Positions 1 through 64,000 of a stretch of DNA of 64,000 nt are shown one piece after another. Source of the DNA: Escherichia coli (GTDB lineage: Bacteria; Pseudomonadota; Gammaproteobacteria; Enterobacterales; Enterobacteriaceae); the NCBI RefSeq assembly GCF_016026235.1, contig NZ_CP065613.1, one strand, 5' to 3'. The number at the start of each line of letters is the position of its first letter. Within the stretch, counting starts at the first letter, position 1. The notes under the pieces are model-generated. The model worked only from the letters and a program-made list of their open reading frames with translations. It had not been told where the DNA came from and ran no database searches. Both the position numbers and the translations under genes were made by a program.

Positions 1-3
1 GGC

Positions 4-879
4 GTGATTTTCTTTGGCTTTGGCAATGGCGGGCAGTCGATTGGTTTTAGCAATCTCACAGAGCATGGCGGTTTCTTTGCGGGTGGCTGGAAAGGGTTCC
101 TGACCGCGCTGTGTATTGTGGTGGCGTCCTACCAGGGCGTGGAGCTGATTGGCATTACTGCCGGTGAAGCGAAGAATCCGCAGGTGACGCTGCGCAGTGC
201 CGTAGGCAAAGTGCTGTGGCGGATCCTGATTTTCTACGTAGGCGCGATTTTCGTTATCGTCACCATCTTCCCGTGGAATGAAATTGGCAGCAACGGCAGC
301 CCGTTCGTACTGACTTTTGCCAAAATCGGTATTACCGCAGCGGCGGGCATTATCAACTTTGTGGTGCTGACGGCTGCGCTCTCTGGCTGTAACAGCGGCA
401 TGTACAGTTGCGGACGTATGCTCTACGCACTGGCGAAAAACCGTCAGTTACCGGCGGCGATGGCGAAAGTTTCCCGTCACGGCGTACCAGTTGCGGGTGT
501 GGCAGTATCTATTGCTATTCTGCTAATTGGCTCATGCCTGAACTACATCATTCCCAATCCGCAGCGTGTGTTTGTCTACGTCTACAGTGCCAGCGTGCTT
601 CCGGGGATGGTGCCATGGTTTGTGATATTGATAAGCCAGCTGCGTTTTCGGCGTGCACATAAAGCGGCGATTGCCAGCCATCCGTTCCGCTCAATCCTGT
701 TCCCGTGGGCCAACTACGTAACAATGGCATTCCTGATTTGCGTTTTGATCGGCATGTACTTTAATGAAGATACGCGTATGTCGCTGTTTGTTGGCATCAT
801 CTTTATGCTGGCGGTGACGGCGATTTATAAAGTTTTTGGCCTTAATCGCCACGGGAAAGCGCATAAACTGGAGGAATAA
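4..879 (+). CDS. yifK: APC-family amino acid permease, 3' portion (gene starts upstream of window)
   Basis: ORF runs off the 5' edge; 291 aa polytopic membrane product typical of amino-acid permeases; sits immediately upstream of the argX-hisR-leuT-proM tRNA cluster as yifK does in E. coli. Confidence 0.85.
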
Positions 880-931
880 GCAGCAAAACGCACAAACCGT
901 AACCAAACGCGCAATTTATTTAAAAAGGGAC

Positions 932-960
932 TAGACAGAGGGGTGGGAAGTCCGTATTAT
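932..960 (+). promoter_or_regulatory. Candidate sigma70 promoter of the tRNA operon (TAGACA-17 bp-TATTAT)
   Basis: -35-like TAGACA at 932-937 and -10-like TATTAT at 955-960 with 17 bp spacing, about 20 bp upstream of tRNA-Arg. Confidence 0.4.
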
Positions 961-981
961 CCACCCCCGCAACGGCGCTAA

Positions 982-1058
<77 letters not shown>

Positions 1059-1115
1059 TTTAGTCCCGGCGCTTGAGCTGCGGTGGTAGTAATACCGCGT
1101 AACAAGATTTGTAGT

Positions 1116-1192
1116 GGTGGCTATAGCTCAGTTGGTAGAGCCCTGGATTGTGATTCCAGTTGTCGTGGGTTCGAATCCCATTAGCCACCCCA
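1116..1192 (+). tRNA. hisR: tRNA-His (anticodon GUG)
   Basis: GGUGGCUAUAGCUCAGUUGGUAGAGC...GGUUCGAAUCC...CCACCCCA with the extra 5' G typical of tRNA-His; anticodon loop UUGUGAU. Confidence 0.93.
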
Positions 1193-1212
1193 TTATTAGA
1201 AGTTGTGACAAT

Positions 1213-1299
1213 GCGAAGGTGGCGGAATTGGTAGACGCGCTAGCTTCAGGTGTTAGTGTCCTTACGGACGTGGGGGTTCAAGTCCCCCCCCTCGCACCA
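1213..1299 (+). tRNA. leuT: tRNA-Leu (anticodon CAG), long variable arm
   Basis: 87 nt class II tRNA GCGAAGGUGGCGGAAUUGGUAGACGCG...; anticodon loop CUUCAGGUG; GGUUCAAGUCC T-arm. Confidence 0.92.
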
Positions 1300-1341
1300 C
1301 GACTTTAAAGAATTGAACTAAAAATTCAAAAAGCAGTATTT

Positions 1342-1418
1342 CGGCGAGTAGCGCAGCTTGGTAGCGCAACTGGTTTGGGACCAGTGGGTCGGAGGTTCGA
1401 ATCCTCTCTCGCCGACCA
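1342..1418 (+). tRNA. proM: tRNA-Pro (anticodon UGG)
   Basis: CGGCGAGUAGCGCAGCUUGGUAGCGCA...UUUGGGA anticodon loop...GGUUCGAAUCC...GCCGACCA. Confidence 0.92.
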
Positions 1419-1424
1419 ATTTTG

Positions 1425-1452
1425 AACCCCGCTTCGGCGGGGTTTTTTGTTT
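1425..1452 (+). terminator. Rho-independent terminator of the tRNA operon
   Basis: GC-rich hairpin AACCCCGC-TTCG-GCGGGGTT followed by TTTTGTTTTC. Confidence 0.8.
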
Positions 1453-1564
1453 TCTGTGCATTTCGTCACCCTCCCTTCGCAATAAACGCCCGTAATAACT
1501 CATTGCCCCACGGTATGATTTCGCCCTTAACGTATTGAAGGATGACTTCAGGCAAGGAGTGACC

Positions 1565-2800
1565 ATGCTGCAACAGGTTCCAACGCGTGCTTTTCATGTG
1601 ATGGCGAAACCGAGTGGTTCCGATTGTAATCTGAACTGTGACTACTGTTTTTATCTCGAAAAACAATCCCTTTACCGCGAAAAGCCAGTCACGCATATGG
1701 ACGATGACACGCTGGAAGCGTATGTCCGTCACTATATCGCTGCCAGCGAACCGCAAAACGAAGTGGCTTTTACCTGGCAGGGCGGCGAACCAACGTTACT
1801 CGGGCTGGATTTTTACCGCCGTGCCGTAAAGTTACAGGCGAAATACGGTGCTGGCAGGAAGATAAGTAACAGCTTCCAGACTAACGGCGTGCTGCTCGAT
1901 GATAAATGGTGTGCATTTCTGGCAGAAAATCATTTTCTTGTTGGGTTATCGCTGGACGGTCCGGCTGAGATCCACAATCAATATCGCGTGACCAAAGGTG
2001 GCAGACCAACGCATAAGCTGGTGATGCGTGCCCTGACGCTGCTGCAAAAACATCATGTCGACTATAACGTGCTGGTCTGCGTCAACCGCACCAGCGCGCA
2101 GCAACCGTTGCAGGTTTATGATTTTTTGTGCGATGCGGGAGTCGAATTCATCCAGTTTATTCCGGTGGTCGAGCGCCTGGCTGATGAAACAGCTGCCAGC
2201 GATGGACTGAAACTACATGCGCCTGGTGATATTCAGGGGGAACTGACGGAATGGTCGGTGCGCCCCGATGAATTTGGTGAATTTCTGGTGGCGATATTCG
2301 ACCACTGGATCAAACGCGACGTCGGCAAGATTTTCGTGATGAATATCGAATGGGCGTTTGCCAATTTTGTCGGTGCGCCGGGTGCGGTTTGCCATCATCA
2401 GCCAACCTGTGGGCGCTCGGTGATTGTTGAGCACAACGGCGACGTTTACGCCTGCGATCACTATGTTTATCCGCAATATCGGCTGGGGAATATGCATCAG
2501 CAAACAATTGCAGAAATGATCGATTCCCCGCAACAGCAGGTGTTTGGTGAAGATAAATTTAAGCAATTACCGGCGCAGTGTCGCAGTTGTAACGTGTTAA
2601 AAGCGTGCTGGGGAGGCTGCCCGAAACACCGCTTCATGCTCGATGCCAGCGGCAAACCGGGGCTGAATTATTTGTGTGCCGGGTATCAGCGTTATTTCCG
2701 CCATCTACCGCCATATCTTAAAGCAATGGCTGATTTGCTGGCGCACGGTCGCCCGGCCAGTGACATTATGCAGGCACATTTGCTGGTGGTGAATAAGTAA
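1565..2800 (+). CDS. aslB: Anaerobic sulfatase-maturating enzyme, radical SAM (411 aa from ATG 1565; ORF track extends to 1535)
   Basis: N-terminal CxxxCxxC radical-SAM motif (CNLNCDYC) and C-terminal Cys-rich auxiliary cluster region; length and position after the tRNA operon match aslB. Confidence 0.9.
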   Translation: MLQQVPTRAFHVMAKPSGSDCNLNCDYCFYLEKQSLYREKPVTHMDDDTLEAYVRHYIAASEPQNEVAFTWQGGEPTLLGLDFYRRAVKLQAKYGAGRKISNSFQTNGVLLDDKWCAFLAENHFLVGLSLDGPAEIHNQYRVTKGGRPTHKLVMRALTLLQKHHVDYNVLVCVNRTSAQQPLQVYDFLCDAGVEFIQFIPVVERLADETAASDGLKLHAPGDIQGELTEWSVRPDEFGEFLVAIFDHWIKRDVGKIFVMNIEWAFANFVGAPGAVCHHQPTCGRSVIVEHNGDVYACDHYVYPQYRLGNMHQQTIAEMIDSPQQQVFGEDKFKQLPAQCRSCNVLKACWGGCPKHRFMLDASGKPGLNYLCAGYQRYFRHLPPYLKAMADLLAHGRPASDIMQAHLLVVNK

Positions 2801-2835
2801 AAAAGCGGCCATTTTGTGGCCGCCTGCGGTTGATT

Positions 2836-2870
<35 letters not shown>

Positions 2871-2883
2871 TGATCGTGCAAAT

Positions 2884-3045
2884 TCAATAAATTGCAGCGT
2901 TCTGTGGATACTGGTTTGGGTGATCGTATCCGGCAAAGCCTTTGCGTGCGGTGGCAGTTGACGGGGTATCTGCTGCGCTGGCCATGAGAGGAAGAGCGGC
3001 GGCGACAGCAACAACAAGAAGTTTGGGTGAAAACGAAAATTCCAT
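2884..3045 (-). pseudogene. aslA: 5' stub of a periplasmic protein gene, probably arylsulfatase aslA; rest of gene absent
   Basis: Minus-strand ATG at 3045 encodes [28 protein letters not shown]..., a classic Sec signal peptide with AXA site, then stops after 53 codons; this is where aslA is expected (convergent with aslB, before glmZ/hemY) but only ~160 bp remain. Confidence 0.45.
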
Positions 3046-3469
3046 GCAAAATGCTCCGGTTTCATGTCATCAAAATGATGACGTAATTAAGCATTGATAA
3101 TTGAGATCCCTCTCCCTGACAGGATGATTACATAAATAATAGTGACAAAAATAAATTATTTATTTATCCAGAAAATGAATTGGAAAATCAGGAGAGCGTT
3201 TTCAATCCTACCTCTGGCGCAGTTGATATGTAAGGCAGGTTTATTATATCGCGTTGATTATTGATGCTTTTTTTAGTTTTAACGGCAATTAATATATGTG
3301 TTATTAATTGAATGAATTTTATCATTCATAATAAGTATGTGTAGGATCAAGCTCAGGTTAAATATTCACTCAGGAAGTTATTACTCAGGAAGCAAAGAGG
3401 ATTACAGAATTATCTCATAACAAGTGTTAAGGGATGTTATTTCCCGATTCTCTGTGGCATAATAAACGG

Positions 3470-3676
3470 GTAGATGCTCATTCCATCTCTTATGTTCGCC
3501 TTAGTGCCTCATAAACTCCGGAATGACGCAGAGCCGTTTACGGTGCTTATCGTCCACTGACAGATGTCGCTTATGCCTCATCAGACACCATGGACACAAC
3601 GTTGAGTGAAGCACCCACTTGTTGTCATACAGACCTGTTTTAACGCCTGCTCCGTAATAAGAGCAGGCGTTTTTTT
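3470..3676 (+). ncRNA. glmZ: GlmZ (SraJ/RyiA) small regulatory RNA
   Basis: Sequence GTAGATGCTCATTCCATCTCTTATGTTCGCC...ends in hairpin AACGCCTGCTC-CGTAATAA-GAGCAGGCGTT plus T7 tract; matches my recollection of GlmZ in the aslA-hemY intergenic region; -10-like CATAAT at 3458-3463. Exact 5' end uncertain. Confidence 0.65.
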
Positions 3677-3723
3677 ATGCATCAGAAAGGTCCCGGAGGT
3701 GCTTGCCTCCGGGTGAGAAGGAA

Positions 3724-4920
3724 CTACTGTGGTGGGTTGTTCTGCAACGTTAACATCAAACCGTCGCGACGCATCGCTGCAGCTTCTTCCGGCTTGTGCA
3801 GTCTGTCCAGCGCGTCGGCAAGCCATGCGTAATCGTAGGCGTCCGGACGTTGTTTCAGCGCCGCGCGGAAGGCGAGCGATGCTTCCTGCCATTCTCCGTG
3901 CTTCATCAGTGACTGGCCCAGTGTGCTCCACAACAGCGGGCGATCGCCGACGTTTTTGATCTGCTGGCGCAGCACTTTTTCCAGCTGTTCCGGATTGTTG
4001 GTTTTCAGTCGAGGAATCGGCAGCAGTAGGCGATCGTCGTACTGGCGTTTCAGGCCATCGATGATAATTTGCTGGGCAGTATCATGATCGTCACATTCAA
4101 TAAGATGTTCCGCCATTGCCACCTGCAACGCTACCTGATGACGCGTTTTCCGGCTTTGGTTTTTCCACCAGTTACGCAAACCTTCACTACCGTTATCGGC
4201 ACGCGCCTGATCCATCAGGCCAATCCATGCCTGTTGTTCCAGCATTGCACGATGTTCTTCATCACCAACATGGGCTTTCGCCATTGATGGGATGATATCC
4301 AGCAGCGAACTCCATGCACCTGTGCGGATATACGCCTGTTCCGCCAGACGTAATACTTCCGGATGGCGTGGCGTAACTTCCAGCAGCTTATCCACGCCGT
4401 GGCGTGCAGCATGGTTTTCATTACGGGCCAGTTGCAGACGTACACGGGTGATTTCTACCGGAATGGTGTCATTGCCGGCCAGCTCTGCTGCGCGTTCCAG
4501 ATGTTGGTTGGCGCGTGCTTCATCACCACGTTGTTGCGCGGCTTCGGCAGCCAGTAGATAGTTCACCACCGGTTGTTCCGCGTGATCGGCATTTTTCGCC
4601 ATCAGCTTTTCAACTTGCTGATAATCGCCTTCCGCCAGTTTCAGCAGCGCCTGTTCGGTCTGCTTACGGGCACGGCGACGCTTACGTCCGACAAACCACC
4701 CACGGGTGTGTGCGCCTGTGCGGAAGATCCGCCGCAGTAGCCACTCAATGGCAAACAGCACTACCATCGCCAGAATCAAAATAATCGCCAGGCCCGTGAC
4801 GCTGGTTTCGATATTGTAGTTGTCAGTCTGGATCAGCACGTAACCCTGATGACCGGCAATCATCGGGCCAACCACTATCCCCGCAATCAGCAAAACAAAG
4901 AGTAATAACACTTTTAGCAT
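3724..4920 (-). CDS. hemY: HemY, inner membrane TPR-repeat protein of the heme pathway operon
   Basis: 398 aa ORF with N-terminal TM segments and TPR-like repeats; last gene of hemCDXY on minus strand. Confidence 0.9.
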   Translation of the reverse strand: MLKVLLLFVLLIAGIVVGPMIAGHQGYVLIQTDNYNIETSVTGLAIILILAMVVLFAIEWLLRRIFRTGAHTRGWFVGRKRRRARKQTEQALLKLAEGDYQQVEKLMAKNADHAEQPVVNYLLAAEAAQQRGDEARANQHLERAAELAGNDTIPVEITRVRLQLARNENHAARHGVDKLLEVTPRHPEVLRLAEQAYIRTGAWSSLLDIIPSMAKAHVGDEEHRAMLEQQAWIGLMDQARADNGSEGLRNWWKNQSRKTRHQVALQVAMAEHLIECDDHDTAQQIIIDGLKRQYDDRLLLPIPRLKTNNPEQLEKVLRQQIKNVGDRPLLWSTLGQSLMKHGEWQEASLAFRAALKQRPDAYDYAWLADALDRLHKPEEAAAMRRDGLMLTLQNNPPQ

Positions 4921-4922
4921 GG

Positions 4923-6176
4923 TTATTCTCCTTGCGGCGCGGCTGCCGGAGTATCACCTTGCGGTGCAGGTGCAGGTGCAGGTGCAGGTGCAGGTGCAGG
5001 TGCAGGTGCAGGTGCAGGTGCAGGTGCAGGTGCAGGTGCAGGTGCAGGTTTAGCTTCCGTTGTCCCCGCTGCCGGTTGTGCCAGCAGGTTACGCACGCGG
5101 GTCTGCATCAGTTTTTCCAGCATCGCCTGGCTTTGCAGGGTTTCCGGAAGATCCATCGAGATATTTTGCTGGCTTAACTGGTCCACCTCGTCGAGGAACG
5201 CTTTGGTGGTGGCATCATCAGTATCGTAGTAAGCACGTACCCAGGTGGAGACGTTCTCCAGCGCCTGGCGATAAGTCTCTTCCTGGTGACGCGGTACAGC
5301 TTGTGCTGCGACCAGCAGGCGAGAGCGAATATTTTCGCGCAGATAGATATCCTGATTTGGCGCTAACAGCGGTACGGCGGTGTCATCACGACGGCGAATC
5401 GTAATGAAGTTGTCCATAAAGTTCTGCCAGCTTTTTTGCAGATTGATACGCCATTCGCTGATGGAACTGGAAAGCTCTTCACCGTCGGAATCCATCGGCG
5501 AACCATCGCTGTCATTATCGGCCAGACGCAGGTTATCTACCTGATTTGAAAGCTGATTAAGCTTAAGGATGATGCCGTCATAATCCACCTGCGAAACTGC
5601 AGAAAGGCTGGCGATATCATCGGTAATTGCCCGACGAACGGTAATCAGACTCGGGTCATTCATATCCGCCAGGCTGGCATCTGCACTTTTCAGCAACGCT
5701 GCAGCGGTCGTGACGTCCTGATCGCTCCACAGCTTCCGTCCGGCGAGTTTCACCAGAAAATCGGCCTGAGCCAGCAGCCAGGTTTTAGCATCGCTGCCGG
5801 AAATGGTGGCGACCTTTTGTTGGACTTCATCCAACTGTTTTGCCAGCGTTTCTTGCTGACGATTCGCCTGCTTAAGCTGTGCAGCTTGTTGCTTAATAAT
5901 GCCTTCCAGCTCGGCTTTTTGGCTCTCCTGGGCTTTTTGCAATGCCGTCAGTTGGTTAGCCAGGGCATCGCTGGTGGCGGTCTGATTGACGGCCTGTTGT
6001 TTACCCCAGCCATACAAACCGACGCCCGCCGCCAGAGCAATAGCGATAGCCACCGCGCTGAGAATCAATGCGGTATTGTTCTTACTCTTTTTTTCTGTTG
6101 CGACAGGTTGTGACGTGGTGTCCACGGCCTCCCTGGTCTCTTCAACCACGGCGGAGGTTTTTTCTTGTTCCGTCAT
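4923..6176 (-). CDS. hemX: HemX, membrane protein with C-terminal (Pro-Ala)n tract
   Basis: 417 aa ORF adjacent to hemY/hemD; coiled-coil region rich in Q/A/L and terminal PAPAPA... repeat. Confidence 0.88.
4963..5046. repeat. Perfect tandem hexanucleotide repeat (GGTGCA)x14 encoding (Pro-Ala)n in hemX
   Basis: Counted directly: 14 contiguous GGTGCA units on the plus strand (TGCACC on the coding strand). Confidence 0.95.
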
Positions 6177-6197
6177 TATGGCTTCCTGTTATGAGAG

Positions 6198-6938
6198 TTA
6201 TTGTAATGCCCGTAAAAGCGCATCGTTGTCAGCGTTATCGGCGACCTTAATGTCTTGCCAGCCCAGTTCCCGGGCGAGTTTCGCCAAACGCTCACTGACG
6301 ACCAATAGTCGACAGCGTAGTAACCAGTGCTCACGATACCATTGTGGGATCAGCGACCAGAGTTGCTGCAACATTTCACCGCTGGTAACAACGACCGTCG
6401 TCACCTCGCGGGATTGCCAGCGCATCGCTTCTTCTGCACCATCGTAATGGATTGCGCATCGTTGATAACATTCACAAAAAGTGACCTCAGCACCGCGCGC
6501 TGTCAGGGTATCCCCAATTAGCTCACGACCGCCATTGCCACGTAATATCAGCGCACGTTTGCCCGCAATATTTTGTAATTCAGGTAATTGTAGCAAGACT
6601 TCGCTGATTTCCCGATCCTGCGGGTAGAGAATCTTCTGTCCGCTTACGGTATGTAGCGCCAGTGCGGTGGTGCGTCCAATGGCGAAATAATCAGGTAGTC
6701 GGGGCCATTTACGATCTTGCTGATGCAGCTGTGATTGGGCAAAAGCAACCGCGTGTTGCGAGAGGGCAAACAGCAGATCGCTCTCCCCCAGCGCCGCCAG
6801 TTGATCAGCAAGTTGCGGTAATTGTCGACCCGGAGAAAACTCAATCAGCGGAAAATGCCAGGCCACCTGCCCCAGTGTGCGCAGACGGCTCACTAACTCT
6901 TCTCCAGCGGGAGACGGGCGGGTGACCAGGATACTCAT
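6198..6938 (-). CDS. hemD: Uroporphyrinogen-III synthase
   Basis: 246 aa ORF; 4 bp overlap with hemC stop region; conserved position in hemCDXY. Confidence 0.9.
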
Positions 6939-7876
6939 GTCGGGGCGTCTCCGTTATAGACTTCAGCGAGGATCTCGCGCGCGCCGTTATTCAGTAGCTC
7001 TTCTGCCAGCGAAATCCCCATTTGTTCGGCATCTTGCGGCGCACCGCGGCGTTCACCGCGAATAATCTGCGAACCGTCCGGCGCGCCGACCAGCGCACGC
7101 AGCCAGATTTCACCATCAATAAGCTCGGCGTAGCTACCAATTGGCACCTGACATCCGCCTTCGAGACGGGTATTCATGGCGCGTTCTGCGGTAACGCGCA
7201 GTGCAGTTTCGTGGTGATTCAGCGCGGCAAGCAGCTCGCGAGTGCGTGCATCATCAAGGCGGCATTCAATACCCACCGCACCTTGCCCTACCGCCGGAAG
7301 AGAAATCTCGGGTGGCAACGCGGCGCGAATACGTGACTCCAGACCTAAACGTTTTAGTCCGGCTACGGCAAGAATGATGGCATCGTATTCGCCGTTATCT
7401 AGTTTGCTCAGGCGAGTGCCGACGTTGCCGCGCAGGGAGCGGATAATCAGATCCGGGCGGCGTTCAGCCAGTTGGCACTGGCGACGTAAACTGGACGTCC
7501 CGACGATACTGCCTGCCGGTAACGCATCCAGACTGTCATAATTATTGGACACAAAGGCATCGCGAGGATCTTCACGCTCACAAATAGTGACCAACCCCAG
7601 ACCTTGCGGGAATTCAACCGGCACATCTTTCATTGAATGTACGGCGATATCGGCGCGATTCTCCAGGAGCGCGACTTCCAGCTCTTTTACAAATAAGCCT
7701 TTTCCGCCTACTTTCGCCAGCGGCGTATCAAGAATCACATCGCCGCGCGTCACCATCGGTACCAGTTCAACCACCAGGCCCGGATGGCTCGCCATCAACT
7801 TGTCTTTGACATAGTGTGCCTGCCAGAGTGCAAGTGGGCTTTGGCGTGTGGCAATTCTTAAAACATTGTCTAACAT
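6935..7876 (-). CDS. hemC: Porphobilinogen deaminase / hydroxymethylbilane synthase (313 aa from ATG 7876; ORF track extends to 7897)
   Basis: Product begins [20 protein letters not shown]... as HemC does; first gene of hemCDXY, divergent from cyaA. Confidence 0.92.
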
Positions 7877-8262
7877 GCTTGTTACCGTCATTATCATCCG
7901 TGGTCCATCCTAACATCCTTGCCAGAGTGATGTCAGTGTTGTGGTGAAACGTAGACGCTTGCGCAAACCGTAAAATGAGGTCTGGCAGTGGATCCTGACA
8001 GGCGTTTCACGCCGTCGTAATAAGGAATTTACAGAGAATAAACGGTGCTACACTTGTATGTAGCGCATCTTTCTTTACGGTCAATCAGCAAGGTGTTAAA
8101 TTGATCACGTTTTAGACCATTTTTTCGTCGTGAAACTAAAAAAACCAGGCGCGAAAAGTGGTAACGGTTACCTTTGACATACGAAATATCCCGAATGCCG
8201 CGTGTTACCGTTGATGTTGGCGGAATCACAGTCATGACGGGTAGCAAATCAGGCGATACGTC

Positions 8263-10809
8263 TTGTACCTCTATATTGAGACTCTGAAACAGAGACTGGA
8301 TGCCATAAATCAATTGCGTGTGGATCGCGCGCTTGCTGCTATGGGGCCTGCATTCCAACAGGTCTACAGTCTACTGCCGACATTGTTGCACTATCACCAT
8401 CCGCTAATGCCGGGTTACCTTGATGGTAACGTTCCCAAAGGCATTTGCCTTTACACGCCTGATGAAACTCAACGCCACTACCTGAACGAGCTTGAACTGT
8501 ATCGTGGAATGTCAGTACAGGACCCACCGAAAGGTGAGCTTCCAATTACTGGTGTATACACCATGGGCAGCACCTCGTCCGTAGGGCAAAGTTGTTCCTC
8601 TGACCTGGATATCTGGGTCTGTCATCAATCCTGGCTCGATAGCGAAGAGCGCCAGTTACTACAACGTAAATGTAGTCTGCTGGAAAGCTGGGCCGCCTCG
8701 CTGGGTGTGGAAGTCAGCTTCTTCCTGATTGATGAAAACCGCTTCCGTCATAATGAAAGCGGCAGCCTGGGGGGCGAAGATTGTGGCTCCACCCAGCATA
8801 TACTGCTGCTTGACGAATTTTATCGTACCGCCGTGCGTCTCGCCGGTAAGCGTATTCTGTGGAATATGGTGCCGTGCGACGAAGAAGAGCATTACGACGA
8901 CTATGTGATGACGCTTTACGCGCAGGGCGTGCTGACGCCAAATGAATGGCTGGATCTCGGTGGCTTAAGCTCGCTTTCTGCTGAAGAGTACTTTGGTGCC
9001 AGCCTTTGGCAGCTCTACAAGAGTATCGATTCCCCATACAAAGCGGTACTGAAAACACTGCTGCTGGAAGCCTATTCCTGGGAATACCCGAACCCACGTC
9101 TGCTGGCGAAAGATATCAAACAGCGTTTGCACGACGGCGAGATTGTATCGTTTGGTCTCGATCCATACTGCATGATGCTGGAGCGTGTTACTGAATACCT
9201 GACGGCGATTGAAGATTTTACCCGTCTGGATTTAGTACGTCGCTGCTTCTATTTAAAAGTGTGCGAAAAGCTCAGCCGTGAACGCGCCTGCGTAGGCTGG
9301 CGTCGCGCAGTGTTGAGCCAGTTAGTGAGCGAGTGGGGTTGGGACGAAGCTCGTCTGGCAATGCTCGATAACCGTGCTAACTGGAAGATTGATCAGGTGC
9401 GTGAGGCGCACAACGAGCTGCTCGACGCGATGATGCAGAGCTACCGTAATCTGATCCGCTTTGCGCGTCGCAATAACCTTAGCGTCTCCGCCAGTCCGCA
9501 GGATATCGGCGTACTGACGCGTAAACTGTATGCCGCGTTTGAAGCATTGCCAGGTAAAGTGACGCTGGTAAACCCGCAGATTTCGCCCGATCTCTCGGAA
9601 CCGAATCTGACCTTTATTTATGTGCCGCCGGGCCGTGCTAACCGTTCAGGTTGGTATCTGTATAACCGCGCGCCAAATATTGAGTCGATCATCAGCCATC
9701 AGCCGCTGGAATATAACCGTTACCTGAATAAACTGGTGGCGTGGGCATGGTTTAACGGTCTGCTGACCTCGCGCACCCGTTTGTATATTAAAGGTAACGG
9801 CATTGTCGATTTGCCTAAGTTGCAGGAGATGGTCGCCGACGTGTCGCACCATTTCCCGCTGCGCTTACCTGCACCGACACCGAAGGCGCTCTACAGCCCG
9901 TGTGAGATCCGCCATCTGGCGATTATCGTTAACCTGGAATATGACCCGACAGCGGCGTTCCGCAATCAGGTGGTGCATTTTGATTTCCGTAAGCTGGATG
10001 TCTTCAGCTTTGGCGAGAATCAAAATTGCCTGGTAGGTAGCGTTGACCTGCTGTACCGCAACTCGTGGAACGAAGTGCGTACGCTGCACTTCAACGGCGA
10101 GCAATCGATGATCGAAGCCCTGAAAACTATTCTCGGCAAAATGCATCAGGACGCCGCACCGCCAGATAGCGTGGAAGTCTTCTGTTATAGCCAGCATCTG
10201 CGCGGCTTAATCCGTACTCGCGTGCAGCAACTGGTTTCTGAGTGTATTGAACTGCGCCTTTCCAGCACCCGCCAGGAAACCGGGCGTTTCAAGGCGCTGC
10301 GCGTTTCTGGTCAAACCTGGGGGTTGTTCTTCGAACGCCTGAATGTATCGGTACAAAAACTGGAAAACGCCATCGAGTTTTATGGCGCTATTTCGCATAA
10401 CAAACTGCACGGCCTGTCAGTGCAGGTTGAAACCAATCACGTCAAATTACCGGCGGTGGTGGACGGCTTTGCTAGTGAAGGGATCATCCAGTTCTTCTTC
10501 GAAGAAACGCAAGACGAGAATGGCTTTAATATCTACATTCTTGACGAAAGCAACCGGGTTGAGGTGTATCACCACTGCGAAGGCAGCAAAGAGGAACTGG
10601 TGCGTGACGTCAGTCGCTTCTACTCGTCATCGCACGACCGCTTCACCTACGGCTCAAGCTTCATCAACTTCAACCTGCCGCAGTTCTATCAGATTGTGAA
10701 GGTTGATGGTCGTGAACAGGTGATTCCGTTCCGCACAAAATCTATCGGTAACATGCCGCCTGCCAATCAGGATCACGATACGCCGCTATTACAGCAATAT
10801 TTTTCGTGA
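8263..10809 (+). CDS. cyaA: Adenylate cyclase, class I (848 aa, TTG start)
   Basis: 848 aa ORF beginning TTG TAC CTC TAT ATT GAG ([19 protein letters not shown]...); cyaA is known to use a TTG start. Confidence 0.95.
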
Positions 10810-10848
10810 TGAACGTGCCGGAAAGCGAGGCTTATCCGGCATGCAATC

Positions 10849-11169
10849 TTAGCGGAAACTGACTGTTTCACCCGCCTGCTGCGTCGCCGCCTGTTCCAGC
10901 AAATCCCAGAAGGTTTCGCCGCTGCGATCGCAAATCCACTCATCGCCTTTCAGATCAAAATGGTAGCCGCCTTGTTTGGTTGCCAGCCATACCTGGTGCA
11001 GCGGTTCCTGGCGGTTGATAATGATTTTGCTGCCGTTTTCAAAGGTAATGGTCAGCACGCCGCCGTTGATTTCGCAGTCGATATCGCTGTCGCCATCCCA
11101 GTCGTCCAGACGCTCTTCAATGGTCAGCCACAGTTGATCAGCCAGGCGATGAAATTCACTGTCGTTCAT
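10849..11169 (-). CDS. cyaY: Frataxin homolog, iron-binding protein
   Basis: 106 aa acidic product [33 protein letters not shown]...; convergent with cyaA. Confidence 0.92.
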
Positions 11170-11631
11170 TGTTGTATCCTGTTTTTAAGTGATGGCGGCA
11201 GTATAGCGGCATGGGGTCAGGGCTTCAAAGTTTGCACCTCTGCTGCTGCGTTCCGGCATGATTCATCCGTCACCGGAATAATGATGTCTCTGTGTAGCGA
11301 AAGATTTGTCTCTTCATTAGGGCGCAGTTACACCACGCCTTTCCCTGTTTCTGGTAAACATTATGATCAGGTTTACCGAGCGAGCATCCTCACGCTGACG
11401 GAACTAAAAAAGCCAACAAACAAACTACATTGCGATAGTGCATAGAGCCATCTTGGCGCGAGGTGCCGATCACGAAACTACCAGCAAAACATAAATCCCC
11501 ACGAGTAAGCGTTATACTCGCAGCATTTCCTCACTTTTCAGACTTTATAAAGAGTCGCTAAACGCTTGCTTTTACGTCTTCTCCTGCGATGATAGAAAGC
11601 AGAAAGCGATGAACTTTACAGGCAATCCATA

Positions 11632-11835
11632 ATGAAAAACGTGTTTAAGGCACTCACTGTATTACTTACTCTCTTCAGCCTGACGGGCTGCGGTCTGAAA
11701 GGTCCGCTCTATTTCCCGCCTGCAGATAAAAATGCACCGCCGCCGACCAAACCGGTAGAGACGCAAACGCAATCCACGGTGCCGGATAAAAACGATCGCG
11801 CCACTGGCGATGGTCCATCCCAGGTGAATTACTAA
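11632..11835 (+). CDS. yifL: Small lipoprotein
   Basis: 67 aa with lipobox (LFSLTGC) immediately upstream of dapF. Confidence 0.8.
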   Translation: MKNVFKALTVLLTLFSLTGCGLKGPLYFPPADKNAPPPTKPVETQTQSTVPDKNDRATGDGPSQVNY

Positions 11836-11871
11836 AAGTCAGTTTCTGTACCCGCGTGATTGGAGTAAATG

Positions 11872-12696
11872 ATGCAGTTCTCGAAAATGCATGGCCTTGG
11901 CAACGATTTTATGGTCGTCGACGCGGTAACGCAGAATGTCTTTTTTTCACCGGAGCTGATTCGTCGCCTGGCTGATCGGCACCTGGGGGTAGGGTTTGAC
12001 CAACTGCTGGTGGTTGAGCCGCCGTATGATCCTGAACTGGATTTTCACTATCGCATTTTCAATGCTGATGGCAGTGAAGTGGCGCAGTGCGGCAACGGTG
12101 CGCGCTGCTTTGCCCGTTTTGTTCGTCTGAAAGGACTGACCAATAAGCGTGATATCCGCGTCAGCACCGCCAACGGGCGGATGGTTCTGACCGTCACCGA
12201 TGATGATCTGGTCCGCGTAAATATGGGCGAACCCAACTTCGAACCTTCCGCCGTGCCGTTTCGCGCTAACAAAGCGGAAAAGACCTATATTATGCGCGCC
12301 GCCGAGCAGACAATCTTATGCGGCGTGGTGTCGATGGGAAATCCGCATTGCGTGATTCAGGTCGATGATGTCGATACCGCGGCGGTAGAAACGCTTGGTC
12401 CTGTTCTGGAAAGCCACGAGCGTTTTCCGGAGCGCGCCAATATCGGTTTTATGCAAGTGGTTAAGCGCGAGCATATTCGTTTACGCGTTTATGAGCGTGG
12501 GGCAGGAGAAACCCAGGCCTGCGGCAGCGGCGCGTGTGCGGCGGTTGCAGTAGGGATTCAGCAAGGTTTGCTGGCCGAAGAAGTACGCGTGGAACTCCCC
12601 GGCGGTCGTCTTGATATCGCCTGGAAAGGTCCGGGTCACCCGTTATATATGACTGGCCCGGCGGTACATGTCTACGACGGATTTATTCATCTATGA
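11872..12696 (+). CDS. dapF: Diaminopimelate epimerase
   Basis: 274 aa, [19 protein letters not shown]..., catalytic Cys motifs (GNGARC, SGACA). Confidence 0.95.
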
Positions 12697-13400
12697 AGCA
12701 ACCAGGGGAAGAACTGCAGGAAACACTCACGGAGCTTGATGACCGGGCGGTTGTCGATTATCTGATTAAAAATCCTGAGTTTTTTATCCGTAATGCGCGC
12801 GCAGTAGAAGCGATACGTGTGCCGCATCCGGTACGCGGCACCGTTTCGTTGGTCGAGTGGCACATGGCCCGCGCACGTAATCATATTCATGTTCTGGAAG
12901 AGAACATGGCGCTGTTGATGGAACAGGCTATCGCCAACGAAGGCCTGTTTTATCGCCTACTCTACCTGCAGCGCAGTCTCACCGCCGCCAGCAGTCTCGA
13001 CGATATGCTGATGCGCTTTCACCGCTGGGCGCGCGATCTCGGCCTGGCAGGTGCGAGTCTGCGCCTGTTTCCGGATCGCTGGCGCTTAGGTGCGCCGTCG
13101 AACCACACTCATCTGGCATTAAGCCGTCAGTCTTTCGAACCGCTGCGTATTCAGCGTTTGGGGCAGGAACAGCACTATCTTGGACCGCTTAACGGACCTG
13201 AGCTGCTGGTGGTGCTACCTGAAGCGAAAGCAGTGGGATCGGTGGCGATGTCGATGCTGGGAAGCGATGCTGATTTGGGTGTCGTGCTGTTTACCAGTCG
13301 CGATGCCAGTCACTATCAACAAGGGCAAGGAACGCAGTTACTTCATGAAATTGCGCTGATGTTGCCGGAGCTTCTGGAGCGTTGGATTGAACGCGTATGA
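12693..13400 (+). CDS. yigA: DUF484-family protein
   Basis: 235 aa ORF, 4 bp overlap with dapF and xerC; dapF-yigA-xerC-yigB operon layout. Confidence 0.85.
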
Positions 13401-14293
13401 CCGATTTACACACCGATGTAGAACGCTACCTACGTTATCTGAGCGTGGAGCGCCAGCTTAGCCCGATAACCCTGCTTAACTACCAGCGTCAGCTTGAGGC
13501 GATCATCAATTTTGCCAGCGAAAACGGCCTGCAAAGCTGGCAGCAATGTGATGTGACGATGGTGCGCAATTTTGCTGTACGCAGTCGCCGTAAAGGGCTG
13601 GGAGCAGCAAGCCTCGCGTTACGGCTTTCTGCGCTACGTAGCTTTTTTGACTGGCTGGTCAGCCAGAACGAACTCAAAGCTAACCCGGCGAAAGGTGTTT
13701 CGGCACCGAAAGCGCCGCGTCATCTGCCGAAAAATATCGACGTCGACGATATGAATCGGCTGCTGGACATTGATATCAACGATCCCCTCGCTGTACGCGA
13801 CCGTGCAATGCTGGAAGTGATGTACGGCGCGGGTCTGCGTCTTTCCGAGCTGGTGGGGCTGGATATCAAACACCTCGACCTGGAGTCTGGTGAAGTGTGG
13901 GTAATGGGGAAAGGCAGCAAAGAGCGCCGCCTGCCGATTGGTCGCAACGCTGTGGCGTGGATTGAGCACTGGCTTGATTTGCGCGACCTGTTTGGTAGCG
14001 AAGACGACGCGCTTTTTCTGTCGAAACTGGGCAAGCGTATCTCCGCGCGTAATGTGCAGAAACGCTTTGCCGAATGGGGCATAAAACAAGGGCTGAATAA
14101 TCACGTTCATCCGCATAAATTACGTCACTCGTTCGCCACGCATATGCTGGAGTCGAGCGGCGATCTTCGTGGTGTGCAGGAGCTGCTGGGTCATGCCAAC
14201 CTCTCCACCACGCAAATCTATACTCATCTTGATTTTCAACACCTTGCCTCGGTGTACGATGCGGCGCATCCACGCGCCAAACGGGGGAAATAA
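13397..14293 (+). CDS. xerC: Tyrosine site-specific recombinase XerC
   Basis: 298 aa; C-terminal R..HxxR..Y catalytic signature ([10 protein letters not shown]...[14 protein letters not shown]). Confidence 0.95.
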
Positions 14294-15009
14294 TGCGTTT
14301 TTACCGGCCTTTGGGGCGCATCTCGGCGCTCACCTTTGACCTGGATGATACCCTTTACGATAACCGTCCGGTGATTTTGCGCACCGAGCGAGAGGCGCTT
14401 ACCTTTGTGCAAAATTATCATCCGGCGCTGCGCAGCTTCCAGAATGAAGATCTGCAACGCCTGCGCCAGGCGGTACGGGAAGCGGAACCCGAGATTTATC
14501 ACGACGTGACGCGTTGGCGTTTTCGTTCGATTGAACAAGCGATGCTCGACGCCGGGCTGAGTGCCGAAGAAGCCAGTGCAGGCGCACACGCAGCAATGAT
14601 TAACTTTGCCAAATGGCGCAGCCGAATCGACGTCCCGCAGCAAACTCACGACACCTTAAAACAGCTGGCGAAGAAATGGCCGCTGGTGGCGATCACCAAC
14701 GGTAACGCCCAGCCGGAACTGTTTGGTTTGGGGGATTATTTTGAGTTTGTGCTGCGCGCTGGCCCGCACGGGCGCTCAAAACCGTTCAGCGATATGTACT
14801 TTTTGGCTGCGGAAAAACTCAACGTGCCGATCGGCGAGATCTTACATGTTGGGGACGATCTCACCACTGACGTGGGTGGGGCAATTCGCAGCGGAATGCA
14901 GGCTTGTTGGATCAGACCGGAAAATGGCGATCTGATGCAAACCTGGGACAGCCGTTTACTGCCGCATCTGGAAATTTCCCGGTTGGCATCTCTGACCTCG
15001 CTGATATAA
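14293..15009 (+). CDS. yigB: HAD-superfamily phosphatase
   Basis: 238 aa; N-terminal DxD motif (FDLDDTLYD). Confidence 0.88.
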
Positions 15010-15018
15010 TCAGCAAAT

Positions 15019-15034
15019 CTGTATATATACCCAG
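15019..15034. promoter_or_regulatory. LexA (SOS) box upstream of uvrD
   Basis: CTGTATATATACCCAG, a CTG-N10-CAG palindrome-like site 60 bp upstream of the uvrD ATG. Confidence 0.6.
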
Positions 15035-15092
15035 CTTTTTGGCGGAGGGCGTTGCGCTTCTCCGCCCAACCTATTTTTACGCGGCGGTGCCA

Positions 15093-17255
15093 ATGGACGT
15101 TTCTTACCTGCTCGACAGCCTTAATGACAAACAGCGCGAAGCGGTGGCCGCGCCACGCAGCAACCTTCTGGTGCTGGCGGGCGCGGGCAGTGGTAAGACG
15201 CGCGTACTGGTGCATCGTATCGCCTGGCTGATGAGCGTGGAAAACTGCTCGCCATACTCGATTATGGCTGTGACGTTTACCAACAAAGCGGCGGCGGAGA
15301 TGCGTCATCGTATCGGGCAACTGATGGGCACCAGCCAGGGCGGCATGTGGGTCGGCACCTTCCACGGGCTGGCGCACCGTTTGCTGCGTGCGCACCATAT
15401 GGACGCCAATCTACCGCAGGATTTCCAGATCCTCGACAGTGAAGACCAGCTACGCCTGCTTAAGCGTCTGATCAAAGCCATGAACCTCGACGAGAAGCAG
15501 TGGCCGCCGCGCCAGGCAATGTGGTACATCAACAGCCAGAAAGATGAAGGCCTGCGTCCGCATCATATTCAAAGCTACGGTAATCCGGTGGAGCAGACCT
15601 GGCAGAAGGTGTATCAGGCGTATCAGGAAGCGTGTGACCGCGCGGGCCTGGTGGACTTCGCCGAGCTGCTGCTGCGCGCTCACGAACTGTGGCTTAACAA
15701 GCCGCATATCCTACAACACTACCGCGAACGTTTTACCAATATCCTGGTGGACGAATTCCAGGATACCAACAACATTCAGTACGCGTGGATCCGCCTGCTG
15801 GCGGGCGACACCGGCAAAGTGATGATCGTCGGTGATGACGACCAGTCAATCTACGGCTGGCGTGGGGCGCAGGTGGAGAATATTCAGCGTTTCCTTAATG
15901 ATTTCCCCGGTGCCGAAACTATTCGTCTGGAGCAAAACTACCGCTCTACCAGCAATATTCTGAGCGCCGCTAACGCCCTGATTGAAAACAACAACGGGCG
16001 TCTGGGTAAAAAACTGTGGACCGATGGCGCGGACGGTGAGCCTATTTCCCTCTATTGCGCTTTTAACGAACTCGATGAAGCGCGTTTTGTGGTTAACCGC
16101 ATCAAAACCTGGCAGGACAACGGCGGGGCGCTTGCCGAGTGCGCCATTCTCTACCGCAGTAACGCCCAGTCGCGTGTGCTGGAAGAAGCACTGTTGCAGG
16201 CGAGTATGCCGTACCGTATTTACGGCGGGATGCGCTTCTTCGAACGCCAGGAAATCAAAGATGCGCTCTCGTATCTGCGCCTGATTGCCAACCGTAACGA
16301 CGACGCGGCCTTTGAGCGTGTGGTGAATACGCCAACGCGGGGTATTGGTGACCGGACGCTGGACGTGGTACGTCAGACATCGCGCGATCGCCAGTTAACA
16401 CTCTGGCAGGCATGTCGTGAACTGTTGCAGGAAAAAGCCCTCGCCGGACGTGCTGCCAGCGCCTTACAGCGGTTTATGGAACTGATCGACGCCTTAGCGC
16501 AGGAAACTGCCGATATGCCGCTGCATGTACAGACTGACCGGGTAATTAAAGACTCCGGCCTGCGTACCATGTACGAGCAGGAGAAGGGCGAAAAAGGTCA
16601 GACGCGTATCGAAAACTTAGAGGAACTGGTGACGGCAACGCGCCAGTTCAGCTACAACGAAGAAGACGAAGATTTAATGCCGCTGCAGGCGTTCCTATCC
16701 CATGCGGCGCTGGAAGCAGGCGAAGGGCAGGCGGATACCTGGCAGGATGCGGTACAACTGATGACCATGCACTCGGCGAAAGGTCTGGAGTTCCCGCAGG
16801 TGTTTATCGTCGGTATGGAAGAGGGCATGTTCCCAAGCCAGATGTCGCTGGATGAAGGCGGGCGTCTGGAAGAAGAACGCCGTCTGGCCTACGTTGGCGT
16901 AACCCGCGCGATGCAGAAACTGACGCTGACCTACGCGGAAACTCGCCGTCTGTATGGCAAAGAGGTTTACCATCGCCCGTCGCGCTTTATTGGCGAGCTG
17001 CCGGAAGAGTGTGTGGAAGAGGTGCGCCTGCGCGCCACGGTAAGCCGCCCGGTCAGCCATCAGCGGATGGGTACGCCGATGGTCGAGAACGACAGCGGCT
17101 ACAAGCTCGGCCAGCGTGTACGCCACGCTAAGTTTGGTGAAGGCACCATCGTCAATATGGAAGTCAGCGGTGAACATAGCCGTTTGCAGGTGGCATTCCA
17201 GGGCCAGGGAATCAAATGGCTGGTGGCAGCTTACGCCCGGCTGGAGTCGGTGTAA
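15093..17255 (+). CDS. uvrD: DNA helicase II (720 aa from ATG 15093; ORF track over-extends upstream to 14904)
   Basis: MDVSYLLDSLNDKQREAVAAP...; Walker A GAGSGKT; UvrD/Rep helicase motifs. Confidence 0.95.
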   Translation: MDVSYLLDSLNDKQREAVAAPRSNLLVLAGAGSGKTRVLVHRIAWLMSVENCSPYSIMAVTFTNKAAAEMRHRIGQLMGTSQGGMWVGTFHGLAHRLLRAHHMDANLPQDFQILDSEDQLRLLKRLIKAMNLDEKQWPPRQAMWYINSQKDEGLRPHHIQSYGNPVEQTWQKVYQAYQEACDRAGLVDFAELLLRAHELWLNKPHILQHYRERFTNILVDEFQDTNNIQYAWIRLLAGDTGKVMIVGDDDQSIYGWRGAQVENIQRFLNDFPGAETIRLEQNYRSTSNILSAANALIENNNGRLGKKLWTDGADGEPISLYCAFNELDEARFVVNRIKTWQDNGGALAECAILYRSNAQSRVLEEALLQASMPYRIYGGMRFFERQEIKDALSYLRLIANRNDDAAFERVVNTPTRGIGDRTLDVVRQTSRDRQLTLWQACRELLQEKALAGRAASALQRFMELIDALAQETADMPLHVQTDRVIKDSGLRTMYEQEKGEKGQTRIENLEELVTATRQFSYNEEDEDLMPLQAFLSHAALEAGEGQADTWQDAVQLMTMHSAKGLEFPQVFIVGMEEGMFPSQMSLDEGGRLEEERRLAYVGVTRAMQKLTLTYAETRRLYGKEVYHRPSRFIGELPEECVEEVRLRATVSRPVSHQRMGTPMVENDSGYKLGQRVRHAKFGEGTIVNMEVSGEHSRLQVAFQGQGIKWLVAAYARLESV

Positions 17256-17330
17256 CGTTGCCGGATGCGGTGCTGCGCACCTTATTTGGCCTAAAAAATC
17301 ATTCATATTCAATAAATTGCAACGTCATGT

Positions 17331-17364
17331 ATGCCGGATAGGGCGTTTACGCCGCATCCGGCAT
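17331..17364. repeat. REP element
   Basis: ATGCCGGATAGGGCGTTTACGCCGCATCCGGCAT palindromic unit downstream of uvrD. Confidence 0.7.
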
Positions 17365-17401
17365 CTGCGCCATCTTCAGTATCTGACACAAAACTATCGT
17401 T

Positions 17402-17833
17402 TTAACCTTTCCGCTCGACGGAAATCATGGTGACAAAAGGATAGCGTTGCCACGGGATTGCCCCGCCTTTCATATACATATGTGAAATCGTACCATCAAG
17501 ATAAAGCAGCTGCTCAACGTTCAGTTTCGCTTTGGCATAACAGGCAAAATCATAAAAATTTGTCGCCTGCTGGCTCAACAAAAACACGGCATTCCCATGT
17601 TTATTAATCCCAACACCGTTACGAATTTTACGTGAGGCGACGTTGGGATGAATACGCGGATTAATTACACCGTTTTCCATCAACATTGGCCCTGACTGCA
17701 CCGCAAACTGAATATCTTTACTGGCTTTAAAAGCATCTAGACGAACGATGCCGACTTTATCTCCCGCGACATAAAACACGCCGCCAGGACGGATAAAGAA
17801 ATTCCCTTCACCTGAAGCGAGATTTAACGCCAC
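17402..17833 (-). pseudogene. yigE: yigE (DUF2233) 3' portion, separated from its 5' portion by IS4
   Basis: 143 aa ORF fragment abutting the IS4 left end; together with 19269-19604 it reconstitutes a ~254 aa protein. Confidence 0.75.
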
Positions 17834-19268
17834 CTTCTGCTGTAATGCCGATCAGTTAAGGATCAGTTGACCGATCCAGTGGCTGTGTAAGAATCCGGAA
17901 ACGCTCACTTGTTTCCGGATTTTTTTATGCACATTGGACAGGCTCTTGATCTGGTATCCCGTTACGATTCTCTGCGTAACCCACTGACTTCTCTGGGGGA
18001 TTACCTCGACCCCGAACTCATCTCTCGTTGCCTTGCCGAATCAGGTACTGTAACGCTACGCAAGCGCCGTCTTCCCCTCGAAATGATGGTCTGGTGTATT
18101 GTTGGCATGGCGCTTGAGCGTAAAGAACCTCTTCACCAGATTGTGAATCGCCTGGACATCATGCTGCCGGGCAATCGCCCCTTCGTTGCCCCCAGTGCCG
18201 TTATTCAGGCCCGCCAGCGCCTGGGAAGTGAGGCTGTCCGCCGCGTGTTCACGAAAACAGCGCAGCTCTGGCATAACGCCACGCCGCATCCGCACTGGTG
18301 CGGCCTGACCCTGCTGGCCATCGATGGTGTGTTCTGGCGCACACCGGATACACCAGAGAACGATGCAGCCTTCCCCCGCCAGACACATGCCGGGAACCCG
18401 GCGCTCTACCCGCAGGTCAAAATGGTCTGCCAGATGGAACTGACCAGCCATCTGCTGACGGCTGCAGCCTTCGGCACGATGAAGAACAGCGAAAATGAGC
18501 TTGCTGAGCAACTTATAGAACAAACCGGCGATAACACTCTGACGTTAATGGATAAAGGTTATTACTCACTGGGACTGTTAAATGCCTGGAGCCTGGCGGG
18601 AGAACACCGCCACTGGATGATACCTCTCAGAAAGGGAGCGCAATATGAAGAGCTCAGAAAACTGGGTAAAGGCGATCATCTGGTGAAGCTGAAAACCAGC
18701 CCGCAGGCACGAAAAAAGTGGCCGGGACTGGGAAATGAAGTGACAGCCCGCCTGCTGACCGTGACGCGCAAAGGAAAAGTCTGCCATCTGCTGACGTCGA
18801 TGACGGACGCCATGCGCTTCCCCGGAGGAGAAATGGCGGATCTGTACAGTCATCGCTGGGAAATCGAACTGGGATACAGGGAGATAAAACAGACGATGCA
18901 ACTGAGCAGGCTGACGCTGAGAAGTAAAAAGCCGGAGCTTGTGGAGCAAGAGCTGTGGGGTGTCTTACTGGCTTATAATCTGGTGAGATATCAGATGATT
19001 AAAATGGCGGAACATCTGAAAGGTTACTGGCCGAATCAACTGAGTTTCTCAGAATCATGCGGAATGGTGATGAGAATGCTGATGACATTGCAGGGCGCTT
19101 CACCGGGACGTATACCGGAGCTGATGCGCGATCTTGCAAGTATGGGACAACTTGTGAAATTACCGACGAGAAGGGGAAGGGCCTTCCCGAGAGTGGTAAA
19201 GGAGAGGCCCTGGAAATACCCCACAGCCCCGAAAAAGAGCCAGTCAGTTGCTTAACTGACTGGCATTA
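17834..19268 (+). mobile_element. IS4 insertion sequence with 12 bp target-site duplication CACCTTCTGCTG
   Basis: Terminal inverted repeats TAATGCCGATCAGTTAAG (left) and CTTAACTGACTGGCATTA (right, 16/18 match); identical 12 bp direct repeats at 17822-17833 and 19269-19280. Confidence 0.9.
17927..19255 (+). CDS. insG: IS4 DDE transposase (442 aa from ATG 17927)
   Basis: Product [30 protein letters not shown]... recognised as IS4-family transposase; inside the IR-bounded element. Confidence 0.88.
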
Positions 19269-19604
19269 CACCTTCTGCTGACCGTTTTCGATGTACAAAC
19301 CGAGCGGCGCATAGCTTTCATCATAGATGCCGCCGTTCATCGCCATCTGCACCTGACCCTGACTATTCATATCCGCCAGCAGAGCATGTAACGTTCCCCA
19401 CGCTTCGCCATTAGCTTTTTGCCAGTACATTTTCACCCGCTCTGTTTGAGGATTAACGGTATACGCCTGTACGGTCAGCGTCGGATCTGAGAGTGCGCAA
19501 TCATCAGCGGCAACAGCAAACAAGGGAAGTAAGGTGAGGGTGAGAAAAATCTGTTTGAGATTCAAGGTGATCATTCCTTTACCAATGAGTAGCCGATGCG
19601 CCAT
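19269..19604 (-). pseudogene. yigE: yigE 5' portion (signal peptide and N-terminal domain), truncated by IS4
   Basis: 112 aa ORF with N-terminal signal peptide (LTLTLLPLFAVAADD) that runs into the IS4 right end. Confidence 0.75.
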
Positions 19605-19973
19605 TATAGGTCCTGGATGTTGGATTTTTTTATCCTGTTAGCGACCTTGACGAGTACCAAAAAGCGCGAAGTTCAACTATTGTTCTGTGGTGTTCTGTTG
19701 CGTGTTGACGGCAAAATTTTGCTGGCGTAACATGCGCGCACGATCACTCTAAGAGGACATTCGCCTTGGACACACCCAGTAGATACTGGCTCACTATCCT
19801 GTCATCCAGGATCAACTCCTAAGGCTATCCCTTTTTGCTGATAGCCTTAGCGGTTGTCAGCGACCTCAATTTTTCCCGTCGCGCTGAGTCAGGCTGTTTA
19901 ATGGTCTGAAACCCAATTTGTTTCTGTGTGCCCACCGAACTGTCCGATATTTTAAGCATTGGGAGTCCCGGTC

Positions 19974-20924
19974 ATGCTGAGCGCATTTCAACTGGAAAAT
20001 AACCGACTGACCCGGCTGGAAGTCGAAGAGTCACAACCCCTTGTAAATGCAGTATGGATTGATCTTGTCGAACCGGACGACGACGAGCGACTGCGCGTAC
20101 AATCTGAACTTGGCCAGAGCCTGGCAACCCGCCCGGAACTGGAAGACATCGAAGCATCGGCACGTTTCTTTGAAGACGACGACGGCCTGCATATTCACTC
20201 CTTCTTCTTCTTTGAAGATGCGGAAGATCACGCCGGTAACTCCACTGTGGCATTTACCATCCGTGATGGTCGTCTGTTTACTCTGCGTGAGCGTGAACTG
20301 CCCGCTTTTCGTCTGTATCGTATGCGTGCCCGTAGCCAGTCGATGGTAGACGGTAACGCCTACGAGCTGCTGCTGGATCTGTTCGAAACCAAAATCGAAC
20401 AGTTGGCAGATGAAATTGAAAATATCTATAGCGACCTGGAGCAGTTGAGCCGGGTGATTATGGAAGGGCATCAGGGCGATGAGTACGACGAGGCGCTCTC
20501 CACTCTGGCGGAACTGGAAGATATCGGCTGGAAAGTTCGCCTGTGTCTGATGGATACCCAGCGCGCGCTCAACTTCCTGGTGCGTAAAGCGCGTTTACCG
20601 GGTGGGCAACTGGAGCAGGCGCGTGAAATCCTGCGAGATATCGAATCCCTGCTGCCGCATAACGAATCCCTGTTCCAGAAGGTGAACTTCCTGATGCAGG
20701 CGGCGATGGGTTTTATCAACATCGAGCAGAACCGCATCATCAAAATCTTCTCGGTGGTATCCGTGGTATTCCTGCCGCCGACGCTCGTTGCTTCCAGCTA
20801 TGGGATGAACTTTGAGTTTATGCCAGAACTGAAGTGGAGTTTCGGCTACCCAGGCGCGATTATCTTTATGATCCTCGCGGGCCTGGCACCGTATCTGTAC
20901 TTTAAGCGCAAGAACTGGCTGTAA
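19974..20924 (+). CDS. corA: Mg2+/Co2+ transport protein CorA (316 aa from ATG 19974)
   Basis: [17 protein letters not shown]...; C-terminal [11 protein letters not shown] signature (GMN motif) and two TM helices. Confidence 0.95.
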
Positions 20925-20977
20925 TATGAGTGCCGGATAAAGCTATTTTTTTATCCGGCTTATTTCTAAAAATTGTC

Positions 20978-21457
20978 TTATTTAAAGTCATGCGGATTGA
21001 AAACTCGCTCTATTTTATTTTCTTGTGTTAATTGATACTCAGTAAAATCGTTAATACCAATATGAGTGTTACGATAAGGGTATTCATTAATAACCATTAA
21101 GTAATTTTTCACGATGCAATTATCATTGCTCTTAATTGTCGGGAAACAGTAGAGATCTTCATACGGCCCTTCGATATATTTTTTATAGTCAGTGAAGCCA
21201 TTACCGATATCAATGACATACCAGGTATGCCAACTACCTTCTGGTAGGGGATGTTGATTTTTAATTTCATTCTGATGCTTCAGATACCAATTTATTTTAT
21301 CGCTGTCAGTCCATGGCAGATGATCAACGACCAGAAAGACTGAATTGCCAGCATCAGAGTATGTATACAAAATCTGTACAGGACGCAATGTCCATAAATT
21401 ATAGATGCAGCATAGAAGAAATAAACATAATATAATTTTCTGGAGTTTGCTTTTCAT
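20978..21457 (-). CDS. Hypothetical protein with N-terminal membrane anchor or signal (159 aa); second gene of low-GC islet
   Basis: ORF with hydrophobic N-terminus (IILCLFLLCCIYNLW) and W/Y-rich soluble domain; start overlaps stop of the upstream 284 aa gene by 4 bp (ATGA); very AT-rich codon usage. Confidence 0.6.
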   Translation of the reverse strand: MKSKLQKIILCLFLLCCIYNLWTLRPVQILYTYSDAGNSVFLVVDHLPWTDSDKINWYLKHQNEIKNQHPLPEGSWHTWYVIDIGNGFTDYKKYIEGPYEDLYCFPTIKSNDNCIVKNYLMVINEYPYRNTHIGINDFTEYQLTQENKIERVFNPHDFK

Positions 21458-22308
21458 AGATAATTTTCGATTCTTTCGATAGTGTTAAAATTGGTGAAAA
21501 AAGGTTTGAAAGCAAAGTCTTTATGCCGTTGTAAAAAGAACCATATGCGAAAAAATCTATATTTGCTGTAAGTCTTGTTTTTGATATCAGTTACATCAAG
21601 ACCGAAGTGGTCCTGTGCTACAAAATGAATTGTTGCACTCCATCCTATAGCGTATTTTTGAAAACTTAAAAGAGATATTTTTTGAGCTGAAATATCATGA
21701 ACACTGATTCCTAAGCCATTAAAACTGTCCTCGAAGTCATTAAATTTATTTAGTCTTGATGAAAGTAATTTGGTTTTAATGCTTTGCAGGATAAGAGGTT
21801 GGTATCCTGTCGAGGGAGTTGAATTAATGCCATTTTCGATACATTCTTTGATTATTCGTATTGGACTATTATAACCATATTTATTTATTTTTTCATGAAA
21901 AGATAAATTTAATTGTTGGCTATGAAAATTGCTGCCATTTCCATATCTAAAATGTTCAATCAGATCTTCGATAAGTGTTTTATATTGTCCAAAAAAGGAA
22001 AGCATTTTTGCTAGTTCTTTCATTTCTGCAAATAAAATATCAGTGCATTCACGTTGTGATATTTTTGTTCCGGAACTTGAGGCACTAAAAGCAACATTAA
22101 TAGAACCTGGGCCAGGGAAATGGTATTTAATAAGTCTGTAAGGATCAACTTTTGCTGAGATATCGCTTAGGCCGAGTGAGAGAAAGTCTTGTTCTACCAT
22201 ATCACCATATTGCATATCATCAGCAGAAAAATCATCGAATAAACTAATAGTTTCGAAAAGTGTACAGGGAATATTAATTGGCGGAAGTAATATGTTATTC
22301 ATTTGCAT
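21454..22308 (-). CDS. Hypothetical cytoplasmic protein (284 aa); first gene of low-GC islet
   Basis: Long ORF in a low-GC segment absent from K-12 as I recall it; no recognisable Walker, GxSxG or nucleotidyltransferase motif on inspection. Confidence 0.6.
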   Translation of the reverse strand: MQMNNILLPPINIPCTLFETISLFDDFSADDMQYGDMVEQDFLSLGLSDISAKVDPYRLIKYHFPGPGSINVAFSASSSGTKISQRECTDILFAEMKELAKMLSFFGQYKTLIEDLIEHFRYGNGSNFHSQQLNLSFHEKINKYGYNSPIRIIKECIENGINSTPSTGYQPLILQSIKTKLLSSRLNKFNDFEDSFNGLGISVHDISAQKISLLSFQKYAIGWSATIHFVAQDHFGLDVTDIKNKTYSKYRFFRIWFFLQRHKDFAFKPFFTNFNTIERIENYL

Positions 22309-22515
22309 TTGCCTTGGTTATATTTAAGCTCAATATCAATTCGAGAACAAATGCTAGGGTAAAAAAATATTTAAAAAAGAAGTACACTTCACATTTTTTC
22401 ATTACATCTCTGAAGAGAACCTCGTTAATGATTGGTCTTGCTCATTGTTAATAACAAAATGTTGAATTTACCGATTAGGAAACTTTTTCCTACGCGGATT
22501 GCCTCCAGTTCTGGC

Positions 22516-22635
22516 ATGAACTTTGAGTTTATGCCAGAACTGAAGTGGGGCTTCGGCTACCCTGGCGCGATTATCTTTATGATCCTCGCGGGCCTGACAC
22601 CGTATCTGTACTTTAAGCGTAAGAACTGGCTGTAA
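22516..22635 (+). pseudogene. corA: Duplicated corA 3' end (last ~39 codons plus stop), ~96% identical to 20805-20924
   Basis: Direct alignment: 115/120 identical; weaker homology continues ~20 bp upstream. ORF track reports a 67 aa ORF ending in the CorA C-terminus. Confidence 0.85.
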
Positions 22636-22659
22636 CTATACGATGTCGCTGTGAGTAAG

Positions 22660-23046
22660 TTAGTGTGCTGACAGCGACATTTTAGCCGAGGGAATCGCAG
22701 ATAACATAATTGTTGTGAATAATATCCATGCCACGTTGAGTTGGACGCTTAATGACTCACATCTCACCCCTTCAATTGCTGCAGAGATAATAGAAAAAAG
22801 TGTCAAACCCAATGAAATCAATACAAAGTAGATTGCCTTACATCCAGTATCTCTTATTCTTTTTGCTCCAATATTGATATTTACATAGGTATTATTAATA
22901 ACCAGAATAAAACTCAAAGCCAGGTTGATATCATTCAAAGTTATTAATATTGACCATGATGTTAATGTATAGATTATGAACTGAAAGCGTGATAAACGCT
23001 CAAGCCTGGATGGGTAGAATATATTTCTGATGGATGATTTGAACAT
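22660..23046 (-). CDS. yigF: Small inner membrane protein (DUF2628-like)
   Basis: 128 aa hydrophobic ORF in the expected position between corA and rarD; low GC. Confidence 0.6.
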   Translation of the reverse strand: MFKSSIRNIFYPSRLERLSRFQFIIYTLTSWSILITLNDINLALSFILVINNTYVNINIGAKRIRDTGCKAIYFVLISLGLTLFSIISAAIEGVRCESLSVQLNVAWILFTTIMLSAIPSAKMSLSAH

Positions 23047-23245
23047 TTTTACATTGTTTTATATATATAATTGTTTTGAATATATATTACCTGAATTATG
23101 TGGTTTGCATATATATATGCAATATAGCAGTCTTTGCATTGATAACTATACAGTAGTAATTTAGAGTGTGTAAGTTTTTATTGATGGGGTATATTTTAAT
23201 TAAATATAATTGAAATGTATTTTTATTCTATAAACAATATCTTGG

Positions 23246-23560
23246 GTGAATGGATTCTATATGGGAAATGGTAACTTTTGGCAGTTGTTCTTGGGTAAAG
23301 AACCTTACAGCAAAAAATCTTATTTTGTTAAGGCATGGTTATTGTGGTGGGCTATTACCATCCTTGTTCTATTTATTTTAAGCCTGACTACGACATTAAA
23401 TTTAAGAAGTATAGGTATAGGGTTAAGTTTTGGGTTTTGTCAAATTCTTGGTAGATATACGATGTCTCTAGGATGGAGTAAGTACTGGGGAGTTTTGGGG
23501 GTATTTCCTGTAACAAATATTGTTCTTTTTCTTATCTTAATTTTTTTCAAAAAAAGATAA
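23246..23560 (+). CDS. yigG: Small inner membrane protein
   Basis: 104 aa ORF with two predicted TM segments, divergent from yigF; low GC. Confidence 0.5.
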   Translation: MNGFYMGNGNFWQLFLGKEPYSKKSYFVKAWLLWWAITILVLFILSLTTTLNLRSIGIGLSFGFCQILGRYTMSLGWSKYWGVLGVFPVTNIVLFLILIFFKKR

Positions 23561-23606
23561 ATAAGTCAGTGGGTAGGCTCTTTAAACGGCCTACCCATGT
23601 TAATTC

Positions 23607-24494
23607 TTAACTTTTTCTACGCTGCGTATAAATCGCATCCATCACAAAAATTGCCAGCGCCACCCAAATAAAGGCGAAAGTCACCATCTTATCGGCACCC
23701 GGTTTTTCACCATAAAACGTCACAGCCAGCAGGAACATCAGCGTCGGGCCAATGTACTGGAAAAAGCCTAACGTTGAGAGACGCAAGCGCGTGGCAGCGG
23801 CGGTAAAACACAACAGCGGTACGGTAGTGACAATACCGGCGGCGATCAGCAGTAAATTCAGCGACATCGGGTTTTGCCCCATATGGCTGGTTGAGCTGTC
23901 GGCAATAGCAAACAGGTAAATTGCCGCCACGGGCAGCAGCCACATGGTTTCGATTAACATGCCGGTTTGCGCTTCAACGGCAATCTTCTTGCGTACCAGA
24001 CCGTAGAAGGCAAAACTAAATGCTAGCCCCAGCGCGATAATAGGTAGCGAACCAAAAGTCCACAGCTGGACCAACACGCCACATATCGCCAGAATCACCG
24101 CCAGCCATTGCATCCGGCGGAATCGCTCGCCGAGGAAAATCATCCCCAGCACAATGTTCACCAGCGGGTTAATAAAGTAACCAAGGCTCGCTTCCAGCAT
24201 ATGGTGATTGTTCACCGCCCAGATAAACAGTAGCCAGTTGCCACCAATCAGCACGGCAGAGACTGCCAGCATAAAAATTTTCTGTGGCGTCTGAATCAGC
24301 GTTTTTAAATAGGACCACTGGCGGCAAATGCTCATCAGCACCACCATAAAGAAAAACGACCAGATCACGCGATGCGTCAGGATTTCATCGGCGGGCACGT
24401 AGTAAATCAACTTGAAGTACGCTGGCGCTATACCCCAAATAAAATAAGCGGCAAGAGCGAGTAATACGCCCTGCCGCGTTTGTTTTGCATCCAT
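23607..24494 (-). CDS. rarD: EamA/DMT-family transporter RarD
   Basis: 295 aa, 10-TM DMT-like profile; conserved position. Confidence 0.88.
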   Translation of the reverse strand: MDAKQTRQGVLLALAAYFIWGIAPAYFKLIYYVPADEILTHRVIWSFFFMVVLMSICRQWSYLKTLIQTPQKIFMLAVSAVLIGGNWLLFIWAVNNHHMLEASLGYFINPLVNIVLGMIFLGERFRRMQWLAVILAICGVLVQLWTFGSLPIIALGLAFSFAFYGLVRKKIAVEAQTGMLIETMWLLPVAAIYLFAIADSSTSHMGQNPMSLNLLLIAAGIVTTVPLLCFTAAATRLRLSTLGFFQYIGPTLMFLLAVTFYGEKPGADKMVTFAFIWVALAIFVMDAIYTQRRKS

Positions 24495-24545
24495 CGGGAA
24501 TACTCATTTTTAATTGGTAACAGCAGTTTACCTGCTTTTACGTTA

Positions 24546-25013
24546 TCAACCTACCATATAGGTGGCGGTGGCACTGGCAATATAAAGCTGTTCTTCATTG
24601 TGTAATTCAACGCGGGCGACGGCGACTTTATTGCCTGCACGCAACAGACTACTGGTAGCAGTAAAACGCTCGCCCCTGCCTGGGCGCAGATAATCAACGC
24701 GAAGATCAATGGTCCCCATCCGCGATAGCCGCTGGCGTAGTTCATCTTCACTGATGGTTTCGTGGCGGGTTAAGGTACTTCCCACGCACACCAGACCTGC
24801 GGCGACATCCAGCGCCGACGCAATGACCCCGCCGTGCAAAATGCTTTGCGCCCAGTTACCCACCATCATTGGCTGATTTTTAAAGGCCAGCTGTGCGAAC
24901 TCTTTTTCGTAACGCTCCAGCTCCATCCCTAACGCGCGGTTAAATGGCATGTGATAAACAAACATCTCACCCACTAATTTCAGGGCTTGTTCAGCGGTCA
25001 GTACGGCAGACAT
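24546..25013 (-). CDS. yigI: PaaI/hotdog-fold thioesterase (155 aa from ATG 25013; ORF track extends to 25031)
   Basis: Hotdog thioesterase-like sequence; position between rarD and pldA. Confidence 0.85.
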
Positions 25014-25177
25014 ATCATCCTTACACTTCATTGGTTAATGAAATGTTGATTTTATGCTTCTTTGTTGTTGGTTTCTACTTTAGGAAGGGATAACTAACGG
25101 CTATGGAGTTAAGTATGTAAAATAGCCCGCAGAAAAATATTCACCTTATCAATAATTCGTTACGGAGAACACGACCG

Positions 25178-26047
25178 ATGCGGACTCTGCAGGGCTGGTT
25201 GTTGCCGGTGTTTATGTTGCCTATGGCAGTATATGCACAAGAGGCAACGGTGAAAGAGGTGCATGACGCGCCAGCGGTGCGTGGCAGTATTATCGCCAAT
25301 ATGCTGCAGGAGCATGACAATCCGTTCACGCTCTATCCTTATGACACCAACTACCTCATCTACACACAAACCAGCGATCTGAATAAAGAAGCGATTGCCA
25401 GTTACGACTGGGCGGAAAATGCGCGTAAGGATGAAGTAAAGTTTCAGTTGAGCCTGGCATTTCCGCTGTGGCGTGGGATTTTAGGCCCGAACTCGGTGTT
25501 GGGTGCGTCTTATACGCAAAAATCCTGGTGGCAACTGTCCAATAGCGAAGAGTCTTCACCGTTTCGTGAAACCAACTACGAACCGCAATTGTTTCTCGGT
25601 TTTGCCACCGATTACCGTTTTGCAGGCTGGACGTTGCGCGATGTAGAGATGGGGTATAACCACGACTCTAACGGGCGTTCAGACCCGACCTCCCGCAGCT
25701 GGAACCGCCTTTATACTCGCCTGATGGCAGAAAACGGTAACTGGCTGGTAGAAGTGAAGCCGTGGTATGTGGTGGGTAATACTGACGATAACCCGGATAT
25801 CACCAAATATATGGGTTACTACCAGCTTAAAATCGGCTATCACCTCGGTGATGCGGTGTTGAGTGCGAAAGGACAGTACAACTGGAACACCGGCTACGGC
25901 GGCGCGGAGTTAGGCTTAAGTTACCCGATCACCAAACATGTGCGCCTTTATACTCAGGTTTACAGCGGCTATGGCGAATCGCTCATCGACTATAACTTCA
26001 ACCAGACCCGTGTCGGTGTGGGGGTTATGCTAAACGATTTGTTTTGA
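25178..26047 (+). CDS. pldA: Outer membrane phospholipase A
   Basis: 289 aa with signal peptide and beta-barrel pattern; C-terminal aromatic residue (F). Confidence 0.93.
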   Translation: MRTLQGWLLPVFMLPMAVYAQEATVKEVHDAPAVRGSIIANMLQEHDNPFTLYPYDTNYLIYTQTSDLNKEAIASYDWAENARKDEVKFQLSLAFPLWRGILGPNSVLGASYTQKSWWQLSNSEESSPFRETNYEPQLFLGFATDYRFAGWTLRDVEMGYNHDSNGRSDPTSRSWNRLYTRLMAENGNWLVEVKPWYVVGNTDDNPDITKYMGYYQLKIGYHLGDAVLSAKGQYNWNTGYGGAELGLSYPITKHVRLYTQVYSGYGESLIDYNFNQTRVGVGVMLNDLF

Positions 26048-26179
26048 TGAACGGTTGAGTGGTTGGCAAATCTGGAATCCAGCATCCAGGATTACCCTCT
26101 CAGAGACTAAAAGCATTGCAGTTTCTCGCGCAGGCGCTGAAAATAGCGCCTGTTTTTATTTCAGGCAATCGGGGTGAAT

Positions 26180-28009
26180 GTGGCGCAGGCGGAAGTGTTG
26201 AATCTGGAGTCCGGAGCTAAACAGGTTTTACAAGAAACCTTTGGCTACCAACAGTTTCGCCCCGGCCAGGAAGAAATTATCGACACTGTGCTTTCCGGTC
26301 GCGATTGCCTGGTCGTCATGCCCACCGGTGGCGGAAAATCCCTTTGCTATCAAATTCCTGCCTTATTGCTAAACGGCCTTACCGTGGTTGTTTCACCGCT
26401 GATTTCGTTGATGAAAGATCAGGTGGATCAACTGCAAGCCAACGGCGTGGCGGCGGCGTGCCTTAACTCGACGCAAACCCGCGAACAGCAACTTGAAGTG
26501 ATGACAGGCTGCCGCACCGGGCAAATTCGTCTGCTTTATATCGCCCCGGAACGCCTGATGCTGGATAACTTTCTTGAGCATCTGGCGCACTGGAATCCGG
26601 TGTTATTAGCCGTTGATGAAGCGCACTGTATCTCCCAATGGGGCCACGATTTCCGCCCGGAATATGCCGCGCTCGGTCAGTTGCGCCAGCGGTTCCCGAC
26701 GCTGCCGTTTATGGCGCTGACCGCCACAGCCGACGACACCACGCGCCAGGATATCGTGCGCCTGCTGGGGCTGAACGATCCGCTGATTCAAATCAGCAGT
26801 TTTGACCGTCCGAATATTCGCTACATGCTGATGGAGAAGTTCAAACCGCTCGATCAGTTGATGCGCTACGTGCAGGAACAGCGCGGTAAGTCCGGCATTA
26901 TCTACTGCAACAGCCGGGCGAAAGTAGAAGACACCGCTGCGCGCCTGCAAAGCAAGGGTATTAGCGCGGCGGCCTATCATGCCGGGCTGGAAAATAATGT
27001 CCGCGCCGACGTGCAGGAGAAATTCCAGCGCGATGACCTGCAAATTGTGGTGGCGACGGTGGCGTTCGGCATGGGCATCAATAAACCAAACGTTCGCTTC
27101 GTGGTCCACTTTGATATTCCGCGCAATATCGAATCCTATTATCAGGAAACCGGTCGCGCCGGGCGTGATGGCCTGCCCGCGGAAGCGATGCTGTTTTACG
27201 ATCCGGCCGATATGGCGTGGCTGCGCCGTTGTCTGGAAGAGAAGCCGCAGGGGCAGTTGCAGGATATCGAACGTCATAAACTCAATGCGATGGGCGCTTT
27301 TGCCGAAGCGCAAACTTGCCGTCGTCTGGTACTGCTGAACTATTTTGGCGAAGGGCGTCAGGAGCCGTGCGGGAACTGCGATATCTGCCTCGATCCGCCG
27401 AAACAGTACGACGGTTCAACCGATGCTCAGATTGCCCTTTCCACCATTGGTCGTGTGAATCAGCGTTTTGGTATGGGCTATGTGGTGGAAGTGATTCGCG
27501 GCGCTAATAACCAGCGTATCCGCGACTATGGTCATGACAAACTAAAAGTCTACGGTATGGGCCGTGATAAAAGTCATGAACATTGGGTGAGCGTGATCCG
27601 CCAGCTGATTCACCTCGGTCTGGTGACGCAAAATATTGCCCAGCATTCTGCCCTACAACTGACAGAGGCTGCGCGTCCGGTGCTGCGCGGCGAATCCTCT
27701 TTGCAACTTGCCGTGCCGCGTATCGTGGCGCTCAAACCGAAAGCGATGCAGAAATCGTTCGGCGGCAACTATGATCGCAAACTGTTCGCCAAATTACGCA
27801 AACTGCGTAAATCGATAGCCGATGAAAGTAATGTCCCGCCGTACGTGGTGTTTAACGACGCAACCTTGATTGAGATGGCTGAACAGATGCCGATCACCGC
27901 CAGCGAAATGCTCAGCGTTAACGGCGTTGGGATGCGCAAGCTGGAACGCTTTGGCAAACCGTTTATGGCGCTGATTCGTGCGCATGTTGATGGCGATGAC
28001 GAAGAGTAG
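26180..28009 (+). CDS. recQ: ATP-dependent DNA helicase RecQ (609 aa from GTG 26180; ORF track starts at 26174)
   Basis: [30 protein letters not shown]...; Walker A PTGGGKS, DEAH box (VDEAH), zinc-binding Cys cluster, HRDC region. Confidence 0.95.
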
Positions 28010-28072
28010 TCAGCAGCATAAAAAAGTGCCAGTATGAAGACTCCGTAAACGTTTCCCCCGCGAGTCAAATGT

Positions 28073-28693
28073 ATGTTGATGTTATTTCTCACCGTCGCCA
28101 TGGTGCACATTGTGGCGCTTATGAGCCCCGGTCCCGATTTCTTTTTTGTCTCTCAGACCGCTGTCAGTCGTTCCCGTAAAGAAGCGATGATGGGCGTGCT
28201 GGGCATTACCTGCGGCGTAATGGTTTGGGCTGGGATTGCGCTGCTTGGCCTGCATTTGATTATCGAAAAAATGGCCTGGCTGCATACGCTGATTATGGTG
28301 GGCGGTGGCCTGTATCTCTGCTGGATGGGTTACCAGATGCTACGCGGTGCACTGAAAAAAGAGGCGGTTTCTGCACCTGCGCCACAGGTCGAGCTGGCGA
28401 AAAGTGGGCGCAGTTTCCTGAAAGGTTTACTGACCAATCTCGCTAATCCGAAAGCGATTATCTACTTTGGCTCGGTGTTCTCATTGTTTGTCGGTGATAA
28501 CGTTGGCACTACCGCGCGCTGGGGCATTTTTGCGCTGATCATTGTCGAAACGCTGGCGTGGTTTACCGTCGTTGCCAGCCTGTTTGCCCTGCCGCAAATG
28601 CGCCGTGGTTATCAACGTCTGGCGAAGTGGATTGATGGTTTTGCCGGGGCGTTATTTGCCGGATTTGGCATTCATTTGATTATTTCGCGGTGA
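28073..28693 (+). CDS. rhtC: Threonine efflux protein (LysE/RhtB family)
   Basis: 206 aa, 6-TM LysE-type exporter; rhtC-rhtB convergent pair. Confidence 0.9.
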   Translation: MLMLFLTVAMVHIVALMSPGPDFFFVSQTAVSRSRKEAMMGVLGITCGVMVWAGIALLGLHLIIEKMAWLHTLIMVGGGLYLCWMGYQMLRGALKKEAVSAPAPQVELAKSGRSFLKGLLTNLANPKAIIYFGSVFSLFVGDNVGTTARWGIFALIIVETLAWFTVVASLFALPQMRRGYQRLAKWIDGFAGALFAGFGIHLIISR

Positions 28694-28711
28694 TGCCAGA
28701 CGCGTCTTCAG

Positions 28712-28745
28712 AGTAAGTCGGATAAGGCGTTTACGCCGCATCCGA
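28712..28745. repeat. REP element
   Basis: GATAAGGCGTTTACGCCGCATCCGACATTA between convergent rhtC and rhtB. Confidence 0.65.
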
Positions 28746-28754
28746 CATTATTTT

Positions 28755-29375
28755 TCACGCATGCCTCGCCGATGCTAACAGCGCTCCCACCAGCATAAAC
28801 AACGAGCCGAAAATCTTATTCAGCGCCTTCATCTGCTTTGGTCCTTTAATCCATAGAGCAATCCGTTGAGCAAGGGTGGCGTAACCGATCATCACAATAA
28901 TATCGACCACAATAGTGGTGACGCCGAGCACGATATACTGCATCAGTTGCGGCTGTTGCGGCATGATGAATTGCGGAAATAGCGCCGCCAGAAACACAAT
29001 ACTTTTGGGATTGGTGAGATTCACAAAAACTGCGCGCTGGAACAAATGTCGACGCGATTGAGTAGAGGCCAGCGATTTAAGGTCAATTGCACCAGCGGCG
29101 CGCCACTGCTGGATTCCCAGCCAAATCAAGTAAGCCGCGCCTGCCCACTTCAACACTTCAAACGCAATCACTGAGCGGGAAAATAGCGTCCCCAACCCCA
29201 CGCCAACCAGCACAATATGAATCGCCAGTCCGGTCTGAAGCCCAGCAATAGACGCCACCGCGCCGCGATAACCGTGGTTGAGCGAGGTGGTCATAGTGTT
29301 GATTGCACCAGAGCCTGGCGACAGGCTTAAAATGATCGATGTCAGCAGGTAGGCAAACCACCATTCTAAGGTCAT
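28755..29375 (-). CDS. rhtB: Homoserine/homoserine lactone efflux protein (LysE/RhtB family)
   Basis: 206 aa, LysE-type exporter paralog. Confidence 0.9.
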
Positions 29376-29485
29376 GATGAACTCCCGGTGTGTCTATTTT
29401 TGTGCCACAATACGCTACTGTCGCAGCGTTGTGTCAGGCACGCTAAAAAAAACGATTTTACGTGGTTTAAGAGGCAGATTACCCG

Positions 29486-30508
29486 ATGTTTCAGCAGCAA
29501 AAAGACTGGGAAACAAGAGAAAACGCGTTTGCTGCTTTTACCATGGGACCGCTGACTGATTTCTGGCGTCAGCGTGATGAAGCAGAGTTTACTGGTGTGG
29601 ATGACATTCCGGTGCGCTTTGTCCGTTTTCGCGCACAGCACCATGACCGGGTGGTAGTCATCTGCCCGGGGCGTATTGAGAGCTACGTAAAATATGCGGA
29701 ACTGGCCTATGACCTGTTCCATTTGGGGTTTGATGTCTTAATCATCGACCATCGCGGGCAGGGACGTTCCGGTCGCCTGTTAGCCGATCCGCATCTCGGG
29801 CATGTTAATCGCTTTAATGATTATGTTGATGATCTGGCGGCATTCTGGCAGCAGGAGGTTCAGCCCGGTCCGTGGCGTAAACGCTATATACTGGCACATT
29901 CGATGGGCGGTGCGATCTCCACATTATTTCTGCAACGCCATCCAGGTGTATGTGACGCCATTGCGCTAACTGCGCCAATGTTTGGGATCGTGATTCGTAT
30001 GCCGTCATTTATGGCACGGCAGATCCTCAACTGGGCCGAAGCGCATCCACGTTTCCGTGATGGCTATGCAATAGGCACCGGGCGCTGGCGCGCGTTGCCG
30101 TTTGCTATCAACGTACTGACCCACAGCAGACAGCGATATCGACGTAACTTACGCTTCTATGCTGATGACCCAACGATTCGCGTCGGTGGGCCGACCTACC
30201 ATTGGGTACGCGAAAGTATTCTGGCTGGCGAACAGGTGTTAGCCGGTGCGGGTGATGACGCCACGCCAACGCTTCTCTTACAAGCTGAAGAGGAACGCGT
30301 GGTGGATAACCGCATGCATGACCGTTTTTGTGAACTCCGCACCGCCGCGGGCCATCCTGTCGAAGGAGGACGACCGTTGGTAATTAAAGGTGCTTACCAT
30401 GAGATCCTTTTTGAAAAGGACGCAATGCGCTCAGTCGCGCTCCACGCCATTGTTGATTTTTTCAACAGGCATAACTCACCCAGCGGAAACCGCTCTACAG
30501 AGGTTTAA
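29486..30508 (+). CDS. pldB: Lysophospholipase L2
   Basis: 340 aa alpha/beta hydrolase with GHSMGG nucleophile elbow. Confidence 0.92.
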   Translation: MFQQQKDWETRENAFAAFTMGPLTDFWRQRDEAEFTGVDDIPVRFVRFRAQHHDRVVVICPGRIESYVKYAELAYDLFHLGFDVLIIDHRGQGRSGRLLADPHLGHVNRFNDYVDDLAAFWQQEVQPGPWRKRYILAHSMGGAISTLFLQRHPGVCDAIALTAPMFGIVIRMPSFMARQILNWAEAHPRFRDGYAIGTGRWRALPFAINVLTHSRQRYRRNLRFYADDPTIRVGGPTYHWVRESILAGEQVLAGAGDDATPTLLLQAEEERVVDNRMHDRFCELRTAAGHPVEGGRPLVIKGAYHEILFEKDAMRSVALHAIVDFFNRHNSPSGNRSTEV

Positions 30509-30515
30509 ATTTCTT

Positions 30516-31316
30516 ATGTACCAGGTTGTTGCGTCTGATTTAGATGGCACGTTACTTTCTCCCGACCATACGTTATCCCCTTACGCCAAAGAAACTCTGA
30601 AGCTGCTCACCGCGCGCGGCATCAACTTTGTGTTTGCGACCGGTCGTCACCACGTTGATGTGGGGCAAATTCGCGATAATCTGGAGATTAAGTCTTACAT
30701 GATTACCTCCAATGGTGCGCGCGTTCACGATCTGGATGGTAATCTGATTTTTGCTCATAACCTGGATCGCGACATTGCCAGCGATCTGTTTGGCGTAGTC
30801 AACGACAATCCGGACATCATTACTAACGTTTATCGCGACGACGAATGGTTTATGAATCGCCATCGCCCGGAAGAGATGCGCTTTTTTAAAGAAGCGGTGT
30901 TCAAATATGCGCTGTATGAGCCTGGATTACTGGAGCCGGAAGGCGTCAGCAAAGTGTTCTTCACCTGCGATTCCCATGAACAACTGCTGCCGCTGGAGCA
31001 GGCGATTAACGCTCGTTGGGGCGATCGCGTCAACGTCAGTTTCTCTACCTTAACCTGTCTGGAAGTGATGGCGGGCGGCGTTTCAAAAGGCCATGCGCTG
31101 GAAGCGGTGGCGAAGAAACTGGGCTACAGCCTGAAGGATTGTATTGCGTTTGGTGACGGGATGAACGACGCCGAAATGCTGTCGATGGCGGGGAAAGGCT
31201 GCATTATGGGCAGTGCGCACCAGCGTCTGAAAGACCTTCATCCCGAGCTGGAAGTGATTGGTACTAATGCCGACGACGCGGTGCCGCATTATCTGCGTAA
31301 ACTCTATTTATCGTAA
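30516..31316 (+). CDS. yigL: HAD-family sugar phosphatase (Cof subfamily) (266 aa from ATG 30516; ORF track over-extends to 30390)
   Basis: MYQVVASDLDGTLLSPDH... with DxD HAD motif. Confidence 0.92.
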   Translation: MYQVVASDLDGTLLSPDHTLSPYAKETLKLLTARGINFVFATGRHHVDVGQIRDNLEIKSYMITSNGARVHDLDGNLIFAHNLDRDIASDLFGVVNDNPDIITNVYRDDEWFMNRHRPEEMRFFKEAVFKYALYEPGLLEPEGVSKVFFTCDSHEQLLPLEQAINARWGDRVNVSFSTLTCLEVMAGGVSKGHALEAVAKKLGYSLKDCIAFGDGMNDAEMLSMAGKGCIMGSAHQRLKDLHPELEVIGTNADDAVPHYLRKLYLS

Positions 31317-31391
31317 TCGTTCTTTATTTGGTCAGTTGTCAACCTGATACTTCGCTACAATGGATACTCGTTAATCAAAGAGTTTTCCATT

Positions 31392-32291
31392 GTGGCGCTA
31401 CTTATCATCACCACGATTCTGTGGGCCTTCTCCTTTAGCTTTTATGGCGAGTACCTTGCGGGGCACGTCGATAGCTATTTTGCGGTGCTGGTGCGCGTTG
31501 GCCTGGCGGCACTCGTTTTTCTGCCGTTTCTGCGTACCCGTGGCAATAGCCTGAAAACAGTCGGCCTGTATATGCTGGTGGGCGCGATGCAGCTTGGCGT
31601 GATGTATATGCTGAGTTTCCGCGCTTATCTCTATCTGACGGTTTCCGAACTGCTGCTGTTCACCGTACTGACGCCGCTCTACATCACGCTGATTTATGAC
31701 ATCATGAGTAAGCGCCGTCTGCGCTGGGGATATGCTTTTAGTGCCTTGTTGGCGGTGATTGGTGCCGGGATTATTCGCTATGATCAGGTCACCGACCATT
31801 TCTGGACTGGCTTGTTGCTGGTGCAACTCTCCAATATCACTTTTGCCATCGGCATGGTGGGTTACAAACGCCTGATGGAAACTCGCCCGATGCCGCAGCA
31901 TAACGCCTTTGCGTGGTTCTATCTTGGCGCGTTCCTGGTGGCGGTAATTGCATGGTTCTTGCTGGGAAATGCGCAGAAAATGCCGCAAACCACGTTGCAA
32001 TGGGGCATTCTGGTGTTTCTTGGCGTAGTGGCTTCCGGGATTGGCTACTTTATGTGGAACTACGGCGCGACGCAGGTGGACGCCGGAACGCTGGGAATTA
32101 TGAATAATATGCACGTTCCGGCAGGGCTGCTGGTAAACCTGGCTATCTGGCACCAACAGCCGCACTGGCCAACGTTTATTACAGGCGCGCTGGTGATCCT
32201 GGCCTCACTGTGGGTGCATCGTAAGTGGGTCGCTCCGCGCTCTTCACAAACGGCAGATGATCGCAGGCGTGATTGCGCGCTGAGCGAATAA
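31392..32291 (+). CDS. yigM: DMT-family inner membrane transporter (biotin uptake in K-12)
   Basis: 299 aa 10-TM ORF; 3' end overlaps the 3' end of convergent metR. Confidence 0.85.
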
Positions 32292-33132
32292 ACGCTTCCG
32301 TAACTGGCTGACGCTGCTCGCCATCGCGCACGGCGGCGTACAGTCGGCTCCACAAGCCTTCGCCCAGGGTTTTGGTCACCACCAGACCCTGGCGCTCAAA
32401 ACTCTCTACTACCCAATGCGGTAGCGCGGCAATACCCATCCGCGCGGCAACCATCTGAATCAACAATAAGGTGTTATCGACGCTTTTTAGTGACGGACTG
32501 ACGCCTGCCGGCTGAAGAAAATGCCGCCAGACATCCAGTCGACTACGCTGCACCGGATAAATTAATAGCGTCTCGCTGGCGAGATCTTCCGGTGTAATAC
32601 GCGTTTTTGCCGCCAGTGGATGGTCAGGTGCTAACACCAGACGCACTTCATAGTCGAACATCGGCGAATAATGCAGACCACTGCGCGGCAGAATATCGGA
32701 CGTCATTACCAGATCCAGCTCTCCCTGTTGCAAGGCGGGCTGCGGGTCAAATGTCACGCCCGATTTAAAGTCCATCTCGACCTGCGGCCAGTTCTTATGG
32801 AAATTTTCTAACGCGGGCGTCAGCCACTGTATACAGCTATGGCACTCAATGGCAATGCGCAGACGCGTCTGCTGCGGTTCATTGCAGGCTTGCAGTGCCT
32901 GGCTAATTTGTGGCAGCACCTGGTTTGCCAGTTGCAACAGGATTTCTCCCTGCGGTGTAAAGCGAAGCGGCTGGCTTTTACGCACAAATAGCCGGAAGCC
33001 AAGGCGTTGTTCCAGATCGCTAAACTGGTGAGACAGGGCGGATTGCGTCTGATGCAACGTCGCCGCAGCGGCTGCGAGAGAGCCGCAGTTCCGCAACGCT
33101 TGTAGCGTTTTCAGGTGTTTTACTTCGATCAT
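32179..33132 (-). CDS. metR: LysR-type transcriptional activator MetR
   Basis: 317 aa; N-terminal HTH ([36 protein letters not shown]); divergent from metE. Confidence 0.95.
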
Positions 33133-33204
33133 GAAAGTCCTTCACTTCGGCATGAATAATTTGCGCTTGAGGAATATACAGTAACCGCCAATTATGGATG
33201 TGTA

Positions 33205-33240
33205 AACATCTGGACGGCTAAAATCCTTCGTCTTTTAAAT
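33205..33240. promoter_or_regulatory. Candidate MetJ operator (tandem met-box-like repeats) in the metR-metE control region
   Basis: CATCTGGACGGCTAAAATCCTTCGTCTTTT contains 8 bp units resembling the AGACGTCT met box; placement by eye only. Confidence 0.3.
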
Positions 33241-33367
33241 TTATGGTGCGTTGGCTGCGTTTCTCCACCCCGGTCACTTACTTCAGTAAGCTCCCGGGGA
33301 TGAATAAACTTGCCGCCTTCCCTAAATTCAAAATCCATAGTATTTACATATAATTAGAGGAAGAAAA

Positions 33368-35629
33368 ATGACAATATTGAATCACACCCTCGGTTTCCCT
33401 CGCGTTGGCCTGCGTCGCGAGCTGAAAAAAGCGCAAGAGAGTTATTGGGCAGGGAACTCCACGCGTGAAGAACTGCTGGCGGTAGGGCGTGAATTGCGTG
33501 CTCGTCACTGGGATCAACAAAAGCAAGCGGGTATCGACCTGCTGCCGGTGGGCGATTTTGCCTGGTACGATCATGTACTGACCACCAGTTTGCTGCTGGG
33601 TAATGTTCCGCCACGTCATCAGAACAAAGACGGTTCGGTAGATATCGACACCCTGTTCCGTATTGGTCGTGGACGTGCGCCGACTGGCGAACCTGCGGCG
33701 GCAGCGGAAATGACCAAATGGTTTAACACCAACTATCACTACATGGTGCCGGAGTTCGTTAAAGGCCAACAGTTCAAACTGACCTGGACGCAGCTGCTGG
33801 AGGAAGTGGACGAGGCGCTGGTGCTGGGCCACAACGTTAAGCCTGTGCTGCTGGGGCCGGTTACTTACCTGTGGCTGGGGAAAGTGAAAGGTGAACAGTT
33901 TGACCGCCTTAGCCTGCTGAACGACATTCTGCCGGTTTATCAGCAAGTGCTGGCAGAACTGGCGAAACGCGGCATCGAGTGGGTACAGATTGATGAACCC
34001 GCGCTGGTACTGGAACTACCACAGGCGTGGCTGGACGCATACAAACCCGCTTACGACGCGCTCCAGGGACAGGTGAAACTGCTGCTGACCACCTATTTTG
34101 AAGGCGTAACGCCAAATCTCGACACGATTACTGCGCTGCCTGTTCAGGGTCTGCATGTTGACCTCGTACATGGTAAAGATGACGTTGCTGAACTGCACAA
34201 GCGCCTGCCTTCTGACTGGTTGCTGTCTGCGGGTCTGATCAATGGTCGTAACGTCTGGCGCGCCGATCTTACCGAGAAATATGCGCAAATTAAGGACATT
34301 GTCGGCAAACGTGATTTATGGGTGGCATCTTCCTGCTCGTTGCTGCACAGCCCCATCGACCTGAGCGTGGAAACGCGTCTTGATGCAGAAGTGAAAAGCT
34401 GGTTTGCCTTCGCCCTGCAAAAATGTCATGAACTGGCACTGCTGCGAGATGCGCTGAACAGTGGTGATACGGCAGCTCTGGCAGAGTGGAGCGCTCCAAT
34501 TCAGGCGCGTCGTCACTCTACTCGTGTACATAACCCGGCAGTAGAAAAGCGTCTGGCGGCGATCACCGCCCAGGACAGCCAGCGTGCGAATGTCTATGAA
34601 GTGCGTGCCGAAGCCCAGCGTGCGCGTTTTAAACTGCCAGCGTGGCCGACCACCACGATTGGTTCCTTCCCGCAAACCACGGAAATTCGTACCCTGCGTC
34701 TGGATTTCAAAAAGGGTAATCTCGACGCCAACAACTACCGCACGGGCATTGCGGAACATATCAAGCAGGCCATTGTTGAACAGGAACGTTTGGGACTGGA
34801 TGTGCTGGTACATGGCGAGGCCGAGCGTAATGACATGGTGGAATACTTTGGCGAGCACCTCGACGGATTTGTCTTTACGCAAAACGGTTGGGTACAGAGC
34901 TACGGTTCCCGCTGCGTGAAGCCACCGATTGTCATTGGTGACATTAGCCGCCCGGCACCGATTACCGTGGAGTGGGCGAAGTATGCGCAATCTCTGACTG
35001 ATAAACCGGTGAAAGGGATGCTGACTGGCCCGGTGACCATTCTCTGCTGGTCGTTCCCGCGTGAAGATGTCAGCCGTGAAACCATCGCCAAACAAATTGC
35101 GCTGGCGCTGCGTGATGAAGTGGCGGACCTGGAAGCCGCAGGAATTGGCATCATCCAGATTGATGAACCGGCGCTGCGCGAAGGTTTACCGCTGCGTCGT
35201 AGCGACTGGGATGCATATCTCCAGTGGGGCGTGGAGGCCTTCCGTATCAACGCCGCCGTGGCGAAAGATGACACACAAATCCACACTCACATGTGTTATT
35301 GCGAGTTCAACGACATCATGGATTCGATTGCGGCACTGGATGCAGACGTCATCACCATCGAAACCTCGCGTTCCGACATGGAGTTGCTGGAGTCGTTTGA
35401 AGAGTTTGATTATCCGAATGAAATCGGTCCAGGCGTCTATGACATTCACTCGCCAAACGTACCGAGCGTGGAATGGATTGAAGCCTTGCTGAAGAAAGCG
35501 GCAAAACGCATTCCGGCAGAGCGCCTGTGGGTCAACCCGGACTGTGGCCTGAAAACGCGCGGCTGGCCAGAAACCCGCGCGGCACTGGCGAACATGGTGC
35601 AGGCGGCGCAGAATTTGCGTCGGGGATGA
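33368..35629 (+). CDS. metE: Cobalamin-independent methionine synthase
   Basis: 753 aa; starts [24 protein letters not shown]...; C-terminal zinc-binding His/Cys/Glu motifs. Confidence 0.96.
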
Positions 35630-35734
35630 TGAATATTAACGAGTCACTGTAAATTGCAGTACGATGAAAGAGGCAAAACTGCCTGATACCAGGCCTACAT
35701 AATTTATGCAATTTATTGAATTTTTGAGTTTTGT

Positions 35735-35775
35735 TGGCCGGACAAGGCGTTCACGCCGCATCCGGCATGAACAAC
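35735..35775. repeat. REP element
   Basis: GGCCGGACAAGGCGTTCACGCCGCATCCGGCATGAACAA downstream of metE. Confidence 0.65.
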
Positions 35776-35913
35776 GCGCACTTTGCCAATAATCTGATGG
35801 CTTCCATCACCGGAAGCCATTTTGCTATCTGCGCCCGTTCAGATACAGAAATAACCGAATCATTTTTACGCAAAATATAATCCTGAGCGATTTGTTCAGT
35901 AATCAACGCTACG

Positions 35914-36189
35914 TTATTTATTCTCACTTTTCACGAAATTGTATCCCTTTTCAGTAACGTGGTAGTGAGGCATAGACTTATGTCCGCTATCCTCAATAAT
36001 AACCAAACCCTCGTTAGCTAATTTGTTAACAATGTTAACAACATTACCGAATCCTGGAATTTGCCTTATGGATAGTGTGCGATCGAGATTCATCCAGTTC
36101 CAGTTTATATCTTTCTCAGCCATAACTTTCAGTACGTTAATTTCAGTTTCAGTTATCATAGTCAAGTGCATCCTGGTGGTATAAGTCAT
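35914..36189 (-). CDS. Small hypothetical protein, candidate immunity protein for the upstream Hcp-ET toxin (up to 91 aa; true start may be an internal Met)
   Basis: ORF immediately downstream of, and overlapping, the 3' end of the toxin-domain ORF; the usual toxin-immunity gene arrangement. No homology check possible here. Confidence 0.45.
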   Translation of the reverse strand: MTYTTRMHLTMITETEINVLKVMAEKDINWNWMNLDRTLSIRQIPGFGNVVNIVNKLANEGLVIIEDSGHKSMPHYHVTEKGYNFVKSENK

Positions 36190-37296
36190 TAAGTTCTCCC
36201 TTAAGTTTATAATCTTCTAGAGTAGCAGTATGCGTATGATTCCAGAGTGCATAGCCTGCGTCACCATCAGGTTGTCCTGTTTCCCAACCAAGATTACAGT
36301 AACGCTGATATTCCCGACACTCATGAGTATAGAAGTTAAGATCTACTTGTTCTGGGGGGATTTTTCCTTTCTCAATGTCTTTCAGTCTATTGATCATCAC
36401 TTCATTTACAGGGTCATGACCAAATCTGGCTATGTGTTTTTCAACAATAGCGATACCTTCCCTGTTGATTGTTACGCCATCTGTCGTCAGATTTTCTATT
36501 GGACCACCGGCAAGGTCGGGATTAAATGGTCTTCCTGATACTGCTCCTCTGGCTCCGAAATGCTCAAGTGATTCCAAATCAGGGAGTCTCATTCTCCCCA
36601 GAACTGCTCCAGCAACTATTGAAGCACCAGCGATGAGTAACCCTTTGTTATCCATAAATTGATCGTAACCAGCAGGTGCATCTCCCCCCAACTTGTCTGC
36701 TGTTTCCCTGAATCCTTCGATATTCCCATTGTATATGCCGCCAGCAGCAAGCAGTCTGCCAACCGCTTTACTATTAAGTGTTTTGAACCATTACCAGCTT
36801 TAGTTTTTGGCCGTGGTATAAACAGACGGTTGTAGTTATCGGGAAATGCCAAATAACTAAATTCAGTATTAGCAATCAGATGCCTGGAGAGTATATATTC
36901 ATAACTGACAGTGATGGCTTCTGTATCCAGATTGTTCTCAGTAAACAGGTGATTGATTGCTGATAAGAGCGCGCCGCGGAGTTGAATGTTGTAATATTTC
37001 TCCCATCGACCAAACCTATTGATCCGATAGAAGTCAAACTCCATGAACAACTGCTCGTTATTGTTAATAGCGTTAATAAGTAACGGGGAGCTTTTGTCAA
37101 TCAATTTACAGAAACTAAGGCCATGCAATTATGACCCTTTGCCTGTATTCGTAATACTATTAGAGAGCGAGAACGCGAAGATTTCATCATCATGGCCAAT
37201 CTGCCAGCGATTACCTATTGATGCGCTCGTTCCACAACGAGAGGAAATACATCCTTGTTGTTCTCCGGTTATGGTCAGGTAAATAATATCACTCAT
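36149..37296 (-). pseudogene. hcp: T6SS Hcp with C-terminal extended toxin domain (Hcp-ET type), broken by an in-frame TAA and a frameshift
   Basis: Minus-strand ATG at 37296 encodes MSDIIYLTITGEQQGCISSRCGTSASIGNRWQIGHDDEIFAFSLSNSITNTGKGS*, an Hcp N-terminal signature; same frame continues after the TAA (37129-37131) with ...KLIDKSSPLLINAINNNEQLFMEFDFYRINRFGRWEKYY... (Hcp core); a frame change near 36745 joins it to a ~180 aa C-terminal domain. Confidence 0.7.
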
Positions 37297-37690
37297 CCTT
37301 GAAAAACCTTTTGTTAATTCTTTTGTGAAAGAGAAATAGTATTGTTGTTTTTTTTTACCTTTATTTACGCCTAAAAGTGATGAACTAAAATGTGAAAAAC
37401 AAAATGTTTCACTTTAATATCTTTTTATCAGGAAGGTCTGAGATGATTTATAATTAATGTGAATGTGTTGATAATAATTAATGTTTGTTTGTGAATGGGA
37501 GTTGATGGTAAATCTCTAAGGTGTCTTCCATTGAAGAGACTCATTTATGACTATGACTTGCCGACTTTTTTAAGGTCAAATAGCGGAGTCGTAATCTCCA
37601 ATCAATTCATACTGATTATTTTTTGGGGGACAGAGATGGCAGCAAAACGCACTCGTTCACTCACCATCTCAAATATAGACTAAGAGGAAA

Positions 37691-38503
37691 CTAACTCCGC
37701 TTCCCACCATACTGCTTAAACCATTCCAGCATACGCTGCCAGCCATCTTTCGCAGATTCGGCATGATAGCTCGGGCGATAATCAGCGTTGAATGCATGCC
37801 CGGCATCCGGGTACACGATAATCTCTGCTTTCGCATTAGCAGCCCGCAGCGCCTGGCGCATGGTTTCAACGCTCTCCTGCGGAATACTGTTATCCAGACC
37901 GCCATATAAGCCGAGAACCGGCGCGTTAAGATCGGTTGCGATATCAACAGGTTGTTTCGGTGAATTCAACGACTTGTCGCCCGTCAGTTTGCCGTACCAC
38001 GCCACTGCGGCTTTTAGCTGTGGATTATGCGCGGCATACAGCCAGGTGATACGTCCACCCCAGCAGAATCCGGTGATCATTAAACGATGAACATCGCCGC
38101 CGTTGCGGGAAGCCCAACTGGCGACATGATCGAGATCGGCCAGCACCTGCGAGTCAGGCACTTTTGCTACCAGACCGCTAAGCAACGTGGGGATATCGGC
38201 AAAATCATTCGGATCGCCTTCGCGGAAGTAAAGTTCAGGTGCGATAGCCAGATACCCCTCCAGCGCCAGACGGCGACAAATGTCGCGGATATGTTCATGC
38301 ACGCCAAAAATTTCCTGCACTACAATGACCACTGGCAGTGGGCCATCGCTTTGCTTTGGTCTGGCATGGTAAGCAGGCATGTTATCCCCTTGTGAAGGGA
38401 TAGAGGTGAAGCCCGCCACAATCGCGTCGTCCGGGGTCTGAACGATGGTCGAAGCGAGAGGCGATGCAGCAGGTGCAAATCCAGATTGTTGTGTTGTTGC
38501 CAT
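37691..38503 (-). CDS. ysgA: Dienelactone hydrolase-family protein (271 aa from ATG 38503; ORF track extends to 38569)
   Basis: Alpha/beta hydrolase with GFCWGG nucleophile motif; good SD (GGAGAA) before the 38503 start. Confidence 0.88.
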   Translation of the reverse strand: MATTQQSGFAPAASPLASTIVQTPDDAIVAGFTSIPSQGDNMPAYHARPKQSDGPLPVVIVVQEIFGVHEHIRDICRRLALEGYLAIAPELYFREGDPNDFADIPTLLSGLVAKVPDSQVLADLDHVASWASRNGGDVHRLMITGFCWGGRITWLYAAHNPQLKAAVAWYGKLTGDKSLNSPKQPVDIATDLNAPVLGLYGGLDNSIPQESVETMRQALRAANAKAEIIVYPDAGHAFNADYRPSYHAESAKDGWQRMLEWFKQYGGKRS

Positions 38504-38764
38504 GGTATTCTCCGTACCCTTATAAAAATGTTGCGCAATGTTAACTATAGTCAGCATGCAACAAATCACATTGCCTGAATCGGCTCATCTTTTATGCAGT
38601 CCTGCAGAATGAAGAGTGATTTATGTGATTTGCATCACTTTTGGTGGGTAAATTTATGCAACGCATTTGCGTCATGGTGATGAGTATCACGAAAAAATGT
38701 TAAACCCTTCGGTAAAGTGTCTTTTTGCTTCTTCTGACTAAACCGATTCACAGAGGAGTTGTAT

Positions 38765-39526
38765 ATGTCCAAGTCTGATGTTTTTCATCTCGGCCTCACT
38801 AAAAACGATTTACAAGGGGCTACGCTTGCCATCGTCCCTGGCGACCCGGATCGTGTGGAAAAGATCGCCGCGCTGATGGATAAGCCGGTTAAGCTGGCAT
38901 CTCACCGCGAATTCACTACCTGGCGTGCAGAGCTGGATGGTAAACCTGTTATCGTCTGCTCTACCGGTATCGGCGGCCCGTCTACCTCTATTGCTGTTGA
39001 AGAGCTGGCACAGCTGGGCATTCGCACCTTCCTGCGTATCGGTACAACGGGCGCTATTCAGCCGCATATTAATGTGGGTGATGTCCTGGTTACCACGGCG
39101 TCTGTCCGTCTGGATGGCGCGAGCCTGCACTTCGCACCGCTGGAATTCCCGGCTGTCGCTGATTTCGAATGTACGACTGCGCTGGTTGAAGCTGCGAAAT
39201 CCATTGGCGCGACAACTCACGTTGGCGTGACAGCTTCTTCTGATACCTTCTACCCAGGTCAGGAACGTTACGATACTTACTCTGGTCGCGTAGTTCGTCA
39301 CTTTAAAGGTTCTATGGAAGAGTGGCAGGCGATGGGCGTAATGAACTATGAAATGGAATCTGCAACCCTGCTGACCATGTGTGCAAGTCAGGGCCTGCGT
39401 GCCGGTATGGTAGCGGGTGTTATCGTTAACCGCACCCAGCAAGAGATCCCGAATGCTGAGACGATGAAACAAACTGAAAGCCAAGCGGTGAAAATCGTGG
39501 TGGAAGCGGCGCGTCGTCTGCTGTAA
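38765..39526 (+). CDS. udp: Uridine phosphorylase (253 aa from ATG 38765)
   Basis: [35 protein letters not shown]...; PNP/UDP phosphorylase family. Confidence 0.95.
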
Positions 39527-39666
39527 TTCTCTTCTCCTGTCTGAAGGCCGACGCGTTCGGCCTTTTGTATTTTTGCGTAGCGCCTCGCAGGAAATGCCTT
39601 TCCAACTGGACGTTTGTACAGCACAATTCTATTTTGTGCGGGTAAGTTGTTGCGTCAGGAGGCGTT

Positions 39667-41094
39667 GTGGATTTCTCAATCATGGTTTACGCAGTTATTG
39701 CGTTGGTGGGTGTGGCAATTGGCTGGCTGTTTGCCAGTTATCAACATGCGCAGCAAAAAGCCGAGCAATTAGCTGAACGTGAAGAGATGGTCGCGGAGTT
39801 AAGCGCGGCAAAACAACAAATTACCCAAAGCGAGCACTGGCGTGCAGAGTGCGAGTTACTCAATAACGAAGTGCGCAGCCTGCAAAGTATTAACACCTCT
39901 CTGGAGGCCGATCTGCGTGAAGTAACCACGCGGATGGAAGCCGCACAGCAACATGCTGACGATAAAATTCGCCAGATGATTAACAGCGAGCAGCGCCTCA
40001 GTGAGCAGTTTGAAAACCTCGCCAACCGTATTTTTGAGCACAGCAATCGCCGGGTTGATGAGCAAAACCGTCAGAGTCTGAACAGCCTGTTGTCGCCGCT
40101 ACGTGAACAACTGGACGGTTTCCGCCGTCAGGTTCAGGACAGCTTCGGTAAAGAAGCACAAGAACGCCATACCCTGACCCACGAAATTCGCAATCTCCAG
40201 CAACTCAACGCGCAAATGGCCCAGGAAGCGATCAACCTGACGCGCGCGCTGAAAGGCGACAATAAAACCCAGGGCAACTGGGGCGAGGTAGTATTGACGC
40301 GGGTGCTGGAGGCTTCCGGTCTGCGTGAAGGGTATGAATATGAAACCCAGGTCAGCATCGAAAATGACGCCCGCTCGCGGATGCAGCCGGATGTCATCGT
40401 GCGGCTGCCGCAGGGAAAAGATGTGGTGATCGACGCCAAAATGACGCTGGTCGCCTATGAACGCTATTTTAACGCCGAAGACGACTACACCCGCGAAAGC
40501 GCGCTACAGGAACATATCGCGTCGGTGCGTAACCATATCCGTTTGCTGGGACGCAAAGATTATCAACAGCTGCCGGGGCTGCGAACTCTGGATTACGTGC
40601 TGATGTTTATTCCCGTTGAACCCGCTTTTTTACTGGCGCTTGACCGCCAGCCGGAGCTGATCACCGAAGCGTTGAAAAACAATATCATGCTGGTTAGCCC
40701 GACTACGCTGCTGGTGGCGCTGCGCACTATCGCCAACCTGTGGCGTTATGAGCATCAAAGCCGCAACGCCCAGCAAATCGCCGATCGTGCCAGCAAGCTG
40801 TACGACAAGATGCGTTTGTTCATCGATGACATGTCAGCGATTGGTCAAAGTCTCGACAAAGCGCAGGATAACTACCGCCAGGCAATGAAAAAACTCTCTT
40901 CAGGTCGCGGAAATGTGCTGGCGCAGGCAGAAGCGTTTCGCGGTTTAGGAGTAGAAATTAAACGCGAGATTAATCCGGATTTGGCTGAACAGGCGGTGAG
41001 CCAGGATGAAGAGTATCGACTTCGGTCGGTTCCGGAGCAGCCGAATGATGAAGCTTATCAACGCGATGATGAATATAATCAGCAGTCGCGCTAG
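39667..41094 (+). CDS. rmuC: DNA recombination protein RmuC
   Basis: 475 aa; N-terminal TM segment, long coiled-coil, C-terminal RmuC domain. Confidence 0.9.
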   Translation: MDFSIMVYAVIALVGVAIGWLFASYQHAQQKAEQLAEREEMVAELSAAKQQITQSEHWRAECELLNNEVRSLQSINTSLEADLREVTTRMEAAQQHADDKIRQMINSEQRLSEQFENLANRIFEHSNRRVDEQNRQSLNSLLSPLREQLDGFRRQVQDSFGKEAQERHTLTHEIRNLQQLNAQMAQEAINLTRALKGDNKTQGNWGEVVLTRVLEASGLREGYEYETQVSIENDARSRMQPDVIVRLPQGKDVVIDAKMTLVAYERYFNAEDDYTRESALQEHIASVRNHIRLLGRKDYQQLPGLRTLDYVLMFIPVEPAFLLALDRQPELITEALKNNIMLVSPTTLLVALRTIANLWRYEHQSRNAQQIADRASKLYDKMRLFIDDMSAIGQSLDKAQDNYRQAMKKLSSGRGNVLAQAEAFRGLGVEIKREINPDLAEQAVSQDEEYRLRSVPEQPNDEAYQRDDEYNQQSR

Positions 41095-41188
41095 CCCATT
41101 GGGAGTAGTTAAGCCGGGTAGAAATCTAGGGCATCGACGCCCAATCTGTTACACTTCTGGAACAATTTTTTGATGAGCAGGCATTGAG

Positions 41189-41944
41189 ATGGTGGATAAG
41201 TCACAAGAAACGACGCACTTTGGTTTTCAGACCGTCGCGAAGGAACAAAAAGCGGATATGGTCGCCCACGTTTTCCATTCCGTGGCATCAAAATACGATG
41301 TCATGAATGATTTGATGTCATTTGGTATTCATCGTTTGTGGAAGCGATTCACGATTGATTGCAGCGGCGTACGCCGTGGGCAGACCGTGCTGGATCTGGC
41401 TGGTGGCACCGGCGACCTGACAGCGAAATTCTCCCGCCTGGTCGGAGAAACTGGCAAAGTGGTCCTTGCTGATATCAATGAATCCATGCTCAAAATGGGC
41501 CGCGAGAAGCTGCGTAATATCGGTGTGATTGGCAACGTTGAGTATGTTCAGGCGAACGCTGAGGCGCTGCCGTTCCCGGATAACACCTTTGATTGCATCA
41601 CCATTTCGTTTGGTCTGCGTAACGTCACCGACAAAGATAAAGCACTGCGTTCAATGTATCGCGTGCTGAAACCCGGCGGCCGCCTGCTGGTGCTTGAGTT
41701 CTCGAAGCCAATTATCGAGCCGCTGAGCAAAGCCTATGATGCATACTCCTTCCATGTGCTGCCGCGTATTGGCTCACTGGTCGCGAACGACGCCGACAGC
41801 TACCGTTATCTGGCAGAATCCATCCGTATGCATCCCGATCAGGATACCCTGAAAGCCATGATGCAGGATGCCGGATTCGAAAGTGTCGACTACTACAATC
41901 TGACGGCAGGGGTTGTGGCGCTGCATCGTGGTTATAAGTTCTGA
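41189..41944 (+). CDS. ubiE: Ubiquinone/menaquinone C-methyltransferase
   Basis: 251 aa; SAM-binding motif LDLAGGTGD. Confidence 0.95.
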
Positions 41945-41957
41945 CAGGAGACCGGAA

Positions 41958-44200
<2,243 letters not shown>

Positions 44201-44278
44201 TTTTTTCATCGCTCAAGGCGGGCCGTGTAACGTATAATGCGGCTTTGTTTAATCATCATCTACCACAGAGGAACATGT

Positions 44279-44548
44279 ATGGGTGGTATCAGTATTTGGC
44301 AGTTATTGATTATTGCCGTCATCGTTGTACTGCTTTTTGGCACCAAAAAGCTCGGCTCCATCGGTTCCGATCTTGGTGCGTCGATCAAAGGCTTTAAAAA
44401 AGCAATGAGCGATGATGAACCAAAGCAGGATAAAACCAGTCAGGATGCTGATTTTACTGCGAAAACTATCGCCGATAAGCAGGCGGATACGAATCAGGAA
44501 CAGGCTAAAACAGAAGACGCGAAGCGCCACGATAAAGAGCAGGTGTAA
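44279..44548 (+). CDS. tatA: Twin-arginine translocase subunit TatA (89 aa from ATG 44279)
   Basis: [43 protein letters not shown]... Confidence 0.95.
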
Positions 44549-44551
44549 TCC

Positions 44552-45067
44552 GTGTTTGATATCGGTTTTAGCGAACTGCTATTGGTGTTCATCATCGGCC
44601 TCGTCGTTCTGGGGCCGCAACGACTGCCTGTGGCGGTAAAAACGGTAGCGGGCTGGATTCGCGCGTTGCGTTCACTGGCGACAACGGTGCAGAACGAACT
44701 GACCCAGGAGTTAAAACTCCAGGAGTTTCAGGACAGTCTGAAAAAGGTTGAAAAGGCGAGCCTCACTAACCTGACGCCCGAACTGAAAGCGTCGATGGAT
44801 GAATTACGCCAGGCCGCGGAGTCGATGAAGCGTTCCTACGTTGCAAACGATCCTGAAAAGGCGAGCGATGAAGCGCACACCATCCATAACCCGGTGGTGA
44901 AAGATAATGAAGCTGCGCATGAGGGCGTAACGCCTGCCGCTGCACAAACGCAGGCCAGTTCGCCGGAACAGAAGCCAGAAACCACGCCAGAGCCGGTGGT
45001 AAAACCTGCTGCGGACGCTGAACCGAAAACCGCTGCACCTTCCCCTTCGTCGAGTGATAAACCGTAA
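44552..45067 (+). CDS. tatB: Twin-arginine translocase subunit TatB
   Basis: 171 aa; [26 protein letters not shown]... N-terminal TM plus amphipathic helix. Confidence 0.95.
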
Positions 45068-45069
45068 AC

Positions 45070-45846
45070 ATGTCTGTAGAAGATACTCAACCGCTTATCA
45101 CGCATCTGATTGAGCTGCGTAAGCGTCTGCTGAACTGCATTATCGCGGTGATCGTGATATTCCTGTGTCTGGTCTATTTCGCCAATGACATCTATCACCT
45201 GGTATCCGCGCCATTGATCAAGCAGTTGCCGCAAGGTTCAACGATGATCGCCACCGACGTGGCCTCGCCGTTCTTTACGCCGATCAAGCTGACCTTTATG
45301 GTGTCGCTGATTCTGTCAGCGCCGGTGATTCTCTATCAGGTGTGGGCATTTATCGCCCCAGCGCTGTATAAGCATGAACGTCGCCTGGTGGTGCCGTTGC
45401 TGGTTTCCAGCTCTCTGCTGTTTTATATCGGTATGGCGTTCGCCTACTTTGTGGTCTTTCCGCTGGCATTTGGCTTCCTTGCCAATACCGCGCCGGAAGG
45501 GGTGCAGGTATCTACCGACATCGCCAGCTATTTAAGCTTCGTTATGGCGTTGTTTATGGCGTTTGGTGTCTCCTTTGAAGTGCCGGTGGCAATTGTGCTG
45601 CTGTGCTGGATGGGGATTACCTCGCCAGAAGACTTACGCAAAAAACGCCCGTATGTGCTGGTTGGTGCATTCGTTGTCGGGATGTTGCTGACGCCGCCGG
45701 ATGTCTTCTCGCAAACGCTGTTGGCGATCCCGATGTACTGTCTGTTTGAAATCGGTGTCTTCTTCTCACGCTTTTACGTTGGTAAAGGGCGAAATCGGGA
45801 AGAGGAAAACGACGCTGAAGCAGAAAGCGAAAAAACTGAAGAATAA
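45070..45846 (+). CDS. tatC: Twin-arginine translocase subunit TatC
   Basis: 258 aa, 6-TM protein directly after tatB. Confidence 0.95.
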
Positions 45847-45887
45847 ATTCAACCGCCCGTCAGGGCGGTTGTCATATGGAGTACAGG

Positions 45888-47200
<1,313 letters not shown>

Positions 47201-47321
47201 TTACGCTAAGTTAATTATATTCCCCGGTTTGCGTTATACCGTCAGAGTTCACGCTAATTTAACAAATTTACAGCATCGCAAAGATGAACGCCGTATAATG
47301 GGCGCAGATTAAGAGGCTACA

Positions 47322-48815
47322 ATGGACGCCATGAAATATAACGATTTACGCGACTTCTTGACGCTGCTTGAACAGCAGGGTGAGCTAAAACGTATCACGC
47401 TCCCGGTGGATCCGCATCTGGAAATCACTGAAATTGCTGACCGCACTTTGCGTGCCGGTGGGCCTGCGCTGTTATTCGAAAACCCTAAAGGCTACTCAAT
47501 GCCGGTGCTGTGCAATCTGTTCGGTACGCCAAAGCGCGTGGCGATGGGCATGGGGCAGGAAGATGTTTCGGCGCTGCGTGAAGTTGGTAAATTATTGGCG
47601 TTTCTGAAAGAGCCGGAGCCGCCAAAAGGTTTCCGCGACCTGTTTGATAAACTGCCGCAGTTTAAGCAAGTATTGAACATGCCGACAAAGCGGCTGCGCG
47701 GTGCGCCTTGCCAACAAAAAATCGTCTCTGGCGATGACGTCGATCTCAATCGCATTCCCATTATGACCTGCTGGCCGGGAGATGCCGCGCCGCTGATTAC
47801 CTGGGGGCTGACAGTGACGCGCGGCCCACATAAAGAGCGGCAGAATCTGGGCATTTATCGCCAGCAGCTGATTGGTAAAAACAAACTGATTATGCGCTGG
47901 CTGTCGCATCGCGGCGGCGCGCTGGATTATCAGGAGTGGTGTGCGGCTCATCTGGGCGAACGTTTCCCGGTTTCTGTGGCGCTGGGTGCCGATCCCGCCA
48001 CGATTCTCGGTGCAGTCACCCCCGTTCCGGATACGCTTTCAGAGTATGCGTTTGCCGGATTGCTACGCGGCACCAAAACCGAAGTAGTAAAGTGTATTTC
48101 CAATGATCTCGAAGTGCCCGCCAGTGCGGAGATTGTGCTGGAAGGGTATATCGAACAAGGCGAAACTGCGCCGGAAGGGCCGTATGGCGACCACACCGGT
48201 TACTATAATGAAGTCGATAGTTTCCCGGTATTTACCGTGACGCATATTACCCAGCGTGAAGATGCGATTTACCATTCCACCTATACCGGGCGTCCGCCAG
48301 ATGAGCCCGCGGTGCTGGGTGTCGCACTGAACGAAGTGTTTGTGCCGATTCTGCAAAAACAGTTCCCGGAAATTGTCGATTTTTACCTGCCGCCGGAAGG
48401 CTGCTCTTATCGCCTGGCGGTAGTGACAATCAAAAAACAGTACGCCGGACACGCGAAGCGCGTCATGATGGGCGTCTGGTCGTTCTTACGCCAGTTTATG
48501 TACACTAAATTTGTGATCGTTTGCGATGATGACGTTAACGCACGCGACTGGAACGATGTGATTTGGGCGATTACCACCCGTATGGACCCGGCGCGGGATA
48601 CTGTTCTGGTAGAAAATACGCCTATTGATTATCTGGATTTTGCCTCGCCTGTCTCCGGGCTGGGTTCAAAAATGGGGCTGGATGCCACGAATAAATGGCC
48701 GGGGGAAACCCAGCGTGAATGGGGACGTCCCATCAAAAAAGATCCAGATGTTGTCGCGCATATTGACGCCATCTGGGATGAACTGGCTATTTTTAACAAC
48801 GGTAAAAGCGCCTGA
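47322..48815 (+). CDS. ubiD: 3-octaprenyl-4-hydroxybenzoate decarboxylase
   Basis: 497 aa UbiD-family decarboxylase. Confidence 0.95.
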
Positions 48816-48860
48816 TGCGCGTTTGTTTTGCCCTATTTATCGATCCGACAGAGAAAGCGC

Positions 48861-49562
48861 ATGACAACCTTAAGCTGTAAAGTGACCTCGGTAGAAGCTA
48901 TCACGGATACCGTATATCGTGTCCGCATCGTGCCAGACGCGGCCTTTTCTTTTCGCGCTGGTCAGTATTTGATGGTAGTGATGGATGAGCGCGACAAACG
49001 TCCGTTCTCAATGGCTTCGACGCCGGATGAAAAAGGGTTTATCGAGCTGCATATTGGCGCTTCTGAAATCAACCTTTACGCGAAAGCAGTCATGGACCGC
49101 ATCCTCAAAGATCATCAAATCGTGGTCGATATTCCCCACGGAGAAGCGTGGCTGCGCGATGATGAAGAGCGTCCGATGATTTTGATTGCGGGCGGCACCG
49201 GGTTCTCCTATGCGCGCTCGATTTTATTGACGGCGTTGGCGCGTAATCCCAATCGCGATATCACCATTTACTGGGGCGGGCGTGAAGAGCAACATCTGTA
49301 TGATCTCTGCGAGCTTGAGGCGCTTTCGCTAAAGCACCCTGGTCTGCAAGTGGTGCCGGTGGTTGAACAACCGGAAGCAGGCTGGCGTGGGCGTACTGGT
49401 ACCGTGTTAACGGCGGTATTGCAGGATCATGGTACGCTGGCAGAGCATGATATCTATATTGCCGGACGTTTTGAGATGGCGAAAATTGCCCGTGACCTGT
49501 TTTGCAGTGAGCGTAATGCGCGGGAAGATCGCCTGTTTGGCGATGCGTTTGCATTTATCTGA
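48861..49562 (+). CDS. fre: NAD(P)H-flavin reductase (233 aa from ATG 48861; ORF track over-extends to 48828)
   Basis: [23 protein letters not shown]...; ferredoxin-NADP reductase fold motifs (RPFS, GGTGFS). Confidence 0.93.
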
Positions 49563-49567
49563 GATAT

Positions 49568-49593
49568 AAAAAAACCCGCCCCTGACAGGCGGG
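49568..49593 (-). terminator. Intrinsic terminator (hairpin CCCGCC-CCTGACA-GGCGGG), U-tract on the minus strand; probably ends the fadBA transcript
   Basis: Minus-strand reading: hairpin followed by TTTTTTTAT; lies between fre stop and the REP cluster downstream of fadA. Confidence 0.5.
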
Positions 49594-49639
49594 AAGAACG
49601 GCAACTAAAACTTTATTCAGTGGCATTTAGATCTATGTC

Positions 49640-49750
49640 GCATCCGGCAATTGGTGCACGATGCCTGATGCGACGCTGGCGCGTCTTATCAGGCCTACAT
49701 TGGTGCCGGATCGGTAGACCGGATAAGGCGTTCACGCCGCATCCGGCAAG
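49640..49750. repeat. Cluster of REP elements (BIME-like)
   Basis: Several inverted REP units (GCATCCGGCA..., TGCCTGATGCGACGCTGGCGCGTCTTATCAGGCCTACA, GCCGGATCGG..., GGATAAGGCGTTCACGCCGCATCCGGCA). Confidence 0.7.
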
Positions 49751-49753
49751 TGG

Positions 49754-50926
<1,173 letters not shown>

Positions 50927-53116
50927 TTAAGCCGTTTTCAGGTCGCCAACCGGACGGGCTGGCTCAACTGGTGGATAGTACGGTTCGTTATGACGCGCTT
51001 TATTACGCAGACCTTCCGGCACTTCATACAGCGGGCCGAGGTGCTGATATTGCTGTGCCATATCGAGGTATTTCGCGCTGCCGAGGGTGTCCAGCCAGCG
51101 GAACGCGCCGCCGTGGAACGGAGGGAAGCCCAGGCCGTAGACCAGCGCCATATCCGCTTCTGCCGGAGTGGCGATAATGCCTTCTTCCAGACAACGCACC
51201 ACTTCGTTGACCATCGGGATCATCATGCGGGCGATAATCTCTTCTTCGCTGAAATCGCGCTTCTGCTGGCTCACTTCTACTAGCAGGTCGTCAACAGCGG
51301 CGTCTTCTTCTTTCTTCGGCTTACCTTTGCTGTCTTCTTTATAACGCCAGAAACCGAGGCCGTTCTTCTGACCAAAGCGGTTGGCATCAAACAGCGCGTC
51401 GATGGCATCGCGATAATCTTTCTGCATCCGCTGCGGGAAGCCTGCTGCCATCACCGCCTGAGCGTGATGCGCGGTGTCAATGCCCACGACATCCAGCAGA
51501 TATGCCGGACCCATCGGCCAGCCAAACTGTTTTTCCATCACTTTGTCGATCTTGCGGAAATCCGCGCCGTCGCGCAGCAACTGGCTGAAACCGGCGAAAT
51601 ACGGGAACAGCACGCGGTTGACGAAGAAGCCGGGGCAGTCGTTAACCACAATTGGCGTTTTGCCCATCTTGCTCGCCCAGGCGACGACTTTCGCGATGGT
51701 TTCGTCAGAGCTTTTCTCGCCGCGAATAATTTCCACCAACGGCATCCGGTGGACCGGGTTAAAGAAGTGCATCCCGCAGAAGTTTTCCGGACGTTCCAGC
51801 GCGTTGGCCAGTTCGCTGATAGGAATGGTTGAAGTGTTAGACGCCAGCACGGTATCCGGGCGTACTTTCTGCTCGGTTTCTGCCAGTACGGCTTTTTTCA
51901 CTTTCGGGTTTTCGACAACCGCTTCTACCACAACATCCACGCGGTCAAACCCGGCGTAGTCGAGCGTTGGGTGGATTGTAGAGATCACGCCAGCCAGTTT
52001 CAGACCATCGATCTTGCCGCGCTCAAGCTGCTTGTTCAGCAGTTTCGCGGCTTCGGTCATGCCGAGGGTTAACGACTTGTCGTTGATATCTTTCATGACA
52101 ACCGGCACGCCTTTCCACGCAGACTGGTAAGCGATGCCGCCGCCCATAATGCCTGCGCCCAGCACAGCGGCCTGTTTCGGGGTTTCAACGTCTTTGGTGA
52201 GTTTCTTCGCTTTGCCTTTTACATATTGATCGTTAAGGAATATGCCGACCAGTGCGCGAGCTTCGTTGGTATGCGCCAGCGGGACAAAACTTTTGTTTTC
52301 CAGGTTTAGAGCTTCTTCACGACCAAAACGGGCCGCAGCTTCAATGGTTTTTACTGCGGTGATGGGGGCCGGATAATGTTTCCCCGCCGTTTGTGCGACC
52401 ATCCCTTTAGCGATGGTGAAGCTCATGGTGGCTTCAATCTTGCTCAGTTTTAGCGGTTCCAGCTTCGGCTGACGTTTCGCTTTCCAGTCGAGGTCGCCGT
52501 TAATGGCCTGGCGTAAAATCGCCATCGCCCCTTCAATCAGTTTTTCTGCTTTGACTACGCCATCCACCAGACCGATTTTCAGCGCCTGGTCCGCGCCGAC
52601 ATCTTTACCGGCGGCAATGATTTCCAGCGCACTGTCAGCGCCCAGCATACGTGGCATACGTACAGAACCGCCAAAGCCAGGCATGATGCCCAGTTTGGTT
52701 TCCGGCAAACCGATGCGCAGCTCCGGCGTCGCCAGACGATAATCGGTCGCCAGCACGCATTCGCAGCCACCGCCCAGCGCATAGCCATTGACGGCAGCAA
52801 TGGTCGGCACCGGCAGATCTTCCAGGCGATTAAACACGCTATTGGCAAAATGCAGCCACTGGCTTAACTGTTCTTCAGGAACGAGGAACAGGGACAAAAA
52901 TTCGGTGATATCAGCACCGACGATAAAGGCTGCTTTGTTCGAACGCAGCAGCAGCCCTTTTAGATCTGATTGCTGTTCCAGCACGCCGATGGCCTCGCCG
53001 AGGCTGGCGACGGTCGCAGTGTCGAGTTTATTAACTGAACCTGGGGCATCAAATACCAGTTCGGCAATGCCATCTTCCAGCCAGTCAAGGTACAGGGTGT
53101 CGCCTTTGTAAAGCAT
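50927..53116 (-). CDS. fadB: Fatty acid oxidation complex alpha subunit (729 aa from ATG 53116; ORF track over-extends to 53242)
   Basis: [32 protein letters not shown]...; enoyl-CoA hydratase plus 3-hydroxyacyl-CoA dehydrogenase domains ([10 protein letters not shown] Rossmann motif). Confidence 0.95.
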
Positions 53117-53305
53117 GTCAGTCTCCTGAATCCGCAAGGTGATCTGGTCGTACCAGATGAGTCGAAGTGTGTATTTTGTGTTAAAAATATGCAAATAAAA
53201 GATTAAAGAAATGCCGATCTGATCACGCTCGGCAGAAATCACGCTCTGGATGAACGATGTGCTAAGATGCGGAGACTTAAGGTCAAAAAAACAGAAGGGT
53301 AAAAA

Positions 53306-54637
53306 ATGGAATCACTGGCCTCGCTCTATAAAAATCATATAGCTACCTTACAAGAACGGACTCGCGATGCGCTGGCGCGCTTCAAGCTGGATGCGTTACT
53401 TATTCACTCCGGCGAGCTGTTCAATGTTTTTCTCGACGATCATCCCTATCCGTTTAAAGTGAACCCGCAATTCAAAGCGTGGGTGCCGGTAACTCAGGTG
53501 CCAAACTGCTGGTTGCTGGTGGATGGCGTGAACAAGCCGAAACTGTGGTTTTATCTGCCGGTTGATTACTGGCACAACGTCGAACCGCTGCCGACCTCCT
53601 TCTGGACTGAAGATGTGGAAGTGATCGCGCTGCCGAAAGCCGATGGCATTGGTAGCCTGCTGCCTGCTGCGCGCGGCAATATCGGTTATATCGGTCCGGT
53701 GCCAGAACGTGCGCTGCAACTGGGTATTGAGGCCAGCAACATCAACCCGAAAGGGGTGATCGACTACCTGCATTACTACCGCTCCTTCAAAACCGAGTAC
53801 GAACTGGCCTGTATGCGTGAAGCGCAGAAAATGGCGGTCAACGGTCATCGTGCGGCAGAAGAAGCGTTCCGTTCTGGCATGAGCGAGTTCGATATCAATA
53901 TTGCCTATCTGACCGCGACCGGTCATCGTGATACCGACGTACCTTACAGCAACATTGTGGCGCTCAACGAACACGCTGCGGTGCTGCATTACACCAAACT
54001 GGATCATCAGGCGCCGGAAGAGATGCGCAGCTTCCTGCTGGATGCCGGGGCCGAATATAACGGCTATGCGGCTGACCTGACCCGTACCTGGTCGGCAAAA
54101 AGCGACAACGACTACGCACAGCTGGTGAAAGACGTAAATGATGAACAACTGGCGCTGATCGCCACCATGAAAGCTGGCGTCAGCTATGTGGATTACCACA
54201 TCCAGTTCCATCAGCGCATCGCCAAATTGCTGCGTAAACATCAAATCATCACCGATATGAGTGAAGAAGCGATGGTCGAAAACGATCTCACCGGACCGTT
54301 TATGCCGCACGGTATCGGCCATCCGCTGGGCCTCCAGGTGCATGATGTCGCTGGTTTTATGCAGGATGATAGCGGTACGCATCTCGCGGCACCGGCAAAA
54401 TATCCGTACCTGCGCTGCACCCGTATTCTCCAGCCAGGCATGGTGTTAACCATCGAACCGGGTATCTACTTCATCGAATCGCTGCTGGCGCCGTGGCGTG
54501 AAGGGCAGTTCAGCAAACACTTCAACTGGCAGAAAATTGAAGCACTGAAACCGTTCGGCGGCATTCGTATCGAAGACAACGTGGTGATCCACGAAAACAA
54601 CGTGGAAAACATGACCCGGGATCTGAAACTGGCGTGA
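53306..54637 (+). CDS. pepQ: Xaa-Pro dipeptidase (prolidase)
   Basis: 443 aa M24-family metallopeptidase; divergent from fadB. Confidence 0.95.
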
Positions 54638-55251
54638 TGGAAAGCTGGTTAATTCCTGCGGCACCGGTCACGGTCGTTGAAGAGATCAAAAAAAGCCGCT
54701 TCATTACGCTGTTGGCGCATACCGATGGCGTTGAGGCGGCGAAAGCGTTTGTTGAATCGGTGCGGGCAGAACACCCCGATGCCCGCCACCATTGCGTGGC
54801 GTGGGTGGCGGGTGCGCCGGATGATTCACAACAGCTGGGGTTCTCTGACGATGGGGAGCCGGCGGGAACGGCAGGTAAACCGATGCTCGCCCAGCTAATG
54901 GGCAGCGGCGTCGGGGAAATTACCGCTGTGGTAGTGCGCTACTACGGCGGCATATTGCTTGGCACCGGTGGGTTAGTGAAAGCGTATGGCGGCGGCGTGA
55001 ATCAGGCGCTGCGCCAGCTAACGACCCAACGCAAGACGCCATTAACCGAATATACTTTGCAATGTGAATATAGTCAGTTAACCGGCATTGAAGCGTTGCT
55101 GGGGCAGTGTGACGGCAAAATTATCAACAGTGATTATCAGGCATTCGTTCTGCTGCGGGTGGCGCTTCCGGCGGCGAAAGTGGCTGAATTTTCCGCAAAG
55201 CTGGCGGATTTTAGCCGTGGTTCATTGCAATTGTTAGCGATTGAAGAATAA
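54634..55251 (+). CDS. yigZ: IMPACT-family protein
   Basis: 205 aa; 4 bp overlap with pepQ stop. Confidence 0.88.
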
Positions 55252-55289
55252 TCCCCACTTCGTTTTGCAGAACTAAGGAAGCGGCAGAG

Positions 55290-56741
55290 ATGCATTTTCG
55301 CGCCATTACCCGAATCGTTGGACTACTGGTCATCTTATTTTCAGGGACCATGATTATCCCTGGGCTGGTAGCACTCATCTACCGGGATGGAGCGGGCCGC
55401 GCTTTTACCCAGACCTTTTTTGTCGCCCTCGCCATTGGCTCTATGCTGTGGTGGCCGAACCGCAAAGAGAAGGGCGAACTGAAATCCCGTGAGGGGTTTC
55501 TGATAGTGGTGCTGTTTTGGACCGTGCTGGGTAGTGTCGGTGCGCTCCCTTTTATCTTCTCGGAAAGCCCGAACCTCACGATTACCGATGCGTTTTTTGA
55601 ATCTTTCTCTGGCCTGACCACCACCGGGGCCACTACGCTGGTGGGGCTGGATTCGCTCCCTCATGCCATCCTCTTTTATCGCCAGATGCTGCAATGGTTT
55701 GGCGGGATGGGGATCATCGTGTTAGCGGTTGCGATACTGCCTATCCTCGGCGTGGGTGGGATGCAGCTCTATCGCGCAGAAATGCCCGGCCCGCTGAAAG
55801 ATAACAAAATGCGCCCGCGAATTGCGGAAACGGCGAAAACCCTGTGGTTGATTTATGTCTTGCTGACCGTCGCCTGTGCGCTGGCGTTGTGGTTTGCCGG
55901 AATGGATGCCTTTGATGCCATCGGCCATAGCTTTGCGACTATCGCTATTGGCGGCTTCTCGACACATGATGCCAGTATCGGTTATTTCGACAGCCCGACT
56001 ATTAACACTATCATTGCTATCTTCCTGCTGATCTCCGGCTGTAACTACGGTCTGCACTTTTCACTGTTAAGTGGGCGTAGTCTGAAGGTTTATTGGCGCG
56101 ATCCGGAATTTCGCATGTTTATCGGCGTACAGTTTACGCTGGTGGTTATTTGTACACTCGTACTGTGGTTTCATAATGTCTACAGTTCGGCGCTGATGAC
56201 AATTAACCAGGCGTTTTTCCAGGTGGTATCGATGGCGACAACCGCCGGGTTTACGACTGACAGCATTGCCCGCTGGCCGCTCTTTTTGCCGGTACTGCTT
56301 TTATGTTCAGCTTTTATCGGCGGTTGCGCCGGATCAACGGGCGGTGGCCTGAAAGTGATCCGCATCCTGCTGCTGTTTAAGCAGGGGAACCGTGAGCTGA
56401 AACGACTGGTGCATCCGAACGCCGTCTATAGCATTAAGCTGGGGAATCGCGCACTGCCGGAACGTATCCTCGAAGCCGTTTGGGGATTTTTCTCCGCCTA
56501 TGCATTGGTGTTTATTGTCAGTATGCTGGCGATTATCGCCACGGGCGTGGATGATTTTTCTGCCTTTGCCTCAGTTGTTGCGACATTGAATAACCTGGGG
56601 CCAGGGCTTGGCGTGGTTGCTGATAACTTTACCAGTATGAACCCGGTGGCTAAATGGATCCTGATTGCCAACATGCTGTTTGGTCGTCTCGAGGTCTTTA
56701 CATTGCTGGTGCTCTTTACCCCGACTTTCTGGCGTGAATGA
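55290..56741 (+). CDS. trkH: Potassium uptake protein TrkH
   Basis: 483 aa polytopic membrane protein with repeated pore-loop GxG motifs (TTTGAT, GGFSTH). Confidence 0.95.
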   Translation: MHFRAITRIVGLLVILFSGTMIIPGLVALIYRDGAGRAFTQTFFVALAIGSMLWWPNRKEKGELKSREGFLIVVLFWTVLGSVGALPFIFSESPNLTITDAFFESFSGLTTTGATTLVGLDSLPHAILFYRQMLQWFGGMGIIVLAVAILPILGVGGMQLYRAEMPGPLKDNKMRPRIAETAKTLWLIYVLLTVACALALWFAGMDAFDAIGHSFATIAIGGFSTHDASIGYFDSPTINTIIAIFLLISGCNYGLHFSLLSGRSLKVYWRDPEFRMFIGVQFTLVVICTLVLWFHNVYSSALMTINQAFFQVVSMATTAGFTTDSIARWPLFLPVLLLCSAFIGGCAGSTGGGLKVIRILLLFKQGNRELKRLVHPNAVYSIKLGNRALPERILEAVWGFFSAYALVFIVSMLAIIATGVDDFSAFASVVATLNNLGPGLGVVADNFTSMNPVAKWILIANMLFGRLEVFTLLVLFTPTFWRE

Positions 56742-56752
56742 TGGAGTAATAC

Positions 56753-57298
56753 GTGAAAACATTAATTCTTTTCTCAACAAGGGACGGACAAACGCGCGAG
56801 ATTGCCTCCTACCTGGCTTCGGAACTGAAAGAACTGGGGATCCAGGCGGATGTCGCCAATGTGCACCGCATTGAAGAACCACAATGGGAAAACTATGACC
56901 GTGTGGTCATTGGTGCTTCTATTCGCTATGGTCACTACCACTCTGCGTTCCAGGAATTTGTCAAAAAACATGCGACGCGACTGAATTCGATGCCGAGCGC
57001 CTTTTATTCCGTAAACCTGGTGGCGCGCAAACCGGAGAAGCGTACTCCACAGACCAACAGCTACGCGCGGAAGTTTCTGATGAACTCGCAATGGCGTCCC
57101 GATCGCTGCGCGGTCATTGCCGGGGCGCTGCGTTACCCACGTTATCGCTGGTACGACCGTTTTATGATCAAGCTGATTATGAAGATGTCAGGCGGTGAAA
57201 CGGATACGCGCAAAGAAGTTGTCTATACCGATTGGGAGCAGGTGGCGAATTTCGCCCGAGAAATCGCCCATTTAACCGACAAACCGACGCTGAAATAA
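56753..57298 (+). CDS. hemG: Protoporphyrinogen oxidase HemG (flavodoxin-like)
   Basis: 181 aa; [25 protein letters not shown]... flavodoxin fold. Confidence 0.95.
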
Positions 57299-57347
57299 GC
57301 ATAAAGAATAAAAAATGCGCGGTCGGAAAATTATTTTAAATTTCCTC

Positions 57348-57375
57348 TTGTCAGGCTGGAATAACTCCCTATAAT
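57348..57375 (+). promoter_or_regulatory. rrnA P1 promoter with upstream AT-rich UP element
   Basis: TTGTCA (57348-57353) - 16 bp - TATAAT (57370-57375), preceded by AAAATTATTTTAAATTTCCT; matches the classic rrn P1 layout. Confidence 0.85.
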
Positions 57376-57464
57376 GCGCCACCACTGACACGGAACAACG
57401 GCAAACACGCCGCCGGGTCAGCGGGGTTCTCCTGAGAATTCCGGCAGAGAAAGCAAAAAAATGC

Positions 57465-57492
57465 TTGACTCTGTAGCGGGAAAGGGTATTAT
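57465..57492 (+). promoter_or_regulatory. rrnA P2 promoter
   Basis: TTGACT (57465-57470) - 16 bp - TATTAT (57487-57492). Confidence 0.8.
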
Positions 57493-57529
57493 GCACACCC
57501 CGCGCCGCTGAGAAAAAGCGAAGCGGCAC

Positions 57530-57542
57530 TGCTCTTTAACAA
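57530..57542 (+). promoter_or_regulatory. boxA antitermination element in the rrn leader
   Basis: TGCTCTTTAACAA in the leader upstream of 16S. Confidence 0.8.
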
Positions 57543-57674
57543 TTTATCAGACAATCTGTGTGGGCACTCGAAGATACGGATTCTTAACGTCGCAAGACGA
57601 AAAATGAATACCAAGTCTCAAGAGTGAACACGTAATTCATTACGAAGTTTAATTCTTTGAGCATCAAACTTTTA

Positions 57675-59216
<1,542 letters not shown>

Positions 59217-59283
59217 CTTAAAGAAGCGTTCTTTGTAGTGCTCACACAGATTGTCTGATGAAAATGAGCAGTAAAACCTCTAC

Positions 59284-59360
<77 letters not shown>

Positions 59361-59402
59361 AATTTGCACGGCAAATTTGAAGAGGTTTTAACTACATGTT
59401 AT

Positions 59403-59478
59403 GGGGCTATAGCTCAGCTGGGAGAGCGCCTGCTTTGCACGCAGGAGGTCTGCGGTTCGATCCCGCATAGCTCCACCA
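59403..59478 (+). tRNA. alaT: tRNA-Ala (anticodon UGC), rrn spacer tRNA
   Basis: GGGGCTATAGCTCAGCTGGGAGAGCGCCTGCTTTGCACGCAGGAGG...AGCTCCACCA. Confidence 0.95.
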
Positions 59479-59661
59479 TCTCTGTAGTGATTAAATAAAA
59501 AATACTTCAGAGTGTACCTGCAAAGGTTCACTGCGAAGTTTTGCTCTTTAAAAATCTGGATCAAGCTGAAAATTGAAACACTGAACAACGAAAGTTGTTC
59601 GTGAGTCTCTCAAATTTTCGCAACACGATGATGAATCGAAAGAAACATCTTCGGGTTGTGA

Positions 59662-62562
<2,901 letters not shown>

Positions 62563-62654
62563 ACAACGCCGAAGATGTTTTGGCGGATGAGAGAAGATTT
62601 TCAGCCTGATACAGATTAAATCAGAACGCAGAAGCGGTCTGATAAAACAGAATT

Positions 62655-62774
62655 TGCCTGGCGGCCTTAGCGCGGTGGTCCCACCTGACCCCATGCCGAA
62701 CTCAGAAGTGAAACGCCGTAGCGCCGATGGTAGTGTGGGGTCTCCCCATGCGAGAGTAGGGAACTGCCAGGCAT
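62655..62774 (+). rRNA. rrfA: 5S ribosomal RNA
   Basis: TGCCTGGCGGCCTTAGCGCGGTGGTCCCACCTGACCCCATGCCGAACTCAG...GGAACTGCCAGGCAT; 120 nt. Confidence 0.96.
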
Positions 62775-62786
62775 CAAATTAAGCAG

Positions 62787-62814
62787 AAGGCCATCCTGAC
62801 GGATGGCCTTTTTG
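62787..62814 (+). terminator. rrnA operon terminator
   Basis: Hairpin AAGGCCATCC-TGAC-GGATGGCCTT followed by TTTTG. Confidence 0.85.
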
Positions 62815-62832
62815 CATTGGCGCAGAAAAAAA

Positions 62833-62870
62833 TGCCGGATGCGACGCTGGCGCGTCTTATTCAGCCTACT
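62833..62870. repeat. REP element
   Basis: GCCGGATGCGACGCTGGCGCGTCTTATTCAGCCTAC. Confidence 0.6.
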
Positions 62871-62875
62871 CTTGC

Positions 62876-63403
62876 TTATCCGTTCTGCTTTTGCATCCAC
62901 TCCACCACAAAATCAGCCAGCCCCTCAACATCATTAATATCCAGTAATGCGACATCAAGATTAAGCGGCACATCACTGGCTACAGCAATAACATGCCTGT
63001 CTATCACTAATTCTTCAGGTCGATGTCCGGCTCCATCGCGAAACAGCACAATCTTTGCGATCTCTTCATGCTTAAACCCTTCGACCAGAATCAAATCCAG
63101 CTTTGAGGTATCCATTCGACTTGCGAGAAACTGTAGATCCAGCTCTTCTTCGTCTGGTGTTTCCGTCATCAAGGCCCATCGTTGCTGGCTGGCAACGATG
63201 GTTTGTGCCGCGCCAGCCTTGCGCAGCTCATAGCTATCTTTGCCTGGCTTATCAACATCCATATCATGGTGCGTATGCTTAATCAGCCCTGGACGGATCC
63301 CTCTGGCGCATAATGCCGGGATCAGTTTTTTCAGCAGCGTAGTTTTTCCAGTGCCACTCCACGCGGCAAAGGCGAGTAACGGTATCATCGTTTTTCCTGC
63401 CAT
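62876..63403 (-). CDS. mobB: Molybdopterin-guanine dinucleotide biosynthesis adapter protein MobB
   Basis: 175 aa; Walker A GTGKTT near N-terminus; start overlaps mobA 3' end. Confidence 0.93.
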
Positions 63404-63969
63404 CGGGCAAGCTCCTCTGGCGTATTCACGTTAACAAATGAATCTTTATGATCGCTGAAATCAACCGAATGGCCGCCAGCCAGACGCATAAATGCCATTA
63501 CCCGGCGTTCTCCTGCTTGCAGATATTCCAGTAATAAAGGCTCAATTGCGCGGTTTACCAGAGCAATAGTCGGGTGATCGCGTTCACCGTCGTGGACCCA
63601 CACGACAGGCGCATCTTTGCGCTGATGATTAAGCCGGGCTGCTAAATCCTCGGGAATATAAGGAGTATCGCACGGACAAAACAAAAACCACTCGCCTGCT
63701 TCCTGCTGCATTACTGAAAGCATTCCTGCCAGAGGGCCTGGGTAATCCGCCAGTGAATCTTCAATCACTTTCAGACCGCTTGCCTGATAGATTTCCTGAT
63801 GACGATTAGCATTAACCACGACGTGAGAGAGCTGCGCCATAAGCGCGTCAGCGACATGTTGCCATAATGGTTTGCCGTTTAATTCAAGCAATCCTTTATC
63901 TACGCCGCCCATTCGTCTGGCTTTACCGCCTGCCAGCACAACGCCTGTTATCGTCGTCATCAGATTCAC
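63385..63969 (-). CDS. mobA: Molybdenum cofactor guanylyltransferase MobA
   Basis: 194 aa; N-terminal [11 protein letters not shown] nucleotide-binding motif. Confidence 0.94.
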
Positions 63970-64000
63970 CGATATCGCCTCTTTTATTGTGGGATTGACC

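What the first reader, a model, noticed from the sequence alone, without database searches (positions are those of the whole stretch)
3470..3676. GlmZ sRNA retained intact next to the aslA deletion
The ~207 nt segment ending in a strong intrinsic terminator (stem AACGCCTGCTC/GAGCAGGCGTT plus T7) matches my memory of GlmZ, the sRNA that activates glmS translation, and lies in the expected aslA-hemY intergenic position on the plus strand. The ORF track shows only spurious ORFs here, so this functional element is invisible to ORF-based annotation. It also implies the aslA deletion stopped short of the sRNA.
Basis: partly seen in the sequence, partly recalled or inferred. Interest (0 to 1): 0.3.

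Follow-up and report, generated by a model that had tools for sequence, protein, structure and literature searches.

The report
Ordinary E. coli glmZ small RNA gene

Summary
Window 3470..3676 (+) is glmZ. Rfam GlmZ_SraJ (RF00083) matches exactly these coordinates over the whole model (218.4 bits; gathering score 60; E = 3e-56). The 207 nt are 207/207 identical to E. coli K-12 MG1655 glmZ, and 5424 of 5426 complete E. coli genomes hold a copy at 99% identity or more. It lies between the aslA remnant and the convergent hemYXDC genes.

The terminator is as described: stem 3642-3652 / 3661-3671, T7 at 3670-3676. The K-12 sigma-70 promoter region (-40..-1) is retained, with one difference at -1 (G here, A in K-12). 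The 26-nt single-stranded region pairs with the glmS 5' UTR at -41..-21. glmS is outside the window, so that site was read from other E. coli genomes.

The aslA deletion is real. 1579 bp of K-12 sequence are replaced by one G at 2906, leaving 46 aslA codons at 2907..3045 (-). The same junction is found in 1728 of 5426 complete genomes, so it is an old lineage polymorphism. It ends 563 bp upstream of glmZ +1, and the whole 424-bp aslA-glmZ spacer is intact.

Verdict: observation confirmed, interpretation supported, already known, low interest.

The parts
3470..3676 (+). glmZ, primary transcript of 207 nt (small RNA GlmZ, also called SraJ or RyiA)
   Evidence: Rfam RF00083, 218.4 bits, model 1-214/214. 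207/207 identical to MG1655 glmZ. 5424 of 5426 E. coli genomes at 99% identity or more. The 207-nt length of the primary transcript is from PMC4152352.
3434..3463 (+). glmZ sigma-70 promoter: -10 hexamer CATAAT at 3458-3463, preceded by TG at 3455-3456 (extended -10-like); probable -35 ATGTTA at 3434-3439 (3 of 6 matches, 18-bp spacer)
   Evidence: Window 3430..3468 (-40..-2) is identical to K-12. PMC3045617 shows experimentally that -40..+32 of K-12 suffices for promoter activity and that mutating the -35 or the -10 motif abolishes it. The hexamer coordinates are my own reading of the sequence. The simple promoter scan did not report this site, because its -35 is too weak for the scan's rule.
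3469..3469 (+). Single-base difference from K-12 at position -1 of glmZ (G here, A in K-12)
   Evidence: Alignment. The identical 65-nt stretch 3425-3489 occurs in 1617 complete genomes, so this is a lineage polymorphism. Its effect was not tested.
3470..3534 (+). Stem-loop 1 (SL1), GlmZ nt 1-65
   Evidence: Rfam consensus structure mapped onto the sequence. The MFE fold recovers the core helix, nt 7-15 with 51-60. All 5 of the 48 consensus pairs that are non-canonical lie in the upper part of SL1 (4 in the apex, 1 at the top of the main helix), where the MFE fold uses another register.
3542..3615 (+). [quoted passage not shown]
   Evidence: The Rfam consensus pairs 73-79/140-146, 83-87/122-126 and 94-97/110-113 are all canonical. 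The role of SL2 is from PMC4737144. That role is inferred here from sequence identity.
3616..3641 (+). 26-nt single-stranded region (SSR), GlmZ nt 147-172, CACUUGUUGUCAUACAGACCUGUUUU: glmS pairing site, Hfq site and RNase E cleavage site (about nt 151-155, window 3620-3624)
   Evidence: The length and position agree with 'the 26 nt long SSR of GlmZ' in PMC4737144. Nt 150-157 and 163-169 pair with glmS -41..-21, dG -19.2 kcal/mol; 4 of 500 shuffles reach that value. The cleavage positions are from the literature and were not tested here.
3642..3676 (+). Stem-loop 3, the intrinsic terminator (11-bp stem, 8-nt loop), and the U7 tail that also contributes to Hfq binding
   Evidence: Terminator scan; the hairpin is present in both the MFE and the centroid structure; 11 of 11 pairs are canonical; the role of the oligo(U) tail is from PMC4737144.
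3046..3469 (.). Complete 424-bp aslA-glmZ intergenic region, retained
   Evidence: Two differences from K-12 across the spacer, at window 3269 and at 3469, the -1 change. The length matches the -424 fragment used in PMC3045617.
2907..3045 (-). aslA remnant: start codon plus 46 codons (signal-peptide region), then out-of-frame PQNAAIY* across the junction
   Evidence: Translation and comparison with K-12 AslA (551 aa). RefSeq annotates the same remnant as an 'arylsulfatase' pseudogene, incomplete and missing its C-terminus.
2905..2907 (.). Deletion junction: 1579 bp of K-12 sequence (62 bp of aslB-aslA spacer plus 1517 nt of aslA) replaced by one G at 2906; no microhomology
   Evidence: The junction-spanning 100-mer is found at 80% coverage or more in 1728 of 5426 genomes.
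3724..4920 (-). hemY, convergent with glmZ; a 47-bp gap (3677-3723) contains a second hairpin, CCCGGAGG...CCTCCGGG
   Evidence: ORF list; RefSeq annotation of the 100%-identical locus gives the same HemY protein WP_000921791.1 as in K-12; sequence read directly.

Best explanation
Window 3470..3676 (+) is the gene for GlmZ, the Hfq-dependent base-pairing small RNA that activates translation of glmS mRNA (glucosamine-6-phosphate synthase) in Enterobacteriaceae. It is transcribed from a constitutive sigma-70 promoter directly upstream (-10 hexamer at 3458-3463) and ends at its own intrinsic terminator (3642-3676). The 207-nt RNA has four modules: SL1, SL2, a 26-nt single-stranded region (SSR) and the terminator SL3. 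With Hfq bound to the SSR and the U-tail, SSR nt 150-157 and 163-169 pair with the glmS 5' UTR at about -41..-21. That is the left arm of a hairpin which otherwise hides the Shine-Dalgarno sequence, so pairing opens it and allows translation. When glucosamine-6-phosphate is plentiful, the adaptor protein RapZ binds SL2 and presents GlmZ to RNase E, which cuts in the SSR at about nt 151-155 and removes the pairing site. The decoy sRNA GlmY counteracts this by sequestering RapZ. Shown here: the identity, coordinates, structure, synteny, promoter retention and complementarity to glmS. Inferred from 100% identity to the K-12 gene, on which the experiments were done: the mechanism itself. The neighbouring aslA deletion is a separate, old, widespread event that does not touch glmZ or its promoter.
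For: Rfam GlmZ_SraJ hit over the full model, 218.4 bits against a gathering score of 60, E = 3e-56, and the best member of clan CL00011, so it outscores GlmY. 207/207 identity to MG1655 glmZ. Copies at 99% identity or more in 5424 of 5426 complete E. coli genomes. Synteny thrP - argX/hisR/leuT/proM - aslB - aslA' - glmZ - hemY/X/D/C - cyaA. Promoter region -40..-2 identical to the K-12 promoter dissected in PMC3045617. 43 of 48 Rfam consensus pairs are canonical, and all pairs of SL2 and SL3 are. MFE -60.8 kcal/mol, z = -3.33 against dinucleotide shuffles. The 26-nt SSR matches PMC4737144. The GlmZ 149-170 / glmS -41..-21 duplex has dG -19.2, against a shuffle mean of -11.4 (sd 2.7), with 4 of 500 shuffles reaching it. 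The glmS target is identical in K-12 and in a genome with the same aslA deletion, and is at 99% identity or more in 4948 of the 5424 genomes that hold it. The mechanism comes from PMC4152352, PMC4737144 and PMC3045617.
Against: Nothing contradicts it, but there are caveats. glmS, rapZ, glmY, hfq and rne all lie outside the window, so their presence in this particular genome is assumed from species-wide conservation. Position -1 differs from K-12 (G for A), with untested effect on initiation. The simple promoter scan did not flag the promoter because its -35 is weak. The single-sequence MFE fold does not form the basal SL2 helix, and 5 consensus pairs in the upper part of SL1 are non-canonical. 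Expression was not measured.
Confidence: 0.97

Rival explanations
1. The segment is a silent relic. The sequence is glmZ, but the nearby aslA deletion or the -1 change has disabled its transcription in this lineage.
For: A 1579-bp deletion lies upstream. One base at -1 differs from K-12. The consensus promoter scan reports no promoter immediately upstream.
Against: The deletion ends 563 bp upstream of +1, while K-12 promoter activity needs only -40..+32 (PMC3045617). -40..-2 is identical to K-12. A decaying gene would not stay 207/207 identical while its flanks differ: the 894-bp alignment around it has 9 mismatches, all outside glmZ. About 1600-1700 genomes carry the same promoter variant and the same junction with glmZ unchanged.
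Confidence: 0.02
2. The segment is the homologous decoy sRNA GlmY, or a GlmY/GlmZ-like paralogue, which would sequester RapZ instead of pairing with glmS.
For: GlmY and GlmZ belong to the same Rfam clan (CL00011) and have similar SL1/SL2 architecture (PMC4737144).
Against: Within the clan only the best-scoring family is kept, and that is GlmZ_SraJ. The SSR is 26 nt and complementary to glmS, whereas the GlmY SSR is 12 nt with no complementarity. The synteny is hemCDXY, not the purL/mltF - glrK neighbourhood of glmY. The sequence is identical to K-12 glmZ.
Confidence: 0.005
3. The match is chance: an ordinary intergenic terminator, perhaps serving hemY bidirectionally, with no sRNA attached.
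For: The terminator lies 47 bp from the hemY stop codon in a convergent arrangement.
Against: E = 3e-56 over the full 214-position model, not only the terminator. On the - strand the hairpin is followed by TTAAAACAGG, which is not a T-run.
Confidence: 0.005

Closest known systems
E. coli K-12 glmZ (b4456; SraJ/RyiA), Rfam RF00083 GlmZ_SraJ
   Same: 207/207 nt identical; same strand and neighbours (aslA upstream, hemYXDC convergent downstream); same promoter from -40 to -2; same terminator; same 26-nt glmS-pairing single-stranded region.
   Different: Position -1 is G instead of A. The upstream neighbour aslA is reduced to 46 codons by a 1579-bp deletion. The MG1655 RefSeq feature is drawn as 172 nt and stops before the terminator hairpin, whereas the primary transcript is 207 nt.
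GlmY (Rfam RF00128, same clan CL00011)
   Same: Homologous SL1/SL2/terminator architecture and RapZ binding (PMC4737144).
   Different: [quoted passage not shown] The element here has none of these features.
glmZ of Salmonella and Yersinia (promoter groups II and I of PMC3045617)
   Same: Same sRNA family and the same hemCDXY synteny.
   Different: Those genes have sigma-54 promoters with three GlrR sites and IHF sites. E. coli glmZ, including this copy, has a single constitutive sigma-70 promoter.

Membership tests
GlmZ_SraJ (Rfam RF00083) | Covariance-model score above the curated gathering score, over the full model | tested here: met
   218.4 bits against 60; model 1-214/214; E = 3.4e-56; best of clan CL00011.
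GlmZ_SraJ (Rfam RF00083) | Sequence identity to the experimentally characterised K-12 glmZ | tested here: met
   207/207 identical, counted from MG1655 3986432.
GlmZ_SraJ (Rfam RF00083) | Conserved synteny: convergent with the hemCDXY cluster | tested here: met
   hemY 3724..4920 (-), hemX 4923..6176 (-), hemD 6198..6938 (-), hemC 6935..7897 (-). RefSeq annotation of the matching locus agrees. Synteny rule from PMC3045617.
GlmZ_SraJ (Rfam RF00083) | Architecture SL1 - SL2 - 26-nt single-stranded region - terminator SL3 with oligo(U) tail | tested here: met
   Consensus structure mapped onto the sequence: 43 of 48 pairs canonical, with all pairs of SL2 and SL3 canonical; SSR = nt 147-172 (26 nt); U7 tail. 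Caveat: the single-sequence MFE fold lacks the basal SL2 helix.
GlmZ_SraJ (Rfam RF00083) | Complementarity of the single-stranded region to the glmS 5' UTR upstream of the Shine-Dalgarno sequence | tested here: met
   GlmZ 149-170 with glmS -41..-21, two helices of 8 and 7 pairs, dG -19.2; 4 of 500 shuffles reach it. Caveat: glmS is not in the window. The target was taken from K-12 and from strain VG12A2, which has the same aslA deletion, and it is conserved in 5424 of 5426 genomes.
GlmZ_SraJ (Rfam RF00083) | E. coli-type single sigma-70 promoter within -40..+1 | tested here: met
   -40..-2 identical to K-12, with only -1 differing. Function of that region shown in K-12 by PMC3045617. Activity in this strain was not measured.
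GlmZ_SraJ (Rfam RF00083) | RapZ binding, RapZ-dependent RNase E cleavage at about nt 151-155, Hfq dependence, activation of glmS translation | not testable with these tools
   Biochemical properties established for the identical K-12 RNA (PMC4737144, PMC4152352). Inferred here from sequence identity.

The most novel reading that the evidence does not exclude
About a third of sequenced E. coli share three features: the -1 A-to-G change at the glmZ start site, loss of the aslA gene body, and an orphaned aslA promoter region 424 bp upstream. Together these might slightly shift GlmZ initiation or level, and so the set point of glucosamine-6-phosphate homeostasis, in that lineage. Nothing here supports this. 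It is only not excluded, because expression was not measured.
Probability: 0.04. Interest if true: 0.2.

Novelty: already known. Interest (0 to 1): 0.04.

Why it matters
It matters only as an annotation point. GlmZ is a central regulator of cell-envelope precursor synthesis, yet ORF-based calls do not show it, and the PGAP RefSeq records listed for this locus show no annotated feature under the match. A scan that recognises it avoids treating the aslA-hemY spacer as empty or mysterious. The aslA loss next to it is a known presence/absence polymorphism: aslA is scored as a variable virulence-associated gene in PMC11565901 and PMC11879602. Here it is shown to be a single shared deletion event with one junction. 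No new biology follows from this.

Tried and rejected
(1) Permissive Rfam search of 2800..3800 for any further RNA. It gave only sub-threshold REP-type hits at 2803..2866 (naRNA4, 44 bits against 59.5) and 2876..2897 (ES036, 30 bits against 37.6), with nothing else near glmZ.

(2) Consensus promoter scan of 2900..3800. It reported 3 sites against 2.5 expected by chance, and none is the glmZ promoter. The scan is uninformative here because the real promoter has a weak -35.

(3) Unrestricted RNAduplex of full GlmZ against the full glmS leader gave a meaningless end-to-end duplex. I redid it with the SSR against -60..-6 only.

(4) Looked for microhomology at the deletion junction and found none. 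One non-templated or mutated G sits at the join.

(5) Asked whether strain VG12A2, which is 100% identical over window 900-5200, is the source genome. It is not, or not entirely. It has two extra hypothetical genes beyond cyaY, where the window has the K-12 order cyaY - dapF - yigA - xerC, and its hemX is 407 aa against 417 aa here. It was therefore used only as a proxy for glmS.

(6) Literature search for a described aslA deletion tied to a phylogroup. It found only presence/absence scoring of aslA as a virulence factor, and no description of this junction.

(7) Considered and rejected three rivals: GlmY, a dead relic, and a chance terminator (see the rival explanations).

Full report
**Observation.** I read window 3000..4200 and scanned all 64 kb against Rfam 15 at gathering thresholds. 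The match covers model positions 1-214 of 214, at 218.4 bits (gathering score 60) and E = 3.4e-56. A permissive search of 2800..3800 gave the same hit and nothing else in or next to the segment. The terminator is as described: 5' arm AACGCCTGCTC at 3642-3652, 3' arm GAGCAGGCGTT at 3661-3671, an 8-nt loop, and 11 pairs of which 7 are G-C. The run of seven T is at 3670-3676, so it overlaps the last two stem bases. That is a trivial correction.

**Identity.** The curated MG1655 record lists ncRNA glmZ (b4456) starting at 3986432. The 207 nt from that start are identical to window 3470..3676, with no differences. Megablast of the 207 nt finds a copy at 99% identity or more in 5424 of 5426 complete E. 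coli genomes, one per genome at the median. In the PGAP-annotated records listed, no feature lies under the match. The MG1655 feature is drawn as 172 nt and stops just before the terminator hairpin. The literature gives 207 nt for the primary transcript and about 151 nt for the processed form (PMC4152352).

**Context.** The order in the window is:
- thrP
- tRNA-Arg, tRNA-His, tRNA-Leu, tRNA-Pro (982..1415)
- aslB
- the aslA remnant
- glmZ
- hemY (3724..4920, -), hemX (4923..6176, -), hemD (6198..6938, -), hemC (6935..7897, -)
- cyaA

It is the conserved synteny reported for glmZ: clustered with the oppositely oriented hemCDXY genes, with a variable upstream side (PMC3045617).

**The aslA deletion.** Pairwise BLAST against K-12 splits the region in two. 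Window 400..2905 aligns to the thrP-aslB side, and window 2907..4977 aligns from inside aslA onwards. Missing are 1579 bp of K-12 sequence (L003 2791..4369). That is 62 bp of the aslB-aslA spacer plus 1517 of the 1656 nt of aslA.
- A single G at 2906 sits at the join, with no microhomology.
- What remains of aslA is its start codon and 46 codons at 2907..3045 (-), with one amino-acid difference from K-12. The frame then reads PQNAAIY* across the junction. RefSeq annotates the same remnant as an incomplete arylsulfatase pseudogene.
- A 100-nt probe spanning the junction is found at 80% coverage or more in 1728 of 5426 complete genomes. K-12, B and O157:H7 match only the 61-nt aslA side of the probe at that place.
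- The deletion is therefore one old event shared by roughly a third of sequenced E. coli, not a peculiarity of this strain. Variable presence of aslA is already recorded in virulence-gene surveys (PMC11565901, PMC11879602).
- Its right edge is 563 bp upstream of glmZ +1. The entire 424-bp aslA-glmZ intergenic region (3046..3469) is retained, with two differences from K-12.

**Promoter.** PMC3045617 shows several things for K-12. glmZ has a single constitutive sigma-70 promoter. GlrR and sigma-54 play no part. Sequence upstream of -40 is dispensable. Mutating the -35 or the -10 motif abolishes expression. Window 3430..3468 (-40..-2) is identical to K-12. I read the -10 as CATAAT at 3458-3463, preceded by TG at 3455-3456, and the -35 as ATGTTA at 3434-3439 (three matches to the consensus, as the paper states, with an 18-bp spacer). 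These hexamer coordinates are my inference. The one difference is G for A at -1 (window 3469). The identical 65-nt stretch 3425-3489 occurs in 1617 genomes, so it is a lineage variant. Its effect is untested. The generic promoter scan missed this promoter because of the weak -35, and it found no more sites than chance would give.

**Structure and mechanism.** I mapped the Rfam consensus structure onto the sequence:
- SL1 is nt 1-65.
- SL2 is nt 73-146.
- The single-stranded region (SSR) is nt 147-172, 26 nt, which is the length given in PMC4737144.
- SL3 is nt 173-202, followed by the U-tail to nt 207.

Forty-three of the 48 consensus pairs are canonical. The five exceptions all lie in the upper part of SL1, four in the apex and one at the top of the main helix, where the single-sequence fold uses another register. 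The MFE is -60.8 kcal/mol (z = -3.33; 1 of 200 shuffles folds as well). It recovers the SL1 core, the upper part of SL2 and SL3, but not the basal SL2 helix.

glmS is not in the window. In K-12 it lies about 73 kb away, on the side opposite to the one the window covers. I therefore took the glmU-glmS spacer from MG1655 and from VG12A2, a strain that is 100% identical to window 900-5200 and carries the same deletion. The two leaders differ only at -151 and -147. GlmZ nt 150-157 and 163-169 pair with glmS -41..-21 in two helices of 8 and 7 pairs, with dG -19.2 kcal/mol. Shuffled SSRs give a mean of -11.4 (sd 2.7), and 4 of 500 reach the observed value. The 90 nt from -60 to +30 of glmS are present in 5424 of 5426 genomes, at 99% identity or more in 4948 of them.

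The rest of the mechanism is taken from experiments on the identical K-12 RNA and is inferred here. It comprises Hfq binding to the SSR and U-tail, RapZ recognition of SL2, RNase E cleavage at about nt 151-155 inside the pairing site, GlmY acting as a RapZ decoy, and GlcN6P feedback (PMC4737144, PMC4152352).

**Rivals.**
- GlmY is excluded by the Rfam clan competition, the 26-nt complementary SSR, the synteny and the identity to glmZ.
- A silenced relic is very unlikely. The deletion ends far outside the -40 requirement, and glmZ has no substitutions while the surrounding alignment has nine mismatches in 894 bp, all outside glmZ.
- A chance terminator is excluded by the full-length covariance-model score.

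**Verdict.** This is the ordinary, already-known E. coli glmZ gene in its ordinary place. The adjacent aslA deletion is real, common and irrelevant to glmZ integrity. Novelty: already known. Interest: very low.

Noticed in passing
window 4963..5049 (inside hemX, 4923..6176, - strand): Perfect hexanucleotide array (GGTGCA) x 14.5 near the 3' end of hemX. The product is 417 aa here, against 393 aa in K-12 and 407 aa in strain VG12A2, so this is an in-frame repeat whose copy number varies between strains.
   Followed up: partly
window 1565..2800 (+), the aslB CDS, within ORF 1535..2800: The anaerobic sulfatase maturase gene aslB is intact and annotated as functional in matching genomes, although its neighbour and presumed substrate gene aslA is reduced to 46 codons. 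It is an orphaned maturase in about a third of E. coli genomes.
   Followed up: no
window 2803..2897: A REP/BIME-type palindromic element lies directly left of the aslA deletion junction, seen as sub-threshold Rfam hits naRNA4 at 2803..2866 (44 bits against 59.5) and ES036 at 2876..2897. In K-12 the deleted segment itself starts with another REP-like unit (AGGCTGGATAAGATGCGTCAGCATCGCATC), so the left breakpoint falls between REP units.
   Followed up: partly
window 3363..3392: Imperfect 15-bp direct repeat (TATTCACTCAGGAAGT x 1.9) at -107..-78 relative to glmZ, identical in K-12. It lies upstream of the -40 limit needed for the glmZ promoter, so it may belong to aslA control or be a protein-binding site.
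   Followed up: no
window 3677..3723: The 47-bp gap between the convergent glmZ and hemY genes holds a second G+C-rich hairpin (CCCGGAGGTGCTTGCCTCCGGG, 3693..3714) with no T-run on either strand. It may be the 3' end structure of the hemY transcript. This gap also holds three of the nine differences from K-12 in the 894-bp alignment around glmZ.
   Followed up: no
window 42312..42563 (+): Strong full-length Rfam hit to 'Erse small RNA' (RF02757): 317.4 bits against a gathering score of 138, ending in ...AAAUGA. It may lie inside or at the end of a coding region. Not examined.
   Followed up: no
window 57674..62772 (+): Complete rrn operon: 16S, two spacer tRNAs at 59284..59357 and 59403..59475, a StyR-44 hit at 59546..59654, 23S and 5S. 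This is consistent with the rrnA region of E. coli.
   Followed up: no
MG1655 NC_000913.3 3986432..3986603 (locus L003 4933..5104): The curated RefSeq glmZ feature is 172 nt and stops at the end of the single-stranded region, omitting the terminator hairpin. The primary transcript is 207 nt according to the literature and to the Rfam model.
   Followed up: yes

What the first reader, a model, noticed from the sequence alone, without database searches (positions are those of the whole stretch)
4963..5046. Perfect 14-unit hexanucleotide tandem repeat inside hemX encoding a (Pro-Ala)n tail - likely length-variable
GGTGCA is repeated 14 times without a single interruption, encoding a PAPAPA... tract near the HemX C-terminus. 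Perfect in-frame microsatellites of this length are rare in E. coli coding DNA and are prone to slipped-strand changes in copy number. This HemX is 417 aa, whereas I recall K-12 HemX as ~393 aa (uncertain), which would fit copy-number variation here. The tract may act as a flexible periplasmic spacer.
Basis: partly seen in the sequence, partly recalled or inferred. Interest (0 to 1): 0.3.

Follow-up and report, generated by a model that had tools for sequence, protein, structure and literature searches.

The report
Known hemX tandem repeat (MLVA locus CVN014)
The perfect 14-copy GGTGCA repeat in hemX is real and its copy number does vary between E. coli strains, but it is the long-known strain-typing marker CVN014, so the finding is correct and ordinary.

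Summary
GGTGCA x14 sits at window 4963..5046 without an interruption. On the minus strand it reads (CCT GCA)14 and encodes (Pro-Ala)14, residues 377-404 of a 417-aa HemX.

In 5425 complete E. coli genomes the array runs from 0 to 25 units in steps of 6 bp. About 2.8% of genomes have 14 or more units.

It is not new. The published primers of the generic E. coli MLVA locus CVN014 match the window once each and bracket the array. The published size formula gives allele 14. CVN014 is described in the literature as the most variable locus of that scheme.

The most likely mechanism is replication slippage in a pure hexanucleotide array. The unit is a multiple of three, so the reading frame is kept and only the length of a C-terminal tail changes. 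That tail lies outside the Pfam HemX domain and is predicted to be unfolded.

Three things suggest the length is near-neutral. An intact hemX exists with the array deleted. Tails of HemX relatives vary from 0 to 118 residues. Citrobacter sedlakii has a different repeat at the same place. The "spacer" idea is unsupported: only 13 residues follow the tract, and the last eight codons are conserved at the nucleotide level as the hemY ribosome-binding region.

The parts
4963..5046 (-). Perfect hexanucleotide array: GGTGCA x14 on the + strand, (CCT GCA)14 on the coding strand, encoding (Pro-Ala)14 at HemX residues 377-404. Period-6 identity continues to 5049.
4878..4901 (+). Binding site of the published CVN014 forward primer (TCCCCGCAATCAGCAAMACAAAGA). 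It lies in the first codons of hemY.
   Evidence: Exact single match. Primer sequence taken from Table 1 of PMC8143711.
5053..5072 (-). Binding site of the published CVN014 reverse primer (GCAGCRGGGACAACGGAAGC). The amplicon 4878..5072 is 195 bp, and (195-111)/6 = allele 14.
   Evidence: Exact single match. Size formula from PMC8143711.
4923..6176 (-). hemX, 417 aa. The N-terminus is followed by one hydrophobic segment (about residues 36-57), a long helix, a helical HemX domain (Pfam 130-363) and an unstructured Pro/Ala-rich tail (367-417).
4923..4949 (-). Last 8 codons of hemX plus the stop (CCG GCA GCC GCG CCG CAA GGA GAA TAA). These are identical at the nucleotide level in E. coli, Salmonella and Citrobacter koseri, although upstream codons differ synonymously. 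They are inferred to form the hemY translation-initiation region. The Shine-Dalgarno sequence AAGGAG is at 4928..4933.
   Evidence: sequence
3724..4920 (-). hemY (HemY_N plus TPR, 398 aa). Its ATG lies 2 nt after the hemX stop, 43 nt downstream of the array.

Best explanation
The array is a variable-number tandem repeat inside hemX that is already known as locus CVN014 of the generic E. coli MLVA typing scheme. Its most likely mechanism is strand slippage during replication, which adds or removes whole 6-bp units in the pure (GGTGCA)n tract. The single strands can also fold into an imperfect hairpin, which would favour misalignment. Because the unit is two codons, each event adds or removes one Pro-Ala dipeptide, and the reading frame is kept. 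The stop codon and the downstream hemY ribosome-binding site also stay in place. The gene is therefore not switched on or off. Only the length of an unfolded C-terminal tail of HemX changes. From the sequence, that tail is probably periplasmic. Length appears to be tolerated over a wide range and is probably near-neutral, so the locus drifts quickly and serves as a strain marker. The 14-unit allele here is a long but not extreme allele, at about the 97th percentile. What is shown: the identity with CVN014, the polymorphism, the in-frame nature of the changes, and the position outside the folded domain. What is inferred: slippage as the mechanism, periplasmic location, and near-neutrality.
For: Identity with CVN014: both published primers match once each and bracket the array. 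The amplicon is 195 bp, which gives allele 14 by the published formula. No other primer of the scheme matches the window.

Polymorphism: the locus is present in 5425 of 5426 complete genomes. A 60-row systematic sample gives n = 0:1, 2:10, 3:2, 4:6, 5:9, 6:10, 7:6, 8:6, 9:3, 10:3, 11:1, 12:2, 13:1. The cumulative counts are as follows.
- n>=3: 4486 genomes
- n>=6: 3060 genomes
- n>=10: 870 genomes
- n>=14: 152 genomes
- n>=15: 111 genomes
The maximum is 25 units.

Alleles of 2 and 25 perfect units were read directly, and a 22-unit allele matched a synthetic query at 100% (H165).

The literature agrees. CVN014 is reported as the most polymorphic locus, with a range of 4-15 and a Nei index of 0.83 (PMC3519732). 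It varies within ST131 (PMC3407997; PMC3877011). O157:H7 genomes were seen here with 4, 12 and 17 units.

The tail lies outside the folded part of the protein. The Pfam HemX domain ends at residue 363. The AlphaFold2 model shows no secondary structure after residue 366, with pLDDT of 51-60 against more than 90 in the domain.

Length is tolerated. NCTC11023 has a 27-bp in-frame deletion that removes the array, and its hemX is intact at 384 aa. In 131 diverse HemX representatives the tail after the domain is 0-118 residues (median 16) with no conserved sequence. Salmonella has no PA repeat, and Citrobacter sedlakii has its own 9-bp repeat of 1-3 units at the same place.

Hairpin potential: -22.8 kcal/mol as DNA, z = -2.2; -33 and -35 kcal/mol with RNA parameters on the two strands.
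Against: No mutation rate or slippage event was measured here. Unequal recombination cannot be separated from slippage by sequence alone. Near-neutrality is inferred from natural variation and was not tested. The distribution is bounded, with a median of about 6 units and few alleles above 20, and long alleles cluster in one flank haplotype. Both patterns could reflect mutation bias or weak selection. The cumulative counts rest on a coverage formula for two-piece BLAST matches. That formula was checked only against the printed percentages and the independent 60-row sample. Periplasmic location of the tail is inferred from a single hydrophobic segment preceded by KKSK.
Confidence: 0.9

Rival explanations
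1. The (Pro-Ala)n tract is a functional, length-tuned rigid spacer. It would set how far the HemX C-terminus reaches across the periplasm, as in TonB or the OmpA hinge, and different lineages would select different lengths.
For: XP-type repeats are known to form extended, fairly stiff segments (own knowledge). At about 0.3 nm per residue, 0-25 units would span 0 to about 15 nm, comparable to the width of the periplasm. HemX is described as a distant Mic60 homologue, and Mic60 is proposed to make inner-outer membrane contacts (bioRxiv 10.1101/2022.06.14.496148). Long alleles are concentrated on one flank haplotype: 22 of the 25 genomes with 18 or more units, against 21% of all genomes.
Against: Only 13 residues follow the tract. 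Their last eight codons are invariant at the nucleotide level while nearby codons change synonymously, which points to an RNA-level constraint from the hemY ribosome-binding region and away from a conserved peptide. A natural allele with no array keeps hemX intact. Close clones differ by many units. Tails across the family have no conserved length or sequence. Salmonella lacks the repeat.
Confidence: 0.06
2. Repeat number modulates expression of the downstream gene hemY. This would work through mRNA structure or ribosome transit time across the Pro-rich tract, because hemY initiation is coupled to hemX termination 43 nt downstream.
For: The hemY Shine-Dalgarno sequence lies inside the last hemX codons, and its ATG is 2 nt after the stop. 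The Shine-Dalgarno sequence is predicted to be fully paired in the free mRNA, which suggests dependence on ribosomes that are translating hemX.
Against: Predicted pairing of the Shine-Dalgarno sequence and the AUG is identical for 0-25 units. Alternating Pro-Ala is not a known strong ribosome-stalling motif, unlike consecutive prolines (own knowledge). The frame and stop are unchanged in all in-frame alleles.
Confidence: 0.03
3. The count of 14 is an assembly artefact, meaning the repeat is mis-sized in this genome.
For: The reads could not be inspected. The window's genome is not in the collection: the best 25-kb match is 99.1% identical and carries only 3 units. Two sampled assemblies show 1-bp deletions inside the array that may be sequencing errors.
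Against: The array is 84 bp, short enough for single short reads to span. About 41 complete genomes carry 14 units and 111 carry more, so the allele is unremarkable. The array is perfect and in frame.
Confidence: 0.03
4. The array is a contingency (phase-variation) locus that switches hemX on and off.
For: Simple-sequence repeats inside genes often act this way in other bacteria (own knowledge). Two of the 60 sampled genomes have hemX annotated as frameshifted within the array.
Against: The unit is 6 bp, so slippage keeps the frame, and 57 of the 60 sampled alleles differ by exact multiples of 6. The array is at the extreme 3' end, after the whole folded domain. The two frameshifts are 1-bp losses and are not unit slippage.
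Confidence: 0.01

Closest known systems
CVN014, locus of the generic E. coli MLVA scheme (Lindstedt et al. 2007; GECM-7/GECM-10)
   Same: It is the same locus. Both primers match, the unit is 6 bp, the 111-bp offset fits, and the window carries allele 14. As reported, it is present in essentially all strains and is the most variable locus.
   Different: Nothing differs in kind. The open-access papers read here never name the gene. This analysis places the locus in the 3' tail of hemX. It also extends the allele range to 0-25, against 1-15 in the papers read.
In-frame hexanucleotide VNTRs inside genes of other enterics, e.g. Salmonella STTR5 in yohM/rcnA
   Same: These are 6-bp units inside a coding region that vary between close isolates and are used for outbreak typing. 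Extreme lengths are rare (PMC5183578).
   Different: STTR5 lies between two domains of the protein, and its length is argued to matter. The hemX array is in a terminal tail.
Proline-rich periplasmic spacers and hinges (TonB (EP)n(KP)n, the OmpA Ala-Pro hinge, Ala/Pro linkers of the AceF lipoyl domains)
   Same: They share alternating X-Pro composition, an expected extended conformation and an envelope location (own knowledge).
   Different: Those segments connect two functional modules. Here nothing folded follows the tract, and its length ranges from 0 to 25 units in nature.
Simple-sequence contingency loci (phase variation in Haemophilus, Neisseria, Campylobacter)
   Same: The presumed mutational mechanism, slippage in a pure short repeat, is the same.
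   Different: Those repeats have units that are not multiples of three, or they lie in promoters, so expression toggles. This one is in frame and 3'-terminal.

Membership tests
MLVA locus CVN014 | Published forward and reverse primers flank the array | tested here: met
   Exact single matches at 4878..4901(+) and 5053..5072(-), with none expected by chance. Primers taken from PMC8143711.
MLVA locus CVN014 | 6-bp unit with a 111-bp non-repeat offset in the amplicon | tested here: met
   The amplicon is 195 bp, and (195-111)/6 = 14.0, equal to the counted units.
MLVA locus CVN014 | Copy number polymorphic among E. coli strains, with the locus present in nearly all | tested here: met
   Present in 5425/5426 genomes, with 0-25 units.
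Variable-number tandem repeat evolving by slippage | Alleles differ by whole units while the flanks stay the same | tested here: met
   57 of 60 sampled spans differ by multiples of 6 bp. Alleles of 2, 14, 22 and 25 units are perfect and have the same junctions.
Variable-number tandem repeat evolving by slippage | Unit gains and losses observed directly at an elevated rate | not testable with these tools
   This needs mutation-accumulation or fluctuation experiments. The only indirect support is variation within ST131 and within O157:H7.
Phase-variable contingency locus | Slippage shifts the reading frame or changes promoter spacing, so that expression switches | tested here: not met
   The unit is 6 bp and in frame. 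The array sits at codons 377-404 of 417, after the folded domain.
Inter-domain Pro-rich spacer (TonB/OmpA-hinge type) | Connects two folded or functional modules | tested here: not met
   Only 13 unstructured residues follow the tract. Their conservation is at the nucleotide level, over the hemY ribosome-binding region.
Inter-domain Pro-rich spacer (TonB/OmpA-hinge type) | Length is functionally constrained | tested here: inconclusive
   A natural range of 0-25 units and a null allele with intact hemX argue against constraint, but no phenotype was measured.
HemX family (Pfam PF04375) | HemX domain above the curated threshold, in a hemC-hemD-hemX-hemY context | tested here: met
   360.8 bits against a cut-off of 25.9, over residues 130-363. 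Gene order.
Uroporphyrinogen-III C-methyltransferase (the name given in RefSeq) | A methyltransferase domain | tested here: not met
   The Pfam scan finds only HemX above threshold and no methyltransferase family. The literature calls the protein poorly characterised (PMC2704936).

The most novel reading that the evidence does not exclude
The length of the Pro-Ala tail is under lineage-specific selection. It could tune the periplasmic reach or interactions of HemX, a distant Mic60-like inner-membrane protein. Alternatively it could tune the coupled expression of hemY. In either case CVN014 alleles would carry a phenotype, for example in respiration or aminoglycoside tolerance, and would be more than neutral markers.
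Probability: 0.05. Interest if true: 0.45.

Novelty: already known. Interest (0 to 1): 0.1.

Why it matters
The practical value is modest. The analysis ties a widely used typing locus (CVN014) to an exact gene position, the disordered 3' tail of hemX just upstream of the hemY ribosome-binding site. It also gives an allele spectrum from 5425 complete genomes: 0-25 units, a median of about 6, and 14 or more units in 2.8%. This explains why HemX lengths differ between annotations. It also warns that hemX alleles in gene-by-gene typing or pangenome clustering will be inflated by repeat slippage and by occasional 1-bp errors inside the array. It does not open a new biological question unless the tail length turns out to have a phenotype.

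Tried and rejected
- **Literature on hemX as a VNTR.** Searches for hemX with VNTR or tandem repeat, and for GGTGCA with MLVA, returned nothing relevant. The link to CVN014 came only from testing printed primers against the window.
- **O157 and EHEC typing loci.** I tried to decide whether the array is also one of the O157-specific loci (O157-19/TR7, EHC-1 and others). The papers read give no primers or positions, so this was left open.
- **Effect on hemY initiation.** I tested whether repeat number changes the predicted accessibility of the hemY Shine-Dalgarno sequence or AUG. There was no change from 0 to 25 units, so that idea was downgraded.
- **Confirming the count of 14.** I looked for an independent assembly of the same strain. 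The window is not in the collection. The nearest 25-kb match is 99.1% identical and has 3 units.
- **Conserved C-terminal peptide.** I considered that the conserved ...APAAAPQGE end might be a functional peptide held at a distance by the tract. This was rejected as the main reading because conservation is at the nucleotide level.
- **Phase variation.** Rejected on unit length and position.
- **Full allele counts.** It was replaced by cumulative counts from synthetic queries plus a 60-row systematic sample.

Full report
**Observation.**
The window carries GGTGCA 14 times without interruption at 4963..5046. Period-6 identity runs on to 5049, giving 14.5 units (TRF score 174, 100% matches, no indels). 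On the minus strand the array is in frame as (CCT GCA)14 and encodes (Pro-Ala)14, residues 377-404 of a 417-aa ORF at 4923..6176.

That ORF has the Pfam HemX domain (PF04375, 360.8 bits, residues 130-363). It lies between hemD (6198..6938) and hemY (3724..4920), with hemC upstream. It is the only perfect repeat with a unit of 4-9 bases and at least 4 copies in the 64-kb window.

**What it is.**
The papers read describe a generic E. coli MLVA scheme whose most variable locus, CVN014, has a 6-bp unit and no null alleles. I took the CVN014 primers printed in Table 1 of PMC8143711 and searched the window.
- The forward primer matches exactly once, at 4878..4901 (+).
- The reverse primer matches exactly once, at 5053..5072 (-).
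- No matches are expected by chance.

The two sites bracket the array. The amplicon is 195 bp, and the published formula (size - 111)/6 gives 14, the number counted. No other primer of that scheme matches the window. The finding is therefore locus CVN014, allele 14, and it is already known as a variable-number tandem repeat.

**Is it polymorphic, and how unusual is 14?**
A megablast of window 4800..5250 against 5426 complete E. coli genomes found the locus in 5425 of them, always under hemX/hemY. In the 60 rows taken at even steps down the ranking, the span in the record differs from the query in 6-bp steps. This gives the following tally.

| units | 0 | 2 | 3 | 4 | 5 | 6 | 7 | 8 | 9 | 10 | 11 | 12 | 13 |
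|---|---|---|---|---|---|---|---|---|---|---|---|---|---|
| genomes | 1 | 10 | 2 | 6 | 9 | 10 | 6 | 6 | 3 | 3 | 1 | 2 | 1 |

To count over all genomes I used synthetic queries made of the window flanks plus N units. BLAST returns two pieces, and each runs through the n units of the record. Covered length is therefore flank + 8 + 12n. This relation reproduces the printed coverage percentages. The tool's count of genomes with at least 80% coverage then becomes a cumulative count.

| threshold | genomes | share |
|---|---|---|
| n>=3 | 4486 | 82.7% |
| n>=6 | 3060 | 56.4% |
| n>=10 | 870 | 16.0% |
| n>=14 | 152 | 2.8% |
| n>=15 | 111 | 2.0% |

These agree with the 60-row sample. About 41 genomes have exactly 14 units, so the window's allele sits near the 97th percentile. 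The longest alleles are 25 units (SD134209), 23, 22, then five genomes with 21.

Several alleles were checked directly.
- SD134209 has 25 perfect units.
- An O111:NM genome matches a 22-unit query at 100%.
- NCTC11023 has a 27-bp in-frame deletion that removes the array entirely. Its hemX is intact and annotated at 384 aa.
- Two sampled genomes carry a 1-bp deletion inside the array and are annotated as frameshifted. I could not tell whether these are errors.

Variation within clones is reported for ST131. O157:H7 genomes were seen here with 4, 12 and 17 units.

**Where the tract sits in the protein.**
The AlphaFold2 model was built from a 57-sequence alignment and has a mean pLDDT of 79. It shows an unstructured N-terminus, one long helix from residue 36 that includes the hydrophobic segment, and a confident helical domain up to residue 366. 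Residues 367-417 have no secondary structure and pLDDT of 51-60. The Pfam domain ends at residue 363. The tract is therefore in a terminal, probably disordered tail. With one hydrophobic segment preceded by KKSK, the tail is inferred to be periplasmic. This was not tested.

**What relatives show.**
In Escherichia, Citrobacter and Salmonella the protein ends with a conserved helix (...[16 protein letters not shown]), then a variable Pro/Ala/Thr-rich stretch, and finally ...APAAAPQGE.

At the DNA level the last eight codons and the stop (CCG GCA GCC GCG CCG CAA GGA GAA TAA) are identical in E. coli, Salmonella and C. koseri, although codons just upstream differ synonymously. The hemY Shine-Dalgarno sequence AAGGAG lies in the Gln-Gly-Glu codons, and the hemY ATG follows the stop by 2 nt. 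I therefore infer that this block is conserved as the hemY translation-initiation region and not as a peptide.

Salmonella has no PA repeat. C. sedlakii has its own 9-bp in-frame repeat, (GCA CCT GCC) x1-3, at the same place, giving 394-, 397- and 400-aa variants. Among 131 representatives of the HemX family at the 50% identity level, the tail after the domain ranges from 0 to 118 residues (median 16). It has no common sequence, and none has three or more PA units. The tail is thus a region where length and sequence are free to vary.

**Mechanism.**
The best-supported account is replication slippage in a pure hexanucleotide array.
- Alleles differ by whole units and share identical junctions.
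- The array is perfect, which indicates recent turnover.
- Either strand can fold into a stack of 4-bp helices: -22.8 kcal/mol as DNA with z = -2.2, and about -33 and -35 kcal/mol with RNA parameters.

Because the unit is two codons, the frame, the stop and the hemY initiation region are all preserved. This is length variation and not phase variation.

I tested one functional alternative in silico. Predicted pairing of the hemY Shine-Dalgarno sequence and the AUG does not change between 0 and 25 units. The idea of a length-tuned periplasmic spacer is not excluded. It is weakened by the null allele, by the wide natural range (0 to about 15 nm if extended), by the absence of any folded or peptide-level conserved element after the tract, and by the variation within clones.

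**HemX itself.**
The RefSeq name "uroporphyrinogen-III C-methyltransferase" finds no support in the Pfam scan. Three papers bear on its function.
- PMC2704936 calls HemX poorly characterised.
- A preprint describes it as a distant Mic60 homologue that lacks the mitofilin domain (bioRxiv 10.1101/2022.06.14.496148).
- PMC12282077 reports that the Keio hemX deletion is viable and less sensitive to gentamicin.

None of these papers addresses the tail.

**Verdict.**
The feature is a well-known typing locus, so novelty is nil and interest is low.

What this analysis adds is the exact gene context of CVN014 and an allele spectrum from complete genomes. It also shows that the sequence after the tract is conserved as RNA signal, not as protein. 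The remaining uncertainty concerns neutrality and the exact count in this assembly. Both need experiments or reads.

Noticed in passing
window 17909..19255 (+): An IS4-family transposase ORF (448 aa) is inserted in a 'phosphodiester glycosidase family' pseudogene between uvrD and corA. Among 5426 complete genomes, only strain 401651 (NZ_CM129040, Kenya) covers window 1..25000 completely and so shares this insertion. Its hemX has only 3 PA units.
   Followed up: partly
window 4953..4968 (flank of the array) and rows H121-H145: Long alleles are lineage-structured. Of the 25 genomes with 18 or more units, 22 have flanks at least 99.0% identical to the window's B1/IAI1-like haplotype, against 1154 of 5425 genomes overall. 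The SNP next to the array (CACC TTGC GGTG here, CAGC TTGC GGTG in K-12; Gly against Ala in QGD/QAD) creates a 4-bp inverted repeat with the first unit.
   Followed up: no
L004 (NZ_CM172722, FCI17) and L005 (NZ_OZ197100), inside the array: Two of the 60 sampled genomes have a 1-bp deletion within the array (GGTGC-GGTGCA), and hemX is annotated as 'frameshifted'. Whether this is a real mutation or a sequencing error was not resolved.
   Followed up: partly
L003 (NZ_LS483297, NCTC11023) 440..460: A natural 27-bp in-frame deletion removes the whole array and adjacent codons. hemX remains intact (384 aa) and the hemY initiation region is unchanged.
   Followed up: yes
L008 (Citrobacter sedlakii contig) 3' end of hemX, about 2620..2660: An independent 9-bp in-frame repeat, (GCA CCT GCC) x3, sits at the same position in the HemX tail. 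The protein database holds 394-, 397- and 400-aa variants corresponding to 1, 2 and 3 units.
   Followed up: partly
window 4923..4949 (-): The last eight hemX codons and the stop are identical at the nucleotide level in E. coli, Salmonella and C. koseri, while upstream codons vary synonymously. In the free mRNA the hemY Shine-Dalgarno sequence (4928..4933) is predicted to be fully paired, which suggests translational coupling of hemY to hemX.
   Followed up: partly
window 4923..6176 (-): The RefSeq product name for HemX, 'uroporphyrinogen-III C-methyltransferase', is not backed by any methyltransferase domain in the Pfam scan. It appears to be a legacy name.
   Followed up: partly
E. coli genome search summaries: Besides one place per chromosome, the searches report one matching place on a plasmid, at least one genome with two places, and one genome of the 5426 without the locus. 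None of these was examined.
   Followed up: no

What the first reader, a model, noticed from the sequence alone, without database searches (positions are those of the whole stretch)
15010..15092. SOS box in the uvrD promoter region
CTGTATATATACCCAG at 15019-15034 fits the LexA-binding pattern (CTG-N10-CAG, AT-rich centre) and lies between the yigB stop and the uvrD start, consistent with uvrD being SOS-inducible. It is a sanity check that regulatory architecture here is canonical.
Basis: partly seen in the sequence, partly recalled or inferred. Interest (0 to 1): 0.15.

Follow-up and report, generated by a model that had tools for sequence, protein, structure and literature searches.

The report
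Known LexA operator of uvrD
This is the long-known LexA repressor binding site (SOS box) just after the promoter of the E. coli DNA-repair helicase gene uvrD; it is real, conserved across many related bacteria, and entirely ordinary.

Summary
CTGTATATATACCCAG sits at 15019-15034, between the yigB stop (15007-15009) and the uvrD ATG (15093). The region 14960-15110 is 100% identical to E. coli K-12 MG1655. The published uvrD LexA box (AAATCTGTATATATACCCAGCTTTT) is this exact sequence.

The bare CTG-N10-CAG pattern is not diagnostic: it occurs 33 times in the window. A LexA weight matrix built from 17 other published E. coli boxes is diagnostic. It ranks 15017-15036 first in the window at 15.6 bits, with about 0.1 such hit expected per 64 kb. 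Among 18 known boxes it ranks 15th, so it is a weak-to-moderate operator (published heterology index 8.5).

The box lies 8 bp downstream of a near-consensus promoter (TTGGCA-16-TGaTATAAT), covering about +1 to +20. This fits repression by occlusion of RNA polymerase.

The 58-nt promoter plus operator is unchanged in 5410 of 5425 complete E. coli genomes. In 76 of 80 gammaproteobacterial species the best matrix hit upstream of uvrD has TG-N10-CAG geometry, and 63 reach 12 bits or more. None of the flanking controls does.

Downstream lies a GC-rich leader hairpin, the reported attenuator. It is lineage-variable and not a canonical terminator.

Verdict: already known; low interest.

The parts
14293..15009 (+). 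yigB coding sequence (upstream gene). Its 3' end carries the uvrD promoter.
   Evidence: ORF of 238 aa. RefSeq annotates it as yigB in K-12 and other E. coli genomes.
14983..14988 (+). -35 hexamer TTGGCA of the predicted uvrD promoter, lying inside the yigB coding sequence.
   Evidence: Promoter scan: TTGGCA, 16-nt spacer, TATAAT, 11 of 12 matches. It is the only promoter-like site in 14700-15400. TTGG is invariant in 18 Enterobacterales species.
15002..15010 (+). Extended -10 element TGaTATAAT. The hexamer at 15005-15010 contains the yigB stop codon TAA.
   Evidence: TG before the hexamer: yes. TATAAT is invariant in 18 Enterobacterales species. The transcription start is inferred at about 15016-15017 and was not measured here.
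15017..15036 (.). LexA operator (SOS box) of uvrD: 20-mer ATCTGTATATATACCCAGCT, core CTG-N10-CAG at 15019-15034.
   Evidence: Leave-one-out matrix score 15.6 bits, top of the window. HI 7.82. Identical to K-12 and to the published uvrD LexA motif. 11 of 16 core positions are invariant in 18 Enterobacterales species. In 76 of 80 species the best matrix hit upstream of uvrD has TG-N10-CAG geometry.
15041..15066 (+). GC-rich hairpin in the uvrD leader RNA (GGCGGAGGGCG-TTG-CGCTTCTCCGCC), the candidate attenuator.
   Evidence: Present in both the minimum-free-energy and centroid folds. E. albertii keeps the pairing through a G-U change. Hairpins of different sequence occupy this position in many Enterobacterales leaders. 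A published title reports attenuation (Easton & Kushner 1983, cited); that paper could not be read here.
15074..15078 (+). T5 run downstream of the leader hairpin.
   Evidence: Read directly from the sequence. It starts 7 nt after the stem, so the terminator scan did not call it.
15085..15092 (+). Conserved CGGTGCCA just before the ATG, inferred to be the ribosome-binding region.
   Evidence: Invariant or nearly invariant columns 111-117 in 18 Enterobacterales species. The function is inferred.
15093..17255 (+). uvrD (DNA helicase II) coding sequence, the regulated gene.
   Evidence: ORF in this frame ending at 17255, with ATG at 15093. RefSeq annotates it as uvrD. 100% identity to the E. coli representative over the first 200 aa.

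Best explanation
This is the LexA operator of the uvrD promoter in an E. coli chromosome.

A sigma-70 promoter lies at the very end of yigB (-35 TTGGCA at 14983-14988; extended -10 TGaTATAAT at 15002-15010). It should start transcription at about 15016-15017. This start is inferred.

The 20-bp LexA site at 15017-15036 therefore covers roughly +1 to +20. In undamaged cells a LexA dimer bound there overlaps the RNA polymerase footprint and lowers initiation. After DNA damage, RecA-stimulated LexA self-cleavage frees the site and uvrD transcription rises. That mechanism is established knowledge of the SOS system.

The box deviates from consensus in its flanks (AT..CT instead of TA..TA) and in its right half (ACCCAG). 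It is therefore a weak-to-moderate operator. This fits the high basal expression of uvrD, its modest induction and its 'early' timing.

The 76-nt leader then carries a GC-rich hairpin (15041-15066) followed by a T run. This was reported as an attenuator that further limits read-through into uvrD.
For: Shown here:
- The exact sequence and its position.
- 100% identity to K-12 over 14960-15110.
- Top leave-one-out matrix hit in 64 kb at 15.6 bits, about 0.1 expected by chance, within the range of 17 other known boxes.
- Lowest heterology index in the window, 7.82.
- A single 11-of-12 promoter immediately upstream.
- The 58-nt promoter plus operator is unchanged in 5410 of 5425 E. coli genomes. 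58-nt controls were variant in 2259 genomes (yigB coding) and 329 genomes (uvrD coding).
- In one genome per species, 63 of 80 gammaproteobacterial uvrD upstream regions have a hit of 12 bits or more. None of the 80 flanking controls (~3.2 kb per locus) does.
- 76 of 80 best hits keep TG-N10-CAG geometry.
- In 18 Enterobacterales species the -35, the -10 and 11 of 16 box positions are invariant. The leader between the box and the conserved stretch just before the ATG has no invariant column.

From papers:
- The uvrD motif is listed as AAATCTGTATATATACCCAGCTTTT among UV-induced genes (PMC3009722).
- HI 8.5 and about 2-fold induction (PMC11228462).
- A UV-inducible 'early' uvrD promoter (PMC5999292).
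- Transcript and protein both rise after damage (PMC11002266).
- Reg-Seq mutagenesis found one repressor site at uvrD whose matrix matched LexA (PMC7567609).
- Orthologues are induced 13.9-fold in Salmonella and 9.1-fold in V. cholerae.
Against: - No binding or expression experiment can be run here.
- The transcription start is predicted, not measured, so 'covers +1 to +20' is inferred.
- Reg-Seq's authors note that the curated LexA site at uvrD counted as 'low-evidence'.
- In Salmonella, basal heterogeneity in uvrD expression was independent of LexA, so repression is leaky.
- The attenuator part is weaker. The T run starts 7 nt after the stem, and the terminator scan did not call it.
- The leader is no more stable than dinucleotide shuffles (z = +0.62).
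- No Rfam family matches the region.
- No uvrD entry appeared in the supplementary files held as text for a paper that mapped 3' ends in E. coli 5' UTRs.
Confidence: 0.95

Rival explanations
1. The site is a chance match. CTG-N10-CAG is frequent in E. coli DNA, and this copy merely happens to fall upstream of uvrD.
For: The bare pattern occurs 33 times in the window, more than twice the shuffled expectation. Thirty-five 20-mers in the window have HI below 15 with my matrix.
Against: - The full 20-mer is the best matrix hit in the window, with about 0.1 expected.
- It is identical to the published uvrD site.
- It is almost invariant across 5425 E. coli genomes.
- An equivalent site is present upstream of uvrD in 76 of 80 species and never in the flanking controls.
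Confidence: 0.01
2. The conserved AT-rich palindrome matters mainly as promoter DNA rather than as a LexA operator. It could act as initially transcribed sequence or as a second, overlapping -10-like element (TATATA or TATAAA).
For: The box centre (TATATATA here, TATAAAT in most relatives) resembles a -10 hexamer. In Vibrionaceae the box lies only 9-20 nt from the ATG, so there it may overlap the core promoter.
Against: - Conservation extends to both outer arms (TG and CAG) at a fixed 10-nt spacing in 76 of 80 species. A -10 element would not require this.
- The promoter scan found no second promoter using the box.
- Reg-Seq classed the element as a repressor site with a LexA-like matrix.
- Damage induction has been observed in three genera.
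Confidence: 0.03
3. LexA does bind, but it is a minor controller. Most uvrD output is set by the strong constitutive promoter, read-through from dapF-yigA-xerC-yigB, and the leader hairpin. The hairpin may act chiefly as the terminator of the upstream operon rather than as a regulated attenuator.
For: - The operator is weak (15th of 18; HI 8.5).
- Induction in E. coli is only about 2-fold.
- Basal expression in Salmonella is LexA-independent.
- No terminator lies between yigB and the uvrD promoter; the -10 overlaps the yigB stop.
- Hairpins recur at this position in Enterobacterales leaders, though with unrelated sequences.
Against: - Strong purifying selection on the operator within E. coli and across orders argues that the LexA input matters.
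- Larger inductions are reported in Salmonella and V. cholerae.
- The hairpin is not a canonical intrinsic terminator.
- Vibrionaceae and most other non-enteric relatives have no stable leader hairpin, or no room for one.
Confidence: 0.2

Closest known systems
The E. coli K-12 uvrD LexA box (SOS box) and uvrD promoter
   Same: Identical sequence and position. Window 14960-15110 equals NC_000913.3 3997850-3998000, and the 25-mer equals the published motif.
   Different: Nothing in the regulatory region differs. The host strain is not K-12: it is 98.6% identical over 12000-17842 and has an IS4 inserted in yigE downstream of uvrD.
Other gammaproteobacterial LexA operators (consensus TACTG(TA)5CAGTA), such as recA, lexA, uvrA/ssb, uvrB and rmuC
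   Same: A CTG-N10-CAG palindrome with an AT-rich centre, overlapping or abutting a sigma-70 promoter. The matrix score lies within the known range. A second example, the rmuC box, lies in the same window at 39604-39623.
   Different: Weaker than most: the flanks are AT/CT instead of TA/TA, and the right half is ACCCAG. It lies downstream of the -10 element, covering the predicted start site, rather than between or over the -35 and -10 elements.
Leader attenuators / intrinsic terminators in 5' UTRs (for example pyrBI, pyrE)
   Same: A GC-rich stem-loop followed by a T run, between the promoter and the start codon.
   Different: - The T run is 7 nt away from the stem.
- No leader peptide or alternative anti-terminator pairing was seen in the predicted folds, and neither was specifically searched for.
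- Stability does not exceed that of shuffles.
- The sequence is not conserved outside Escherichia.

Membership tests
LexA operator (SOS box), gammaproteobacterial type | 16-bp core CTG-N10-CAG with an AT-rich centre, approximating TACTG(TA)5CAGTA. | tested here: met
   CTGTATATATACCCAG at 15019-15034. Consensus as quoted in PMC6590174.
LexA operator (SOS box), gammaproteobacterial type | Matrix score or heterology index within the range of experimentally supported sites, and better than the genomic background. | tested here: met
   15.6 bits leave-one-out; rank 15 of 18 known sites; top of the window; about 0.1 expected per 64 kb. HI 7.82 here and 8.5 published.
LexA operator (SOS box), gammaproteobacterial type | Located at or overlapping the promoter of the regulated gene. 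| tested here: met
   The box starts 8 bp after the -10 hexamer of the only promoter-like site. The transcription start itself is inferred, not measured.
LexA operator (SOS box), gammaproteobacterial type | Conserved at the orthologous position in related genomes. | tested here: met
   5410 of 5425 E. coli genomes are unchanged over the 58-nt promoter plus operator. 63 of 80 species have a hit of 12 bits or more, and 76 of 80 keep TG-N10-CAG geometry. 11 of 16 core positions are invariant in Enterobacterales.
LexA operator (SOS box), gammaproteobacterial type | Physical binding of LexA (footprint, gel shift or ChIP). | not testable with these tools
   Literature only. The title of Easton & Kushner 1983 could be seen but the paper could not be read. 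Reg-Seq found a repressor site with a LexA-like matrix. The Wade 2005 ChIP paper is not held.
LexA operator (SOS box), gammaproteobacterial type | DNA-damage-inducible, LexA-dependent expression of the downstream gene. | not testable with these tools
   Literature only: E. coli, Salmonella, V. cholerae.
Intrinsic terminator / transcription attenuator in the uvrD leader | A stable GC-rich stem-loop in the nascent RNA. | tested here: met
   Hairpin at 15041-15066 in the minimum-free-energy and centroid folds.
Intrinsic terminator / transcription attenuator in the uvrD leader | A U-tract immediately (0-2 nt) after the stem. | tested here: not met
   The T5 run at 15074-15078 begins 7 nt after the stem, and the scan does not call a + strand terminator.
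Intrinsic terminator / transcription attenuator in the uvrD leader | Structure more stable than expected from composition, or supported by covariation. | tested here: inconclusive
   z = +0.62 against dinucleotide shuffles and -1.37 against mononucleotide shuffles. There is one G-U-compatible change in E. albertii. Elsewhere non-homologous hairpins occupy the position, so covariation cannot be counted.
Intrinsic terminator / transcription attenuator in the uvrD leader | Observed premature termination in the leader. | not testable with these tools
   Only the title of Easton & Kushner 1983 is available. No uvrD entry appeared in the held supplements of a 3'-end mapping paper.

The most novel reading that the evidence does not exclude
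The LexA box itself offers nothing novel. The only mildly novel reading left open concerns the leader downstream of it. Enterobacterales repeatedly place non-homologous GC-rich hairpins plus T-rich tails directly after the uvrD SOS box. In some Citrobacter and Kluyvera leaders the right arm of the box could itself pair to form the stem; this was seen by eye and is not in the predicted folds. This might reflect a selected second control layer. It could terminate dapF-xerC-yigB read-through and attenuate uvrD transcripts, possibly coupled to LexA occupancy. The alternative is that the hairpin is an incidental structure.
Probability: 0.12. Interest if true: 0.3.

Novelty: already known. Interest (0 to 1): 0.05.

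Why it matters
It matters only as a control. It shows that the window is ordinary E. coli chromosome with intact, canonical SOS regulation of uvrD. It also shows that a simple leave-one-out LexA matrix recovers both known SOS boxes in the window (uvrD and rmuC) as its top two hits. Nothing here changes what is known about LexA or uvrD.

Tried and rejected
- Bare CTG-N10-CAG counting. Rejected as a test because the pattern occurs 33 times against 14.8 expected. This is probably because CTG and CAG are favoured codons (inference).
- Rfam search of 14800-15300 at E <= 1: no family matched.
- Terminator scan: no + strand terminator in the leader. The only hit is a - strand site inside uvrD.
- Whole-leader folding against shuffles: not exceptional.
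- RefSeq K-12 annotation: no protein-binding feature is recorded, only coding sequences. The 'annotated site' therefore had to be taken from papers.
- Easton & Kushner 1983 (PMC326612) and Wade et al. 2005 (PMID 16264194) are not held.
- The held supplements of a 3'-end mapping paper do not mention uvrD.
- The first related-loci run failed because my frame was off by one: the ATG is at 15093, not 15094.

Full report
**1. Observation**

The sequence CTGTATATATACCCAG is present at 15019-15034 on the + strand. The upstream ORF of 238 aa ends with TAA at 15007-15009. The downstream ORF starts with ATG at 15093 and ends at 17255, giving 720 codons.

RefSeq annotation of matching E. coli genomes names the two genes yigB and uvrD (DNA helicase II). 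Window 14960-15110 is 100% identical to E. coli K-12 MG1655 NC_000913.3 3997850-3998000.

**2. Is it more than chance?**

The bare CTG-N10-CAG pattern is not informative here. It occurs 33 times in the window, against 14.8 +/- 3.4 in dinucleotide-preserving shuffles. I infer, without testing, that CTG and CAG being favoured codons causes this.

I therefore built a symmetric log-odds matrix from 17 E. coli LexA boxes listed in Table 4 of PMC3009722. The uvrD site was left out to avoid circularity.
- Scanning the whole window puts 15017-15036 (ATCTGTATATATACCCAGCT) first, at 15.6 bits.
- In 200 first-order Markov simulations of the window, about 0.1 position per 64 kb scored this well.
- In leave-one-out scoring of all 18 published boxes, uvrD ranks 15th. 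It scores above dinB, dinG and polB and below ftsK, ruvA and lexA.
- A Berg-von Hippel/Lewis-type heterology index from the same sites gives 7.82 with uvrD left out, the lowest value in the window. The published value is 8.5 (Courcelle et al. 2001, as tabulated in PMC11228462).

The second-best matrix hit is 39604-39623, AACTGGACGTTTGTACAGCA, at 14.4 bits. It lies 44 nt upstream of the GTG start of an ORF that matches the RmuC equivalog model end to end. rmuC (yigN) is a listed SOS gene with HI 8.8. The matrix thus recovers both known SOS boxes of this region as its top two hits, which serves as an internal positive control.

**3. Agreement with the known site**

PMC3009722 lists the uvrD motif as AAATCTGTATATATACCCAGCTTTT among motifs found upstream of UV-induced genes. 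That is window 15015-15039 exactly. The RefSeq K-12 record carries no binding-site feature, only coding sequences, so the comparison rests on the literature table and on the 100% identity to K-12.

**4. Anatomy**

The only sigma-70-like site in 14700-15400 is TTGGCA (14983-14988), a 16-nt spacer, then TATAAT (15005-15010), preceded by TG. It matches 11 of 12 positions.
- The -35 lies inside yigB, and the -10 hexamer contains the yigB stop codon.
- By the usual 6-8 nt rule, transcription should start at the A residues at about 15016-15017. This is inferred, not measured.
- The 20-bp operator would then cover about +1 to +20, inside the RNA polymerase footprint.

Downstream, the leader RNA forms a GC-rich hairpin at 15041-15066, present in both the minimum-free-energy and centroid structures. 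It is followed by CAACCTA and a T5 run at 15074-15078.
- This is not a canonical intrinsic terminator. The T run starts 7 nt after the stem, and the scan did not call it.
- The whole leader is no more stable than dinucleotide shuffles (z = +0.62).
- No Rfam family matches the region.
[quoted passage not shown] I could not read the paper itself.

**5. Conservation within E. coli**

The table gives the number of the 5425 matching complete genomes in which each 58-nt segment is not 100% identical.

| Segment (58 nt) | Coordinates | Variant genomes |
|---|---|---|
| Promoter plus operator | 14983-15040 | 15 |
| Leader | 15035-15092 | 54 |
| yigB coding control | 14900-14957 | 2259 |
| uvrD coding control | 15150-15207 | 329 |

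One caveat applies. BLAST trims mismatches at the ends of alignments, so these counts are lower bounds on variation. Only four segments were compared.

**6. Conservation across species**

One scan of the species-representative genome collection, using the first 200 aa of UvrD, returned 80 loci. They come from Enterobacterales, Vibrionales and Alteromonadales, at 71-100% protein identity.
- With the uvrD-free matrix, 63 of 80 have a hit of 12 bits or more within 400 nt upstream of uvrD. None of the 80 has one in the remaining ~3.2 kb of its locus.
- 76 of 80 best hits keep TG-N10-CAG geometry, and 47 have the full CTG-N10-CAG.
- The exceptions are three Shewanella species and Xenorhabdus ehlersii.

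I also aligned 18 Enterobacterales species.
- The -35, the TGnTATAAT element and 11 of the 16 core box positions are invariant.
- The leader between the box and the conserved stretch just before the ATG has no invariant column.
- A short CGGTGCC stretch before the ATG is conserved again.

Many Enterobacterales leaders contain a GC-rich hairpin right after the box, but with unrelated sequences. Reading the alignment by eye, in Citrobacter youngae and Kluyvera the right arm of the box could itself pair with downstream sequence (CCCAG...CTGGG); the predicted folds do not show this pairing. Vibrionaceae have only 9-20 nt between the box and the ATG, and no hairpin. The operator is therefore ancient and constrained. 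The hairpin is lineage-specific.

**7. Function (from papers, not tested here)**

- uvrD is listed among LexA-regulated SOS genes (PMC6590174).
- Induction was about 2-fold after replication inhibition (PMC11228462).
- Its promoter is UV-inducible and belongs to the 'early' class (PMC5999292).
- Transcript and protein both rise over a damage time course (PMC11002266).
- Reg-Seq mutagenesis found one repressor site at uvrD whose matrix matched LexA. The authors note that the curated site counted as 'low-evidence' (PMC7567609).
- The Salmonella orthologue has one box (HI 11.48) and 13.9-fold induction, but its basal heterogeneity is LexA-independent (PMC8072944).
- V. cholerae uvrD is induced 9.1-fold by mitomycin C (PMC5963079).

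**8. Mechanism**

Best explanation (confidence 0.95): a LexA dimer bound at 15017-15036 occludes or blocks RNA polymerase at the uvrD promoter. RecA-stimulated LexA cleavage relieves this. The weak operator and strong promoter give high basal expression and modest, early induction. The leader hairpin may add attenuation.

What is shown here: the sequence, its score, its position relative to a predicted promoter, and its conservation. What is inferred or taken from the literature: the transcription start, LexA binding, induction and attenuation.

Rivals:
- A chance match (0.01).
- A promoter element rather than an operator (0.03).
- A minor LexA role, with the hairpin acting mainly as the terminator of the upstream operon (0.2). 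This one is not exclusive of the main explanation.

**9. Novelty and score**

The site is already known; it has been in the literature since 1983. Interest is 0.05. Its value is as a sanity check and as a positive control for LexA matrix scanning.

Noticed in passing
window 39604-39623: Second-best LexA matrix hit in the window (AACTGGACGTTTGTACAGCA, 14.4 bits). It lies 44 nt upstream of the GTG start (39667) of rmuC/yigN, so it is the known rmuC SOS box.
   Followed up: partly
window 17843-19268: A 1426-bp IS4 copy (IS4-family transposase ORF at 17909-19255) is inserted in yigE, just downstream of uvrD. It is flanked by a 12-bp target duplication (K-12 4000721-4000732 appears on both sides). 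It is absent from K-12 and from strain 90-3040.
   Followed up: partly
window 14983-15010: The uvrD promoter is embedded in the end of yigB. The -35 lies in coding sequence and the -10 hexamer TATAAT contains the yigB stop codon. No terminator separates yigB from uvrD, so read-through from dapF-yigA-xerC-yigB is possible.
   Followed up: no
L046-L075 (Vibrionaceae), about 1460-1490 in each locus: In Vibrio, Photobacterium and Aliivibrio the uvrD box has ATG, TTG or GTG instead of CTG in its left arm (for example ATGTATAAATAACCAG). It lies only 9-20 nt from the start codon. The degenerate left half-site is conserved across the family.
   Followed up: no
L004, L015, L019, leader about 1390-1500: Three Enterobacteriaceae have 109-110-nt uvrD leaders carrying extra GC-rich palindromes that look like REP-type elements inserted after the SOS box.
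   Followed up: no
L038, L060, L078, L080: Xenorhabdus ehlersii and three Shewanella species show no LexA-like site within 400 nt upstream of uvrD. This suggests possible loss of LexA control, or a distant promoter.
   Followed up: no
whole window: The bare CTG-N10-CAG pattern occurs 33 times against 14.8 expected from shuffles. Codon usage probably explains this, and it means the pattern alone should not be used to call SOS boxes.
   Followed up: partly
L002:1477-1484 (E. coli species representative): This E. coli strain has CTCCACC instead of CTCCGCC in the 3' arm of the leader hairpin. The change weakens the predicted stem (-16.1 against -20.7 kcal/mol for the leader).
   Followed up: no

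Follow-up and report, generated by a model that had tools for sequence, protein, structure and literature searches.

Organization of the yigE locus

The yigE gene of the Escherichia coli strain analysed here lies on the minus strand between uvrD (plus strand, ending at 17255) and corA (plus strand, starting at 19959), with its ATG at 19602-19604 and its stop codon at 17402-17404. All coordinates refer to the window, i.e., the whole 64-kb stretch of DNA that was analysed. The gene is interrupted by a complete IS4 of exactly 1426 bp (17843-19268, ends read in the window sequence). The initial annotation delimited the element at 1435 bp and suspected that its ends were a few bp off; the suspicion was justified, and the length is corrected to the canonical 1426 bp. 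The features of the region (17402-19604) are listed below in order of position.

17402..17842, minus strand: yigE 3' fragment, consisting of the left-duplication copy of codons 109-112, then codons 113-254 and the stop codon
17831..17842, no strand: left copy of the 12-bp target-site duplication CACCTTCTGCTG, yigE codons 109-112 (QQKV)
17843..19268, plus strand: complete IS4, identified by its ends and length, by a difference of 6 nt from the annotated MG1655 IS4 and by 100% identical copies in seven E. coli records
17843..17860, plus strand: left terminal inverted repeat (IRL) TAATGCCGATCAGTTAAG, matching the right repeat at 16 of 18 positions
17867..17894, plus strand: promoter-like site ahead of the transposase gene (TTGACC, 16 nt, TG-AAGAAT), consensus match only
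17889..17924, plus strand: 15-bp stem-loop followed by a U-run, the extended form of which pairs the transposase ATG (17927)
17927..19255, plus strand: IS4 transposase gene (insG type), intact, 442 aa plus stop from ATG, with Pfam domains and the YREK motif
19239..19264, minus strand: terminator-like hairpin of 11 pairs followed by TCTTTTT, formed by the right terminal repeat and an internal inverted copy of it, pattern match only
19251..19268, plus strand: right terminal inverted repeat (IRR) CTTAACTGACTGGCATTA; on the minus strand its three final bases give the TAA that ends the yigE frame
19269..19280, no strand: right copy of the 12-bp target-site duplication CACCTTCTGCTG, directly adjoining IRR
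19269..19604, minus strand: yigE 5' fragment, codons 1-112, including an N-terminal hydrophobic, signal-like segment

The terminal inverted repeats are 18 bp long, imperfect and begin with TAATGCC, and the same ends were found at all 13 comparison loci. Read inward, IRR is TAATGCCAGTCAGTTAAG, which gives the 16/18 matches with IRL. The duplicated sequence CACCTTCTGCTG directly adjoins both ends of IS4 with 0 bases of extension on either side, and it is absent from the rest of the 64-kb window. An exact 12-mer is expected at a fixed position by chance with a probability of 4^-12 (about 6e-8). The duplication of exactly 12 bp is inside the 11-13 bp range of IS4, and duplications of 11, 12 and 13 bp were found at other IS4 sites. 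The identical 12-bp repeats described in the initial annotation were thus found again on re-inspection, as were the 18-bp terminal repeats and the intact 442-aa transposase.

Misplacement of a repeated IS4 copy inside yigE during assembly can be practically discounted. IS elements often cause misjoins, and draft assemblies break inside the yigE-borne IS4, but a misjoin would not yield an exact 12-bp duplication beside canonical IS ends, and the junctions are shared by 15 genomes that were finished independently.

Transposase and putative regulatory structures of the element

The transposase gene is read here from the ATG at 17927, whereas PGAP places the start at a TTG at 17909, giving a product of 448 aa. 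Two Pfam domains, Nterm_IS4 (E 3e-33) and DDE_Tnp_1 (E 8e-32), cover residues 18-109 and 126-352, respectively, and the match to the latter extends over profile positions 3-200 of 200. The signature Y-(2)-R-(3)-E-(6)-K, located in region C1, is found at residues 307-321 and is the defining signature of the IS4 family (PMC2266710).

The site at 17867-17894 is a candidate promoter of the transposase gene. Folding of 17843-17945 gave a minimum free energy of -38.9 kcal/mol (z = -4.67), and none of 200 shuffled sequences folded as well. The left stem-loop (17889-17924) probably blocks read-through transcription from outside the element and hides the transposase start codon. The hairpin at 19239-19264 faces transcripts arriving from the yigE promoter. 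Judged from their sequence, the hairpins may keep outside transcription from entering the transposase gene and bring the truncated yigE message to an end.

The element appears to be functional. Its activity is suggested by the intact open reading frame, by 100%-identical copies at several loci and plasmids, and by the empty site in a sister genome described below.

Identity of the element and related systems

The element was compared with the feature 'insertion sequence:IS4' of E. coli K-12 MG1655 (NC_000913.3, 4502090-4503515). The alignment is ungapped and contains 6 mismatches in 1426 nt (99.6% identity); the transposases differ at 4 residues of 442 aa. The near-identity over the full 1426 bp to the IS4 annotated in MG1655 identifies the element as IS4. 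The MG1655 copy (insG) has the same length, the same ends and a 12-bp duplication but a different place, since it lies in the yjgZ-nanX intergenic region and not in yigE. The initial annotation stated that yigE is intact in MG1655 and that IS4 is elsewhere in that genome. The comparison fits both statements, yigE being b4482 and the located IS4 copy lying between yjgZ and nanX.

Seven records of the E. coli collection contain copies with 100% identity to the IS4 allele of the window; these records represent the chromosome and/or a plasmid of about 290 kb of the strains CFSAN029787, RMDEC332, RMDEC364 and VL46. CFSAN029787 is taken here to be an enteroinvasive E. coli (EIEC), and the other strains with a plasmid of about 290 kb are presumably EIEC as well. 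According to Hawkey et al. 2020 (PMC7373316), Shigella and EIEC have an IS4 subpopulation in common, for which the invasion plasmid pINV is a possible vehicle.

Among related elements, cut-and-paste transposition via hairpin intermediates is established for IS10 and IS50, the insertion sequences of Tn10 and Tn5, respectively, which are the IS4-family members with a studied mechanism. By homology, cut-and-paste transposition is assumed for IS4. IS10 and IS50 resemble IS4 in having a single-ORF DDE transposase with the YREK motif, a target duplication approximately one helical turn long and a preference for symmetric targets (PMC2266710). Their duplication is 9 bp, in contrast to 11-13 bp for IS4. 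Unlike IS10 and IS50, IS4 has the Nterm_IS4 domain and a target with A/T-run arms approximately 16-21 bp from each cut.

Disruption of yigE

Removal of IS4 and one copy of the repeat, i.e., joining 17402-17842 to 19281-19604, gives 765 nt that contain an uninterrupted yigE open reading frame of 254 aa. The claim that IS4 splits yigE is confirmed by this restoration, together with the difference of 6/1426 nt from the MG1655 IS4. The reconstructed YigE differs from K-12 YigE at 7 of 254 residues and matches Pfam PF09992 (NAGPA) at residues 84-237 with 67.9 bits against a cut-off of 25. K-12 YigE is annotated as a DUF2233 protein and the PGAP label is phosphodiester glycosidase family protein; the disrupted gene encodes a DUF2233 protein, as originally proposed. 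YigE is a predicted exported member of the NAGPA/DUF2233 phosphodiester-glycosidase family without an established function. A literature search for the function of yigE or DUF2233 returned unrelated matches only ('Yige' is also a personal name), and no paper joining yigE and IS4 was found.

The break at codon 112 cuts the NAGPA domain, which is the only recognised domain of YigE. In the 5' fragment, translation stops at a TAA supplied by the IS at 19266-19268, where the final three bases of IS4 are read on the opposite strand. The 3' fragment is without the native start or promoter, and in other genomes this piece is annotated by PGAP as 'phosphodiester glycosidase family protein, incomplete, missing N-terminus'. 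Fragments of 112 aa and 143 aa were given in the initial annotation. The 112-aa open reading frame stands, but the 143-aa piece is a mechanical open reading frame with a GTG start that re-uses codon 112. The sum of the two is 255 and not 254 because codon 112 is copied by the target duplication. The yigE::IS4 allele of the window should be a null allele, since the 3' part of the gene is left without a promoter or start codon. Given the gene order, with uvrD transcribed towards yigE and corA away from it, no polar effect on the neighbours is expected.

Comparison with E. coli FDAARGOS_943

The closest complete genome is that of E. coli FDAARGOS_943, with which the entire window aligns colinearly (99.85-100% identity). 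This genome has an empty site and an intact yigE of 765 nt. The window without IS4 and one repeat differs from it by 2 nt in 3162 around the site. The empty site in a near-identical genome indicates that the insertion is recent in this lineage and took place after a very recent common ancestor. This comparison and the perfect duplication uphold the view of a recent, unrearranged transposition. Import of yigE::IS4 by recombination was considered and ruled out, since the flanks equal those of the empty-site FDAARGOS_943 within 2 nt in 3162. An IS1A adjoins ysgA in FDAARGOS_943 and is absent from the window (window position about 37697-37704).

FDAARGOS_943 carries a C-to-T change inside the 12-bp target that is unique to it (1/5426 genomes).

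Target preference of IS4

IS4 ends were collected from 18 species-representative loci, 83 metagenome contigs and other E. coli loci. The scan of species representatives for the IS4 left end gave 16 matches in Kosakonia oryziphila, 1 in Photorhabdus khanii and 1 in a Methylobacterium contig, with no E. coli record among these matches. A consensus and a weight matrix were derived from 71 distinct IS4 half-sites, with yigE excluded. Relative to the IS boundary, the half-sites show A at -21 to -16 (61/71 at -18), a C-rich stretch at -14 to -9, G at -4 and -3, and G at -1 in 56/71. The derived full target is roughly palindromic and consists of an A-run, 3-4 bases, the duplicated core C.CC....GG.G, 3-4 bases and a T-run. 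Many IS4 target sites resemble terminator hairpins.

The window with the IS removed (62.6 kb) was scanned with the weight matrix at staggers of 11-13 bp, giving 187,446 candidates. The yigE site scored 19.8 bits (9.7 + 10.1) at a 12-bp stagger and ranked second of 187,446. The first rank was held by a terminator-like, unoccupied site at 1429-1440. The yigE target deviates from the consensus in its left arm, which reads TTTAA and not AAAAA. Three other E. coli IS4 sites (ycaL/aroA, a prophage and bamD/raiA) have the same arms and duplications of 12-13 bp, and the core of the prophage site, CACCTTCGGGTG, is closely like the yigE core.

The IS4 target consensus of Mayaux et al. from 1984 is reportedly AAAN20TTT. 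The yigE site, TAA-N20-TTT, matches this consensus at 5 of 6 positions. The consensus derived here agrees with that pattern, and also with the arm specificity of IS4-subgroup targets, which De Palmenaer et al. described as 'spectacular' (PMC2266710).

The C-to-T change of FDAARGOS_943 lowers the score of the site from 19.8 to 15.0 bits. It has been considered that yigE codons 109-112 are a previously unreported hot spot used in both orientations and that this change is not a coincidence, being either the footprint of an IS4 visit and excision or a weaker target that escapes insertion. Taken as a whole, this proposition is unlikely. If it were true, single-base target polymorphisms would measurably shape the landing of IS4 in natural populations.

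Recurrence of insertion at the same 12 bp

IS4 was detected in 2686 of the 5426 complete E. coli genomes; the number of matching places per genome had a median of 1 and reached 32. The 12-bp yigE target is occupied by IS4 in 35 of the 5426 genomes, and the empty 40-bp target was found at >=80% coverage in 5256. The insertion has the same orientation as in the window in 15 genomes (both junctions) and the opposite orientation in 20. The description of the allele as a strain-specific knockout is therefore valid relative to FDAARGOS_943 and K-12 only, because the 35 genomes carry IS4 at the same point in both orientations. The yigE site accounts for 35 of about 5478 IS4 places in the collection (partial matches counted too), which makes yigE a moderate hot spot and not the main one. 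None of the 83 metagenome contigs in which the IS4 left end was detected has the yigE junction.

Eleven of the 15 same-orientation loci were read, and nine of them have the identical position with CACCTTCTGCTG on both sides. The right-hand junction of IAI39 has been lost by rearrangement, approximately 255 kb having since been inverted between IS4 copies, and VL40 contains 110 bp extra at the left junction, including an inverted remnant of an IS4 end. Two of the 20 opposite-orientation loci were read (RMDEC465 and GPT21-003_1), and both have the same 12-bp duplication. Public yigE::IS4 alleles with the insertion point of the window include those of VR50, IAI39, EECO1006, FDAARGOS_497 and VL40, whereas those of RMDEC465, SCU-172 and USVAST219 are in the opposite orientation. 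In PGAP annotation, such alleles appear as two partial pseudogenes of a 'phosphodiester glycosidase family protein' with an IS4 transposase in between, and an identical truncated 112-aa product has been called on at least 13 public contigs.

The public alleles differ from the window by 8-23 of 441 nt in the yigE flank and by 1-11 nt in the IS copy. Among the occupied genomes, the IS copies are 0-11 of 1426 nt apart and the yigE flanks up to 23 of 441 nt. The IS4 copies of EECO1006, FDAARGOS_497 and VR50 are identical, with flanks 13-22 nt apart. The gene content around the occupied loci also varies: a SAM-hydrolase gene is present or absent beside uvrD, and the gene after corA is yigF in some genomes and a DUF943 gene in others.

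The occurrence of both orientations at one target shows that the insertions do not derive from one event. A single old insertion, passed on by vertical inheritance or by homologous recombination between lineages without any hot spot, is accordingly very improbable. Such an origin would account for the one position common to all 15 same-orientation genomes and the duplication common to the loci read, for the identical flanks of IAI39, CE-O153H30 and PEC403, and for the identical match statistics of six genomes typified by FDAARGOS_497. It is contradicted by the 20 genomes with the opposite orientation at the same target, by identical IS copies in yigE alleles that are 3-5% divergent, and by the empty site of FDAARGOS_943, the flanks of which are essentially identical up to the target and leave no imported tract. 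Gene conversion among IS4 copies could be an alternative cause of IS copies that are more alike than their flanks. The occupied genomes are independent hits on a hot spot, with the reservation that many of the 35 may be clonal relatives. The use of both orientations fits the symmetric target.

Selection for the loss of yigE, for example in invasive or host-restricted lineages, has also been weighed as the cause of recurrence in place of target preference. The gene has been knocked out repeatedly, the occupied isolate AF3 has a second IS (IS1) in yigE, and the IS4 allele of the window equals copies on plasmids of about 290 kb of human isolates such as CFSAN029787. Furthermore, IS4 expansion has been tied to genome decay in Shigella and EIEC (Hawkey et al. 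2020, PMC7373316). However, selection would be expected to scatter the insertions, and all 35 are on the same 12 bp of a 765-bp gene, a site that was independently predicted to be the second-best IS4 target in 62.6 kb. The target region is intact in at least 5256 of 5426 genomes, the occupied genomes are from several niches (birds, swine, poultry, blood, urine and stool), and the supplementary files of the Shigella IS study (PMC7373316) do not mention yigE. As the main cause, selection is improbable, and it is possible as a contributor. Target preference, and not selection, appears to drive the recurrence.

Proposed explanation

The locus is, with high confidence, the product of a recent IS4 transposition into yigE codons 109-112 that truncates YigE, at a preferred target that has been hit independently in other lineages. 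A complete IS4 moved recently into yigE, where staggered cuts 12 bp apart duplicated CACCTTCTGCTG. Translation of YigE then ends after residue 112 at the TAA contributed by the IS, and the terminator-like hairpin just inside the right end of IS4 probably stops the yigE transcript. The fit of the yigE site to the preferred target in both arms would lead to independent hits across E. coli lineages in either orientation.

IS4, the way it transposes and its strong choice of sites have all been described before, and public genomes already contain this allele in annotated form. The sole addition to this knowledge is that yigE codons 109-112 are a hot spot which IS4 hits repeatedly in either orientation and for which the target consensus accounts.

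Significance

The insertion is a real and ordinary event, and its biological weight is small. A clean null allele is recorded for yigE, a conserved E. coli gene. That at least 35 finished genomes, drawn from many hosts, carry the insertion indicates that this gene can be dispensed with in nature. The yigE::IS4 allele is a useful lineage marker, as it is present in the window and not in the near-identical FDAARGOS_943. Strains can have identical IS junctions without having inherited them from a common ancestor. Ancestral-state reconstruction based on IS elements treats re-insertion at the same site as implausible (PMC7373316). IS-based typing and ancestral-state reconstruction would be misled at IS4 hot spots such as yigE.

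Target-site polymorphism and predicted IS4 targets

The pairwise comparison around the yigE site revealed only two differences in 3162 nt between the window and FDAARGOS_943, the nearest complete E. coli genome, in which the site is empty. One of the two differences lies inside the 12-bp IS4 target.

Target SNP: window 17833 and 19271 (base 3 of each duplication copy); FDAARGOS_943, NZ_CP065615.1, ~3588725
Predicted IS4 target: window 1429-1440, terminator-like CCGCTTCGGCGG with a flanking T-run

The window carries C and FDAARGOS_943 carries T at this position, so that residue 112 is V and M, respectively. The T variant was found in FDAARGOS_943 alone (1/5426 genomes); with T, the IS4 target is predicted to score 15.0 bits, compared with 19.8 bits for C. 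The location of the SNP inside the target may be a chance coincidence, the probability of which is ~1% at the SNP density observed. The top predicted IS4 target of the window by weight-matrix score (22.6 bits) is located at 1429-1440, and it is empty of IS4 in the window.

Atypical yigE::IS4 loci

Two other E. coli yigE::IS4 loci have an atypical structure. In VL40 (locus L004), 110 additional bp (3201-3310) separate the left duplication copy from the IRL of the yigE IS4; the right end of IS4, in inverted orientation, accounts for the initial 52 bp, and other DNA for the remaining 58 bp. This structure suggests either two hits on the site or a rearrangement between two IS4 copies. In IAI39 (locus L002), the yigE::IS4 junctions are ~255 kb apart (record positions 3076495 and 3332132), and the IS4 right end instead adjoins a terminator beside ygcG, an arrangement that fits an inversion via recombination between two IS4 copies.

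Other features of the window

The uvrD-yigE spacer (window 17256-17401) contains REP-like palindromes (GCCGGATG...CATCCGGC). At this position, many other E. coli genomes contain a 903-bp gene of the SAM hydrolase/SAM-dependent halogenase family. The 3' end of corA is duplicated, with a 141-bp copy (92.9% identity) ~1.7 kb downstream of corA.

corA 3'-end copies: window 20788-20927 and 22499-22639

A DUF943 gene and a YPO3983/DUF3289 gene are present between these copies, whereas K-12 contains yigF-yigG at the corresponding position. The DUF943/DUF3289 stretch resembles an alternative cassette that was integrated at the corA end.

Between ysgA and metE (window ~35750-37300), a degraded orphan tssD (Hcp) gene is followed by a small "colicin" open reading frame and two tiny hypothetical open reading frames, as assigned from the annotation of the colinear FDAARGOS_943 genome. 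The region is possibly a remnant of type VI secretion effector/immunity genes. Beside ysgA, window ~37697-37704 is an empty site at which FDAARGOS_943 contains IS1A (768 bp, alignment overlap of 8 bp), and this is a second IS polymorphism dividing the two near-identical genomes.

IS4 outside Escherichia

The exact 30-nt left end of E. coli IS4 was detected on 16 contigs of Kosakonia oryziphila REICA_142 (L015-L030), a plant-associated enterobacterium. These left ends are located mostly at contig ends, a pattern that indicates a recent expansion of IS4 in K. oryziphila, outside Escherichia.

Follow-up and report, generated by a model that had tools for sequence, protein, structure and literature searches.

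A DUF3289–DUF943 gene pair and a duplicated corA 3' end in Escherichia coli: a probable orphan T6SS effector-immunity operon stacked on a second cassette

Features of the corA–rarD interval

The window analysed here is a 64,000-nucleotide stretch of Escherichia coli DNA in which the interval between corA and rarD holds two low-GC cassettes, separated by a second copy of the corA 3' end (Table 1). The corA gene itself is intact and 99.3% identical to that of K-12, and the low-GC islet starts exactly at its stop codon. The initial annotation had described the last ~120 bp of corA as recurring downstream with five mismatches, preceded by weaker homology. Both observations were confirmed: the full direct repeat covers 147 nt at 91% identity, its final 120 nt differ at five positions, and its first 27 nt are ~74% identical between the copies. 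As the blastn E-value of this self-match within the locus is ~1e-55, a chance similarity is ruled out.

The DNA separating the two corA tails (1,564 bp, 20925-22488) has a GC content of 0.322, as against 0.529 for corA, 0.506 for rarD and 0.515 for the whole window. The AT-rich islet of ~1.6 kb proposed initially is therefore real, but low GC is not confined to it and runs to 23606, the sequence beyond the second repeat (22636-23606) reaching 0.319. Together with the value of 0.347 for the yigF-yigG interval of K-12, this indicates that the entire corA–rarD interval is AT-rich in every structural type. The two minus-strand genes of the islet are indeed missing from K-12, where just 42 nt lie between corA and yigF. 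Likewise, neither an integrase nor a transposase occurs among the ORFs of 20925-22635, in line with the earlier reading, and mobility genes were absent from 20925-23606 as well as from 13 related loci. RefSeq already names the three elements of the islet in a near-identical genome as “YPO3983 family protein”, “DUF943 family protein” and a partial “CorA family” pseudogene.

Table 1. Features of the corA–rarD interval and its flanks, in window coordinates.
Feature	Position	Strand	Evidence
corA (Mg/Co transporter), intact	19974..20924	+	ORF list; annotated corA in a near-identical genome
Proximal repeat copy, last 147 nt of corA	20778-20924	+	
GC-rich hairpin with T/A runs where the corA and DUF943 genes converge; left islet edge	20932..20959	.	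Terminator scan; DNA fold -10 kcal/mol, z = -5.1
DUF943 protein, 159 aa, predicted immunity	20978..21457	-	Pfam PF06092
DUF3289 / YPO3983-family protein, 284 aa	21454..22308	-	TIGR03034, PF11692, PDB 9jdi match
Stretch upstream of the DUF3289 gene, presumed promoter region	22309..22488	-	Right end of the DNA common to genomes with the pair but no duplication
corA' pseudogene fragment, distal copy: the final 147 nt of corA, stop codon included; recombination scar	22489..22635	+	Repeat alignment; RefSeq incomplete “CorA family” pseudogene
Near-perfect hairpin within corA'	22501..22547	.	Fold -17.7 kcal/mol
Second low-GC cassette in place of K-12 yigF-yigG	22636..23606	.	GC 0.319
128-aa ORF, distant YigG relative	22660-23046	-	blastp vs YigG 29% over 125 aa, E = 4e-5; NCBIfam PRK11371 weak
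104-aa ORF, hypothetical membrane protein	23246-23560	+	
Terminator-like hairpin after the 104-aa ORF	23569-23598		
rarD, conserved right flank of the variable interval	23607..24494	-	

Two hairpins lie beside or within the repeat copies. The one at the left edge of the islet is likely a bidirectional terminator, and its sequence also follows corA in genomes that carry the pair without the duplication. The other lies within corA' and owes its form to two lineage-specific substitutions (22509 C>T and 22511 A>C) found, among the sampled genomes, only in the window and in FDAARGOS_943; the fold energy of this region is -17.7 kcal/mol in the window, -10.9 in the corA' of a yigFG-type hybrid and -7.3 in functional corA. 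As for the second cassette, neither of its ORFs matched a Pfam family, and NCBIfam returned nothing significant apart from the weak relation to YigG. The PADLOC defence models gave 0 matches for all four ORFs of the interval, and a literature search on corA together with yigF found nothing relevant.

The DUF3289–DUF943 pair

The larger islet gene encodes a full-length member of its family, scoring 436.6 bits against TIGR03034 (cutoff 156.45) over residues 10-282 and matching PF11692 with E = 1.7e-83 at model positions 2-270 of 272. Its sequence match in the PDB is 9jdi (“DUF3289 family protein”), with which a conserved DHFGLD motif, comprising D233, H234 and D238, aligns. An AlphaFold2 model (pLDDT 70.4, pTM 0.64) compared with the PDB by Foldseek has a sole significant match, again 9jdi_A, the BtpeA CTD-BtpiA T6SS effector-immunity complex (E = 1e-7, probability 1.0, TM 0.41-0.48), which is supportive rather than strong because the quality of the model is only moderate. 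Our literature search on BtpeA found passing mention only, and no activity data. From the same model, of pLDDT ~70, the comparison with PaeM (4g76) gave a weak, non-significant match (E = 0.35, probability 0.18 and TM 0.17 over 86 columns).

The DUF943 gene lies immediately 3' of the DUF3289 gene, the two ORFs overlapping by 4 nt (ATGA), and its product matches PF06092 over its full length (E = 1.7e-26, positions 1-150 of 151). A hydrophobic 19-mer at residues 8-26 forms an N-terminal anchor, a topology that agrees with that given for T6IC1. This latter protein is the DUF943 partner of T6EC1, a DUF3289 homologue of Yersinia pseudotuberculosis that is toxic in the periplasm, where it causes cell rounding from which T6IC1 rescues the cells (PMC11148199). 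Because periplasmic expression rounds cells, DUF3289 has been proposed to share the fold of colicin M and a cell-wall target (PMC11148199). In addition, both the secretion of an orphan DUF3289 effector and the killing by it depend on the T6SS in Aeromonas jandaei (PMC12135965). By homology with these proteins, the 284-aa protein is predicted to be a T6SS effector acting in the periplasm, and the DUF943 protein its immunity protein.

The protein itself shows no signal peptide and no extra delivery domain, the Pfam match spanning its whole length. PAAR, VgrG, Hcp and other known delivery domains are absent from it and no adaptor gene stands alongside, the neighbours being corA and corA'; since stand-alone orphan members of the family exist, a linked T6SS delivery element is nevertheless not obligatory. 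A sigma-70 scan upstream of the DUF3289 gene revealed no strong consensus, and the sites in this region are no more numerous than in shuffled sequence. At aspV, the closest complete genome carries a T6SS cluster, but IS21 interrupts its tssC and one of its vgrG genes is truncated, so that the weapon may be unusable in that genome.

This disrupted tssC, the lack of an adjacent delivery domain or T6SS gene and the strains in which an intact DUF943 gene stands beside a frameshifted DUF3289 gene could be read differently: the pair would not be a T6SS module in E. coli but a toxin-immunity or addiction pair complete in itself, or an island retained solely for immunity to attack by others, with any delivery following another route. 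We consider this unlikely, as homologues are fused to PAAR or lie within T6SS operons, a stand-alone orphan DUF3289 protein requires the T6SS both for its secretion and for killing, the best structural match is a T6SS effector, and the effector gene, frameshifted in some strains only, is undamaged in the window and in the majority of the genomes sampled.

If the pair is a T6SS effector-immunity operon, a T6SS whose genes lie at another place in the genome would carry the DUF3289 protein out of the cell and into the periplasm of neighbouring bacteria. There it would harm the cell envelope, possibly through the colicin M-like attack on cell-wall synthesis proposed in the literature. The DUF943 protein, whose translation is coupled to that of the toxin, would be held in the inner membrane by its anchor, face the periplasm and shield the producer and its kin. 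We infer both the T6SS dependence in the window's strain and the biochemical target of the toxin.

Distribution of the interval types

The initial annotation had left room for a core locus and for an assembly artefact. The first point was checked against E. coli genomes: the pair occurs in 2,634 of the 5,426 complete genomes (48.5%) and K-12 is without it. Three main interval types could be distinguished: the K-12 type with just yigF-yigG (~2,660 genomes); a type in which only the pair separates corA from rarD and corA is not duplicated (928 genomes); and a hybrid, to which the window belongs, composed of the pair, corA' and a second cassette (1,709 genomes). The window's own second cassette is found in 1,430 genomes, 1,409 of which also have the islet, and this cassette without the pair is restricted to ~21 genomes. 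The pair-carrying locus is not rare; it is real but ordinary, and the weapon module it holds is of a known kind.

With regard to the second point, the possibility that the duplicated corA tail was created by assembly has practically no probability. Nothing beyond the general risk that repeats pose for assemblers favours it; the same junction is found uninterrupted in 1,709 complete genomes, which many laboratories produced on a variety of platforms, and SNPs distinguish the two copies.

Outside E. coli, Salmonella diarizonae presents the same gene order as the pair-alone type, also without corA duplication; this arrangement was among the 8 loci retrieved by a scan of genome contigs with the DUF3289 protein that required exact peptide words. 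Two of these 8 loci lie on E. coli contigs that had been wrongly assigned to “Alistipes” and “Clostridium” MAGs. Searches of plasmid and phage collections found no full-length islet on true plasmids or phages: the two full-length “plasmid” matches are records of 1.0 Mb and 4.8 Mb, which we take as chromosomal DNA because of their size. The sole related sequence in the phage collection is a misfiled Salmonella contig.

History of the locus

Homology between the window and the pair-alone genomes spans corA and continues to exactly 22488, where it ends abruptly, corA-derived sequence beginning at 22489. All 8 sampled hybrid loci have an identical breakpoint and share five mismatches within the first 20 nt of corA', and both flanks of the joint 22488|22489 are strongly diverged where microhomology was sought. 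These 8 sequenced junctions, together with megablast coverage counts across the 1,709 genomes, form the basis for a single origin, and suggest that the hybrids stem from one illegitimate join that stacked two cassettes. The crowding of five mismatches at the start of corA' (P ~0.002) counts against our explanation, which leaves it unexplained. Two sources were considered for these diverged 20 nt, a mosaic of two parental sequences and a Salmonella corA allele, and neither fits.

The repeat had been interpreted initially as a recombination scar marking accessory DNA at the corA 3' end, and this is supported. It had also been seen as the footprint of integration at that site, which stands only in part: the scar is one of recombination, but since the pair stands without corA' in 928 E. 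coli genomes and in S. diarizonae, the duplication is not the footprint of the pair's entry and instead marks one tandem-stacking event with the second cassette. The same distribution bears on the idea of a decayed island, in which an integrase-bearing element or prophage with a replacement corA 3' end inserted site-specifically and later kept only two cargo genes. The layout would fit such an origin, as an intact gene with a substituted 3' end is followed by foreign DNA and by the displaced native 3' fragment as a direct repeat, and an imperfect inverted repeat lies near the repeat start. Nevertheless, we hold it to be very improbable: no integrase or mobility ORF exists in any sampled structural type, the pair occupies the same site with no repeat in the genomes just mentioned, the inverted repeat is near-perfect in the window's lineage only and results from later mutation, and the phage collection holds no related sequence save the misfiled contig. 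Moreover, a decayed remnant would hardly describe a pair that is present in 48.5% of complete E. coli genomes, already annotated, and of a family whose function has been published (PMC11148199, PMC12135965).

Mosaicism between strains affects the islet as well as the two corA tails, and this bears out the earlier proposal of homologous exchange via corA. The same SNPs appear in the proximal corA tail of some strains and in the distal tail of others; the two copies have thus exchanged sequence since the founding event, and the claim that the five mismatches betray one tail as coming from the donor fails, as this is not readable from the window. A first comparison with K-12 had suggested that the distal tail was the resident copy, an idea dropped when the SNPs proved to be shuffled between copies in 12 more genomes. 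Because of this later recombination, the direction of the founding event and the parental alleles are unrecoverable. The locus clearly spreads by homologous exchange through corA and rarD. In addition, the ~21 genomes with the window's second cassette but not the pair seem to have lost the latter via recombination between the corA repeats, the one inspected having the corA tail expected from a crossover between the repeats of an O157-like hybrid. Salmonella houtenae shows an independent tandem duplication of 2,110 bp, with its own corA' scar and a rarD'|corA' junction with 1-nt microhomology.

Taken together, the locus is probably an orphan T6SS effector-immunity operon that one illegitimate join placed in tandem with another cassette and that homologous recombination then spread. 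The corA–rarD interval would be an old polymorphic site for alternative low-GC cassettes: the pair, yigF-yigG, or a third pair of small membrane proteins. A single illegitimate join would have fused two points, one ~180 nt 5' of the DUF3289 gene and the other at position -147 of a corA preceding another cassette, leaving two cassettes in tandem with corA' between them. The join may have run either way, with incoming pair DNA anchored in corA or incoming DNA of corA' and its cassette anchored in rarD, and any direction assigned to it is a matter that we infer. The hybrid would then have spread by homologous recombination through the flanking core genes, while the corA tails would swap SNPs by gene conversion and recombination between them would occasionally delete the pair.

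The join could also have been of the Campbell type, in which a corA tail and the pair were circularised by end-joining and a single crossover in the recipient's corA tail of ~120-147 nt duplicated that tail. Such a crossover does yield an insert between direct repeats of the homology segment, and the illegitimate joint 22488|22489 would be the closure point of the circle. By sequence this is the same as the linear one-sided model, and hence a variant of the preferred explanation rather than a true alternative. We regard it as improbable, given that 147 nt of homology is short for RecA-mediated integration and that no circular form or replicon was found in the plasmid and phage searches.

Our results provide a probable function and history for DNA present in about half of E. 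coli, O157:H7 included, namely a likely interbacterial weapon and its antidote in a recombination-prone slot. The locus may serve as a natural example of how one illegitimate join and ordinary homologous recombination stack, shuffle and delete cassettes without mobile-element machinery, and it flags YigF and YigG as alternatives at a possible conflict locus. Current understanding is unchanged, the value lying in the annotation and in a tidy case study.

Comparison with known systems

The E. coli pair resembles the known DUF3289/DUF943 T6SS pairs in its full-length family matches, in the toxin gene located directly upstream of, and overlapping, the immunity gene, and in an immunity protein whose N-terminal anchor precedes a periplasmic body of ~157-159 aa. 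Its orphan site, away from a T6SS cluster, is shared with the Aeromonas effector and, as reported, with Klebsiella. In contrast, T6EC1 is encoded in a T6SS operon as a fusion to PAAR, and BtpeA of Bacteroides fragilis (PDB 9jdi) is extended by a long N-terminal part, whereas the E. coli protein is a bare 284-aa domain. The Aeromonas immunity protein also differs, being a 95-aa three-helix protein instead of a DUF943 member. Colicin M carries the motif DxYDx5HR. Compared with colicin M and PaeM, the E. coli DUF3289 protein is without the colicin-type receptor-binding and translocation domains, and its conserved motif is DHFGLD.

The arrangement at corA recalls that of phage 21 and e14 in icd, where an intact gene has a substituted 3' end and the displaced native 3' fragment persists as an imperfect direct repeat. 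The corA locus departs from it in that the integrase, the prophage and a defined att core are all absent, and in that the same cargo is found at the same site without the repeat. The mechanism may be likened to homology-facilitated illegitimate recombination, which has been shown experimentally in Acinetobacter, Pseudomonas stutzeri and Streptococcus pneumoniae. As in that process, one end would lie in long homology (corA or rarD), and the other is the 22488|22489 joint without homology, although the corA case is drawn from natural sequences only. E. coli is not naturally transformable under usual conditions, and DNA entry would therefore have been by transduction or conjugation.

In Rhs and CDI loci, a conserved handle lets incoming toxin-immunity cassettes recombine, and older cassettes are thereby displaced downstream together with part of that handle. 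By analogy only, the corA locus resembles their orphan modules, as a piece of the conserved gene upstream, in this case the corA 3' end, stands between tandem cassettes, and as the event is recurrent, given the E. coli hybrids and the independent S. houtenae duplication. The differences are that the handle is an unrelated housekeeping gene outside the toxin and that the displaced E. coli cassette holds no recognisable toxin-immunity pair. A bolder and rather unlikely extension of this analogy is that corA–rarD might be an ancient locus of interbacterial conflict in Escherichia and Salmonella. The corA 3' end would be the handle through which competing cassettes are time and again stacked, displaced and deleted, as in Rhs/CDI orphan arrays. 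On this view the small membrane proteins YigF/YigG, together with their divergent alleles, would belong to that conflict, for instance as orphan immunity or resistance factors, and would not be unrelated housekeeping proteins.

Duplication of the corA 3' end and gene content of the islet

In a self-comparison of the window, the last 147 nt of corA (20778-20924) are repeated at 22489-22635 with 91% identity, confirming the direct repeat reported in the initial annotation; the two copies differ at five positions in the last 120 nt, and their first 27 nt are ~74% identical. The 1,564 bp separating these two copies (the islet) have a GC content of 32.2%, versus 52.9% in corA and 51.5% in the whole window. 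The AT-rich islet of ~1.6 kb initially described is therefore recovered, but not its right limit, as the low-GC tract runs past the second repeat as far as 23606 (31.9% GC), where a different cassette (hereafter, the second cassette) is found instead of the yigF-yigG genes of K-12. The K-12 yigF-yigG interval is likewise low in GC (34.7%). Since corA and yigF are separated by only 42 nt in K-12, the two minus-strand genes of the islet indeed have no counterpart there.

Features in and around the islet (window coordinates)
Feature	Coordinates	Strand	Description
IS4-family element	~17831-19268		1,426 bp; 448-aa transposase 17909-19255, NF033592 303.7 bits
DUF943 protein gene	20978-21457	-	ORF, 159 aa; PF06092
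DUF3289/YPO3983 protein gene	21454-22308	-	ORF, 284 aa; TIGR03034, PF11692
Decayed Hcp-toxin module	~35751-37296	-	second orphan T6SS module, between metE and ysgA

The larger protein matches the YPO3983/DUF3289 family over its full length (TIGR03034, 436.6 bits with a cutoff of 156.45; PF11692, E = 1.7e-83), and the smaller belongs to DUF943, likewise over its full length (E = 1.7e-26), and has a hydrophobic anchor spanning residues 8-26. The two genes overlap, the stop of the DUF3289 gene and the start of the DUF943 gene sharing an ATGA motif. In Yersinia, T6EC1 is a PAAR-fused protein encoded within a T6SS operon; its DUF3289 domain poisons E. coli when present in the periplasm, the cells becoming round, and the neighbouring DUF943 protein rescues them. 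The authors of that study proposed a colicin M-like activity (PMC11148199). In Aeromonas jandaei, both secretion of an orphan DUF3289 protein and killing by it depend on the T6SS (PMC12135965), and a DUF3289-DUF943 pair linked to the T6SS was found in Klebsiella (PMC12469244). When the 284-aa protein was modelled with AlphaFold2 (alignment of 25 homologues, pLDDT 70), the sole significant PDB match was 9jdi, the BtpeA CTD-BtpiA T6SS effector-immunity complex (E = 1e-7), so that its predicted membership in the DUF3289 effector family is well supported. The colicin M-like PaeM gave only E = 0.35 against this pLDDT 70 model; the colicin M mechanism is one proposed in the literature.

Distribution and structural types of the locus

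At least 80% of the region 20700-22900 is present in 2,634 of the 5,426 complete E. coli genomes, and K-12 lacks the pair. The possibility, raised initially, that most E. coli including K-12 carry this locus is thus discarded; the pair locus is nevertheless far from rare in this species. RefSeq already annotates both genes together with a partial "CorA family" pseudogene, the distal tail copy called corA' here. Junction-specific queries and the inspection of 13 loci defined five structures.

Structural types of the corA-rarD interval in complete E. coli genomes
Type	Order	Genomes
A	corA - yigF - yigG - rarD (K-12)	~2,660 (in ~554 of them, yigFG is a 79%-identical allele)
B	corA - pair - corA' - second cassette - rarD (this window, O157:H7, O145, O111)	1,409
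C	corA - pair - corA' - yigF - yigG - rarD	~300
D	corA - pair - rarD, without corA'	928
E	corA - second cassette - rarD, without the pair	~21

In the type C genomes sampled, either yigG (2/3) or yigF (1/3) contains an internal stop. Strains E16 and NCTC9008 have a frameshift in the DUF3289 gene and an intact DUF943. Two contigs filed as "uncultured Alistipes" and "uncultured Clostridium" MAGs match the locus at 99% identity, with corA', the pair and rarD all present, and are evidently mis-binned E. coli DNA.

Origin of the duplicated tail

The homology between type D and the window extends from corA through both genes of the pair and ends exactly at 22488, the corA-derived sequence starting at 22489; beyond this point, type D has ~44 nt of its own, followed by 84 nt downstream of rarD that are common to K-12. 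The type D order is also found in Salmonella enterica subsp. diarizonae (corA - DUF943 - DUF3289 - rarD - yigI - pldA), and therefore the pair has long resided in this slot without any corA repeat. Since 928 type D genomes and S. diarizonae carry the pair without corA', the repeat is not, as first thought, the footprint of the arrival of the pair. The more general reading of accessory DNA, absent from K-12 and bearing the repeat as a recombination scar, stands.

The type B and C loci (the hybrids) examined all have an identical breakpoint (8/8), along with five identical mismatches within the opening 20 nt of corA', which suggests that the hybrids descend from one founding event. The simplest such event would be a single illegitimate join of the region upstream of a type D DUF3289 gene to corA position -147 in a molecule with a different cassette; homology in corA or rarD would have resolved the opposite end of the exchange. 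Alternatively, a circularised fragment could have integrated through a single crossover within the corA tail, which would give an identical product. As initially noted for the islet, mobility genes are lacking: no integrase was found in any of the five structural types, and plasmid and phage searches retrieved no full-length copy on a true plasmid or phage. Under the simplest event, the single illegitimate join, the first 20 nt of corA' (22489-22508) would adjoin the joint; they concentrate 5 of its ~8 differences from corA (binomial P ~0.002), shared by all sampled hybrids. This stretch matches neither the parental sequence of the pair-alone type nor a Salmonella corA allele, and its divergence may reflect error-prone repair at the joint.

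A similar structure is found in S. enterica subsp. houtenae ATCC BAA-1581 (1011-5229 of the locus record), with the order corA - pair - rarD' - corA' - pair - rarD. It consists of a 2,110-bp tandem duplication (97% identity) at whose joint rarD meets corA position -285 over a 1-nt microhomology. Because this duplication is independent of the E. coli hybrids, cassette-stacking illegitimate joins leaving a corA' scar have occurred at least twice at the corA-rarD site. The two units are near-identical outside two patches, one in the immunity gene (9 differences/100 nt) and one in the toxin gene (46/300 nt), a pattern that fits a diversification of the effector-immunity interface and suggests that the patches are co-varying specificity determinants.

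Later recombination

In O157:H7, the SNPs separating the two tails of the window (G/C, T/C, A/T and others) lie in the other copy; elsewhere their combinations vary. Similarly, the islet is a mosaic, with identities to the window from 94% to 99.8% for DUF943 and from 88% to 99.4% for DUF3289, in combinations that do not track the structural type. These shuffled SNPs and mosaics indicate that the pattern of parental alleles has been overwritten through homologous recombination and gene conversion. Therefore, our early inference that the distal copy was the resident tail was dropped, and the mismatches cannot tell donor from resident tail as the initial annotation had hoped; its suggestion of homologous exchange through corA agrees with the mosaicism of tails and islet among strains. 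Type E is far rarer than type B, and the tail of the one example examined is that expected from a crossover between the repeats of an O157-like type B genome; type E is thus best read as probably arising when the two direct repeats recombined and the pair was lost.

Within corA', substitutions at 22509 and 22511 (GCTATGG to GTTCTGG), found among the sampled genomes only in the window and FDAARGOS_943, its closest complete genome, both turn palindrome mismatches into base pairs, so that the hairpin at 22501-22547 folds at -17.7 instead of -10.9 kcal/mol. Both substitutions seem to stem from one quasi-palindrome template-switch mutation.

Neighbouring polymorphisms and plasmid capture

The IS4-family element interrupts yigE, leaving the ORFs 17402-17833 and 19266-19604 on either side and a target duplication of ~12 bp, and is missing at yigE from the otherwise near-identical FDAARGOS_943. 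A 903-bp gene of the SAM hydrolase / SAM-dependent halogenase family, located between uvrD and yigE ~2 kb from corA, is present in the sampled pair-alone genomes, the hybrid EC0026B and strain 18KM2445. K-12, the window and SMN013SH2 lack it, which makes it another presence/absence polymorphism near corA.

In IncHI1 plasmids (R27, pHCM1 and ~50 others, mostly conjugative), 1,699 bp of chromosomal origin match the window at 99% identity (R27, NC_002305.1, 1400-3098, corresponding to 19324-21022). This segment includes part of yigE, ysgD, the whole of corA and 98 nt from the start of the islet, with the last 45 nt of DUF943, where it ends abruptly at what we take to be an IS1 terminal repeat. 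As this segment reaches from corA into DUF943, its sequence implies capture from a host in which the pair already adjoined corA.

T6SS context and relation to known systems

FDAARGOS_943, 99.97% identical over 19269-37704, has a T6SS cluster adjoining tRNA-Asp (aspV) with a Tle1-like effector (record 2,654,000-2,689,000), in which IS21 interrupts tssC and one vgrG, adjacent to IS600, is truncated. This genome is rich in IS1, IS600, IS21 and ISEc60 copies. In the window, the tssD (Hcp) gene of the decayed module is frameshifted or truncated (TIGR03344, 70.6 bits, residues 4-91 of the ORF 36616-37128) and is followed by a 180-aa ORF, by position the "colicin" CDS of RefSeq, and by two small ORFs, possible immunity genes; the module is reminiscent of an Hcp fused to a toxin domain. 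An extra IS1 adjoins this tssD module in FDAARGOS_943 and is absent from the window.

The recombination history of this locus is a neat case study that would not surprise a specialist, and the pair is a new, predicted member of a known effector-immunity family at a common, already annotated locus.

Follow-up and report, generated by a model that had tools for sequence, protein, structure and literature searches.

A probable orphan effector-immunity cassette of the DUF3289/DUF943 type between corA and rarD in Escherichia coli

Introduction

What do two overlapping genes in a short stretch of low-GC DNA contribute to an otherwise ordinary part of the Escherichia coli chromosome? The window, the 64,000-nucleotide stretch of DNA analysed here, carries the gene order uvrD, yigE, corA, rarD, yigI, pldA, recQ, and the pair has corA, a corA remnant, small membrane ORFs and rarD as its neighbours. 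An earlier note on this DNA, made from the letters alone, described the pair as uncharacterised and could place neither product in a known family. It proposed a periplasm-acting effector with a membrane-anchored immunity protein of the T6SS cargo type, and offered a small abortive-infection system as the alternative.

Profile searches place both products in named families, DUF3289/TIGR03034 and DUF943, and the assignment of DUF3289 and DUF943 proteins as effector and immunity protein is already published (2024-2025). In Yersinia pseudotuberculosis, a T6SS operon encodes a PAAR-DUF3289 protein (T6EC1) that is toxic to E. coli only if it is targeted to the periplasm, the cells becoming round, and the DUF943 partner of this protein (T6IC1), with a transmembrane segment at residues 7-26 and the remainder in the periplasm, rescues the cells (PMC11148199). 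The authors of that study (Mol Syst Biol 2024) put DUF3289 forward as a cell-wall toxin akin to colicin M, with DUF943 as its immunity protein. An orphan DUF3289 protein of Aeromonas jandaei is part of the T6SS-dependent secretome, and competition assays established that it belongs to a genuine effector-immunity pair (PMC12135965). A survey of Klebsiella counted 780 co-occurrences of DUF3289 with DUF943 clusters in one T6SS type (PMC12469244). RefSeq already annotates both genes by family name in matching genomes, and our literature search found no paper that experimentally tests this E. coli protein. The analysis presented here indicates that the locus is very probably an orphan antibacterial DUF3289/DUF943 effector-immunity cassette of the T6SS cargo type that is not adjacent to T6SS genes. 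A functional label is thereby gained for a cassette that roughly one in two E. coli genomes carries, among them those of O157:H7, APEC and the laboratory strain BL21.

Results

The locus and its setting

The two minus-strand reading frames and their translational overlap were confirmed as the earlier note had described them (Table 1). The stop codon of the effector gene and the start codon of the immunity gene share a 4-nt ATGA at 21454-21457. RefSeq starts the effector gene two codons later, at window position 22302, to give 849 nt and 282 aa; this start has an AAGG approximately 9 nt upstream and is likely the true one. The impression of foreign DNA also holds, with a GC fraction of 0.32 in the island vs 0.515 across the whole window.

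Table 1. Features of the corA-rarD region and the T6SS-related locus of the window, in window coordinates
Feature	Position	Strand	Remarks
Putative effector gene, DUF3289/TIGR03034 ("YPO3983 family")	21454..22308	-	284 aa, longest ORF
Putative immunity gene, DUF943	20978..21457	-	159 aa
Low-GC accessory island	20925..22488	.	1.56 kb, between corA and rarD
corA 3' end, intact gene	20778..20924	+	Left copy of 147-nt direct repeat
corA' remnant, duplicated corA 3' end	22489..22635	+	Right repeat copy
Hairpin	20932..20959	+	11-bp stem, between convergent corA and DUF943 stop codons
AT-rich stretch upstream of effector gene	22309..22488	-	Presumed operon promoter region
Frameshifted Hcp, then toxin ORF and small ORFs	36616-37296 and 35751-36691	-	

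The island is flanked by a direct repeat. Its right copy is 91% identical to the left copy and is annotated by RefSeq as a partial CorA pseudogene. The hairpin that separates the island genes from corA is likely a terminator, for corA at least, and it is the only element that the promoter and terminator scan yielded. A consensus scan found no convincing sigma-70 site in the AT-rich stretch upstream of the effector gene; it returned four promoter-like sites, below the shuffled expectation of 8.1. An Rfam scan of positions 19500-24000 at E up to 0.1 gave no match.

The DUF3289 protein

The longer protein scores 436.6 bits against TIGR03034, for which the curated cut-off is 156.45, and covers profile positions 1-274 of 274. 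Its match to Pfam DUF3289 (PF11692) has E = 1.7e-83 over model positions 2-270 of 272 and spans residues 12-280 of 284, so to say the entire chain, and scans with Pfam and NCBIfam identified DUF3289 only and no delivery domain. The match of the downstream protein to Pfam DUF943 has E = 1.7e-26. Judged on sequence, both ORFs are real genes and not chance ORFs, since both have these Pfam matches and neither is broken in any of five E. coli alleles.

Searches with the effector at E up to 0.001 retrieved homologues in 463 representative clusters, from which 55 sequences were aligned, down to 23% identity. Nine residues are invariant in this alignment (H234, F235, G236, D241, W256, L259, Q260, P269 and F270) and four more are nearly invariant (D233, L237, D238 and D205). 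The window protein has the consensus residue in every one of these columns. The conserved core of the family is read as D233-H234-F235-G236-L237-D238-x-x-D241 together with W256, L259, Q260, P269 and F270.

The effector has neither a signal peptide nor a transmembrane segment (maximum Kyte-Doolittle 19-residue mean of 1.44), and from its sequence it is predicted to be cytoplasmic in the producer cell. More distant members of the family carry the DUF3289 domain at the C-terminus of long proteins. In the ten longest, the N-terminal partners are peptidoglycan-binding, SH3-like, VWA and DNRLRE modules and not VgrG or Rhs, a suggestive pointer to a cell-wall context.

A structure model built from the 55-sequence alignment has a mean pLDDT of 91.1 and a pTM of 0.87. 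The modelled fold is the same as that of a solved family member. Searches of PDB sequences with the single effector and with the family profile returned BtpeA entries only; colicin M was retrieved by neither query.

The relation to colicin M

We compared the family with colicin M directly, using a colicin M sequence validated against PDB 2xmx. Alignment of the DUF3289 family profile with colicin M by hhalign was not significant (E = 0.57). In the best register, H235 and G237 of colicin M coincide with the invariant H234 and G236, and with these only, while catalytic D226, Y228 and D229 are placed opposite variable positions of the DUF3289 family. The colicin M motif D226-x-Y228-D229-x5-H235-R236 is thus not conserved in the effector, in which only the His-x-Gly register coincides. 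The model of the DUF943 protein likewise did not retrieve Cmi, the colicin M immunity protein. Because the profile match is not significant and the catalytic residues fall on non-conserved columns, a lipid II target is best treated as a hypothesis; that the effector cleaves lipid II like colicin M is possible, though we would sooner expect that it does not. The popular label of "colicin M homologue" rests on a weak, putative similarity of fold without the catalytic motif.

The DUF943 protein

The hydrophobic N-terminal anchor proposed for the 159-aa protein was recovered as a single segment at residues 5-27, the Kyte-Doolittle 19-residue mean exceeding 1.6 only for windows that start at residues 5-9. 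Three lysines (K2, K4 and K7) precede the segment, and the soluble domain contains a cysteine pair, C104 and C114, that is invariant in a 52-sequence alignment. The structure model from these 52 sequences (mean pLDDT 90.4) consists of a helix at residues 2-23 followed by an alpha/beta domain. Membership of the DUF943 family is borne out jointly by the profile match, the N-terminal anchor and the position directly downstream of the toxin gene. With its single N-terminal segment behind three lysines and its C104/C114 pair, the protein fits an N-in, C-out inner-membrane anchor that would carry a disulfide-bonded periplasmic domain. The compartment predicted for this domain is the one in which the DUF3289 family toxin acts.

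The pair compared with a solved complex

BtpeA, a DUF3289 effector of Bacteroides, was reportedly crystallised with its immunity protein BtpiA by Li et al., in Cell Host Microbe in 2025 (pmid 41072405). The models of the E. coli effector and of the DUF943 protein match the two separate chains of the solved BtpeA-BtpiA complex (9jdi). Since both proteins map onto a single solved T6SS complex, no other result of this analysis speaks as strongly as this modelling for the pair being a toxin and an immunity protein that would bind it directly. By analogy with this complex and with the published rescue by T6IC1, the DUF943 protein would bind and neutralise its own DUF3289 partner. Taken with family membership and the published experiments, these structural matches support the proposal of a periplasm-acting effector and membrane-anchored immunity protein of the T6SS cargo type.

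Conservation of the gene pair and its relatives

The two genes are conserved as a unit. Homologues at 52% and 41% identity keep both the DUF3289-then-DUF943 order and the overlapping stop and start codons, and they sit elsewhere, one adjoining rlmG and the other between a GNAT gene and valS; the pair order is thereby kept at three distinct places in the chromosome. Salmonella enterica has the pair at the same corA-rarD site as E. coli. This conservation of order and overlap across sites indicates that the module is a conserved two-gene unit, often an orphan among housekeeping genes.

Other relatives are more elaborate. In a homologue that is 39% identical (P0050), a complete DUF3289 domain comes after a PAAR domain (E = 8.2e-7). 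At its locus (L016) two PAAR-DUF3289 genes, four DUF943 genes and one DUF3289 fragment stand in a row, an arrangement typical of polymorphic-toxin loci that hold spare immunity genes. In Trabulsiella there are two tandem DUF3289/DUF943 pairs and an extra DUF943 gene. The co-occurrence with T6SS, PAAR or defence islands that the earlier note had raised is borne out in part: relatives show PAAR fusions and the Yersinia T6SS operon, but a defence-island context was not found.

T6SS genes at the locus and in carriers

No T6SS genes (vgrG, hcp, PAAR or adaptors) were found next to the pair or fused to the effector at this locus. The locus is for this reason an orphan, and linkage is seen at the level of the family only, in the PAAR fusions and the Yersinia operon. 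T6SS-related sequence in the window is confined to a decayed Hcp-toxin locus some 14 kb from the pair, in agreement with the decayed Hcp-ET locus that had been noticed before.

The closest reference strain, FDAARGOS_943, is 100% identical over the stretch of corA and the island (window 20700-22900). At its aspV locus this strain carries a T6SS with Hcp, VgrG, Tle1, TssB, TssE, TssF and TssG, which is disrupted, tssC being split by IS21 and the second vgrG truncated by IS600. BL21, also a carrier of the island, has no T6SS at aspV. Some carriers are thus without an intact T6SS at the locus examined, aspV in both strains.

Distribution and evolution of the island

The interior of the island is present in 2648 of 5426 complete E. 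coli genomes, always on the chromosome and nearly always as one copy, at 88% to 100% identity. With roughly half of E. coli genomes carrying it, this is an ordinary accessory island. The carriers include O157:H7, APEC IMT5155 and BL21, and K-12 is without it.

The corA-rarD spacer exists in at least five forms. K-12 has yigF-yigG only and no island. In BL21 the island lies between corA and yigF and is followed by the corA 3' remnant and then yigF-yigG, and in the window and O157:H7 the island and the remnant are followed by different small membrane ORFs. The island of APEC IMT5155 and EFF60 abuts rarD with no remnant, as in Salmonella. Finally, EM18-18-42 retains an IS1 deletion scar that keeps 147 nt of the DUF943 gene. 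The corA' remnant may have been left behind by a recombination event that placed two alternative spacer haplotypes one after the other. Six sites discriminate the two corA 3' copies; compared with K-12 they are mixed and do not single out the native copy.

In each of five E. coli alleles, which diverge by as much as 12% at the DNA level, the two genes remain intact. Between the window and a diverged B2-type allele, dN/dS is 0.17 for the effector gene and 0.18 for the immunity gene, and the effector gene, with a dS of 0.45, exceeds neighbouring corA (0.097) more than fourfold in synonymous divergence. The divergence is a mosaic with breakpoints near 21530 and 21090, and EFF60 combines a B2-type effector gene with a window-type immunity gene. 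With its haplotypes, its mosaic alleles and the shared Salmonella site, the corA-rarD spacer offers a natural system in which to study the gain, exchange and loss of orphan effector-immunity cassettes.

Discussion

In the reading that we favour, the DUF3289 protein (282-284 aa) would be synthesised as a cytoplasmic protein that lacks an export signal. As non-covalently bound cargo of a T6SS spike or tube, it would then be injected into the periplasm of neighbouring Gram-negative cells. In that compartment it would damage the cell wall, and the cells would round up and lyse. The protein is probably a metal-dependent hydrolase with the invariant D-H-F-G-L-D-x-x-D as its centre and, as with colicin M, it may act on a lipid-linked precursor of peptidoglycan. 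Co-translated with it, the DUF943 protein would be tethered in the inner membrane by its N-terminal helix, with a disulfide-bonded domain facing the periplasm, where it would bind and block toxin that arrives from sister cells. The analysis itself shows the membership of both families, the fold, the topology, the conservation of the pair and the purifying selection on it, the PAAR fusions of relatives and the distribution. From published work on relatives come the periplasmic toxicity and its relief by DUF943, the secretion that depends on a T6SS and the crystal complex, and it is through these relatives that a periplasm-acting cell-wall toxin is supported. We infer delivery by an E. coli T6SS, direct binding within this pair and the biochemical target.

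The alternative that survives best accepts the same family and differs in that the cassette would not be used as a weapon in this genome. It would be a defensive or selfish relic, in which DUF943 guards against DUF3289 toxins fired by neighbouring cells, and the effector persists through its coupling to the immunity gene or because the loss is recent. We regard this reading as unlikely but deserving of serious weight. It partly overlaps the favoured explanation and differs from it on current use only. The IS-disrupted T6SS of FDAARGOS_943 and the absence of a T6SS at aspV in BL21 speak for a relic, as does a widespread Salmonella variant in which a frameshifted effector accompanies an intact DUF943 (L020, which stands for 21 places). 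The extra orphan DUF943 genes of Trabulsiella and L016 point the same way, as does the one E. coli strain that has only a scar after an IS1-mediated deletion. Against this, the effector ORF is intact in all five of the E. coli alleles examined and the window protein has all of the family-invariant residues. The low dN/dS of the effector gene over so large a dS indicates further that the toxin itself, beyond the immunity gene, is under long-term purifying selection, which argues for use.

A second alternative concerns mechanism and role. Stand-alone DUF3289 proteins of enterobacteria may use a distinct catalytic centre (D-H-F-G-L-D-x-x-D with W256 and Q260) on some other envelope substrate, rather than being lipid II phosphodiesterases of the colicin M type, and in E. 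coli the toxin may also serve a role that is free of the T6SS, such as one that relies on release by lysis or vesicles, or a selfish, addiction-like one. Such a reading fits an intact toxin under purifying selection where the T6SS is missing or broken; we consider it improbable.

An exchange of roles, in which DUF3289 would serve the T6SS as adaptor or chaperone and the toxin would be the DUF943 membrane protein, was the first published reading. It stems from a 2021 preprint that found no toxicity of DUF3289 in the cytoplasm and a toxic effect on E. coli when Aeromonas DUF943 was over-expressed (10.1101/2021.10.07.463556). The same group, however, switched the assignment once DUF3289 had been sent to the periplasm (PMC11148199). 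DUF3289 also occupies the C-terminal toxin position after PAAR, surplus DUF943 copies accumulate at loci as immunity genes do, and the solved complex names the DUF3289 chain the effector and the DUF943-like chain the immunity protein. The over-expression of membrane proteins is, moreover, often toxic in a non-specific way. The reversed assignment is largely refuted, and we give it hardly any credence.

A two-gene anti-phage abortive-infection or defence system, the other possibility first offered for this pair, has in its favour a generic layout only, that of a small two-gene operon in low-GC accessory DNA. PADLOC models run against both proteins at E up to 1 gave no match, and the defence-system reading was dropped on this result. 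The neighbours are housekeeping genes with no defence island, the family is tied to PAAR and the T6SS, and the family toxin acts in the periplasm (PMC11148199), all of which make an anti-phage system most improbable.

Colicin M and its relatives (PaeM, syringacin M and pectocins M1/M2, with Cmi as immunity protein) differ from the E. coli effector, which is without the colicin translocation or receptor domains, and a colicin M-like bacteriocin that works without a T6SS, by release and then import via an outer-membrane receptor, seems to us extremely doubtful.

Returning to an orphan T6SS cargo cassette, three known systems can be compared with the E. coli pair. The BtpeA-BtpiA pair of Bacteroides fragilis (PDB 9jdi, 9jg8, 9jg9) is related at 21% identity for the effector and 11% for the immunity protein, and in the searches run here BtpiA gave no sequence-level match to the DUF943 profile. 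BtpeA is a protein of 608 aa with a long N-terminal region, loaded via a dedicated adaptor, BtapC, in a Bacteroidota T6SS. The T6EC1/T6IC1 pair of Y. pseudotuberculosis IP32881 shares with the E. coli pair the Pfam families, the gene order and the topology of the immunity protein. T6EC1 is, however, covalently fused to PAAR and encoded inside a T6SS operon, whereas the E. coli effector is a stand-alone protein encoded between corA and rarD. [quoted passage not shown] By analogy, this A. jandaei orphan provides the best precedent for how the E. coli copy would be delivered.

Island borders and the corA-rarD spacer

The 3' end of corA is present as two direct repeats of 147 nt, one on each side of the DUF3289/DUF943 island, and the two copies are 91% identical to each other. 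Across E. coli, the corA-rarD spacer takes at least five haplotypes: island absent, island with the corA remnant and yigF/yigG, island with the remnant and other ORFs, island alone, and an IS1 scar. In the window, the interval from the corA remnant to rarD holds two small hydrophobic ORFs of 128 and 104 aa in place of the K-12 genes yigF and yigG. The longer of them, of 128 aa, does not resemble K-12 YigF and is absent from the RefSeq annotation of FDAARGOS_943, the reference strain that matches the window at 100% identity over corA and the island; its sole NCBIfam match, to NF008474, is weak and below threshold, scoring 26 bits where the cut-off is 217. The window also carries an IS4-family element that interrupts yigE, an insertion found in only 14 of 5426 E. 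coli genomes (at ≥80% query coverage), with no exact match to the window's arrangement among the same 5426. The source strain is thus not part of that E. coli set and might belong to Shigella or to a different lineage rich in IS elements.

Coordinates of features in the window
Feature	Position	Strand	Remarks
yigE interrupted by IS4-family element	within 17402-19604		
yigE fragment	17402-17833		one side of IS4
IS4-family transposase	17909-19255	+	448 aa
yigE fragment	19266-19604		other side of IS4
Direct repeat of corA 3' end, left copy	20778-20924		147 nt
Direct repeat of corA 3' end, right copy	22489-22635		147 nt; dead corA fragment
Small hydrophobic ORF	22660-23046	-	128 aa; GC 0.32
Small hydrophobic ORF	23246-23560	+	104 aa; GC 0.32
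Decayed Hcp-toxin locus	35751-37296	-	between metE and ysgA
Frameshifted Hcp	36616-37296	-	pieces of 55 and 170 aa

Allelic variation of the pair

Comparison of the window with two other E. coli loci (L011 and L012) revealed a mosaic structure among island alleles at 21090-21530, with breakpoints close to the effector gene's 3' end and within the immunity gene. Relative to the window, strain EFF60 has an effector that is 88% identical and an immunity gene that is 99.8% identical. The dS of the effector is 0.45 versus 0.097 for the adjoining corA, a more than fourfold elevation. The window DUF943 allele stops early (20978-20990), giving a 159-aa protein ending in PHDFK, compared with 163-165 aa in other E. 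coli alleles (for example, ending in EKDNFQQ).

The pair occupies the same corA-rarD site in Salmonella enterica (L020, L021, and L022). The commonest Salmonella variant read (L020, representing 21 places) has a 1-nt deletion that frameshifts the effector near codon 164, and its DUF943 gene is intact. The intact Salmonella effector has Gly instead of the nearly invariant D238 (DHFGLG).

Disrupted T6SS-related loci

The T6SS at the aspV locus of FDAARGOS_943 (L010, NZ_CP065615.1, 2,654,191-2,675,174) carries many IS insertions: tssC is interrupted by IS21, one vgrG is truncated and adjoins IS600, and IS1 lies among DUF3304 genes beside a Tle1-type effector. In the decayed Hcp-toxin locus of the window, the frameshifted Hcp precedes a 180-aa ORF, named 'colicin' in RefSeq, and two further ORFs of 91 and 58 aa that look like immunity genes. 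An IS1 present at this locus in FDAARGOS_943 is absent from the window.

Comparison with characterized and distant DUF3289 proteins

E. coli BL21 (NZ_CP053601.1; L014 and L019) carries an intact DUF3289/DUF943 island that is 98.6% identical, and has no T6SS at its aspV locus. BL21 was also the host for published DUF3289 toxicity and rescue assays (PMC11148199), which therefore ran with a chromosomal DUF943 gene present; evidently, this resident gene gave no protection from the Yersinia toxin.

In five homologues (P0132, P0135, P0163, P0170, and P0181), a distant DUF3289 domain is C-terminal in proteins of 600-1450 aa, where it is accompanied by peptidoglycan-hydrolase or SleB-like modules, by SH3 or EntFM-like wall-binding modules, or by VWA or DNRLRE modules. 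These long architectures hint that the DUF3289 toxin domain is also employed outside T6SS settings, possibly in Gram-positive bacteria.
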